A DNA stretch of 64,000 bases, taken from positions 1 through 64,000 of the forward strand of contig CAXHJY010001528.1 of NCBI GenBank assembly GCA_964016885.1, written 5' to 3'. Shown in pieces: positions 1-64,000 of this stretch (its first letter is position 1; each line of letters starts with the position of its first letter). A program made the position numbers and the translations under genes. This DNA is from Eledone cirrhosa (taxonomy: Eukaryota). Under the pieces are notes generated by a model, which was not told the origin of the DNA, made no database searches, and saw nothing but the letters and a program-made list of their open reading frames with translations.

Positions 1-821
1 GTTGTTATAGACAGAAATTTTTTTAGAAGAGATGCTGTTTTAAGGGACATATAATGACAGAACATAAATAACAAATTGAGAAGTCATCCCAATTTCTTAT
101 ATATATATATATATATATATCTCATTGTCGTCATCATCACCATTTAACATCTATTTTCCACGGTTGCAAGAGTTAGACGGATTGTCACATTATGAGACAA
201 TTCAGTTCAGGTGACCATGTCTTGTTCATAGGGATCTGTATTTTGATTTGGTTTCTATAGTTGGATGCCCTTGCCAACCACATGACAGTGTGTTCTGCAT
301 ACCTTTTATCATAGCACCAAAATGACCATCTAACAGGGTGTGTATATATCATCATCACCAACATCGTTTAATGTCTATGTTCCATGCTAGCATGGGTTAG
401 ACGGGTTTGTTTCATTTAGAGGCAAGTTGGGTTGGGTGCCCATGTCTCGCTCATATAGGACTGTTTCTGGCTGGATGCTCTTCCTAACGCCACACACACA
501 CACCCATATATATATACACATATATATACACACACACACACATATATATATACCCACATGCATACACTCATACACATATGGTTGATGAATGATCAAAATC
601 CCCAGTGCTGGTGCCATTATAAATGTACCTAGTACATTTTGTAAAGTTGTTGGTATTAGGAAAGGGATCTAACTATATAAATCAAGCCCCCAAAATGAAG
701 TGTATGAGCAAAACTTGATTTTCCAGCCCATCTAGGAGGGGAATAACCCCAGGTAAAGAAAGAAATTATTTATTGTGATGATCCATACAAGTCATGCCAG
801 ATCGAGAAGCAGATGAAATAA

Positions 822-1045
822 TAGTTTCTGATATAGGCACAAGGTCAACAATTTGGAGGGAGGGGAAAGTCGATTAAATCAACCCCAGTACATTACTGGT
901 ACTTTATTTTATCAACCCCATAAAGACGAAAGGCAAAATTAACTTTGGTGGGATTTGAACTTAGAACGTATAGAGTCATATAATTCTATGCTGCAAAGCA
1001 TATTGTCCGACGCTCTACCAATACTACTGCCAATCAACCGCAGAT
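822..1045 (-). mobile_element. tRNA-derived SINE (Meta-domain-like family; representative of about 20 copies in the window)
   Basis: Recurrent motif GGCACAAGG...CTGGTACTTTATTTTATCGACCCC...GGATGAAAGGCAAAG...GGGATTTGAAC (B-box-like GTTCAAATCC on the other strand). Other copies near 4690-4905, 15400-15630, 27575-28010, 29660-29800, 30862-31065, 38395-38570, 41060-41270, 43315-43475, 59180-59400, 60505-60650, 62060-62340, 63770-63900. Family name is from recall. Confidence 0.75.
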
Positions 1046-1518
1046 GTAATAATAATTGTTTCTACTTTTGGCACAAGGCCAGCAGTTACCTCAGTGCATT
1101 ACTGGTGCTTTATTTTATTTTATTTTATTTTATTTTATCGATTCCGTAAGGATGAAAGGCAAAATTAACCTCAGCGGGATTTGAACTAATGGCACACATA
1201 TACACACATTTCTAGCAGTAGATTTCTCAAGGCATTAAAGGTGTTCAGTGAAATGAAAGGCTTCAACCACAAGTACAGGGGTTAAGAACAAACTAGAAAT
1301 TAACTTCTAAGACGTTAATGTATCTAATAATATCAGACATTGTAAGTACAACTTAAGCTGACTGTCAGTCCTGTTAGTATTTATAATGTTTAATATCGTT
1401 TACAGTTGTTAACGTTCTACATTTTCCCTCTAACATGTTAGTGCAAAACCATCCTTAAAATGAAATAAAATATGTCATTGGCAAAATTGATCCAACATTT
1501 CCCTTTGACATTCTAAAG

Positions 1519-1771
1519 CAGTGATTCCCAACGTGGAGTACATACCCCACAGGAAAGCAATTTGAATATTTAAGGGTGCCATTTGAAAATGTTCATGAGA
1601 ACAAACCTCAGGTTTTACTTTATTACTTTTACACCAAGGCAACTTTGGTGCACATTACTGTCAGAAACTCCTGTCTCACCTCCTCCAGGGTTGCAGTTTT
1701 TATGTCAAAGAGGGACATCATCTTTTAGATGTTGATGTGGGCCCTAGTGCACAAAAGGTTGGGAACCACTG
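1519..1771. mobile_element. hAT-superfamily MITE
   Basis: TIRs CAGTGATTCCCAAC...GTTGGGAACCACTG flanked by a perfect 8-bp target-site duplication TTCTAAAG (1511-1518 and 1772-1779). Confidence 0.85.
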
Positions 1772-2181
1772 TTCTAAAGATAATGAAATTATTTTTTACC
1801 TTAACCTTTTTTTTATCTTCTATGTTCTGTGAGATTTCCACTGAGGTCAACCAAACTTTTACAAACCCAGGGGAAACCAGATAATTGGCTTCATGCCACC
1901 TCACCTTTTTATTATAATTATTTTAGAAAATAAAATAAAGAAATCATTATTATTATTAATTTTTAAATAAAACACAACACTAGCCATAATGGTATTTAAA
2001 TGACATAAAGCAATTGATATTGTTTCAAGTTGAAATCGAAACGGGAACGTTGAAAATTAATCTCTATATTATATCCTCCCCACAACCCAGCCCACCAAAA
2101 TATATATTTAAAAAAAAAACAATTTTCAAACTCAACAAAATTTTTATATGATAAAACTATTTTTTCTTTCTTTTTCCTTTC

Positions 2182-2216
<35 letters not shown>

Positions 2217-2220
2217 CTTA

Positions 2221-3600
2221 TCACAGATTATGATAGTCTTCATAAAAATCATCGACTTCAACTCCTTCAAAAAGCCGGTTATAACATGGACTGCTACTTG
2301 AGCTGAAGTGTATGTAAGGCGAATTCCTCGGTAAAGTTTCCATGCATAACCAACAAAAGAATTCATTGCATTTAGAGCAAGCCATTTTGTTACAACCGTC
2401 TATTTTCTGGATGTGTGTGTTGCAACGAGGGCACTGTTTGCTGTGTTGTTCAAGCCATTCTTGTGAGAATGACTCGTTGACAATATCCTGTAAATGTCTT
2501 TTGCCGAAGCGTTTTTCCAAAAAAAGTTTGGTTTCCGCATCAGCATCCAAATATTCATTTTTCAACCGCTGCCGATCCTCAGCTTTCATTTTACAGTTAG
2601 ATAAACCGTGGTAAGTTAATCGACAAAGACTACAAAACACCAAATAGCAATTGGGACAATTACCTAAGTTACAACCGCGATCTAAAATAACAGGTTGACC
2701 ACAAACTGGACGAGGGCAATATACTAAATCTGTCATTGTCTGGAGACCCAACTGTAAGAGTAAATAGTCATATCTGGAGAAGACATCCGGTTCCACAAGG
2801 GATTTCACTTGGGATGGGTGAACCTTAGAGTCACATTTGTCTGCAGGGCATTGTAATCCATTTATACTCCCGTCTTTTATCATAATTGTAAAATATTCTT
2901 TCATACAGTCTTTACAGAATACATGTTCGCAGTTATCAAGCTTCATACACTTGGAACCTAATTTATCACAGAAGCAAATGTTGCAAGTAAACAAAGTTTT
3001 TGAAAATTGTCTCTGATTTTCCTGGTTGTTATAATCAAGAATAGTCGGTAACAATAAATCCTGGGAAGCTATATCTTGTATTCCACGAGGATCAAATGGA
3101 CTTTCTTTATCTTCACTTTGTTTAGTAGCAGTTGAATTGTGTACCACGCATGAAAGATCTAAAGGAACTTTTAAATCAAGCATATCAAACGTTTCATTTT
3201 CGAGAACGTCAAACCAAAGAAATAATACTACCATGCCATTATTTTCCTTATAGACTTGGTCAAGTCGTTTACATAGCATGTCGAGTTGGGTCATAGAAAG
3301 CCACTTGCAGGAAAGAGTGAAAATTGGGGTCTGCAAAGAAGGGTAGCCCTCAGGTAGTTGAAAGTTGAGTACAATAGGAGGAAGATGTTTGATATGGTTG
3401 AGTTTTTCGGTAATATTAGCTGATGCCGAATCACTATCGCTGCTTTGTATTTTGATACTAAATGGTTGAGGCAATTTCAATTTAGCAACAAACTGGCCAC
3501 CGTAGTTATCCAGTGAAGGCAGAAATATATCCTCTTCATAGATGCTGCTTATAGCAACCAATTCCTCGGCTCGTTCATCGTTGTCCATTTCGAAATGCAT
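2221..3600 (-). CDS. RNF14: RBR-type E3 ubiquitin ligase RNF14 (RWD-RING1-IBR-RING2), single coding exon
   Basis: Uninterrupted ORF; first ATG at 3600, alternative at 3588 (the track start at 3609 is TTG). N-terminal RWD domain (EELVAISSIY...HLPPIVLNFQLPEGYPS...FTLSCKWL), RING1 (CNICF...CEHVFCKDC...CP), IBR (YCPRPVC...CPNCYLVFCSLC...HG...C) and RING2 (CPRC...KIDGCNKMACSKC...FCWLC, catalytic Cys in GCNKM). Confidence 0.93.
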   Translation of the reverse strand: MHFEMDNDERAEELVAISSIYEEDIFLPSLDNYGGQFVAKLKLPQPFSIKIQSSDSDSASANITEKLNHIKHLPPIVLNFQLPEGYPSLQTPIFTLSCKWLSMTQLDMLCKRLDQVYKENNGMVVLFLWFDVLENETFDMLDLKVPLDLSCVVHNSTATKQSEDKESPFDPRGIQDIASQDLLLPTILDYNNQENQRQFSKTLFTCNICFCDKLGSKCMKLDNCEHVFCKDCMKEYFTIMIKDGSINGLQCPADKCDSKVHPSQVKSLVEPDVFSRYDYLLLQLGLQTMTDLVYCPRPVCGQPVILDRGCNLGNCPNCYLVFCSLCRLTYHGLSNCKMKAEDRQRLKNEYLDADAETKLFLEKRFGKRHLQDIVNESFSQEWLEQHSKQCPRCNTHIQKIDGCNKMACSKCNEFFCWLCMETLPRNSPYIHFSSSSSPCYNRLFEGVEVDDFYEDYHNL

Positions 3601-5166
3601 AAAAATCAAACAAAATGTCTAGCATTCGGAAAAAAAAAAAGTGGTGACTTGATGGTTTTTTTGTTGCGTTGTTTTTTCTCGCTTTGATTATATATTTGTG
3701 TGTATTATATTCATAAGGTTCCTAGCAATAATTAATAATTAACTATCTATATTAGTTGTGTTTATAGTTTCATTCTGTAAGGATTATAAACAATTTGTAA
3801 GGTTATTTATACAACTGTGAATAAATAAATAAATAAAATGTTTATTTACGTATCTCTCTTCTTACTTTTTTGCAAGTTTTATCTAGAGTTAAGTTCTTAT
3901 ACATATATTTATATATATTTTACAAACGAATGTGTGACATTTATACTCACGAAAGCTAGATATAACACACGAGTGAAGAAGCAGAGTATTTGATATAGAA
4001 ACACGTTGTTGGAGTCGATAGATATATAAAGACACTCCCCCACAGTGGTAGTTTCGTCAAAAGTTAACTTCTTTTTGAACGAACAATTAATTATCTTTGA
4101 TATTAATATTGTTATTTCTTCTCTGTCATAATTAAATATTTTCTAAATATTTGTAGATTATAATTTCCCTAGGTGTTCTGGGGGCTTTCTTTTGTCATAA
4201 TTTGCTTTGTTCTGTTTACGTAACTAGTGGATAGTTCAATAAATTGTTTGTTTGGTTGAAAAAAGTCAGCTGTCAGTAGTAAGATAGTCTGTTGGTTAAC
4301 TGCGCTTCACAGCAACAACTCTACACACACACATATATATTAGATAAACAATTATGTTCTTCCGTAGTTAGTTGTGCTACATAAAAAGAAAAAGAGAGCA
4401 AGGATTTCTCACATTCAATGAGGCAAGCAATCTGACGTAATTCGTTCGGAGATAAAGGAAATAGAAAAATGTATCGTTTATATTTTTCATGTATAAAAGC
4501 GAACGAAATATTTATAATCACATCAATTATGGATGGAACACTTGAACTAATTTTGTTTTGCTTTGCTTTTAATTACAGGATTACTGAACTGGTTTCTTAC
4601 ATAGATTCCAGATTTTAGATTTATAGCATGAGAAAAAATATAATTATGAGACGTCCGTGTCTATCTCGAACGCATAGATGACAAATGTTGGTTTCTGATT
4701 AAGGCACAAGGCCAACAATTTTAGGGGAGAGGGAAAGTGGATTAAATTGACCTCAGTGTATTACTGGTACTGTATTTTATCGACTCCGGAAAGATGAAAG
4801 GCAAAGCTAACCTCGGGAGGATTTGAGCTTAGATCGTAAAGGGGCCTAACTCTATGCCATAAAGCATGTTGTCCGACGCTCTACCGATATTGCCAATCCA
4901 CAGCAGACGACAATTATTGTGTATGACAGACGAGAATCGTATAGGCATTAAAAACAACTGTAATACTTAATCAATCAATCTCTCTCTCACACACACACAA
5001 TCCAAGATATGCAAATAACTTCGATATGCGATAAACATAACATGTATATAAATTGTAGCACATATACAAATAGATGTGCGTTTTGGTAGTTTGGGGAGAA
5101 AAATATAATTATTAAAGGGGCCATGCCCCACCCACCACCCACTCTACCGCCCTTGATTCATCATAA

Positions 5167-5202
<36 letters not shown>

Positions 5203-6304
5203 TTAAGAGCGGTGCCCCAGTATGGCCTCAGTCGGATGCCTGGAACAGGTAAAAGAGTACATACAGAGAGGGAGGCCGAGAGAGTGTTGTACTTCCATAC
5301 ATATATGTGTATATATTCCAGTGTGCACATGTCAACAAATCGAACACGATCCACTGGATGTGCGACACAAGTAAAATGTACGACGAAGCTCGGATGAACT
5401 AACCATTAGAATAGAAATGCGTGTGTGCAGATACTTTCATGAAATATAGTCAAAGGGAGGTAACCAACGTTGTATGTATGGGTGTGTGTATGGTGTGTGA
5501 CAGTATGTACGCGCGGGCGAGTTAGTCTGTCTCGATCTTCAGGTTATCAGTGACAACTTCCTCATCATACAGCCACGTTAATATATATATATTGTTGATA
5601 TTATTAAATCACGTTTTAATATATTGTAATCCTTACAAGATAAAACAACCTATTTAACGTTATATATATATATATATATAAGTATGTACACGTACATACA
5701 TATATGTATACAGACGTGAGAAATGGAATTTCGTTTCATTTTTTCCGTTTATATATATATATATACATTGATATTAAATAAATGGAAACTATAATTATAA
5801 AACCATATTTATTCTATTATATATATTTCAAGGGTACCAACATTTTGGTACGCTATCATCAGATAAAATACAAGATGTTTTATAAATATTTGATATAACC
5901 AAGGATAATATACCTTAACGGTTCCAGTTATCCCTGGAAAGTGAAGGGAAGAGAAAAAAACAGTTATAAACATTTAAATTTGTTGAATTACCAACAAATT
6001 GAATATCTTTCGTTTCAATGTCTAGAAATGACTATCTCCCCAGACCGTACACACTACAGGGAGGTGGCCATAAATGGGCCTTGAAGACTAAGGTAGCCCT
6101 TTTTTGTCCTGAGTATGAACATAAATATATAATATATCAGCTCTTACACTACTTTCTTTACCACACACGGATATTTTGTGCTACATATACATACATATAA
6201 AAGACATACATATATAAGTATACGCAACTATGCGTATTACTCGTATATACGTATGTATATGTACACGCATCTAACATGCTTCACTAGATTTATAAAGTAC
6301 GAGT

Positions 6305-6765
6305 AAATTGAACGGCGAACCCAGGGTGATCTGGGCATTGGAAGAAAAATGCGTGTGTGCAGATATTTGGTTCAAATGTAGTCAAGGGGAGATAACCAAA
6401 ATAAGTCTTAGGTAGTCAACTGTCGTCTGTTCAGTTGTACAGAACCAGATTAAAACTCCTTAAAACTAATAATAACATGCATTTGCAGCAATAGTATGAA
6501 TTGGAGTGTTAATAGTGGATGGTTATATATTCGATGATTTTCCCATTTACCCTTTTGTTAGAGGTAGGAACCCCTTATAACACGCCACAGTCAGTGACTC
6601 TTGTCTTTTTCCCGAGATTAACAGAATTAATTACTGGAATATAATGTTTTATAAAGCTACGGAATTATAATTATTTTTACTTGATGTTACTCAGTGACAA
6701 ATATATACACTACCCAAATTTACCAATTTTATGATGGGTCACACTCGATTGTACTGGGACTACTC
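6305..6765 (+). repeat. Unclassified degenerate repeat, inverted partner of 8000-8478
   Basis: Shares long blocks in reverse complement with 8000-8478 (e.g. AATGCGTGTGTGCAGATATTTGGTT, AAAACTCCTTAAAACTAATAA, GTCACACTCGATTGTACTGGGA); short third copy near 5415-5470. Confidence 0.8.
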
Positions 6766-6779
6766 ACAGACACACAAAC

Positions 6780-6823
<44 letters not shown>

Positions 6824-7077
6824 GGTCTGTTGTTTAACCAGGAGTCAACTCAACGGAAGCAGACCTCGAACGAAAGACGGCCTATCCTTGATTAACCCAA
6901 CAAGGTATGTTTTGTGCATCGAAGATGATACTGCACTATATCATTCACCCAAATGTCTTTAAATACATATAAAAGTTAATTCATGGAACTTACCTTGGAT
7001 GTATTTCATCATAACAGCACATTCAGCTTCCCAGTATCTTGAATAGTCGAAGGTAAATAGGTATCTCAATTTCTAAA

Positions 7078-7124
<47 letters not shown>

Positions 7125-7999
7125 GTTTCTACTTTAGGCACAAGGCCAGCAATTACTCAGTGCATTACTGGTACTTTATTTTATCGACCCCGTAATATAT
7201 ATATATATATATAATGTTGTTTAGACACTACCTTGCTCACAGGTGTCTTTTTTAAGCTTCATATCATGTCTCCCTATTTTATATGATGAGGTCGCAAATA
7301 TCGTCCCTGGATGATATTTGTTTTTGAAATGCGCATAATAAAATACATGGAACTTTTCTAACCATCTTTTAATTTCTTCTTATATATATATCAGTTCAAA
7401 ACCCGGCAATCCGGAGGCTGGTTAATCCATGGTAATCCGTGTTTAGGGTGATTATCCAGGTTCGAATGGGCCGCGTAAGTGTGGAAAAATAGTTGATAAG
7501 TAAACACAGGGATACAAAAATACAAAGGTCTGTTTGAATTTTAACAGGCTAATTGTTTATTTGCTTCGTTTTATATATATATCTATGGTACTAAAACATC
7601 ACTACATCTCTCCACCGTTAAACATTAACATGAAATTAGAATTTGTATTTCCCTCCAAATACAAAGCCTCACTTTCACTAAGGATCTCTCAAGTGTAATG
7701 TACATTACTAAACATGGCTGTAACTGCTTTTAACAAGCTGGTTCTTCTCTTCAGCATCGTTTGATAAGGATTAAATTATGTCTCTAGGCAAATAGAAGAA
7801 AACGTTGGGACTTCCCGTTAGTGATTTTCGAGGTAAGCTAATATACTCGAAACATTGCCACCAGTGATAGCTAGTCTTAATCGTGGAATAACAAATTATC
7901 TTCACTAGGAGCATCAACTGATACGTGTTTACATATAGTATCAAGGGAATGCGTGTGTGTGTGATTATGATGCCAATCTCTGGTGCTGGTGACATGATG

Positions 8000-8478
8000 A
8001 ATTACTCCCAGTACAATCGAGTGTGACTCATAATAATACGGATAATTGCGTGAGTCTTTATTTTTCTCATTATGGGTTCTATCAAGTAATTTTATTTGGG
8101 CTAAACATAATAATGATTATGTTGTAGTTTACTTTGTTCATCTCGGGTGTGGAAAGACAAAACATTCACAGACTGTGGTGTGTTATATGGGGTTTCTACT
8201 TTCTAACCCGAAGGTATATGGCAAAACCCTCGAGTCTCTAACAATCGACTATTAACACCCCAGCTTTTCTAATTCATTCAACTGCTGCTAATGTATGTTT
8301 TTATTAGTTTTAAGGAGTTTTAAATTGGTTCAGTACCACTCAACAGATGATAGTTGACTACGTACGACTGAAACTGCTGATCTCCCCCTCGACTACATTT
8401 AAACCAAATATCTGCACACACGCATTTATCTTCCAATCCCCAGTTTTCTCTCAAATCATCCAGGGTTCGTCGTTCATT
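8000..8478 (-). repeat. Unclassified degenerate repeat, inverted partner of 6305-6765
   Basis: Reverse-complement similarity to 6305-6765; abuts the CRE-like fragment at about 8480. Confidence 0.8.
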
Positions 8479-8484
8479 ACATCC

Positions 8485-9405
8485 TATTCCAGTGATGACA
8501 GGAACGTTGCAGTCAGCGGCCCAACTCCCCCAAACGTCTCAAACACCACAGGCTGGAAAAGGTAGTTAAACGACAGATCACTGTATTTCAGAATTTTGTT
8601 CCGTTCGGCTAGAGAAGCAGCATCCAGGATGTGGGAAGAAGCAAAAGAGTCACTGATTGTGATGTTCCTGATAAGGCAGGTGTCTCTTATTCAAGAACAC
8701 AAAGTAAGACTGTCAGGCCTTTTCTTATCAATTCTGGACAAACCCCAGATGGTTCCAGAATTGAAGGGATTTTTGCTCGAGCCAAAACCCTCTTGACGAC
8801 GAGGTTTAGTTCAGTGTGACGCGCGAAGCGACCGGAATTCAGACGGCAAGATAGACTGTGGAGTCGAGGAGCCTACCACACCGATATTTCAGTCCCATAC
8901 ATACATCAGCTTCCACTCTCAGGGCAATGGAGACACGAAGCTCGTCCAAGCTGTGTAGGCCACCGATATTGGCCAGGGGTTACGCATCAACCCCGTCTCC
9001 TGTGTATTGGAAGCTAACAGACAATAGGCGGCACCTTCAGAATTGATCTGACTGGTCGAGAGAGAGACAAAGGTGGCCTTCAAATGTATGTTGTCCAAAA
9101 CTTTCTGATTCCGTTTGTCCTCTACCGTGTCAGGAACAGACAAACCCAGTTCTCTCCATCATAGAAGAGCGTCATCCACCTCCCTATTGAAACTAGTCCA
9201 TGTTGGAAAGGAGAGGATTTACCCACCGAGCTCGATTCCAAGCTATAGAGAGTGGGGAGGACTCAAACAACTGGAACTGTTGCTTGAGAGGTGTGAGGGG
9301 GCCAGATTTTACATTGTGCACGTGAAGAGAGATGAGAGGGAACAAAAATAGTTTCTTGGATAAACAAACGTTTTTCAGCAGTTTGGATCCAGTTGATGAG
9401 CTTCG
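8485..9405 (-). mobile_element. Decayed CRE/NeSL-type non-LTR retrotransposon fragment (C-terminal restriction-like endonuclease region)
   Basis: Minus-strand translation with stops and frameshifts gives LRVSIALRVEADVC...CGRLLD...ERPDSLTL...TISDSFASSH...AASLAERNKILKYSDL...YLFQPVVFETFGGVGP, matching the RPD...D...K..KY..L...F.P...ET.G..G pattern of CRE-clade REL domains. Confidence 0.7.
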
Positions 9406-9483
9406 ATATAAATATATATACGCACACACGCAAACATACTTACGCACACTCACAAATATATGCACAAACACACTTATAACGAT

Positions 9484-11325
9484 CGTCTACCAACACAAAG
9501 CAAATGCGTTTACCGGAATTTCACGAAGTTTAGGTTTTCATTTTACCTTTACTTTGTTATTTTTCATTATGAATGTAATTATAACGAATATATTGATGTT
9601 TCATTGTCGGATTTTATTAAATTATGTATTTTGTTCGAGATATTTTTACCTGTTTACAGATTTACTTCCCCTCGACTGAAAAATTGATCTGATTTTGCAC
9701 ACCCGCAATTTTATTCCCGGAGAGAGAGCTAGTAGAGAAGGGGTGATATGAGAGAGAAAGGGGCTAGTGTAATGGTAGGAGGAGGTCAGATGTGAAGAAA
9801 GAAAGAAAGAGAGAGAGACAGTAAGTAAATGAAGGTGGATCAGTTGAAAGTTATGTCCTGATTAAATGGAAGGAAACCAGACGACACAATATGAAGTATT
9901 AAAAACGATATTAGAAAAATATTTTTGTAAATAAGACAAAATTTATATATATATGCATACATAAATATATACATGTTTATAGATATTTTTTTATATATAC
10001 ACACCACACATGAATCTAACGTCTGCCAAAATAACACGAATACTTTTACCGGAATTTCACGAAGTTTAGGTTTTCATTTTAGATTTACTTCGTTATTTTT
10101 CCTTATAAATGTTATATTATAAAGTTGTGAATGTAATTATGGCGAATACATTAATGTTTTATCGTCGGATTTTATTTATTTATTTTGTTCGAGATATTTT
10201 TATCTGGTAGAGCGCCCACGTAGGGACTTGGTGTTGTTCTGTATGTTTACATATTTACTTTTCTTTGATTGTAAAAGTGATCTGATTTTGCACACCCGCA
10301 ATTGTATTATAGGAGAGAGAATGAAGAAGAGGTGGGGTGAGAGTGTTTACGTTTGGTTGGTGAGAGAGACAGAAAGAAGATAGTATTGTGGTAGGAGGGA
10401 ATATGCTTACAGAATTACTTCCCCCTTGATTGTAAAAGTGATCTGATTTTGCACACCCGCAATTTTATTCCAGGAAAGAGAAGAGGTGACAGTGTTTATG
10501 TTTGGTTGGTGAGAGACAGAAAGGAGATCGTGTGGTGGTAGGAGGAGGTCAGATGTAAAGACAGAGAGAGAGGGGGAGAGAAAGGCAGAGGAGATCCAAA
10601 GAGAGACAGATAGATATATTAAGTGAATAGGTGAGGCCGAGAGTGAGAGGGGAAAGAAGAAGGGACAGAGAGAGAATAAGATGTTCCAAAAAAGAAAGAA
10701 GCATTCGGGAATAAGAGAAAGAGAAGGAAGTAGAAAATGCAGAGTAAGAGAGAGAGTGGCTATGGGAGGGAAACAGTGACACAGAGAAAGAGACAAAGAA
10801 GAAAGGGGAAATTGGAGAGGGAGAGAAGGAGTGGCAAAAAGAGAGAGAAAGGAGAGGATGTGTGAGAGGGGAAAGAAAAAGAGTAAGACAGCAAGTAAAC
10901 GAAGGGAGTCAGTTGAGAAGAAAACTAGACGACACAATATAAAGTATTAAACACGATATTAGAAAAATATTTTTGTAAATAAGACAATAACTTATGTACA
11001 TACAGGCATATTTAAATATATACATATGTTTACAGGTATATTTATATATGTACATAGACACACACACATACATACACGAAGTATCGTCTGCCAACACGAC
11101 ACGAATATTTTTACCGAATTTCACGAAGTTTGGGTTCTTACTTTTACTTCGTTATTTTTCATTATGAATATTATATTATAAAGTTGTGGCGATTACATTG
11201 ATGTTTTATTGTTGGATTTTATTTATTTTGTTCGATTTTATTTATTTTGGTAGAGCGCCCACGTAGGGACTTGGTGTCGTTCTGTATGTTTACATATTTA
11301 CTCCCCCCCCCCCCCTTGACTGTAC
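9484..11325 (+). repeat. Local tandem triplication of a non-coding unit, with GA-rich low-complexity spacer
   Basis: Block CGTCT(A/G)CCAA...TTTACCG(G)AATTTCACGAAGTTT...TTATTTTT recurs at about 9484, 10020 and 11085; GATCTGATTTTGCACACCCGCAATT at about 9687, 10280 and 10440; AGACGACACAATAT...ATATTAGAAAAATATTTTTGTAAATAAGACAA at about 9880 and 10927. Confidence 0.8.
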
Positions 11326-11769
11326 AAACCCATCATTAATAGCAGCAATAATATTGAATGTATTTGATTTTGAGAGACTAGGGTTGATATGTAGAATTTA
11401 CCCGATTACTGGATACAGAAAGAATCATCTCCAAATTTAGAAATTTATATTTACACCCTATAGTTTATGTTAATTACTGACACATAGAAATAATAAAAGG
11501 TGAAAATGATATTTTAATAATATATTTCTAGAATATAATCACATAAATGTTCAGCACATATGGGCATGGCATACAGGGATAAATATATGAGTAACTTAGG
11601 AGAAATAACTTTTTACAGAGACAAATATAGAATTAGAACCCAGGACCTTGTGAGTGGAAAGTAATACATATGTATTTGTGTGTATAAATATACATTATAG
11701 TGTAATGAATGCATGAGTGTATTTATATAAACACATATCTCACTGCACTCTACATGTGAATGGAGTTCC

Positions 11770-11935
11770 AGTGAAGCAGGTGCAGTAGGTCAAATATCTC
11801 AGGGCCGTGTTCACAAGTGATGGAAGGCAGGAGGCTGAATTAAATACAAGAATTGCAGGAGCTGGTAGAGTAATGCACCAACTTCAGCTTTCGGTAATCA
11901 GAAGGGAGGTAGGTGTACATCGACAGGCAAAGTTA
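11770..11935 (+). mobile_element. RTE-type LINE fragment (RT thumb region)
   Basis: Translation VKYLRAVFTSDGRQEAELNTRIAGAGRVMHQL...AKL resembles the KYLG...DG...E...RI..A region downstream of LINE RT. Confidence 0.65.
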
Positions 11936-12020
11936 ATTTATATATATATTTATATTTATATATATATGTATATATATTTATATTTATATATATATGTATG
12001 TATATATATATATATATATA

Positions 12021-13150
12021 TCATCATCATCATTTTACGTCTGCTTGCAAGGGTGGGACGGGTCCTATTCAGCATCTCTCCACTTGTCACAGTCCTTCGT
12101 CATCTTCTCCGTGAGCTTCAGCAATCTGAGGTCTGCTCATGCTTTTCATGGTCTTCCTCTACTGCGTCTTCCTTCTACTGGCATTTCTTGGCAATTCTTT
12201 ACCCAGCAGTCATCTTCCATGTGCTGCACATGTCCATACCGTCGCAGTCTTCTCTCCCGCACACTACAACTTATCCCTCTTAAACACAGCTTCTCTCTCA
12301 ACACATCCATGCTCGGTCACTCATGCACATTGACATTGCACATCCAACAGAGCATGCTTGCTTCATTTCTCTCCAGCCATCGCATATCCTCTGCAGTTGC
12401 TACCCATGTCTCACTACCATACAGCATCACGCACCTCACACAGGCATCATATAACCGGCCTTTCGTACGCAGGGAGAAACCCTTCTTTGTCAGAAGAAGA
12501 AGCAGCTCCTAAACTTCTTCCAACCCGTCCTTATTCTAGATACTATGGCCTTGGAACAACCCCCTCCCATGCTAATCTGATCACCTAGGTACCAGAAGCT
12601 ATCAACCATTTCTATAGAACCTACCTGCATTTAAAAAATGTGTCTATCAATGCGACTTCTACTTCAAATTTCCCTGTACATCTACAACATACGTATTTTT
12701 CCCTACCTCTTAGTGTGCCTGCTATCCCACTACATCTCTTGTGTACCCAAGATCTGCATTGTGTACATTTTATAGAATTTATGCCATTCCTTTTCTGCAT
12801 ATCGAACATATTTTCCTGACGGAATCAGAGTTTTGTCCTATTTTCTACTTATCAACACTTTTGTCTTAGCTAAGTTCACTCTCAGTCCTCTTAATTCTAA
12901 TTGCTGTTTCCATAGCCAGAATTTATTCTCTAGCTCCTCTACTGATTGTGCTATAAGAACCAAATCATCAGCATAGAGAAGTTCCCATGGGCAGCCAGTC
13001 TTAAACTCCTCTATTATGGCTTGGAGGAGTATAATGAACAAGAGCCGGCTGAGAACCGAACCCTGATGTACTCCTACTTGTATCTGGAATTCCTCACCAA
13101 ACTCCATTCCTACTCTCACTTTACTGACAACACCCCTGTACATATCTTGT
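12021..13150 (-). mobile_element. 5'-truncated RTE-clade LINE (RT with YADD motif, Cys-rich finger, 3' end with (ATG)n tail)
   Basis: ORF 12838-13161 VGVHQGSVLS.LLFII...WELLYADDLVL...LRVNLAKTKVL; ORF 12621-12809 SIKCTQCRSWVHKRCSGI...CCRC; ends at a (CAT)n tract near 12021. Confidence 0.88.
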
Positions 13151-14319
13151 GAGGCAGACATATTACTGATTTACACTTTTTAAGAATGTCTTGCTAATGT
13201 ATTTTCATGTGCTAAAGGATGTTAAAAGTTGAAATACAAAATAAATACTATAATACTTCTGCACTTCTGCTTCTTTTGTCTTCTCCTTCTCATATAGTTA
13301 GATCCACAAGCAAGAAACCAAATTAGCTTATTGATGTTATCCAACCATCTTGTTCACATCCTACCCATGGACCACCTGCTGGTTGGCTTTGCCTATAAAA
13401 TCTCTCCAGCAATTCTTTCCTTACACATTCTAACCTCATATCTGTAGTACCAGGTCAAAATTTCCTATTCATTGATATATCCTCAGTCCCAGCCATACAT
13501 TTTCCTATGCAAAGATCAGGGAGAGAAAGCATCCCTCCTGAGGAAGGAGTCTTGCGAAGAGGAATGGCTGATGTTGCAAATGTCGCTGGTTGTTCTCTGC
13601 AGCAATGCTTTCACCATCTGGTGTTTGGGGCATAGCTGAGATATACAGCCCAGCCAAAGGTATGTCATTGCCTTGTCCATGGTATACAGCCGAGAGATAC
13701 CACCGCAGAGTTCAGCTGTGATATACCACGACTTGGTAAAGATGAGATATACAATGACAGGGCATAGCTGAGATATACCACCACATGGTAACAGCAGCAG
13801 TGGAAGCATTTCTGAATTGGGATGGGGGGACAATTTAGTTGTAGTAATTAGTTTAGCTCTTTGCATTCTAAAATGGTCAGAAGATACAATTCAAGTCCAA
13901 GCAGATCATATTTTCAATAATTCTAAAGTGATTATAGCAAAATGACCTATGACATATGTCACTGAATACACATACTAGCAATTGGCAAATAGTTATATGT
14001 GTAGTACACTGTTATTATCAAATATCAACAGAGATATAAAAAAAAATTCGATATGTGATAAATATAACATGTACATAAAATGTAGCACATGTACAAAATA
14101 GATATGTGTTTTGGTAGTTTGAGGAGAAAAATATGGGGAGGGCACTCCAGTAAGGGTGATAGCAGCGATTCTTTGCTTAAACTTTAATCTGTTATTTTAA
14201 TAAATATATAGATATATATATAATTATTAGATCGCTAGTAAAATAACGTGTTCTAATTTAATAAGTTCGAAACTTCGGCTAGAATAAAAAGATTAAATAT
14301 ATTTTAGAAGGAAAAAGAA

Positions 14320-14488
14320 AGAGCAGTGATCACGTGGTATGATTCATTCGAATCAATTGGCGTCTTGTTGATTATCTTGTTTACTCAAATCTCCACAGAT
14401 TTCTGAATATTTGTTCCGTATATTATATATGTTTCTTCATATATAAAAAAATATATATATATTATTGTTATTATTACATGAATTCAAT
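14320..14488 (+). promoter_or_regulatory. Putative NXF1 promoter/5' UTR region with E-box (CACGTG at about 14331)
   Basis: Lies immediately upstream of the NXF1 ATG and contains GATCACGTGG; positional inference only. Confidence 0.3.
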
Positions 14489-17400
14489 ATGAGTGGCCAC
14501 CATCGTGGTAATTTTTCTGTCACAACTGGAAGGGATGGTTCTCGTTCAGTTTATGGTAAAGTATTCACAAATCCTGTTTCATTTTTTTTACATTCTCGCT
14601 CCTTTTCATTTTACAATTATTTTCCCTATCCTTCTCGTTTTTTTGTTTTTTTTCTGTCAACCATCAGAATTTTTTTATTAATTTATCTGTTATCTTTTAG
14701 ATTCATAAAATCGAACCATGTCTAGTTTAAAAGTTACGATCAGTTATAATATATATATTTGTGTGTATATTCACATGGAAACATCTTAGCAAACAATGGC
14801 GTTCACTTGCTCTCCTTATGGCTTACATTTGATTCTTATTTTTATTCATATTTCTATATTTTCATGAGTTCACACCTTTAAAATCTGTTTTTAAAACCAA
14901 TATATATATTTAAAAAAATACATATCTGATGATTTGTTATCTTAAAAGAATTTACGTATAAATTAGAAATACAATTATTACACTCTAATACTAGCTATTT
15001 GTGTTATATAAATTTAAGTTAAAACGAATTAATTATTGATTTTAAACCATTACCATACCATTCACTTTTTAAGGTTACGCTGTCATATTTTGTGTTTATA
15101 TAAAACCTTTTTTTACCATATTGAACTATTTTAAAGTTTTCCTCCGTGTTATAATACAATTATTAATGATTGCGCCTGTATATTTTATTACATTTATATC
15201 AGATAGAAATACATATATATAATCAATTTATTATATATATGTATTTATGTTTGTATAAATTGAGATCGATAATAGCAACATTTTTTTTTTCTTTTTGTGT
15301 ACATAAGGATAAAACATTAAAATATTTTCTATCTCATGTTCATTGCTTTGTAAGAAATTTTTTCATTATTTCTGTTAATGTAATAATGTACCAACCAGTA
15401 AACTACCCAGTGCGTTACTGATATTTTATTTTATCCACCCCGTAAGGATGAAAGGCAAAGCTGACCTTCGTCTTAATTTTTACGTGGTTGATAAAATAAA
15501 ATACTAGTAGTCGACCCCGTATGGATGAAAGGTAATGCGAACCCCAGCCTTTCATTCTTAAGGGAGTAGATTTAATCGACTTTCCCTCCTTCCCTTCAAA
15601 TTGCTGTCCTTGTGCCAAAAGTAGAAACAAGTATTTATATCAATGAACTCTAGTATGCAACACTTAGACTTATCTATGACGTTATTCGAACGAACGAATT
15701 ATCGTCGTTCTTAGACTATGAACAAGGATGTCGACGTGATAATGGAAAAGTATTGTTCTATTGAGTCGTTTACACAATTGTATATACTTCTTGAAGTATT
15801 TTATTTTTATAAAAAGAAGTTATACAATGGAAGATAAAAACAAAATTGAGTGGGGCTGGGTGTAAAAAAAGGCAGATCTGGTTTATGGGAAAATAAAGGA
15901 AAGGGCTATTGTTGTTAAATCCTTATTTTCTTGCAATCTTGAATTTATAATGAAATAACTTTCACGTTATCATTAAATCCTTATGGAAATATATATATAT
16001 ATATGAGGTCGATCCGCCATCTGGCTGGCTAGAATAATCGGAGGCGTTATGGTATTCACATTCATTATTGAATAAACGCGAAATAAATAAATCTTGTTTG
16101 GTGAACTGAGATAAAATTTATTTAATAAAACAAATATTAAAAGCTTTTCGTGTGTTGTCTTGACTTGAATTTTCGGGTATTATAGAATTTGAGATAACTT
16201 ATTAGTCACATGGAGTTCAGAGAAATTAGATTTTTCTTAAAGAAAGGGGAAGGACATTGCGTTAAATCTCGTTTAGTCGAGAAATGATCTCGTTTGTTCA
16301 TGAGGCGGGTGGATCTTTAGTTTGTCAACAAATATAACAATTATTGTAATTTGCTTTTGTTACCTGGAATTAATGTTAACAATTCTGGCAATTAAAGCCT
16401 TAAAATTAAAAAGGAAAGTAAAAAAAAAAGCGAAATACGAAACTCCTCGCCGATCCTCCCTATTGCTGTCGTAAATTATAAAGAATACGTTTAGTAATGT
16501 ATTCTGTTATTCTGGTTTATACCAGAATTACAGAATACAAATACGGACGTGATTAAATTTTGTAAAGGAAAAGACATTACTACCTCCAATATACAACGCA
16601 ATTGTATATTGGGCGTTATTTTGTTTTTTTTTTGTTTTTAGTTTACTAGACCTCGTAAATGTAAACGTGGTTTCTCATCTATTATTAGGGTCCTAGAATT
16701 TATCTTAAATCGAGTTTTATATGAATAAAATGGAATCAAACTCTTAACATCCTGTAATGCTTTAGCAGAAAGTGTTTTAAAACGGTTTTGTTAATTCAAA
16801 TGTTTGTAGTACTTCTGAACGGATTGTTGCGGAAATTTGTAATATTAGACTAAAGATTTTAGGATTTACTGTAGTGTAGTCAATTATTCTTTTTAAAAAG
16901 TGTTGTATATGCGTGGTTAATAATTTATTACGTAATAAATAGATAGGTACACTCAAACTACTTTAATTCCTGACACTATACCTCAAAGGATTTTTGGAAA
17001 AATATATACTCAAACAGCATTATGACTGCATCATATAAGATAGTCTTTATTCAAATACTACAAATTTTCACAATTTGTTAGATTAACAAAGCCTTTTAAT
17101 GCTAAACCGTGACAGAATGCTAAGAGTTAAAGCACTTTTGTTCCAAAGTCCGAGGAAAATATGTATTTTAATTAAACATTAATTTTTAATATCTCATCGA
17201 AAATTTTAATGTTGATGTGTATAAGCAGGAAGACCTTGTTTTTTGTTGGGGGGGGGGGGGGTTCAGATTATTGATATTTGTATTCTTTTTTATTTTTTTT
17301 CATCAGATGATAAATCAAGACCTTTCTACAAACGCTCCAAGTGGCATGGAAGAGGTGGAAGACGTAACAGAAAAGGTTGGTTTTATTAATTTATACTGAT

Positions 17401-17559
17401 CCAGATACAGGGGGGGGGGGGGGCACAGTCTGAGCAACATGGTCACCGGAGCTGAATTGTCTCATAACGGTACAACCTGACTAACTCATGCAAGAGTGGA
17501 AAATGAATGTTGTGATACTTGCTTATGAAGTATTTCTGAAAATGCAAGAAATAATGTTC

Positions 17560-17591
<32 letters not shown>

Positions 17592-20500
17592 TCACACCTG
17601 ATGTAAAGGAACTGGGTTGGATTTGGAAGAATAGTTAAGTAGGGCAGGTGGAACATTTTGTGTGTGTGTGCTAAGGGTAAAAATATTGAGGACTGTCAAT
17701 GATCTTGGCTTGCTGGAATGTAGCACTGCGTGAGGAGAAAGAACTGTTATATTTTGTTGTATTTGGAAATTGCAATTTTGGGACAGCAGATATTTTGAGT
17801 AGGATGAGAGGAAGGAAATCAGAGATAGGAGTGTGTAAGTAGCTTTAGAATGAACAGATGTAGAAATATCAGGGGAGTCTATAATAAAAGATATTGAGGA
17901 TGGGAATAGAAATATAATTGGTAAGTAGCAATACAATCTCCATAAAACTTACGAAAGCAATTGATTTATCCCTTTAGTTGTGTCAAGGACATGACAGCCG
18001 CCTTAATGCTGGTGATTTGCACAATAAAGGCACCCAGTACAAGCTGTAAAGAGGTTGGTGTTGGGAAGGGCATCCAGCCATAGAAAGCATGCTAAACAAG
18101 GGTTTAGGAGGACCCTTCAATTTGTTTGAAAAGACACAACTCCTCTGCACTCTATAACTATGTATGCAGGATATAGACTCTTCGGCATGTCTGGAAGGTC
18201 AGTAGACCCGTCCAACCCTTGCTAGCAGGGAAAGCGGATGTATGATGATGATAGTACAATAGTACCGTTGCAATTATTGTTGTAATGGCTGTAAAATTCA
18301 GGGGTATGCAGAGCAAACATCTGGGTTTCAGTAGGATCCACTGAGAGGTTAGCATAACTAAGGCTCATATTAGTACCCATGGCCACATCAATAGTCTTTT
18401 ACTACAACTCAGGGAAAAATCATTTGAGTGAAAATGAGTTAAACTAAACAAGTGTAGTGGTGTTAGGTTCAAGTTAAGAGTCTATCATGTGTATGGTGGT
18501 ACATCTGTGGTGAATAGTTATGTGGGTTTAGAAGAGCAGAGTAGGGAAAAACCTGAAAAATTAAGACTAGTGCTTGTTTGCATCATCCTGTATGACTGAT
18601 GTGTGAGAACTGAACTTATTCAAGTTGGAAGTATTTCAGTAATTTTACCATTGCTGAATGCTCTATATTCCCACTTTGAATTTTGTGTCAGAAAGGCGCT
18701 TCCTTTGGTTTGGTTATAGACTCTGAATGGGTTGTGTAGTTATGGCAATGCCCCTCCCAGGGTTGACTGCTGAAATTATGGATTAATATGATCAAGTCAG
18801 ATCTTGAATTAATATCTGGTCCTCACACATATAGTGTCAACCATTGACAATCTCTTATGTTGGATGTTCGTAATGGCTGATGCATGGTAGGCTTTTGTTT
18901 GTGTCGATTTACTGATTTGAGCTGGCTCAAGTGGGCAGTTAAGTACACTACATAAAAGGGAATGGTTAATAACATGTCGTCTTTTTAAAAACCATCTTAT
19001 TTTTTTTAATGTTTGGTTTCTTTTCTTCAGGTGGTGCTGGTGGGGCAAACCCCAGATCCCATCTTGATGATGATGAGGATTTCCAAATGGGGGACGATTT
19101 GCCAGGGGTCTCAAATCAAAGACAGTAAGTTATATTTGAATAAATAGACAAATGTATACTAAAACACCTTGCTTTTGTATTTTTGTAAGATTCTTCAAGT
19201 GATATCATGTGTTGACTCAAATTCAATATTGATTTTTCAGTGTGCCTTATCACAAAAATCGCAGGAAACGACTTCAGAATAAGATCTTAGAAATGGATAA
19301 AGTTCAGACTGGTGAGTTTAATTATAATTGAAGTATTAACCCTTTAGTGTTCAAACCGCCCGAAATTATTTCCCCTTCATTTGTTCAAACCACCCGAAAA
19401 CACCCACACTAAATCATTCTAAAAATAAACAAACCATCATCAAAACCTCGTCAATTCGAGGCTGCTGTGAGATTAGGCCCTTAACGCGAAAATTAACACT
19501 TTATATAGTGGAACAACTTAAAACAACAAGTGTTTTTTTAACTTTGAAAGTGCTACAAATTTTTTTTTTTTTTTTTTTTGTATCAACATGGCTTATGAAA
19601 GTAGCGATACCGACTTTGAAGGTTTTACACACGACGACATTCAGAATAAACAAGAAACAAACGATAATATTAGTGGTTTATCTTCAAATGAATCTGATGT
19701 TTATATGTTTGAAATTTTGTCTGACGATGATTGTTGTTTTGAAAGTGAAAACGAAAAAGGTCTCCAGGGCGCCAATGAAAAAAATACAGCAACATGGTTG
19801 AAAAATACCACACCAATATATGTTCCCAATTTTATTCAAAATACTGGTCCACAACACACATTAGCTCCCGATGCTAAAGCACTGGATTATTTCTTTTTGT
19901 TTTTACCACAAACTTTCTTCGAAGTTGTGGCAGAAGAGATTAATCGATATACCCAAATCAAGGAAAACCCGATCTGTTTGGCGACCGACAGATGCTGCGG
20001 AAATGCAAGCATGTTTTACCGTAAATATTATGTTTGGTATAAAACAATTTCCAAGACTGGAATTACTGGATCACTGATATAATAATATCAAATATTATGC
20101 CGAAAACAACGTATTTAAAATTAAACCAGTATTTGCACCTGGTTGATACTTCAAATGCCCCTATTAATTAATTTCACCTGTCCATAAAAGTCAAATTTGA
20201 CCCAAAATTTATATAATTGTAAATTATTGATATTTAAACATCTGCTGAGAAAATTTCAAGCCTGCACATAGAAAATTAAGAAAATTACAAACAAATAAAA
20301 TTGATAACCCTCTTGGGTATGATTAACTGAAAATAATGCAAACAGATAAGCATAACTTTTGAAAATTAATGTGAATACTAAAAGGTTAAAGTGATACAAA
20401 AAAAACAGATGTTTATGTTTAAAACTTTTGATACTAAACCACCTAAAACTGCTCTTGGTTTTTAAATGCAGAACTGTTTATATCGAGTTTATGTAAGAAT

Positions 20501-22721
20501 CTTAATGAAGAATGAGAAAATTAGATATTTTACTAAATTCTTCCAAATTTTTATACCCATAATTTGAAAATCATTGGCAGTGGATTCCATCAGAAATATA
20601 GTAAAAAAAAAACTAATTTCAGACTATAGAGTCTGTTCACCTCAATATTCATAATCTCTATATATTAAATTAATAGCATAACTATTAATTTGTTGTACAT
20701 GAGACATGTTTCATTAGGAATTGTTTTGAGGTGCATGGCCTCATGGTAAAGGTGTTAAACTTTGGAATATAATGCTGTTAGTTCAATTTCTGGACAAGTG
20801 TGTTGTGTTCTTGAGCAAAATACTTCATTTCACATTGCTGTAGTATACTCAGCTGAAAATGAGTATCAGCAATAGCTGATGGTTTAACTATGCAATGGAC
20901 TGGCTGCCTGTCCAGGGGGAAGTCTTGTATCTAGTCACTTAATGCCACAGGAACTGGGATAAGCACCAGTCTGATGAGAATCCGGGCTCGAGACAGACTT
21001 TACACTTATTTTTAAAATACAAATGGCATAAATTTTGAATTTAAAATTTCATATTTACTCTCACAAGAAATATATTTCCGTGACACTAAAATCTATTAAT
21101 TTGATTTTTGTAATTTTAGGTCGATTAAAACGACTTGGCTTGCCAGTACACAACAACAACAACAGAAATAATGTCACTTGGTATCGTGTAAAGGTATTTA
21201 AATTTTGACTTTTATAAAAATTCCTTATATCTTTTATATGCCATACAGTGGGATTGAATCCAGAACCCTATTGGTCAATTTAATGACTGCAAACCAGGAG
21301 TTGAAATCCCTAAAGCAATGCGATGTTGTCTTAAGTGAACTTAACCATACAGCTATGCTTACACATTTAGTAAGTTTTCTGATTATGTTCTGATTGGGTT
21401 GCTCATACCAGTAATATACTCATGTTGGTTAATATTGATATATGTGTTTGTCTATGTATGTTGGTGACAACAAAAAGAACCTGATCCTCCCTGTAAGATG
21501 GTTGTGTTTGTGACACAAGAAAAAAAGCACCTAGTCCAACCAATGGATTGATTGTACCTGTAATTTGAAGGCCCATCCTTATATATTGTCATGCACGTCC
21601 TGTGGAATGCAGTCATATGTCATTCCAAAGTCTTCGATGTAGGCATGCATCCTGGCAGTGAATATTTAGTCGGGTGTGTTGTCTGGGGCGAAAACCACAC
21701 TTCGTCAGCTAGCATGGACTTGACAATCTCCCTACATCTCTTTGCCAGACACTTAATATAGATTTCACTGGGGAGGCTTAACAAGGAGATCCCTCTATAA
21801 TTGGAGCAATGCCTCTTGTCTCCCTTTTTGAAAATTGGGATTATCACTCCCGATTGCTGCCTTTCCAAAGATCCAGACCACATGGCACACATGAGTTTCA
21901 CAGCGAATACTTTCTTTATTTAAGGCTTTTAACGACTTTGGACAAATTGCATCATCCCCATTGCAAATGGATGATTCTAACAGGACCCATTGGAAGGAGT
22001 GTTTACGGACTCTTCCTTCACAACCCTGCCAGGAATAAGTGGGCAAAGAAGATTTAACAGAAATGTTCTTTGTTAAAATTAGAAGATCCATCATTATAAT
22101 TGATGAATTGAGTTAAATCTTTTTTTCCCCCCGTGTTTCTAAAATAAGTATCAATGTTATGTGGGAATGGTGGATGATAAATTTAACACTGTTGATGATA
22201 TTTGCTTAATTTAACATGATGGATTTTTTTTTTCTTTTTCTAGATACCATGTAGACAAAAATTGGAAAAGCATTTTATTATGAGAGAAATTGAAAATCGC
22301 ATTAATATGCCTTTCCAAGCATCATGTGTGAGTGTCTTACATTATTTTCGTTTATATCTATTTAATTTATTAACTTTTTGTTTTGTGAAAAAATACTAAT
22401 ATTTAAATATTTAGCACTTTTGATACCAAACCACTTGAAACTGCTCCTGGTTCTACATTACAAAGCTGTTTACTTTAACGTGTATATATGTTATCTATAA
22501 ACCTTCCATCATAGTTTTATGTAAGGACCTTTCTTATTTTCCAAACACTAGCCACTGGTTCTATGATACAAAACTTCAAACTGGAAGTTCTGTGAAAACT
22601 AAGGGCAGTCACAGATGGGTTGGTAACAAAAGGGTTAAATTGAATTGAAACTATTTCTCAGTCAGGGTATGGAAATGTGATTATATTTAATTAACACTTG
22701 CCTGCTGGTGGTTATTTTCTG

Positions 22722-22813
<92 letters not shown>

Positions 22814-25800
22814 ATCTCTGAAATTCAAGATAGTTTTAGAGACCCAATGCCACCTACATAAATGTAGAAGTGCCGACAGGATTTTATCAAGTACATAAAC
22901 TCTGTGCGATTCTTTCACTACAATTTTGTTGATTAAACCTACAAATGTTTTATTAATTGTCGGAAGAATTCTTCAATTATGACAAAGACATGACAACCTC
23001 CTTAGTGCTTATGCCATGATATAAGGCACTCAGAGAGCATGGGGAAAGTATGTGAGTGATACGCAAGCTCCTGGCCCGTCTGAGAGGTTTAGTGACTCTA
23101 CTTGAGTACTGACACGGTCTGTGACCATCAGTCCAATTTTTGCTAGTAGGGAAGATGGACATTAAATGATTTTGTGTGTATGTTGTCATTGTATGTCCTT
23201 ATTTCCACATCGGTATACGTTGGACTACTATCTTTCTAGACAGGCCGACGGCAATGTCTTGCTTACAAACGTTCCAGTTTTGGCAAGGTTTCTACAGCTG
23301 GATTACTGTCCTAATGGTGGGTGCTTTTTATTATGGTGTCAGCACTAGAGGTAGTCATAACCTTGATATGACTGAAGAGGCCTCCTCTCAACTCTTTTGG
23401 CATGAACTGGATGCTTTCCTAACATCAAACACTTTACAGAGTGGCACCAGTACTAGAGAGAGAGTATCAGGTCATTTGTTGTGTGTGTGTATATAGATTA
23501 CTCTTTTGCATGTTCCAGTCAACTGGATGAGGTCATGCTGGGGCACTGCCATAATATATATATTTATTTATTTTACTTTTTCAGTTCAAAAATGAACATG
23601 GCAGTTATTGTTTCCATGTCCAAGATAAAGTTACTGCAGATGCTATTCGTCAAGTGGATAAGAAGATAATGATGCCAGATGGATTCAAAGTAAGTTCACT
23701 TTGTCTTTATTGAAACATATCAACTGTGTCTAAAACTATTTGTGTAGAAGGCTTTAGATCATTATCGATAAATCTAAAAAAATGTCCTGTTCAGTTGATA
23801 TCTGACTGAAGATTTTACAATAGCTATGGTGACTGTCATAGGGCTGTAATCATTTTTCTTGTCTAAAAAAATATGACTGACCTCTGGATTTTCCAGTAGC
23901 TCTGCTGGCTTGTGCAGTAACCTCATTTTGTGTCACTGTTGGAGGCGCAACTCTAATGTATGTATGTACCTGTTACTCCTGGTAGTGTTGTAGTGCTGCT
24001 AACTTAGCTTGTCTTGGGGTGTGGCGTCACCTCTCCAGGTCTGAACAGTGATTGAGGATAAGTGAGAAAGTCGTATGGAGGCAGAATTGATCCTACTTTT
24101 AAGCTGGTACTTTTATTATTGGCTTCAGAAATAGTGAGAAAGCAATATAGTGGAAGAATCAACCTTAGTTCTGGAGTGTTTCTTTTTTTATTGACCCTGA
24201 AAGCTTGAGAGACATTGTTGACCCATGAGATTTTAACTCAGTTGAAATGAATACCACAAAGCATTCTATCATGTTTTAACGACTACCAATTCGCCACATT
24301 ACATGTGGTACCTGCTGTGAATGTTTGTTGATAAAGGGCCTGTTGTGGTATAAATTCTAATCTTGAAAGATTCCATGTTTTTACATTGGCAATAAAAGTG
24401 ACTATGGTTAGATGGTTTTTAATAAACTTTTAAAATACTTAACCTTATATAATTTCAGTTGGCCATAATTGTGAAGCCTTCTTGTGCACCTGGGTTGACC
24501 CTGGATGATAAAACACTGGAAAAACTAAAGGTAATCATTTCTTGTAAAATTATTAGAGATATTTGACTCTCTTCCCCATTTTGTGATTACCTGCATATAT
24601 CATAATAAGTAGTATTTTTGCGTAATTTGTGGCAGTTAGTGCTAGAGGTAACATCCTCTGTAAAGTGGTTGGTGATCAAATGGCAATGATAGAGGTAGAA
24701 AGGACTCTTCAGTTTTGCCAAGTACATGACAAACCTCTCTAGTGCTAAATTTAAAGTGGTAGTGTTGGTGCCACGGTAATATACACCCAGTACACTTCAT
24801 AAGGTGACTGATCGTGTTAGAAAAGACAATCAACCATATAGACCACACCAAAAACACATGAGCAAGATGTGGTTCTTTGTGCCATCTAATCTTGAACCTT
24901 GGTGACCTCTTCAACCATTATTGAAAACAACTTGATGATAATGATGAGGGCATTCAATCGTTTAAGATCAAAACAAAATGAATTGTGGACAGTAGTGATG
25001 GTGTTAAACTGATAATATTAATTAGGATAATGATACATAATTAATTTTTCTCATTTTAGCTTTGCTTGAGTGATCGATATGATTCATCTATCAAAATGCT
25101 TCGCCTAAATAATTTATATCAAGATGAAAGTAAGTACATTGCGTATTCTTTTTACACTTGTTTCTCTCGGTAAACTTTAAACATCTTATGGATTGATAAT
25201 TTAAGAACAAGTAAAATCATCATTTTTGGCACGTCTTGCATATTCCTCAACTTATAATCAAGTATGGTAGATTTTATTTTAGTGTTGTGAAATACGTTAT
25301 GAAATATCTTCTCATTGTCTTCAATATCCTGTGATATAAAACTATCAAAGTCATTGTATCAATTAATATACTCTTGCAAGCAGGGAAAAGCGGACGTAAA
25401 ATGATGATGATGGTTATTAAAGTCTTCTAAATTTATGATGATAATTTAAAGTTTCTACTAAATGTAAAGTGTATTTATTTAACATTTTTAGTATATAATT
25501 TCCATACGACTAATTATGAAGCCTAATGGAAGCCTATAAGAAAGCATGATCTACAGGATTGAACATATGTCACATTTTCTTGTTTATAAGAACGTACAAA
25601 CTTCCTTGTATATGTATGTGTGTCATGATCAAGCCGAAATATATATGAGGTGTTCTGTGAGAAAGGTGTAAATAACTTTCAAATCAATCTTCACTGAAGG
25701 TTGATTTGTAAGGTTTGGGTTTGTTCTTTCTGCATTGTCTGTTTCATAAATGAATATTTATGTATTTATCTTCTTAAACCCTTTGTTCCTTGTTTTATAT

Positions 25801-28800
25801 TATTTAGTGTTGAGATCTTCTGACGTCTCCCTGGCTTTGAACCGACCACAAGTGATGACAAATGTTGTTACTATAATCAAAGAAAATATTCCAGAAGTAA
25901 GAATTTATTTTATTTTACATTCCTTCATGTCTATCTTATGTAATATATACACACACTCACAAATAATGAATCAGAACATATCAAATATGTTTCGAATTTT
26001 GTGTTTCTCAATAAGCAAACTCAATAGACTTTATCTAGAGCCATAATAACCAAATAAAGAGATATATGTATATACAGAAAGAGCCATATATTGCACAAGA
26101 AACACAGTATATTGTATATATACAATATACTGTGTTTCTTGTGCAATATATGGCTCTTTCTCTTTCTGTATATACATATATCTCTTTATTTGGTTTTATA
26201 TATATATATTTGCAAGAGATGACAAAATGAACAGGCCTGCTTTTTCTTCAATAATTTCTTTTTGTTTCTACTCATTCCTTTATCTTTCTATTTCATCTTT
26301 CATTTTTCATCCTATGACTAGTGTCTGAAACATTAAGACTTTTTTCCTATTATACCAAGTGCAAAACTGATATATTTCTTCATTGTACTGTGTTGTTTGG
26401 TTTGTTATTTCTGTTTACTTTTTGAATATATATATATGAGCCCCTGCCTGTTAGAACATTCGGTAGAGTGTGGTAATGTGAGATGCAGGCACTCCAGTTC
26501 ATCTGAGAGGCCAGTAGCTCTAGGTACTGACCCAGCCTGTTGATGCATCCAGCTTTTAACAATGGATGTTATATGATGATGATGTGACTATATTCTGTAT
26601 TCTCCTCAAACAGTTATATAATTTCAAGGCTGTTAATTTTGTTTTTCTAATTATATTTTCTGAAATCATACAAAAATAATATTTATTGTAAATGTTTGTC
26701 TTATCTGTATCTTTTCAGTTGGTGTCTCTTGATGTTAGTTGCAACAGATTGGTGACTTTGGAATACTTGTCGGCACTAGTCCCACATACCCCTCATTTGA
26801 AAAATCTGAACCTTAGTAAAAATATGGTAGGTCACTTTGAAGTTTTGTTGCTAAAAAAACAACTTGATTTGTTTTTATATTTAACTATTAAAATCAAACC
26901 ACCTGAAACTGTCCCTATTTAACTGTAGAAAACTTTTTAAATGTTTATAATTCTCTAAACTATTTTCCTTGTAATTTAAGTAGGAACCTATGCATGCTCC
27001 AAAAAACTAGCTTAATGAAAAAGTTAGTAATACAGTGGAACCTCGTCTCAAATTCAATTCGTCCTGAAGGCCATTGGTTATCCAAAATATTTGTAAACCG
27101 AAATGTTGAGAGAGAGAGACGGTGTATGAAAGACAGATAGATATCACCACAGTAACTAACTATACAGCAAGTGATGCTTTCCTTCCAATACTCCTAGCTT
27201 GTTGCTAGTTGTGTGTTCATTACAGAAGATACCGTTTGTGAACCGAGATGTTTTATGTTAAAATAAATTGTTCATGAAATGATGTTCCACTGTATTACTA
27301 AATCTCATCAAATTCTTATTTATTTTCAAAATGATTTAAGTATCATTGTCTGTATTTCATTAAAAATATGGTAATAAAAGGGTTAATTTGCTGATTAGAG
27401 CTAATATTTCTTACATTAGTATAGAATTATTTGTTTTAACTTCTGCCTTTTTCTCCTTAGCTATTTGGTTATAGTAAATAATTGTGACAGGAAGCTTTTC
27501 TTGGCTCAGAGGTTAATTATTTTACCCTAAATTATATATGTCTCTATATCATGTTATTAGCTTGTAATTTTTAGGGTGGTGGATTAGCAGTATCGGAGGA
27601 GCATTGGACAACATGCATTGCAGCATATAGTTTCGTCCGTTTACATTCTGAGTTCAAATCCCACTGAGGTTAGCTTTGGGTTTCGTGCTTATGGGATCGA
27701 TAAAATAAAGCACCAGTAACTCACTGGGGGTCGATTTACTTGACTTTCTCCTCTCCGCAAATTATTGGCCTTTTGACTAAATAAGAAACCATTATATCTG
27801 TATGCATCAAGGTGGTGGATTGGTAGAATTGTTAGAACATTGGACAAATGCATTGTGGTATTTATTTTGGCTCTTTATCCTGCCAAGTTTAACTTTGACT
27901 CTCATCTTTCCAAGGGATACTAAAATAAAGTATTAGTCAAATGCTAGGGTCAATATATTTTACCTTTCTTGCTCTCCCCAATTTACTGATTTGTGCTTAA
28001 ATTAGAAACCATTGTATGTATCTACATCTCTTCTGATTACATATCTTACACCTTTTTAACTTATTGTTTTAGCTGAAAACCGTGGAAGAATTGGAGAAGG
28101 TTAAAGACTGGAAACTTGATGAATTGATACTAGAAGGCAATGAGTTGTGTAATAGATTTAAAGACCACTCGATGTATGTCAGGTAATGTAAAGGATAAGT
28201 TGACTTGAGTATCACCAGTATTTCCAGCTCTGTACTTGTTCTAATCTCATGCTGCACACTGAGAAATGGGTATCAGAGCTGCTTAAACCAATAATGTTTT
28301 ATAAGTACAAAGGTAGGACTAATGGATAAACTAACTGACCGAATGTTTATCGTCTGTAAATTAACGAACTTGGATCTTTGAAATGGAGTTACTTTTGCAT
28401 TTAAACATTTTTTTATTTTTTAAATTCTATTTTAAATGCTAAACTAATGTAACTTCCATCATTATTTAGTTTCCTTATATTGGAATCTGTTTTCATTTGA
28501 CCAGAGTTTGGTGTTTGGCAAGCCTAAATACTCATAGTTGATGACTTATGTATAAAACATTTAAAGGAGGTGTGGAGAGTCCCATATGGGCACTGTAGAA
28601 GATTTTGCTTTTGTGTGATGTTAGGGCAGGTTTCGGGTGGTATTGATTCCTCTCTATGCCAACAGAAGCTGCGCAATCTAACAAATCACAAACGCAAATT
28701 TTACAGTACCAAGTGGTCAGTAGAGTGGGAATGTAAGCAAGCAAGATGCAGTCAGTAGTTCTGCATGAGTACTGACCCTGTCTATAACAACACGTCCATC

Positions 28801-29400
28801 CCTTGTTACCAGGGAAAATGATTAAGTGATGATGATGATAATGCGACTTTTAGTGGCAAGGTGTTCTTACCTGTTTGTAGTTGCATGGACCAGGCAATTT
28901 GACCTCCAAATACAGCAGGAAACCAAACACCCATATTGCTGTGTTTTCTGACACTTTATTGATTCTATAGGACCCATGTTAAACTGTATGTTCCCATCAT
29001 GTAAAGACTCCCCCACTGGTCTTGCAGTGGTTAATCCTCAACTGCTTTTGGTATTCGTTGGGGTTTTTTCAGTTAAGTGGACTGGGGCAGTGTGAAATGA
29101 AGCGTCTTGCTCAAGGACACAATGCATTGCCCAGTCCAGTAATCAAACTCATAACCTTGTGATCATGAGTCTAACACCCTATCCACTTGGCCACATTCCT
29201 TCACCTGACTGTGTATGCTTTGTTCTCACCCAATCCTATGACTTGTGTCACAGGGAAAGTTAGTTTCATGGCAACAGTCTTTCTGTGAGGTGTTCACTTG
29301 GCTATAATTAACCAAGTTTGTCCAGTGCTTTACATAGATATGTGTTGTTCATTCACACATGTATGGCTTTCACTTGAAATGGTTACTGTTATATGGACCC

Positions 29401-29435
<35 letters not shown>

Positions 29436-32337
29436 CGGTTCATTCAATGTATTTAATTATTTTCACCTTTTCTTTTTAGATATTTTTTCTAAGGATTACC
29501 ACCAAGTTACCTCTGAATTTTTTTCAAGCAGTATTTGAAGTTTAGAAACACATTTAATTGAGAATTTATGTGTTATTTTTTTTTTTTTTTTTTTTTTTTT
29601 TAATAATATTTAAAATTTAGAAATAGAAAAAATGAGAATATTACTACTCTACATATAGGGTCTCAAGTTCAAATCTTACTGAGGTTGGCTTTGCCTTTCA
29701 TCCTTATGGGGTTGATAAAATAAAGTACTACTGAGGCACAGTGGTGGATTTAATCAACTTAACTTCTCTCCAAATTGCTGGCCTTATGCCTATAGTAGAA
29801 ATCATTATTATTATTAAAGTAATTTGTGGTATGTTAGTTTTAAGGTTCTATAGACACTAAATCACTGTCCAATACTTGAGTGTGTGTTGAGCTTATGTCG
29901 CTGACATATAAATGTATGCATCCATACATATACACCGGCATACATGCAGCCACATAGAAATTTAGTAATTTGAAATTACACACATATATATATAGAAATA
30001 ATAAATACAAAGACCAAAATGTGAAAGGGGCTCGATAAGGATTGTATATATATATATATATATAAGTATATATAAACCTGTAGAGCAAATATTTATTATT
30101 AATACAGATTAGAGCAAAGAATTTCGGCTTTCACCTTGTAAAAAAATCTTCTGAAGATCCTTTGTATGGTGAAAGCAAAAATTCCTTGCTTAAACTTTAA
30201 TCTGTACTAATGATAGATATAGATATGTCAAATTACTATATATATATAATAGCATCTTTATAATATTGTACAAATATCAAGTTTTATATTTTAGTTAGAT
30301 TAGGAAAGTATACTTAATATAAACACAAATATTGAAAACTCTTAGTACCAATCCCTTTCGCATTGTTTTTTTTAATCCATAATATATAAACTGATATGTT
30401 TTATACACACGCACACCCACATACATTACACACATGCATACATACATATATGTAAAATGTCTATTGCTTTTTTCAGCAATCTCAACATGATTAAAGTTGA
30501 ATATTTCTATATGACTTTTGTGAACATTTGTTTTTAAAAAAACTTAATTCAGTGATTATTGTTATCATAGATTTTTTTTTTTTATTGCTATTAATCAGTT
30601 TTTAAGGAGTGATTTGAAATCTATCATATGTGTGTGTATATATATATATTTACATACACCACACACATATACAATAGAATGATTTTAATTTTATTGATTT
30701 CTATATGTAAACTAATGATTGAAAGTCAAAATCATTTCTTTAAATGTCACCTTTCTCAGTTAGAACAGATACACTCTCTCTTTAATGCTCTGTCTCTTTC
30801 CTTCCCTCCCTACCTCTCTCTCTATAGTTTACTAACAATTCAATGTTAAAATAATTGTTCATAAGGCGGTGGATTGGCAGTTTCGGTAGTGTCGGGCAAA
30901 ATGCTTTGCAGCATAGTTACGGCCCTATATGCAGCTGATGTTAGCTTTGCCTTTCATCCTTAGGGAGGCGATAAAATACAGTACCAGTAATGCACTGGTG
31001 TCGATTTAATCGACTTTCTCTTCCCTTCAAATTGCTGGTGTTGTGCTAAATGTAGAAACCATTATTTTCTATGTTAGAGGTTTGGTGTAGAAGCTGAAAC
31101 AATGATGTCTTCAAGTCTTTAGTCCCTCTACATTCTAGGTTCAAATTTCACCAGAATCAACTTTGCTGCCTCTGGTGAAATAGTATCAGGCATGTATTTG
31201 GACTAATTCTGTTGGTCAGCCCTTTCTATTCCACTCTACTCTACAACTAGACGTCTTAATACCAATGTCAGAAATTAGTATTTTATATACTAATACCAAC
31301 ATTTATATTGATTTGGATTAGAAATGATATTTTCCATAAAATGTTTGTAGAAAGGAATTGAACCTTTAATTTTAAAAGTTAATTTGTTTTAAGGTATGCT
31401 AATTATTGATGGTTGAATGATTGCCAATAGTGGAAAAAAACCTGTTTCAATTTGAAACCTATGCTAGCAGGAGAAAAATATAAAGAGTAAATAAAAAATT
31501 TAGAATAATGTGCCCTTCATTCATCATCAATTAATGTTCATTTTCTATGCTAGTATATATTGGATAGTTTGGATAACCATGTCTTGCTTGTTCCATATTT
31601 TGGTGTGGTTTCTATGGCTGGATGTCCTTCTTGATGCCAACTGTTGTACAGAATGTACTGGGTACATTTTATCAGGGCACCAGCATTTGAGAGGTTGTAA
31701 TGTACTCAGCAATTCTATCCCATAGCTTTTGTATGGGAAAATTATTCTCCTTAACTGATTTCTGTTGTGAAGCAGTCAATAGTTTAGTTTAAAAACAAAA
31801 AAATTAATGTAAAAATGAAAACACTCTTCTGAGCGCCAAAGTTGAAGTTTATTGAACTTGGCTGTTATGATGGTGTCACTAAGTTCTAATTTCTATTTGA
31901 AAACTTTCAAACAAAGTGTTGGGAAGTCTCTTTGGCTGTTTCAAAGACATGACAACCTCCCTAATGCTGGTGTCACAAGATGCTTTTGGTAGAGCCACAG
32001 GATGGTATGTTGCGGTCCTGACTCTTCAGAGCAAACAATAGAGTATAGGAACATATACAAATTGCTGCGCTTCCCCCCAACCTTGCCTGGCCTGGCTCAT
32101 CAGCAAGAGGTCAGTAACTTCACTTGAGTACTGATTGGTCTGTGTAATGACACGTTCAACCCTTACTAGCAGAGGAAAACTTACATTAAACAGTGATATC
32201 TCATGTGAGATGAGATTGTTGGGGCCACTCTCACATAAGCAGATTATAAAATAGTTGTATTGTCATGGTTGCAAGGGGTTATTAAATATGATGGAAATCT
32301 ACTTGGAATTTGACATCAGATAAGTAAATATGAAATT

Positions 32338-32368
<31 letters not shown>

Positions 32369-35300
32369 CAAAATTGAAAACCTGAATGAGGGGAAATGAT
32401 CTTCAGTTAGCTGAACTGTCAAATTACTAATCTAAACAAATATATTTTGTTATCAATCTTTATCAAATTAACTAGAGTTTAACCAATTATGTTTTGGTAT
32501 GTATGCTGCTAATTAAAAAGAACAATTTCTCATGATGGTTTCTATACTAATATATTTTTTTAAATTGAAAAATTTAAATGAGAGTTATTGAAGTTTGAAT
32601 GTTGGCATATTTTAATATTAATCTTATATTTTACTAAACAAAATGTAAAAGTCTTGTTAGTGTTGTAATAAAACTAACTTTAATTGTTACTGTTCCTTGT
32701 TACATAACAATACTTTAAACATCTGAATATAACATGGCTGAATGGTTGAGGAGTTCGCTTTTCAATCATTAGGGTCCTGGGTTCAATCTCACTGCATGGA
32801 CATCTTGGGCAAGTATCATCCACCCATCCATGCCTAGTGAATGAGATAGAGTAAACGGAAACCGGATGCCAGTTGCATTGACTGTATTTGTAATTCAAAG
32901 GGACAGTCTTGTTTAACTGAATCTCCCTGAGAATTAGACTAAGATACATGTCTGTGGAATGCTCAGCCACTGACATTAATTTCATGAGCAGGCTGTTCTA
33001 TTAATTGAACAAACAAAACAATCATCATTGAAACTGATTGAGGTCCATTCCAAACATAACTGATTTGATTTTAACCAATACTCTTTTGCTTGTTCCAGCC
33101 GACTAGCTAAGGCCATACTGCTGCACCGTGTTTTTTTTTGTTTTTTTTTTAATTATTTTAATTATTTTTCAGACCAAAATGAATACCTTCTCTCTCTATC
33201 CACTACTATTGCTCTAAGCACAATCTGATAAAATATATATATTTTTTTATTTTATTTTTTTTTTATTTTTAAATTAAAATTATCTCTTCAGATTATGCTA
33301 GCAAGTTAGTATGGCTTTATCTGTTGTAGACTGACACCTCATTTAACACTTTTCATACCAAACTGTCTGAAACCAGCTCTAGTTCTATTATTTACAATAT
33401 AAAAGTATGTTCTAAAATCTTTCGAACATAATTTTATGTAAGAATCCTTATGTTCCAAACACCAGCTTAGTTATGAGAAAGTTAAAATACCAAATCTTTA
33501 TTATTTTAAGATCACAGACAATGTGGTAATGAAAGGGTTAAAACTGTGTTGCTTATTGTAATCTATTATTTTTCAATGGCACAGAAGTGTTTGTTTGTTT
33601 TTTTTTGTTTTTGTTTTAGCTGGCAAAACCCAATTCCTTCGGGTTTTTTTTTTTTTTTTATTCGATATGGTCTTAGTGTTTTGTATTGATTTATTTATTA
33701 AACTTGAAAACAATTTTTTTAATGATCACAAAAATGGACTTGAGTCAAAAAGAAGAAAAGAAAACAAAAATACATTAAATGTTGAAAAAAAAGACTTAAT
33801 TTAAAAAATAAAAAAGTGAAAAATGGCAAAAAAAAAAGTTAAATTGTGAGAAGAAAAAAAAGGAAATATTAAATATAATGTAAAAGATGATTAAAGTGGT
33901 AAAAAATATATAAAAGTATGCTCCTGTAATTTAAATTTGTGATCTGAAAATATTTTTTGCTTTCTTAACCAATTTAATTTACTCTACTTCCATATATATA
34001 TACTAATAAAACTGTTTCATATTCCCATGGTGTGCTTAAGTAACATCATAGAATATCAGTTCTCTCATGAACTTTCATTTATAGTTTTAAAAAACATTTT
34101 ATTTGCCAGGTATAGAAATTTGTTTTACTTAAATTTTAAATTTTTATGCTTTGTTTTAATGAGTACCGCTTTTTTTTTTTTATGTATATACTTCAATTAC
34201 AATTACTTGAAAATGTGAAAACTTTTAAAGTCATCAGAAATATATTGCAAGAACCATGACTAAACTTGGACTGGATAAACTGAAAGTAAAAGATACACCA
34301 AAAAAAAAATGGAAATGAGTAGACAATATTCAAACTATCCTCAAAGACTTTAATCTATTCTCTATTTTGGGAAAAAGAAAGAAAATATTCCTACCTCATT
34401 TTTTTTTATGAAATTCTCAGCATGAACAGACGGAAATTCCTTGTTGCAATGTTATTTGAAGATGTTTATATATACATATATGTTATATATATACACTTGT
34501 ATATATTAGTTATATGTATATATAAAATGTTATCTGGAATGGAGTTCCTGTATGGCGGAAATAAAAAGGAAAGGATTGTCCAGAGAATTGAAGTTTCCAA
34601 CCCAGAAGAAAATGTACGGCTCTTTCCAGTTTTGATGGCGTGAACATATTGGATGCTACATACTGTATGGAATCAAGAAAGAGCTGTGAAGCCATTTGTT
34701 GCATTTGCTCTTTTTTTTTTCCTCCTCTCTTTCACCACCAGCTTGCAGTTATTGTACTGTCACCGATGACGGGTAAGCTTTTCCAGAAGGGAAAACGACC
34801 TATGACAGGGACAGGAACCTTTAACTCGGCTAGAGAGACCAAAGCTTTTCAGACCTTTCCAGCCTTTTTTTTTTTTTAACTTTTACCTTGATTAAAATTG
34901 ACAAACATCAAAATGGAACTTTCAAAAACTGAAACTTCTAAAAACCAAAAATACATAAATAACAAGAAAAACCTAAATCAAATGGACAAATAATTTTTTT
35001 TTTTTTTTTTTTTATTCCTGATTTGATTTTAAAGTGAAATGAAAAATACATATTTTTTTATATTTATCTTTTTTTTTTTTTTTTTTTTAATTTTCAAAAT
35101 CTTTTCTTTTTTTAAATAATCAGTTTTTGTATAAATGTGTGTATGTATGAGTGTGAGAAAGTATGTGTGTAAATGCATGTATATGAAAATATAATTACTT
35201 CTGTGCCAAATTGAAATTTGTTTTTCTTATTTTTCATTTCTTTATTAATAACAGAATAGGAAGCTGAATTCTATTCTGTAAGAAGTCATACTTTTAGATT

Positions 35301-38300
35301 CCCACTAAAAAATATCTGTTCTAATTGAGTGAGTGTATCATATTCGCATTTGTCCAGTCTCTTGGCATGAATTTCAAATGTTAAAAACCAATTTCATATC
35401 AAATCACTTCCTTAATATTGATTTTAGTTGATTTAAATTTCAGAAATTATTTAAGTATATCAATCGTTCCCATACCAACTTTAATCATGTCTGTTGATGG
35501 GGGAGGGATGTTTGTTAATCTTCATGTGTTTCATAATTTCAATTTAAATCTATGAAATGTTTTGTAAATTTGCTTCTACCTTCAGAGCCGTAAGAAAGAA
35601 ATTTCCCAAAGTCTTAAAATTGGTAAGCTATATAATATTATCTTATTTTAAATGAAAGAGCTGTTGTGGTATATGTGTGAATCAAGAAAGTCTTGCGTAT
35701 GTATAGTATTTTATTGATTGATTTAATTCAATGTTAGCATTATGTATTTTGGATTTGTTTGAATAGATTTTTTTTCATTAACCATAATTGGCATTTCTAA
35801 GTATTGCCTTTATGTTGCCATACATTATCTCCTGAACAATTGTTACATGTTCCAATCCAATTTATGGCCTTTTCACTCCCTGGCTGGCCTCTACCACTTT
35901 GTTTGGTTTTGGTCATGAGACACACACATATATATATATATATATATATCCAATCTAATCTAGGGCCTTCTCACTCCAATTGGAGGAGCCTTTCTCTGGC
36001 TGACCTCCACTGCTTTCTGTTTGGCTTTAGTCGTGTCCTCAGAGGTGTACCTGTACACATCATGCTTGACCAATTGCGGGTTGGTGAAACTATTTAACCC
36101 ATAGTCAGGATGTATAGTCATTGACTCTTGAGTTCATCTGCTCTTTTAACAGTTCTTGTTTTTTGTGCTGCTAAGGTTCCACTTAACCTCCTCACTGGAC
36201 CAGAGTCTAGTGGAGAAGCAGGTTGTACTGGGTTACATGGTACCTGTAGCAGGCAGAAGCCTGACCTGACATATTAGTCAGTGAAAAATACATTGATCGA
36301 GTTTTACTATAGCTGATTTAAGTAGAAATTACCTGATATTTTCATTAATATTCTATGTCTAAGAGAGATATCACTCATTTATTTCATTAAACGAGTCTGT
36401 TTTAGTTAGTCTTTGCAGATGAATGTTCAATCAGAATTGATATCTGGGAGTGCTTCAAAACAGTCATTAATTTCCACCTGTATAGCAATAAGCTTGTATG
36501 AATTAATCTATGAAAACTAATTTAAATTAATGATAGCTGAGAGAATGAGTATATTATTAATGGGTGATATAAAGATGGGGAATATGAAATGATGAAAGAT
36601 GTCAGAACTACTAAAAGAATTTGATGATAAATCTATTAATGGCCTTATTGTAATTTTATTGTAGGATTGCCAAGATCTTCCACCACCAATTGTCTTTGAC
36701 TTAGAATCTGATATTGATCTACCTCCTTCGAAAGATAACTATTTCATGAATTCTGATGTTCAAAATTTACTGGTTAAATTTTTGAAACAGTATTATTTAA
36801 TTTATGACTCCGATAACAGACAACCTTTGGTAGATGCTTATCATGATCAGGTAAATGTTTCTTTAATATTTCTACATTAATTATACCTCAGGTTTTTGAC
36901 GTCTCTCAAGATATACAATCTTAGTGCGTCCATCCAACGCCTCCCAGGACGTATCACAGGCCCATCGCCAGATTTTACATATGTGATGGGGACTGCAATA
37001 TATTTTTCCAACAGGCCCCTCTAACTAAGGCCTGAATGCATCGGTCTTTGTTAACCCAAGCGAGATGGACAAAGCAGTATAGCTGCCTTTGTTGTGCCTT
37101 GCCATATTACAGTGATTTTTGGTGGTCTTAGTTGTGTCAGTCACCAATTTCTACTTTTCTCAGACCCAATGGACCGGGTGTTTGAGGACTGCCCTCGCAA
37201 CCCTCTCAGAAATAAGTGAGCAAAGGAATTTTTAACATACAGTTCAGATGTTAATTCCTCTGTTATATTTCTTGAACCTTTTCTTTCAATTATAAGACAT
37301 TCTCTGTATTTATGTGACATGTAAAATTTTAAATTGTCATTTAACATTTATCCATTTCTTTGTAGGCTATATTCTCATTTGCCTGCAACTTCAACCGTAT
37401 ACTTGGCAAGTAAGTACATTATATTCCTGTTTTCATTTTTTTTTTTTTTTTTTTTTTACGACATGTGGAGGCACGTGTTAAGGGTGTCAGACTTAGAATC
37501 ATAATATTGTGGGTTTGATTTCTGGACTGGATTGTATGGTATGTTCTAGAGCAAAACACTTCATTCCACATTGTTCCAGTATACTTAGCAGAAAATGAGT
37601 ATCAGCAATAGCTGGGGGATTTACCCCTATGTTGACTGGCATCCTGTCCAGGCGGATGTCTTGAACTCTCAATCGCTTGATGCCACGAAAACTGGGATAA
37701 ACACTGGCCTGATGGACCTCCTGGCTTGAAAAAGACTTTAGACGTTTTTTAGCAGACATTAATCTGTTGTTAAGAAATTAGCTTCACAACTGAATTGTTT
37801 GGGATTTGATCTCACTACACAGCATTTCGGGCAGGTGTTTTCCTCTGTAGCCTGCCTTAGTAGTACTTCGTGATTGAATCTGGTTGTTAGAAACTGTAAG
37901 GAGTCCTGTGTGTGTGTATGTGCATGAGGCTGTCTCTGTCTTCATATCAAACCATTCAGCAAGAAGTAGTGATGTGTGTTTGTGACTGCTGAAGTTTGTA
38001 TGAAGTGTATGTGTTTATAGGCTCTTAGTTTGACAAAAAGTGATTTGTAAAGTAAATTAGAGACATGAAAAAATGTGGACAGTTGGGATCAATATGTTCT
38101 ACTAGATCAGGGGTGTATCTAAGCATGGTCACATTTTAATGGCTGGAACCAACAAAAGAATTTATATTTTATGGGGTCGATAAAATAAAGTACCAGTAAT
38201 GCACTGGGTAATTGTTGGCCTTGTGCCTAAAGTAGAAACAATTATATTTATGGCTTTTCTAATATATTTCAGGCAGCCATCTTTGAATGAATATATCACT

Positions 38301-41300
38301 GAAAGTAGGAATCTACTTAAATTAAATGTTGGTAAGTTCCACATATTAATGTCTCTTTACTATATATTTTTTTCTTCTATTTATTATTCACTTGAAGGCA
38401 GTGGATTGGCGGAATCGGTAGAGGTCTGGCAACAGGCTTTGAAGTATTTGTTAAAACTCTTATTTTTCTAAGTTCAAATCCTACTGTGGTCAACTTTGCC
38501 TTTCATCCTTCCAGGGTCAGTAGTGGGGTTGATGTAATCGACTGCCCCACAAATTGCTGGCCTTGTATTTAAATTAACTATTATTTATTATTGACTTATT
38601 GTAATTTGTTTTGATACTAACAGGTCGTCGAGATAAGCACTTAAAAGTTGGCCGGATTAATGTTGTTTCACAACTTCGGTTATTGCCAAGAACACAACAT
38701 GACCTTAATTCATTTCACATTGATGTTCAACATCTGTCGGTAAGAATTACTCACTTTTCATACCAAACCTCATGAAACTTGCCTGTAGTTCAACTAAGCT
38801 GTTTAAAGCATTTGTTTTTATTTAAAAACCTTCCATCATAATTTTATTTAACCCTCTATATTTACTATTGTATTTTCATTGTAAAAGCTTTACCTTACAT
38901 AATTATCTCACATAATATCGAATCTAGGAGATTTTGCTATTATTTATTTTGAGAACAATACCTTAACATCGGTATGAGCAGCTGGTTACAAAGTCAATAA
39001 TGATTAACATCTATATTAGTTACTTATAAAATATTTATTTTATTTTTCTAATGATGTTAATTTTTCTTCACTTTATCTAAACTATTAAAATCTTCCTTTT
39101 TCTCTTTCAGAGAACATTGCTTATTTTCAGTGTTTTTGGAATTTTTAAAGAAAGTAAGTGATTTATAATCCGACTTCTGATAGCTTATTAACTTTTTATA
39201 CTCTTGTAATGTGTATGTTAAGTATTTATTTTAATAAATCTAGAGACACATGTTGCAAGTTGAGTTTATCACTTATGCCCCCAACCTGATGAGCCTCTGC
39301 ACTCTAGACATTTTAGATATTAGGTTACTATTTGTAAGGCACAGTAAATAAAAATTTAGGTAATTATTTTTAATAAAAAAAATATTGTATTAACTACACT
39401 CTATTCATGCAATATGGAAGACTTAAATAAACAAAAATTCATTTATAGAATAAATTTGGTCTTTTGTTTTTAAATGAAATTAAGAATTTTTGATAAATTT
39501 CCAATAACTACACTCACAATCCATGTACTGTCGTGATATTAAATATAACTTATATGTAATACAATTTAGTATTTTATCATTAACTTAATTCAAGCATTAT
39601 TTTAGTAAGATGGCATTAGTTTTTGTTGAGTTTTAACTATACAATAATTACTGTGGTAATGCTTCAATGTATGGTATGTTTTCCTTTTTACAGCTGAATC
39701 CAAAGGGGAACCTCCAATACGCACATTTAGTCGTATGTTTATTACAACCCCACAGCAAGATGGGTAAGATAAATCTATATTCAAATTCTACAACAGATTT
39801 TTTAACACCTGTTCATTCAGTTATTAACTAATCTAATTTGTATGGATGCCAAGATAAGGGACTGTTTAAGAAATTGGCTTCACAATCATATGGTTTCAGG
39901 ATTGGTCAACCCAATCCTTGGGAGTGAAATTTGGTAGATGAATGTTGTGTGGAAGTCAGTCAGTTACTGGTTTCACCTCTCCACCATTGACACATATTGT
40001 GTTGAATTGGTTCTGATTGAGAATTATGTTATGGCTACACATCATTATTTTTTTGTCAGTTTACCCTGTTGCTATGAGTTGTCAGGGTCTAAGACATGAG
40101 GTGGTCATAAAACGTCTTACTTATGTTCTATATTTTGGTATGGCTTTTACAGCTGTGTGTATGCGAATGTGAATATATATATATGATGATGATGATGATG
40201 ATATTGTCTATTGTTTATATAATTTCAGTATTGTTATAGTGAATGATATGTTGACGATATCTAATGCCACACCTGAACAGATACAGGTAAGCAATTTATT
40301 AATTTTTGTCAAATTTCTGACGTGTTTATTGACATTGATTATACAAGTTAAAACCTTATTACAGTCATTGTCTTAACCCTTTTGTTATGAAACAACCTGA
40401 AACCATAATTTTATATTTAAAAAAAACAAGTTATGTTCCAAAACACTAGCTTAATAATTTTAGTTGTCACAAGATAGCTTACACATTGTGGAACACAGTC
40501 TCAAATTTAACCTTTGACAAATAATTATTGTTATTTTATATTTTTAGTCTGCCTTCAAGACTCCAGCGCCAACGCCTTCATCAAGTCCAACACAAGGAGG
40601 GTCTGCTTTAGCTGAAACTGTTAGTACATCACCTGCTCCTCTCACTCTCCCCACTGCTGCAGCTGCATGCAATGTATCATTAACAGAAATCCAGAAGGAA
40701 ATGATATTACAGTTTTCAATCCAGTCAGAGATGAATGCCGAATACTCATTGGAGTGCCTACAACAAAACAATTGGGAGTACGAGAAAGCTGCACAAGTTT
40801 TCCTCAATCTCAAGGTAAAAATTTTAATTCCTGATCACATTAACCCTTTTGTTACCAATTAAACCAAAACTGGCTCTGGTTCTATGAAATAAAACTACCC
40901 ATTTTAAAGGTTTCCAATTTAAATTAAAATCTTCCAGCATAATTTTATATAAGAACCTTACATTGGGTTATCTTAAATAAATAGTCTGTATTTCATTAGA
41001 ATTATGGTCTTGGAGGGGCTACATAATGATATTTTATTTCAATATTAGTTTAGATGAAGATGGTGGGTTGGCAGTATCGGTAAAGCTTTGGACATCCTTT
41101 GTGGCATAGTTATGGCCCTCTACATTTTGAGTTTAAATCCCACCAAGGTTACCTTTCCCTTTCATCCTTCTGAGGTTGATAAAATAAAATACCAGTAATC
41201 CATTCAGGTCAATTTAATCGACTTTCCCCTCACACCCAAAATTGTTGACCTTGTGCCTAAATCAGAAACCATTTATTAGTTTAGAATTTAGCATCATCTG

Positions 41301-41521
41301 TGAGATACTGCCAACTATTTTCCCTCAGGGGCTTTTACACCCAATTTGTTAGCCTTTTTTATCGTCATACACACAAAAAAAGTACATTAAAGCTTCTAAA
41401 TTTTTAATAAATATTAGATCATTACCTTTTTTTATATTTGATTAATTTTTCTCATATATCCTATATTTTTCTTCTATTTCAGGCAACAGGCAAAATTCCA
41501 TTACAAGCATTCATTAAATGA
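14489..41521 (+). CDS. NXF1: Nuclear RNA export factor 1 (TAP/NXF1), 22 coding exons, about 643 aa
   Basis: GT-AG exons in continuous frame: 14489-14555, 17307-17375, 19031-19124, 19241-19311, 21120-21193, 22244-22327, 23585-23689, 24459-24530, 25060-25129, 25808-25896, 26719-26826, 28073-28182, 35586-35622, 36665-36850, 37366-37409, 38273-38331, 38624-38739, 39111-39153, 39694-39763, 40229-40286, 40548-40814, 41483-41521 (1932 nt). Domains: basic N-terminus, RRM-like (WYRVKIP...), LRR (LVSLDVSCNRL...LKNLNLSKN...LDELILEGNELC), NTF2-like (FLKQYYLIYDSDNRQPLVDAYH...LPRTQHD...RTFSRMF...IVNDML) and UBA/TAP-C (QSEMNAEYSLECLQQNNWEYEKAAQVF...GKIPLQAF). Confidence 0.96.
17560..17940 (-). mobile_element. 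Probable degenerate CR1/L2-like LINE 3' fragment with poly(A) tail, in NXF1 intron 2
   Basis: About 28-nt T tract followed by TCACACCTGA, similar to the start of a block at about 53084; weak coding remnant only. Confidence 0.35.
19340..20385 (+). mobile_element. Internally deleted piggyBac transposon in NXF1 intron 4
   Basis: TTAA|CCCTTTAGTGTTCA ... TGAATACTAAAAGG|TTAA (imperfect TIRs, TTAA TSD). Frameshifted PGBD-like transposase N-terminus at about 19588-20140: acidic start MAYESSDTDFEGF, GP...ALDYFFLFL...INRY, WRPTDAAEM...MFGI, IMPK...L.QYLHL. Confidence 0.88.
20735..21005 (+). mobile_element. CORE-type tRNA SINE (representative)
   Basis: GTGTTCTTGAGCAAAATACTTCATTTCACATTGCT...CTCAGCTGAAAATGAGTA CORE-like block after a tRNA-like head; related copies at about 29065-29200(-), 37465-37740, 44710-44860, 50025-50185(-), 62365-62480. 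Confidence 0.65.
21610..21960 (-). mobile_element. RTE-type LINE RT fragment in NXF1 intron 5
   Basis: ORF 21620-21901 GVIIPIFKKGDKRHCSNYRGISLLSLP..IY.K.L..R, the canonical LINE RT domain 0/1 motif. Confidence 0.85.
22724..22810. repeat. (TA)n microsatellite
   Basis: Pure TA run; many similar TA/CA/GA runs across the window (e.g. 52696-52780, 53982-54090, 54275-54378, 56695-57006, 57948-58062). Confidence 0.95.
26048..26195. repeat. Near-perfect ~150-bp palindrome in NXF1 intron 10
   Basis: AACCAAATAAAGAGATATATGTATATACAGAAAGAGCCATATATTGCACAAGAAACACAGTATATTGTATA is followed directly by its reverse complement, with one extra 6-nt TCTTTC. Confidence 0.92.
27033..27292. mobile_element. Tigger/pogo-like (Tc1-mariner) MITE nested in a piggyBac-like MITE
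   Basis: TA|CAGTGGAAC ... GTTCCACTG|TA ends with TA TSD; interrupts an element starting TTAAC...AAACCACCTGAAAC (about 26881) and ending AAAGGGTTAA (about 27386). Confidence 0.7.
33343..33542 (+). mobile_element. Non-autonomous piggyBac-like MITE (representative of a family)
   Basis: TTAA|CACTTTTCATACC ... GGTAATGAAAGGG|TTAA; related copies at about 20423, 22415-22638, 26881-27386, 38752, 40374, 40840, 48458. Confidence 0.65.
34757..34814 (+). promoter_or_regulatory. CTE-like (constitutive transport element) RNA hairpin, predicted NXF1-binding cis-element
   Basis: CTGTC-A-CC GATGAC GGGT AAGC TTTTCC AGAAG GGAAAA CG ACCT ATGACA GG-GACAG. Closing stem, internal loop (GAUGAC / AUGACA), GGGU/ACCU stem and apical stem. 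The strands CCGATGACGGGT and ACCTATGACAGG each differ by one base from the MPMV CTE motifs as I recall them (CCAATGACGGGT, ACCTAAGACAGG). Located in the intron orthologous to the CTE-bearing vertebrate NXF1 intron. Confidence 0.85.
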
Positions 41522-41679
41522 AGAGTCCCTCCCAATAATTCATTTATTCATATTCATTATTGTAAATACTTCATCCCCACACAGACATTATTTGTTGTAT
41601 TCTACGTTAATTCCAATATGGTAGTTGTTTTATTTTCTTCCCCTTTTGTTCCTGTGTTGCTGGCATATAATTGTGTATG

Positions 41680-42160
41680 TGTGTGTATGTATATATATAT
41701 ATATATATATATTGTATGTATGTGTATATATATATATTGTATGTATGTGTATATATATATATTGTATGTATGTGTGTATATATATATATTGTATGTGTGT
41801 ATATATATATATATATATATTGTATGTATATATATATATATATATTGTATGTATATATATATATATATTGTATGTATATATATATATATATTGTATGTAT
41901 ATATATATATATATATATTGTATGTATATGTATATATATATTGTATGTATATGTATATATATATTGTATGTATATGTATATATATATATTGTATGTATAT
42001 GTATATATATATTGTATGTATATGTATATATATATATATATTGTATGTATATGTATATATATATATTGTATGTATATGTATATATATATATTGTATGTAT
42101 ATGTATATATATATATTGTATGTATATGTATATATATATATTGTGTGTATATGTATATAC
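41680..42160. repeat. Compound TTGTATG-(TA)n minisatellite just downstream of the NXF1 stop (likely 3' UTR)
   Basis: About 18 units of ATTGTATGTAT(ATG/GTG)(TA)n; explains the spurious YIYI ORFs at 41602-42245. Confidence 0.9.
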
Positions 42161-42798
42161 ATATATTTTCAGATATATGCATACAATATATAAATTGTAT
42201 GCATATATCTGAAAATGTGCAATGTATATTTATGTAAATATCCAAATATCAACATTAATCTAGCTCAAGTGTTAGTTCTTTAAAACTCATCTTTAGAGGT
42301 TACACTGCAACCTCTTGAGATGAATGAAAAAGAACTTGAAACATTTGAGTTAGTGTAAGGTCTCTCTTTCTCTTTATTTCTCTCGTGTGCGTGTGCATGT
42401 GCATGTAGCTGAAATCTGGTTCCAGCAAAAGATAGAAGATAAAATGTACTATGAAATTATACTTTAAACTTTTTCGTTACCATATTTCTAATGAAAGACA
42501 CTGTCTATTGTTTTCAAATAATTTTGGAAAAAAATAATAAATATGAATTATTAAACTGGTGTTTGTAATGCGAAAGTTTTTTTTTTACATTGCATTATGA
42601 TGGAAGGTTTATATATGTATTTATTATGGCTGAGTGTATCTTGTTACTCTGCAGTTACACCTGTGCACTGGCAGGGTCATCTGGGCAGGTGAAACTCCAA
42701 AGTAACATGATTTACTACTTAGCTATAATAAATGAATATTTAAACTCTACTTTGGTATTGAGTACTTTTTTCTCTTGTCCATCAGCCACACATGCATA

Positions 42799-42839
<41 letters not shown>

Positions 42840-45800
42840 TCACTTTTAAATAAATGTATCATAGAACTAGGTGTAGTTTTATGCCGTTGGGTATCAATGG
42901 GTAAAAGTATATATATATATATATATAAATTCTAATAAACATCTTTTCTTCCTTGTATGATGGAATATTCATATGAGTCATTAGATGTGTATTAAAAAAA
43001 AAAAACCCACAAACTTAAACAATACATGGTGTATGTATGTGTAGATGTATATACATGATACATTTTTTTTATTTTTTTTATTAAAATGTTTAAATGCTAC
43101 CTTAATTATAGGATTTTGTGTATGTTGGTGGGCAATGATGAAATAAAACCATTTTCATAGTTTCGTCACTCAAAAAGAACAATCACAATTTGCTGTTTGC
43201 TTGTGCTACTGAGGCCAGTGTTGAAAGAACTACCTTGCCATATTGGTGTGTCTTCAACACCTTGTGTGGCCAAGATGGGGAGGCATTGCATTATTTAAAG
43301 GAAGGTTGACAGCATCAGTAGAGTGTTGGACAACTTGCTTGACAGAATATATTTACATTCTGAGTTCTAATCCCACCAAGGTTAGCTTTGCCTTTCATCC
43401 TTACAGGGGTTGATAAAATAAAGTACCAGTAATGTACTGGAGTTGATTTAATTGACTTTCCCCTCCCCAAAAATGTGTTGGTCATACTCAATAGGGAGTC
43501 AACGGCCATCATGTATGTGTGCATATATTTTTATGTCACTATATATATATATATTGGTTTGGGGATTATACATGTGTATGTCTTGTGTAAGGTAGTCAAC
43601 CACCATCGTGTGTGTGTGTGTGTGTGTGCCTATATATTTTTGAAACTATCATATATTAGACATTACACCGTCCGGCCTGTTTCCAACTTTTCTACACCTC
43701 AGTGTTCTTTGTCTGTATGTTGGACAACAGTCTTTACTCTCTCCTTTCTATATTTTATATTTGTGTAATTTGCCTACAGGCATGACTTGTCTCTACCTGT
43801 TTTGTTATGTCAAAATGTGCACTGGAATGAATGGTAATGCACCAAAACTGTAGTGAGTTCCAGAGGTTGACTTGAGGAGATGGGACTGTGTCTTTCCGTT
43901 GTTTTTTTTTCCATTGTCTTTGTCCTATGCCTTCTCTATTTTGGGGGGGGGGGTGTTATACATGTGTGTGCTATAAACATGTTTATACGTGCACAAATGT
44001 ATGTTGTTTTTTTTTTCTTAATCTAATTTTGATAATTTAATTTTTTTTTTTTTTAGTTAGTTTAGTGGTATTGTACAACTGAATACCCCCTTGGTTGTAT
44101 TAAATACTTTTTTTTTGTGTGTGTGTGCATATATAACTTTGTGGTACCATAGTCAACTACAGTTTGGTACCACAGTGATGCATATTGCATGCTGAAAATA
44201 ATTCCCATTTATTGTATGTATGTATGTATGTATATGTATATATATATATATATATATATGTATACAGGGTGTACCAAAAGTAGCTAGACAATTTTATCTA
44301 TTTGTATAGAATACTCTAGTGACTTTTTGGACATGATATATATATATATATACAAATGAATGACTTTCAGTTTTGAAAAAGGTTTTTAAAATAAAATTAA
44401 ACAAAGCAGTAAATGTGGAATAGAAGTTTATTGTATGTAAAAAGAGAGAAAAAAAATGGAATAAATGAAAATAAAAAATACAGCAACACACATGAACAGT
44501 GGAATTTGTATATTTAAAATAAACAACCCTTTTTTTTTCCCTTTCTTTTGTATTTGTTTTTTGTTTTGTTCTTTTTTTTTTTTCTGAATCCTTCCATTAT
44601 TCTGACTTCTCTCACTCAGACATGTATAGAGTAATATTATTAAATGATGATATTGCAAACATATATTTTCTTATGTTGTTATTTCTGTCGTTGTATTTTG
44701 GTGGACATCATGGAGGCACATGGCTTAGTGGTTAGAGCATTAGCCTTGCAATCGAAAGGTGAGTTCAATTCTCAGACCGGGTGATGTGGTGTTTCCTTGA
44801 GCAAGACACTTTATTTCACATTGCTCCAGTTTACTCAGCTGTAGAAATGAGATGATAGGGACTGGGGTCCTTATCATTCCACTGCAAAGTGGTCGTGCAG
44901 GTACCACGGCAAAAAAGCACCCAGCCCACACTGTAAAGTGGACGTGTAGGCGCCATAGAAAAAAAGCACCCAGCACTCACTGTAAATGAGGTTGGTGTTA
45001 GGAAGGGCATCAAGCCAGAATCAGTTCCCGTCCCACCCTTGCAAGCAGGGAAAAGTGGACGTGAAATGAAATGAAAATGATCATCGCCATGACTTTTTAA
45101 CGGCCATTTTCCACAGTAGCAGAATTGCTGGATAGATTTTTACGGGCAAAGCCAACTGGTAAGAGACCCATCCGTGGGCTTGGCTGGTCGCTTTTGACAG
45201 GACCCACTGGAAGGAGTGTTTTGAGGACTCGACCCTCTCGGGAATAAGTGAGCAAAACAAAAAGCAGTGGTTAGACGAGTTGTCCAATTTAAGACAAGTC
45301 AAGTCAGGTGATCATGTCTTGCTCATACAGAACTGTTTCTGGATGTTCTTCCTAGATTACATTACTCACACAAATATATATTTTTATAGTGCAGTAGATG
45401 AACAGTGATGGTGTCTGTTGGTTACAGGTTTATTGCATTTCTGACGGTGAGAGCAACAAAGAAGTTTGTCTATTCGATAGAAAACAAATATGGGGGAATT
45501 GGTTTTAAAATCTTTTCTTGCTGATGTTTACATCATTCCATGAAATATCAGTTTCGTCTGCTTTTCCATGCTTGCATGGGATTTCAAAAAGCACCTAACT
45601 CACCCTGTAAGTTGGTCATGATGGTGACAAGATGAAGTACTCAGTCCATGCTGTAAATGTGGTTTGCATTAGGAAGGGCATCCAGCTGTAGGAACCGAGA
45701 AAGAGTTCTGTATGAGCAAGACATGTTCATCTAATCTGACTTGTCTTATAGTGGGACAACTCATCTAATCCATGCCAGCATGGAAAATGGACGTATGATA

Positions 45801-45979
45801 GCAAACCATTAATTTGCCGAGGTTGACTTTGCCTTTCATCCTGACGGGATCGATAAAATAAAGTACCAGTAATGCACTGGGTAATTGCTGGCCTTGTGCC
45901 TAAAGTAGAAACAATTAATTTATCAAAGTGCACGATCCCTAGATTGTATGGTTCATATATCTGGTGTATATATATATAC

Positions 45980-46156
45980 ATACACAGAATGTCCCAAAAA
46001 ATGTATACACACTTCAACAGAATTCTAATAAAAGTATACATTTTTGGGACACCCTGTGTATGTACATATATATTATACATACAAGGTGTCCCAAAAGTCA
46101 CAAGACCAGTTTATATATATAATTTAAAATAGTCTAGTGACTTTTGGGTCACCCTA
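45980..46156. mobile_element. Short Tc1/mariner-like MITEs (CAGGGTGTCCCAAAA...TTTTGGGACACCCTG type)
   Basis: Two adjacent small TIR elements; related copies at about 44263-44335 and 50322-50424. Confidence 0.6.
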
Positions 46157-46363
46157 TCTATATACATGATATACAAACCTTGTTATATTACGTTATAATT
46201 TACATCAGGTGGAAAATATTTAAATAATTTTTTTCTCTAATACAGCGCAATATTTATATATTTATATATATATATTAGCGAAGACTGACGAAATATAACT
46301 TAATCGTTATGCGAGTAATGATTTTATTTAACACCTTAAATTGCATTTGTTTTTATATGTATG

Positions 46364-46400
<37 letters not shown>

Positions 46401-47076
46401 GCCTGGTTAGTATCTGAATTGATATATCGTTTAAAATTATTTTAGGAAGTATCGTTGTCGAGAAGTTAAAGAAACATTTATTTCAAAGTGATATATTTGC
46501 CTTAAATTTTATTCAATTGTGGATAACGTAAATAAAATATTTGAAAGTAGGGAGCGCAGATACTGTCATATCGAATGAATAGAAGTAAACACACGCACAC
46601 CCGGTCCGAATACAGAGGAATCGAACTCCCACTGACATCACCACTATGTTTTTCGCCCTCCTCATCTCATATTGTAGCGCTATTTACTGTCGCTTGGTTA
46701 ATACAGGAAACAAAACAAGCACAGGAATGCAAAAATACACAATTATACGCTTGGAAGATATATATATATATATATATATACAATGATATTAAATAAATGG
46801 AAACTATATTTATAAAACCATATTTATTTTATTATATATATTTCAATGAGTGCTCTAAATCAGTTATAAACATTTATATTTGTCGGATTTCCAACAAATT
46901 AAATACCCCCTTCTACTTATATATATATGTATGTATAAGGTATACAGAAATAACAAAATAAACGGCACAGTAGTGATGCTAGGGCTGTGAAATATTGCCT
47001 GCATTAATTTCAACCCTATGAACTTTTCAGCTGACCTTCGTGCTTGTCTTGTGCGCACCAAATATTTTTTTCGTTG

Positions 47077-56154
<9,078 letters not shown>

Positions 56155-56695
56155 TGTTCTTCACTACAGATAAATGTGTGTGTATATCTATCTATCTATC
56201 TATATAAACATGCGTAGGCGTGTAAGTGCATAGGTGTGTATGTGTGGATATATGTGTATATGTGTGTATGTATGTGTAAATATGTATGTTTGTGTATGTA
56301 TATGTATGTATATATATATGTGTGTGTATATGTGTGTATGTATGTGTATATGTGGATGTGGATGTATGTGTGTATATATATGTGTGTGTACGTATGTATA
56401 TGTGTGTATGAAAAAATGAAAATAATTTTTTTTTTTTAATGCGGCCCCTGATGGTGTGTGGCCCTAAGCTATAACTTATTTAGCTCCTAGGTAAGTCCAG
56501 CACTGTGTATTTGTAAGTGTGTATAAGTGTGTATACTATGTACTGTGGCCTTTTTACTGTTCTACTGTCTTAGAAATATCGCTAACGATTGGACAATGTC
56601 CCCACATAAAACTGATGAAGAAAGCTGGACCTGAAGCTTTAATAGTGTGCCTAAAACTAAAGCTTTCACATTATGCATACACACACAACCATAAC

Positions 56696-56834
<139 letters not shown>

Positions 56835-56926
56835 GAACACAGACATTTGTACATAGCTGTCAATGTTGATACAGCGTGACGAAAAGAAAAATTCCTCTTC
56901 GGAGCGGTGCCTTTTGTCAGTTAATC

Positions 56927-57008
<82 letters not shown>

Positions 57009-57946
57009 ATTAGAATATATGTTAGTTAATAACCGACACTGCAGCATACACGGTAGTAGAGCACTCGACGAAGTACACAGGTGGGTCTGTTTACTCCGAA
57101 GTATATTTATAACCTTGAAGTACAACTCAGCAGGTTAATTATAACCTGTTGAATTGTACTTTATGAAACACAAACACAAAGAGTAAAGAGAGTAACCGGA
57201 ACATGATAGATGAAGTAAAGATATTATTGTGTATTTACGTCATATGCAATAGGACTGCATTAACCCTGCATTCTAGCATTAAGTTATTGTTTTCAAAATA
57301 AATAATATCAAAATCTCATAGATTCGGTATTATGTGAGATATGTAAGATAAAGCCTTTACCACAAAAATACAATAGTATATATAGAGTAATGTAAATGCT
57401 AAAGGGTTAAACAACGTATGATCAATGTCAAAAGAATATAGTTAAATACTAGATAGCATGGAAGAAAAAACTCAATATGTATATCGTAGAAGATGTATAT
57501 TTATTAAAATAGGATATATCACACTGTTGCTACTCAGATTTTTACGTTAACTACTAGTCATATAACATACAATTCAGCCCTTTTCGTCAAGCATCAGGAG
57601 CTGGTTCTGTCTTAGAACTTCTCTCACCTTGCCGGCATATGTTAAATTTCCTGCGGATTAACTTCAAAGTAGTTGATGAGATTTGACGAAAAAATCGAAA
57701 AAGACTCGACACCAACGGCCACACGACCAACTAAAGGTGTGCAACATTATTATATATGCAAACCAACATTTCTTCATCTTCAGACAAACTAATGAGGACA
57801 ATGGACTACAAAGTCGAATGCACGAAACCTTTAAGTATGACAAAATGCTGTTGCTTAAAAACATACATAGAATTATATAAATATATGTGTGTTGGTCAAA
57901 CTTAGTTGTTGCAACGTAATATATTCTTCAAACTGCATGTATACAA

Positions 57947-58064
<118 letters not shown>

Positions 58065-58100
58065 TCTATAATGAAATGAATTTATCTAAACAGTGGACGA

Positions 58101-60103
58101 CTACGCGTGTTCACCGATCCACATATATCGATCTGTTCTGATATTCAATTGGTTCAATCCATTTCCCAATGGTTTCGTACTTGCAATAAAGCCTCCCCAG
58201 TCCAGCTTTATTCGAGGTCTTTGCATACACTGACCAGAAGTGATGTATGGCGGTAGTTTCAAACGATTGAGGTCATCCGAGAATTTTCCAGTGTTTGCTT
58301 TATAGGCCTGTCAAAATAGTTGAGAAAGATAAAGTACCAGTAATACACTGGGATAATTGCTGGCCTTGTGCCAAACGTAGAAACAAATATATAAATAGGA
58401 AGAAAGGGGAGAAATTATAGTTGGACTGGTCTATAGGTAATATATAAATAGGAAGAAAGGGGGAGAAATTATAGTTGGACTGGTCTATATGTAATATATA
58501 AATAAGTAGAAAGGGGGAGAAATTATAGTTGAACTGGTCCATAGTTAATATACAAATAGATGACAAAAGGGGAAGAAATTATAGTTGGACCGATCCATAG
58601 TTAATATACAAATAAGTGAAAAAAAGGGAAGACGTTATAGTTGGACTGATCCATAGTTAATATACAAATAGCTGGGGAAGGGGGAAGAAATTATAGTTGG
58701 ACCGGTCCATAGTTAATACAATTTTCTGTTAGTTGACCTATACTAAAGGGCTTCACTGATAAGGTTATGTGTGTTATAATTTCCCAGTTCCATGTTATGG
58801 AAAGAAGTTGTGGTGAATCTTTGGAATAGTGTTTAATAAATATTAATGGCTCTAATAGTTGTTCCAATGTTCATAAGTGGCCCTCCAATGGAATATGTTG
58901 CACACCCCTGCCGTAAAGCATGGTGTTCGACTCTACCAATTCTACTGCTAATCCGCCACTCTACCATCCCACACCTATTGTAATAGAATAAAATAAATAT
59001 TTACATGTTCTGCCTGATAGATTTCACTGAGTGCTTTCTGGATAGGCAGATAAGGATCTGGCTGGAAGACGGTACTGTTTACAGGTACGGTACGAAATTG
59101 TAGCAGTCCCCACCTGATAAAAGCAGAACAACAAGCATGGATTATAACTTAAGACTAGAAATGTTTAGTTATAACATAATTGTTTCTACTTTTGGCACAA
59201 GGCCAGCAAATACTGGTACTTTATTTTATCGACCCCGTAAAGATGAAAGGCAAAGTTAACCTCGGTGCGATTTGAACTCAGAATGGCAAGGGGCGTAACT
59301 CTATACGTCAAAGCATAGTGTCCGACCCTCTACCGATACAAGACACAAGGCCAGTAATTTAGGGAGAGAGGGGAGAGAGTCTATTATATCGACATCAGTG
59401 CGGGGGTTGAGTGAAAAATTCATAGGCTGATTATAAAAGAGTGATGCCAGAGCTGTGAAATCTTGCATACATTAATTTCAACTCTTTTTATTAATAACTG
59501 CATTAGCGAACGTAAAAATGATGCCGATGCTGATGACGATGGTATTGATGATGATAGTGATCATCATCATGATTATGATCATGGTGATGGTGATGATGAT
59601 GATAATGTGGGTGATGATGGTAGTGGTGGTGGTGGTGGTGGTGGTGATAATAATGATGATGTTGATGATTATGATGTCTATTTTTAAAAATAAAAACGGC
59701 GAAAGTAGGATCCAGAAATAAGAAAAAAAATATTACCTATCAGGCAGATGGATATTACTAACTTCCGGTGAATTCCAAACCCACCAATCAGTGACACCGT
59801 TGAATTTCTGAAATCGGTTTGAATGACAGAGACAGAAAAAGTTATTGTTTAGATGTAAATACAGAAAATACATATTAATTTAACAACTGAACCGTTAAAA
59901 AGATTATTTTATTTAACTTACAATTGTGTACTTACCAAAATTATAGGTCCGCCGAAAATAAGTAAGTGACATAGTCACTACTTTAAAACTGATAGCGAAT
60001 GGTCTTCTAAATGTTTTTAATTAAACATACGGCATATTGCTAAATATACTATACATACATTCATGTATACATCGCTATTTCAGTTTCAGAGCACTAATAC
60101 TAT

Positions 60104-60138
<35 letters not shown>

Positions 60139-61370
60139 GTAAAATAAAAAATGTATAATAGTTATTTATACATAGTATATATTATATTACTTTTTATATT
60201 ATAAATCATATTATAAATTAACGATTTTATTTATTATATATCATTTACAATTTGCGTGTAGGCAGGTCTCTCTGGAAATAGGGTTGGGGGCGCTGAGGGT
60301 GGTTACGTGGCCGTTAGGGAGCAGTGGCCCCAAAAGTTTGAGAAACTCTGACATAAATAGACAGTTATCTTACCTTTTCATATTTATTGCCAACAACTTC
60401 AACTTCCCAATTGGACCTTTTACAAGAAGAAATTATAAAAAAAGACAATTATATTAAAAAAATAATAAAGAAAAAGTGAAAATACCATAATAATAGCTTC
60501 ATTGATTTTGACACAAGGCCAACGATTTGAAAAGTGAGGAAAGTCAGTTAAATCGATCCCAGTGCGTGACTGGTGCTTTATTTTATCGAATCGACCCCGT
60601 CAGAATGAAAAGCGAAGCTAACCTCGGTTGGATTTTAATTCAGATCGTTAAGAAGAAGAAGAAGAAGGGGAGTTGGAGGGAGAGAGTGAGTGAGTGATAA
60701 AGAGGAAATGATAGTGAGGTAGGGAAAAAAAAGATATCGAAGAAAAAATTGACACCAGAACTGGAGTGACGGACACAGAAGGAAAAGCAGTTTTTTTTTT
60801 ATAATATAGATTATAATTGTTGGAAATTGGTGAATAATTTAGTGTGTTGAATATATCTTACCTAACAAAGTTAGCTTGCCATATATCCAAGTCGTTTGGT
60901 GGATTGTTTGATCGTTCAGTGCCGGCTATCAATTGTTTGAAAGGTAGAGCCATTTCAATCTGCCAAAACTTGTCTTGTTGACAAAAGAAAATCAGTAAAA
61001 TAGATAAAAAATAATAAAACAGACGTTGTTTTATTATATCTGAAGAGGCAGTTGCCTAAATCTCTGTACCCCCCCATTCACTTTCTTTCGTATTTGATCC
61101 GTTTTTTCTTTTTCTTCTTTTCCTTTCCCTTTTTTTTACTTCCTTTTTTGTTCCCTTTAATAGTCTGTTTTATTTTTATTAGATGTTGCTCAATTATTTT
61201 TATATAATGTCATTGGTTTTTTAGGACATTGTGAGGTTTTGTATATTGAATATGTTTGTTTTTCAATGATAGACGTACAGTTACGTAATGTTAGGTAATC
61301 GAGAACGGCATTGAGCCTAATCACCAGTGAAAAGTGCATGACTATATAAACTGATCTCTCTCTCCCGGTG

Positions 61371-61419
<49 letters not shown>

Positions 61420-63686
61420 CACGTCAAAGAAACAGTCCTTTTTTCTGGGGAGTCGCTTGATAAGCCGTATCAGCCTCACAGGGATGATGCATTTTTATAG
61501 TGCAGAACGTTGCACACGGATCGGCGAAACTATAGTCAGGACTTTAAAGAAAAAATGGGTATATTTTTGTCTATTATTTCCTCATATTATATATATATAT
61601 ATATATATGGTGAGCTCCGTAGAGTCTCCGCCTACCAAATTTCATTGACAATGCCTTGGTCAGTACGAGGATCTATTGAAGAAGCCATTTACCCCAAGAT
61701 GTCATACAGTGAGATAGAACCCGAAATTACGGGATTACTAAGCGAGCTTCTTAAACTTGCTTCCTTTCATATTGAAAATAATTTATACTTACTGGGAATC
61801 TTAGGGTTGTTAATTGGTCCATCTATATATACAGCTCGTAGAAGGTTACTTTCCCATAAGAAAAGGGGTTCACCATCATCTAAATATGGCTAAAAATACA
61901 GAAGGTATACGGAAATTAAAGAGGAAGTATTGATAATTAATACAATTCCGATGAAATATCGCCCCCATCTCCAGTCATGAGCAAACTGGGGAACCAGTGG
62001 CCACATGGGGCTTGTTTGGCTTTCTGAATGTCATATCTAATTTCAAAATTCCCTCGATCTTTTGAGTAGTGTTGTCCAACACTCTACCGATACTGCCAAT
62101 CCGCCCTGTGTGCCTTTAATAATGGTTTCTTATATAGGCACAAGAACAGCAATTTTGGGGGAGGGGGAAGTCAATTAAATCGACCCCAGTGCGTGACTGG
62201 TACTTTATTTTATCGACCCCGTAAGGATGAAAGGCAAAGTTAACCTCGGCGGGATTTGAACTCAGATCATAAAGGGCCGTAACTCTATGCTACAAAGCAT
62301 GGCGTCCAACCCACTACCGATACTGCCAATCCACTGCCCTCTATGTGCCTTTGATAATAAAGTTTGAGCGTTGAACTCACAATCTCACGATTGTGAGTTC
62401 GATTTCCGGAACGGGCGGTGAACAAAACACTTTATTTTACATTGCTCCAGTTCATTCAGCTGGAAAAAATGAGTTACGACGTATCAGCCATTTTTTTCTT
62501 TTTCCTAGGACAACATTTGTAGCGTATACAGGGGTGACTGGTATGCATGGGCGATTGCTTGTCTTCAACAAAAACACCTTGCCCTAGATTGTGTCTCCAA
62601 GAACTTTCTGGGTGTAAATCCATGGTCATTCATGACCGAAAGGGGTCTACGACAATACTAGACTAAAAAGTCTTAGCCTCCCCCCCCCCTCCCTCCCCAC
62701 CCCAAAAGAAGACCTATTATTTAAAAGTTTTATAGAAAGTTAATCTTACTAACCCTTGAAAGCATTGAATCAGAAACTGTTCCTAATGCATTTATTACGA
62801 TTTCTTTGTATCTGTAAGAAATAAAATAGAATATAAAATCTAATGATTTATTCGGAAGTATAAACGAAAGAGAGATATAATTGTGAGGTGAAGGAAGAAT
62901 ACGTATTAACGTCTCTGAGCAGAGTGGGGCCTATTTGTCAGAGTAAGAATAGGCTGATTTCTACCTATATGTTACTCCTCATTTTCAGATTAAATAATAA
63001 GTGTCGGAGGAAGAAAGGTCACGAGGAAAACTCAACACTCTTAGCAGTATGGTATATCTCAGCAGCGCACCGCGGACAAGATGGCGAAAGCAATACCGCA
63101 GAGAATAGCTAACGATGTCCACTACATCAGCCATTCTACCTCGTAGAGCTCCTTCCCGGGGTGCAAAATACATACATACACACACACACATATATATATA
63201 TATGTGTGTGTGCGCGTACGTATACACATAAATGCATACATATATATATATACGTACGTACATACATACATATATATGTGTATATGTATATATATATATT
63301 TGAGTTGTGACGTCACTGGTGCCAAGATATATCGGCCTTTGCTTTCTCTTGGACAACGTCGGTGATGTGGAGAGTAGAGATTGGCATGCATGATCTTCCA
63401 TAAAGCACATTTGCCCGAGTTAGGACTTAGAGAGGAACTTTTCAGATGCAAACCTATGATTAATCACGACTCAGTTGAGACTGAGTAGGAGGGATCAAGG
63501 ATCGTGTCAGAAATAAGGTACTAAGGACAGTTCCAAGGCAATGTAGATTAAATAAAATTATTCCAACAGAGAATCAAAACTGGGACGAGGTCACGATTTT
63601 CCGGGAGCTTTATCTAACGTTCTACACTAGTGACAAAGAAATCAAGGTTCTTACTTATGGTTGCTTCGTTCTGTATCCAGCAATAC
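58101..63686 (-). CDS. CBM9-like domain protein, paralog B (3' part; 5' exons lie beyond the window)
   Basis: Exons in 5'->3' order: 63686-63655 (VLLDTERSNHK), 62811-62754 (YKEIVINALGTVSDSMLSR), 61889-61793 (PYLDDGEP...IDGPINNP), 60973-60862 (FWQIEMALPF...WQANFVR), 60416-60374 (SNWEVEVVGNKYEK), 59807-59737 (DWWVWNSP...HLPDR), 59113-59005 (WGLLQF...), 58307-58101 (...LPPYI...LDWGGF...IRTDRYMW...stop). Sizes 32/58/97/112/43/71 are identical to paralog A. Confidence 0.88.
58385..58720. repeat. About 55-bp minisatellite, about 6 copies
   Basis: Unit approx. AATATA(T/C)AAATAG...AAGGGGAGAAATTATAGTTGGACTGGTC(T/C)ATAG; intronic in paralog B. Confidence 0.85.
59517..59677. repeat. (GAT/GGT)n trinucleotide low-complexity tract
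   Basis: Explains the Asp/Gly- and Met/Val-rich spurious ORFs at 59463-59721. Confidence 0.85.
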
Positions 63687-64000
63687 CTGACAATAAAATT
63701 ATATTTAATATTAAAACAGAGTAATAAAACAATACTGAGAATTTCAAGAGGGAAGGAATAGGAATTATATTGATTTCTAATTAAAGCAAAGAGCCAGCAA
63801 ATTTTGGAGGAAGGGCGAAGTTGATTAAATAGACTCCAGTACCTGACTAGTACTTTATTTTATCGACATCGGGAGGATGAATGACAAAGTTGACCACGGA
63901 CAGACATAGTCACACAATATATTGACATCTTAACAGAAGAAATGTATTAATCAGAAGGAAAATGACAGACATTGTGATACAGCCACGCCAAGTTGTTTTC

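Follow-up and report, generated by a model that had tools for sequence, protein, structure and literature searches.

A CTE-like hairpin in intron 12 of an octopod NXF1 gene and a predicted short NXF1 without an intron-encoded tail

The retention of an intron in transcripts of the export receptor NXF1 is known from several vertebrates. Retention of intron 10 was reported in human, mouse and zebrafish; in zebrafish it was seen by Northern blot, and the short protein was only predicted (PMC4338338). Human sNxf1 comprises 356 aa, including 18 intron-encoded residues, and the short Nxf1 protein was detected in the mammalian brain and acts as a cofactor (PMC5170612). The vertebrate CTEs sit nearer the 5′ end of the intron and also hold a donor-like site, of which no use in NXF1 genes is reported (PMC4338338). 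As for invertebrates, an intron-containing transcript of sbr (Dm nxf1) was described in fly heads (PMC8151460, citing Ivankova et al. 2010), and a search for the CTE in Drosophila and C. elegans found none (PMC4338338). Our search of the literature for the NXF1 intron or CTE in molluscs, cephalopods and other invertebrates found none, and fly or comparative work may already cover invertebrate short forms.

The NXF1 gene of Eledone cirrhosa and its intron 12

The window analysed here is a stretch of 64,000 nt of the Eledone cirrhosa contig CAXHJY010001528.1. The NXF1 (TAP) gene built from it occupies 14489..41521 on the plus strand and consists of 22 coding exons with a single open frame of 643 aa, all 21 introns being of the GT-AG type. 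The product is 90% identical to Octopus sinensis NXF1 (576/641 residues) and a quick tree groups it with those of Octopus and Argonauta. In the 3.0-Gb genome, exon 14 is matched once. Pfam domains were read on P0001, a close relative (90% identical), and then carried to the window protein: RRM (120-198), LRR (210-350), NTF2-like (386-532) and UBA (592-640). Together with a match to human NXF1 in the PDB (E 3e-123), they identify the gene as an NXF1/TAP orthologue. The N-terminus keeps a basic patch and the motif RHVPY, which resembles the RYNPY signal named for human NXF1 in PMC4338338.

Exon 12 (28073..28182, plus strand) is 110 nt long and ends in phase 2 after codon 337 (Val). It is followed by intron 12 (28183..35585, plus strand), which with 7,403 nt is the longest of the 21 introns (median 769 nt, next 2,751 nt), and by the 37-nt exon 13 (35586..35622, plus strand), which codes for the last part of the LRR and is lost from the short form. 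In the Drosophila sbr gene, Mamon et al. in 2013 reportedly described a cassette of a 110-nt exon, an intron and a 37-nt exon, so that the flanking exons presumably have the same sizes in the octopod and in the fly.

By subtraction of the 18 intron-encoded residues from the 356 of sNxf1 as given in PMC5170612, the human junction lies behind residue 338. When P0001 is aligned with the human chain 6e5u_A, Ile-Ser of the latter stands opposite Val336-Arg337, and the human numbers 338/339 assume that this 508-residue chain ends at residue 619. Judged by this alignment, the codon interrupted by intron 12 is the one that human intron 10 interrupts, likewise in phase 2, which bears out the tie to mammalian intron-10 retention drawn in the preliminary description of this DNA.

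The likeness to the mammalian system, as PMC5170612 and PMC4338338 (and Li et al. 2006 as cited) describe it, extends from the codon position to the domains of the short form, the single-loop CTE with an embedded donor-like site and the NMD-type layout. The octopod differs from it in the missing tail (18 residues in human), the length of the intron (7.4 kb vs. 1.8 kb), the location of the CTE, which lies towards the 3′ end, and the loop strand AUGACA, and its short form is a predicted one.

Elsewhere in the window, an unbroken 465-codon frame at 2224-3618 (minus strand), pointing away from NXF1, encodes RWD, RING and IBR domains (an RNF14-like RBR ligase). The 1.8-kb intron 4 holds a 186-codon frame (19522-20079, plus strand) which has no Pfam match and which by eye we take to be like the start of a piggyBac-type transposase. 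LINE-like reverse transcriptase fragments lie on the minus strand at 12841-13170, with an RVT_1 match, and at 21623-21919, with no Pfam match. A very abundant interspersed repeat, seen as depth peaks and joints, occurs at 27560-27820, 29640-29820 and 30860-31060, two of the copies falling within intron 12. Rfam at gathering thresholds gave 0 matches within the window. Among the runs listed for 28073-35622, none is of RNA. Contigs of three of the four runs, compared over 23500-33100, cover exons and introns alike and show no splice joint in the matches listed; they look like DNA and so are uninformative on expression.

The read-through product and the stop in the donor

Exon 12 ends with TAT GTC AG and the intron starts with GTAATG (5′ splice site CAG/GTAATG, 28180..28188, plus strand), so that read-through gives AGG (28181-28183) followed by TAA (28184-28186). 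The predicted product of an intron-12-retaining transcript comprises 338 aa (39.2 kDa) with the C-terminus DHSMYVR. It keeps the RRM and positions 1-127 of the 142 in the LRR profile, about the last 14 being lost, and has neither the NTF2-like nor the UBA domain, just as sNxf1. The preliminary description had given the exon end, the AGG TAA read-through, the length and the C-terminus exactly as the gene model does, and the domains that it assigned to the short form (RRM plus most of the LRR, with NTF2-like and UBA missing) agree with Pfam on P0001. It had also claimed that there is no novel tail, and this holds too: the split codon encodes Arg whether spliced or unspliced, so that the short form equals the first 338 residues of the long one and, unlike sNxf1, has no intron-encoded C-terminal peptide. 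In the spliced form, this codon is Arg in the cephalopods P0001, P0002, P0003 and P0124 and Ser in 18 other full-length NXF1 proteins; the cephalopod short form would thus be an exact prefix of the long form in general.

The same description had treated the stop inside the splice site as something special, and this view did not survive a comparison with the other introns. One of the triplets TAA, TAG or TGA occupies positions +2 to +4 in 19 of the 21 NXF1 donors, which means that nearly any phase-2 intron would stop translation at once, and read-through of the four phase-2 introns (3, 12, 15 and 19) leads to an immediate stop in every case. We therefore rejected the idea that the donor-embedded stop is a selected feature, its occurrence here being no more than chance. 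The immediate stop is a by-product of an ordinary GTAA donor in phase 2; immediate stops at phase-2 GTGAGT and GTAAGT donors are described for Yarrowia (PMC2911113), and this general property of introns fully explains the stop in the window, with no recourse to a regulation peculiar to intron 12. By itself, the stop inside the splice site matters little.

The explanation that we favour, and to which we give somewhat better than even credence, is that intron 12 is kept in a share of the transcripts, which are bound by NXF1, exported and translated into a tail-less RRM-LRR protein of 338 residues. Judging from relatives, a share of the transcripts would keep intron 12, perhaps with the help of a middling donor, the sixth-weakest of 21 by a leave-one-out score built from the NXF1 gene of the window alone, and of an internal decoy site. 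By analogy with mammals, NXF1 would bind the hairpin in the intron and export the retained RNA; translation would then yield an RRM-LRR protein devoid of an intron-encoded tail, and this short form would partner full-length NXF1. The gene structure, the stop, the hairpin and the position of the intron are plain in the window, and the complete autoregulatory module is a prediction from this anatomy.

The CTE-like hairpin and its recurrence

The CTE-like hairpin lies at 34757..34814 (plus strand), with its core at 34763-34809, 776 nt from the 3′ splice site. In the core, CC-GAUGAC-GGGU ... ACCU-AUGACA-GG, a 6 × 6 internal loop (GAUGAC/AUGACA) is placed between the CC/GG and GGGU/ACCU stems, and folding adds a closing hairpin and a lower stem. 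Each of the six core pairs has a probability of 0.94-1.0, and 0.4 kcal/mol separates the CTE-shaped fold from the minimum; shuffled versions of the wider 131-nt region, however, fold just as well as the region itself (z −0.63). The pattern describing the element has one match in the window vs. none in 100 window shuffles, and one match in the 3.0-Gb genome vs. none for the reversed control. The motif in the window thus exceeds chance, and since the pattern was derived from the window site itself, it is tested independently by whether it recurs in a second NXF1 gene. The loop, the stems and the embedded donor-like site are those of a CTE, the deviation being in the loop strand: the window has AUGACA (5/6) in place of the conserved AAGACA, which may weaken NXF1 binding. 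The SRV-1 half-CTE primers given in PMC4330393 have the same stems flanking loops, one of which is the conserved AAGACA. As in zebrafish and coelacanth, where PMC4338338 places the CTE in the orthologous intron, the octopod is an animal with a CTE here, and it is a protostome; in this it differs from Drosophila, for which no CTE was found according to the same source.

A metagenome scan with the CTE pattern returned 11 loci, which comprise nine endogenous betaretrovirus-like pieces along with L007 and L012. L012 is an invertebrate NXF1 gene that a quick tree, with under half of the columns filled, places outside the mollusc clade, near a nemertean. Its corresponding exon, also 110 nt long, ends AG/GTAAAG (Arg, then stop), and the hairpin, with AAGACA intact, lies 904 nt into the intron. 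When intron 12 of the window was compared with the L012 intron, the hairpin was the best match among those listed (E 1.2e-6), the remaining listed matches being poly-T or weak. The CTE that the preliminary description placed in the intron is thus present as a CTE-like hairpin that recurs in L012. L007 carries a full CTE-like hairpin with an AAGACA loop (569-614, minus strand) on a 2.4-kb contig that lacks NXF1 exons and may come from within a long NXF1 intron of another animal. The betaretrovirus-like pieces (L002-L006 and L008-L011) have both CTE loop motifs, which in L003, L009, L010 and L011 are located directly downstream of an env-like frame; four such pieces were folded, and none takes the single-hairpin fold in the scanned windows.

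The comparison with L012 and L007 also bears on the least likely of the explanations considered, a very improbable one, in which the octopod intron 12 is spliced normally and the hairpin is a decaying relic. The window hairpin carries one change per loop strand relative to L012 and L007, the intron is swollen with repeats, and the stop requires no selection, all of which a relic would accommodate. However, both core stems are whole, as is the donor-like site, the outer stems pair through different letters in the window, L012 and L007, no comparable match to L012 occurs in the rest of the intron among the matches listed, and a squid-like short form (P0123) is on record. A pair count on the three-row hairpin alignment alone was dropped as circular.

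The donor-like site within the hairpin, CGG/GTAAGC (34770..34778, plus strand), is a candidate U1 or decoy site and the best of the 406 GT sites in intron 12, with a score of 10.3 vs. 6.5 for the true donor (leave-one-out). A poison exon ending at this donor was considered and found unsupported, the nearby acceptors ranking 44th and 74th of 343. The prominence of the site would suit an explanation that we hold to be unlikely, though it is the main alternative, namely that the intron is kept for control at the RNA level only: nuclear holding by U1 at this very site, or export followed by NMD, would lower full-length NXF1, and no stable short protein would arise. With 7.4 kb of intron and nine exon junctions behind the stop, the retained transcript would be a strong candidate for NMD. 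In the mouse, intron-10 RNA is chromatin-enriched via a U1 site (10.1101/310433) and classed as detained (PMC5963917). Moreover, the LRR is cut short in the short form, and the loss of its last 14 profile positions could destabilise the protein. Against RNA-level control alone speak the short protein of the mammalian brain, detected and acting as a cofactor according to PMC5170612, and the nature of the CTE as an export signal. The AlphaFold2 model of P0123 points the same way, with the RRM and LRR kept at pLDDT 80-91 (in blocks of ten) and a drop only in the last 17 residues, although such a model does not test stability.

Short NXF1 forms among invertebrates and their meaning

When residues 180-337 of P0001 were searched among short proteins, one match, P0123, was found among 121 candidates. 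This protein of 337 aa, present in Logan only (9 contigs, the longest of 1,984 nt), is 79% identical to Sepia NXF1; its residues 1-337 are those of P0124 (637 aa, 2 contigs), and it ends at the junction codon. Its frame is unbroken over what corresponds to 12 exons in the window, which implies a spliced RNA. Of the longest contig, 970 nt are not part of the frame, compared with 245 nt in the full-length form, an excess that intron sequence behind the stop could account for; as the Arg is shared by both forms, a contig end at a branch point, rather than a retained intron, is also possible.

We then mapped the best 150 of 662 HMMER matches to P0123 on the window protein. These are the best cluster representatives, and clustering may split off short forms as representatives of their own; 75 proved full-length and 75 truncated. 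The alignment breaks off at the intron-12 junction in 31 of the truncated relatives and at intron 11 in another 10; each of introns 13-21 accounts for 0-5, and 15 end elsewhere. Ten of the 31 end on the split-codon Arg, tail-less, and the others of the 31 have tails of 2 to more than 100 residues. Such free variation of the tail among animals, from none to over 100 residues, is what would be expected of an unselected protein end under control at the RNA level. The sources of 12 of the 31 are Logan (7), JGI (1), UniRef (2) and NCBI genome models (2). The bivalve-like P0135 and the gastropod-like P0142 also end at the intron-12 junction.

The clearest indication of retention comes from one animal, in which proteins read across both ends of the intron. 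P0167 and P0276 end with YIR where the full-length P0278 of the same animal reads YIS-AVR, so that their last codon uses the first G of the intron. P0277, again from this animal, starts with MVFPIFVFCS, pyrimidine-tract-like, and is joined to every downstream exon. This bears on the improbable explanation that the intron need not be fully retained for the 338-aa protein to arise, polyadenylation in intron 12 or splicing of the hairpin donor to exon 13 being enough. Any transcript that passes the exon-12 donor meets the same stop, so P0123 alone fits each of these routes; intron 12 has 18 AATAAA/ATTAAA hexamers, and its internal donor scores above the true one. However, such hexamers are expected in DNA of 30% GC, P0277, albeit from another animal, joins the 3′ end of the intron to spliced downstream exons, PMC4338338 gives no NXF1 gene in which the CTE donor is used, and the acceptors that a poison exon would need rank low, as stated above.

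The pile-up of 31/75 at intron 12 is biased, the longest intron being the place at which incomplete gene models end and unspliced precursors are captured most frequently. Unbroken frames from the genomic DNA of intron-poor genomes seem to add to the truncated set. Taken with clustering, these biases mean that the counts are not retention rates. The ten relatives that leave at intron 11 are P0221, P0232, P0235, P0244, P0246, P0249, P0255, P0258, P0265 and P0269; the four of them that were looked up are on contigs of 3-29 kb, genomic in look, a sign of genomes poor in introns that have not lost the one before the 110-nt exon. The invertebrate short forms in the collections are predicted proteins, and they speak for retention in relatives indirectly. 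Together, P0123/P0124, P0167 with P0276-P0278 and the 31/75 indirectly support retention of this intron in the transcripts of other invertebrates, a squid-like cephalopod among them. In Drosophila too, an nxf1 intron is kept in transcripts enriched in the head (PMC8151460).

Intron retention in mammals and zebrafish (PMC4338338) and the intron-containing sbr transcript of the fly (PMC8151460) were already known. What is new is a protostome with a CTE, along with database signs of a short form, often tail-less, across invertebrates. It is the cut point and the hairpin that are conserved rather than a tail. The retention device is likely to be far older than vertebrates, the tail-less short form looks common in invertebrates, and the 18-residue tail of mammals is probably incidental. 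A bolder proposal, which we offer tentatively and with more doubt than belief, is that the bilaterian ancestor already had both the retained intron guided by a CTE and a short NXF1 cut at precisely this codon. The form lacking a tail, as in cephalopods and other protostomes, would then be ancestral and made as a stable neuronal partner of full-length NXF1, and the mammalian tail would be a later accident of a changed donor.

The mammalian short Nxf1 was detected via its intron-encoded tail, and either the protein or the RNA control alone may be what matters. A lineage with the CTE but without the tail separates the role of the protein from control at the RNA level: if the octopus makes the short protein, the tail is dispensable and it is the cut point that counts. 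If the proposal of a bilaterian origin is true, CTE control of the export receptor's own message would be placed at the base of the bilaterians, beyond the printed range from fish to mammals, and the case for retroviruses having taken the CTE from a host would become stronger.

Follow-up and report, generated by a model that had tools for sequence, protein, structure and literature searches.

The window, by which we mean the whole 64,000-nt stretch of DNA that was analysed, contains a complete NXF1 gene, the longest intron of which carries a hairpin of the CTE type. The gene, the intron and its two flanking exons are arranged as follows.

14489..41521, plus strand: NXF1 gene, 22 coding exons, 643 aa, complete in the window (exon model made by hand)
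28073..28182, plus strand: 110-nt exon (exon 12, the equivalent of human exon 10), ending GTC AG/GTAA, with the slash at the junction
28183..35585, plus strand: intron 12, 7403 nt, the longest of the NXF1 introns, lying within codon 339 and equivalent in position to human intron 10
35586..35622, plus strand: 37-nt exon, AVRKKFPKVLKL, whose junction to the next exon is seen in sequencing runs X14 and X10

All 21 introns are of the GT-AG type, and the reading frame, read exon by exon from the window, is free of internal stops. The encoded protein is 89-90% identical to NXF1 of three Octopus species, 83% identical to that of Argonauta and 67% identical to those of decapodiforms, and the host is consequently an octopod. 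In a homologue search one exon found NXF1 of Octopus sinensis, at 97%; this O. sinensis homologue is in turn matched by human NXF1 chains from the PDB (E 3e-123), and exon 14 has one match in the 3.0-Gb genome. The junction between exon 12 and intron 12 falls in the codon aligned to human NXF1 residue 339 (human residue numbers were derived from the range of the 4WYK construct by an offset of 94). Given that the human short form has 356 aa, 18 of them encoded by intron 10 (PMC5170612), the octopod intron 12 lies at the position of human intron 10. Since exon 12 ends GTC AG/GTAA, retention of the intron would lead to a stop at once, the frame ending at the intron's first codon, with a predicted protein of 338 aa that ends SMYVR. 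The most stable 60-nt window of intron 12 (28223-28283, -22.7 kcal/mol) lies just past the 5' splice site, and may affect retention of the intron.

The hairpin is on the sense strand of this orthologous intron, a feature of the cellular NXF1 intron-10 CTE, and has the following parts.

34757..34814, plus strand: CTE-type hairpin, whole element, 58 nt, recognised by motif, fold and model score
34763..34777, plus strand: 5' arm, 15 nt, made up of CC, loop strand GAUGAC, GGGU, AA and G; 14 of 15 positions as in the arm of the viral unit L022
34779..34795, plus strand: apical stem of 6 bp, UUUUCC/GGAAAA, with a 5-nt loop, from the fold
34796..34809, plus strand: 3' arm, 14 nt, made up of C, a bulged G, ACCU, loop strand AUGACA and GG; U at 34803 where the others have A

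The initial annotation, which was made from the letters of the window, had described a 58-nt hairpin at 34757-34814 on the plus strand, in the NXF1 gene of a probable cephalopod, about 770 nt upstream of the 3' splice site of the intron between the 110-nt and 37-nt exons, and had equated that intron with vertebrate intron 10. Each of these statements is borne out: the protein is that of an octopod NXF1, the junction is in the codon noted above, the 3' end of the hairpin is 772 nt from the 37-nt exon (near the 3' end of intron 12), and the recomputed fold has the pairing and loops described. From the base upward it consists of a CUGUC/GACAG stem, a bulged A, CC/GG and a 6x6 internal loop (GAUGAC/AUGACA), followed by GGGU/ACCU, AA facing a 1-nt bulge, one G-C pair, another bulge of 1 nt and the 6-bp apical stem. 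The claim that both motif strands are present in the right geometry likewise holds, as 26 of 29 arm positions are those of L022 in the same half-site fold, with one mismatch in the 5' arm of 15 nt and two in the 3' arm of 14 nt. The 5' arm differs from L022 by its G at 34765, a base that the viral unit L026 also has.

Matches this close are not found in comparable sequence, the best arm match having six mismatches in 200 first-order resamplings of intron 12, and nine (plus strand) or eight (minus strand) in the rest of the window. The analytic expectation of a match with 3/29 mismatches is 6.6e-9 for intron 12 and 0.005 for the genome. A covariance model (R1) built from 13 other elements, with the window copy left out, assigns 32.9 bits to the hairpin (E 2.9e-7), and the next match in the window scores 11.4 bits. 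Because the training set of R1 had been found by a similar pattern, 31 pattern-bearing loci unrelated to NXF1 or retroviruses, a set that leaves out ten endogenous retrovirus loci, were also scored, and reached at most 22.0 bits. The window gave no match at gathering score to 4227 Rfam families, although Rfam may hold no CTE model.

In the 3.0-Gb genome, a scan for the two-arm pattern gave one match (reversed control: none), and a DNA search with 111 nt returned the window copy alone, a result that by itself does not prove rarity; weaker copies elsewhere are possible. Taken by itself, the canonical 12-nt 3' arm has 73 occurrences and its reversed control 216. A 66-nt minisatellite with 26.5 copies (L050:1-1751; G000:C9) has this 12-mer in 12 copies, on the minus strand and without the 5' arm; it scores about 12 bits with R1, and the resemblance is thus probably due to chance.

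The hairpin has a minimum free energy of -17.9 kcal/mol (z -3.11, equalled by 1 of 200 shuffles), and in a 125-nt context the pair probabilities are 0.94-0.99 for GGGU/ACCU and 0.99 for CC/GG; the fold with an open 6x6 loop is within 0.4 kcal/mol of the minimum. We considered folding energy as evidence in itself and rejected it as too weak, the reverse strand having a z-score of -2.6 and the 122- and 141-nt contexts z-scores of about -0.2. When intron 12 is divided into 368 windows of 60 nt (step 20), at least 10 of them reach -17.5 kcal/mol or lower, and the folds of two comparable elements from metagenomes, L047 and L038, have z-scores of -1.7 and -1.3. Stability therefore does not single out the hairpin, and the evidence consists of motif, geometry and position.

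Scanning viral contigs for the pattern gave 25 loci, three of which are betaretrovirus-type records of 8.1-8.6 kb with two tandem CTE units. L022, which we take to be MPMV, served as the reference for the arm comparison above. A stretch of 22 nt in L022 is identical to part of a primer for the SRV-1 half-CTE given in PMC4330393. The octopod element and the MPMV/SRV CTE (L021, L022, L026) have in common the arms (26 of 29 nt), CC/GG, the 6x6 loop, GGGU/ACCU, the AA bulge, the G-C pair, the 1-nt bulge and the 6-bp stem, and differ in that the octopod element is one unit rather than a two-fold symmetric pair, has U in place of A13, and resides in a host intron rather than a viral 3' region. Apical stem geometry is common to the octopod hairpin, L038 and the outer viral half-site, although the base pairs differ.

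A metagenome scan gave 21 loci, namely ten endogenous betaretrovirus fragments, nine low-scoring loci without an NXF1 exon, and L047 and L038. In the ten fragments (L030, L032, L033, L035, L037, L039, L041, L042, L045 and L048), which belong to at least two families and several of which have broken frames, both CTE arms come directly after the env stop codon. These mammalian endogenous units resemble the octopod element in their two arms and similar spacing, and differ in being multi-copy proviral fragments with canonical AAGACA and another apical region; presumably they are akin to CTE-IAP.

L047 (3346-4413) is an invertebrate NXF1 gene with exon sizes of 84/105/78/70/89/108/110, the pattern seen in the window. 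Its fully canonical CTE begins roughly 900 nt downstream of its 110-nt exon, in the orthologous intron; there too, retention would lead to a stop at once. Its CTE has a long, well-paired basal stem, and two more donor-like sequences occur within about 75 nt past the real donor. The L047 protein shares 32-45% identity with each of the 38 other rows of the alignment, and a careful tree, whose rows include no named sponge or cnidarian, puts it outside the clades of molluscs (94/99) and vertebrates (99/97) without assigning it to a phylum. A nemertean affinity was considered on the strength of a weak grouping in a quick tree and was dropped, the careful tree giving no such placement, and a homologue search with 47 aa of L047 matched L047 alone. 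In L038, an AT-rich contig of 2.4 kb whose open frames are all shorter than 70 aa, positions 561-625 of the minus strand form a canonical CTE hairpin. The contig is probably another animal's NXF1 intron, but since it is without an NXF1 exon we do not count it as an NXF1 copy. The window, L047 and L038 share one core fold, including the bulges, with three different basal stems and, in L038, a different apical stem.

The frequency of betaretrovirus-type sequences among the pattern matches (3/25 viral, 10/21 metagenome) raises the question of whether the octopod element arose independently, as a retroelement-borne CTE, by convergence or by chance. We regard this as extremely improbable. A single copy was found in the genome; a frame scan, made without family libraries, found no open frame longer than 106 codons in intron 12; the 521 nt upstream of the hairpin match elsewhere, among the matches listed, by a TA-rich simple repeat alone; L047 and vertebrates have the element in this same intron; and the chance expectation for intron 12 is the 6.6e-9 given above. 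The initial annotation had left open a choice between bilaterian ancestry and convergence, and the canonical CTE in the same intron of L047 favours inheritance.

Four of 19 sequencing runs (X1, X10, X14 and X18) were chosen for alignment to 33900-37450, and these provide a view of the element in the window's species and its relatives; 12 other runs, with fewer than five shared words, were left out of the evidence.

34739..34860, plus strand: conserved block, 122 nt, ungapped, about 90% identical in RNA contigs of X1 (13 differences) and X10 (12 differences)

X1 and X10 come from related octopods whose exon 14 is about 92% identical to that of the window, so that the hairpin block is about as conserved as coding sequence, and the 30-173 nt that flank it in their contigs do not align at 80%; the two may be the same or close species, and so do not count as wholly separate cases. 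For the DNA run X18, the differences over the 106 nt of 34737-34842 amount to at most 8 substitutions plus 2 gap letters, whereas the preceding 172 nt (34565-34736) have at least 19 substitutions and at least 27 gap letters. In these close relatives, then, the hairpin is conserved above the surrounding intron. Of the checks proposed in the initial annotation, those on model score, copy number and conservation in related species have accordingly come out in its favour: the score of 32.9 bits falls in intron 12 with a model that excludes the window copy, the element was found once in 3.0 Gb rather than as a repeat, and the 122-nt block is retained in X1 and X10.

X14 is RNA of the window's own species, is spliced at two junctions, and confirms the hairpin letter for letter. 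Contig depth in X14 is 4.4-4.7 over intron 12 and 2.2-3.5 over introns 13 and 14, figures from contigs, which cannot rank levels; given that introns 13 and 14 are covered at similar low depth, selective retention of intron 12 is not seen in this run. Of 280 proteins compared, nine are aligned as far as their own end and stop short of position 600, and two of these end exactly at the intron 12 donor. P0127, a decapodiform-like, transcript-derived protein with nine contigs, adjoins Acanthosepion in a quick tree and has a full-length form (P0265) in the same cluster. P0235, a bivalve-like, transcript-derived protein, adjoins Mya and Mercenaria in a quick tree and has a terminal R where seven of seven full-length bivalve-group proteins have S. 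Both sequences would fit retained-intron transcripts in other molluscs.

The most conspicuous departure of the octopod hairpin from its counterparts is a single base. By the numbering of the crystal structure, three bases at the site bound by NXF1 are flipped out, namely A13, G14 and A15, and U11 forms a pair with G50 (PMC5961109). Position 34803 corresponds to A13 and reads U, whereas A is present in 18 of 18 other half-sites, even though the search pattern allowed either base. The U is confirmed by the same-species RNA contig, which has no other letters over 34207-34885. The loop strand AAGACA is called conserved in PMC4330393, and the octopod AUGACA is identical to it at five of six positions; the 5' arm feature CC-(A/G)(A/G)UGAC-GGGU-AA and a stem-loop with the 6x6 loop closed by CC/GG and GGGU/ACCU are both present. 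Lacking exact AAGACA, the hairpin is best described as a CTE variant and not as a plain member.

The NXF1 surface has diverged as well. Of 20 human residues in contact with the CTE (list from PMC4330390), six are identical in the window NXF1, compared with 7/20 in L047, 3-10 in other invertebrates and 10-15 in four vertebrates. Low contact identity is thus general and does not decide NXF1 binding. At human positions 125-128, however, octopods, and no other animals in the alignment, have PCRQ, where most animals have P-aromatic-G-basic. Within exon 6 (window 22244-22260) this forms part of IPCRQ, at the RNA-contact loop of the RRM (human 124-128), against IP-aromatic-G-basic in most animals; IPCRQ is common to Octopus and Argonauta and absent from decapodiforms. 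The contact positions are too variable across the 39 rows to read co-evolution with U13.

The change from A13 to U, the divergence of RRM and LRR contact positions, and the lack of selective intron 12 retention in X14 could together indicate a decaying relic, that is, an orthologue of the CTE that octopod NXF1 no longer binds. This seems highly improbable to us, as all stems are intact, 26 of 29 arm positions have been kept in a repeat-rich intron, and the block is about as conserved in relatives as a coding exon. Moreover, the contacts have also diverged in L047, which has a canonical loop, and in fish (10/20), a group in which the zebrafish protein works (PMC4338338).

Two kinds of splice-like signal overlap or adjoin the hairpin.

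34702..34748, plus strand: pyrimidine tract and two CAG, possible alternative acceptors of putative use
34770..34778, plus strand: donor-like site CGG/GTAAGC inside the 5' arm, best of 410 GT sites in intron 12

The donor-like site scores above the real intron 12 donor, and together with the two acceptors it would define a candidate exon ending at 34772 and overlapping the 5' arm, of 31 nt (frameshifting) or 24 nt (in-frame). Under a further hypothesis, the element is orthologous to the vertebrate one and its main job in octopods is splicing control, through a 31-nt poison exon, a 24-nt micro-exon or a U1 decoy donor, with NXF1 binding or folding deciding the use of the CAG at 34741/34748 and the donor at 34773. 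The rank of the donor speaks for such a role, as do the two AG, which are second and third of 344 by pyrimidine count (yet 48th and 62nd by the gene's own weight matrix), and the contigs of X1 and X10, which begin aligning at exactly 34739, at the CAG that the end of exon 12 would have in common if spliced there. That alignment start may, however, mark a mere edge of conservation, exon 12 being outside the aligned stretch; no junction at 34742, 34749 or 34772 occurs among the 13 joints listed for the four runs; the contigs of X14, X1 and X10 run unspliced through the donor-like site; and L047 has no good acceptor nearby. A donor-like site is also conserved in vertebrate CTEs, but PMC4338338 reports no evidence of its use in NXF1 genes. 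On balance we consider splicing control unlikely to be the main job of the element.

The interpretation that we prefer is that the hairpin is an inherited NXF1-binding export element, belonging to an NXF1-CTE loop that existed at or before the bilaterian ancestor, and we hold this to be quite probable. The closest known system is the vertebrate NXF1 intron-10 CTE (Wang, Rekosh, Hammarskjold 2015, PMC4338338), to which the octopod element corresponds in gene, intron position and single loop, in the donor-like site beside the loop, and in retention leading to a short RRM-LRR protein, which is a prediction in the octopod case. It differs in its protostome host and its loop AUGACA; the base-by-base comparison was made with viral units, vertebrate cellular CTEs being compared by description. 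The octopod element lies towards the 3' end of an intron of 7.4 kb, whereas the vertebrate one is nearer the 5' splice site (PMC4338338). Retention would add no tail in the octopod, with its immediate stop, while the human short form gains 18 residues from the intron (Li et al. 2016, PMC5170612).

A CTE-type function of the octopod hairpin is likely by analogy with that system. The hairpin would be the octopod descendant of the ancestor of the vertebrate NXF1 intron 10 element; the transcribed intron 12 would fold the 6x6 loop, which NXF1 (RRM-LRR, with NXT1) would bind without adaptors, and NXF1 would then export its own mRNA still containing intron 12. The intron-retaining mRNA would yield a 338-aa protein consisting of RRM-LRR only, or be degraded, and NXF1 would thereby control the proportions of its own isoforms. 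For octopods, these steps (direct binding by NXF1, export of mRNA with the intron retained, a short protein) are inferred from the vertebrate findings (PMC4338338, PMC5170612). An elaboration of this loop, in which octopods have re-tuned it so that U13, a remodelled RRM/LRR surface and a hairpin lying over the donor of a tiny exon form a switch between splicing, decay and export, is speculative and in our view rather improbable.

The occurrence of the element in an octopus, a second invertebrate and vertebrates has as its simplest history a presence at or before the protostome-deuterostome split, and we consider it quite probable that the NXF1-CTE loop is ancestral to bilaterians, or older. 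The element would subsequently have been lost or have diverged in flies and nematodes, and would later have been captured by betaretroviruses. We take the retained intron of sbr, the NXF1 orthologue of Drosophila, to be the same intron. Drosophila sbr resembles octopod NXF1, on the preferred interpretation, in having an intron-containing transcript, which is head-enriched (PMC8151460). In the literature covered, cellular NXF1 CTEs are recorded for mammals, zebrafish and coelacanth, and a BLAST search in PMC4338338 found none in Drosophila or C. elegans; the device has thus been counted as a vertebrate mechanism. The octopod hairpin suggests an export device much older than vertebrates.

Our literature search, whose coverage lay outside most subscription journals, found no report of an invertebrate NXF1 CTE and none for octopus. 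Mamon and Golubkova have reportedly carried out comparative work on the NXF1 exon-intron-exon cassette, which may bear on novelty. Copies in an octopus and in a second invertebrate would place the CTE among the very small number of short intronic RNA elements whose primary sequence has been preserved across protostomes and deuterostomes, and would strengthen the case for betaretroviruses having acquired it from a host gene. The natural A13U change, combined with a diverged NXF1 surface, lends itself to testing how the loop is recognised by NXF1. In mammals the short NXF1 protein is neuronal, so that its counterpart in cephalopods can be sought directly.

Several other features of the window were observed. 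Copies of a short interspersed repeat were recognised by eye in NXF1 introns at 29660-29800, 30930-31060, 38420-38570 and 41080-41270, and such insertions may have contributed to the length of the CTE intron. Intron 4 contains a 186-codon open frame with an acidic start (19522-20079, plus strand), which by eye we take to be an N-terminal fragment of a piggyBac-type transposase. Downstream of NXF1, exon-like frames on the minus strand at 54565-55519 and 55978-56160 suggest a neighbouring gene, presumably with a carbohydrate-binding-like domain.
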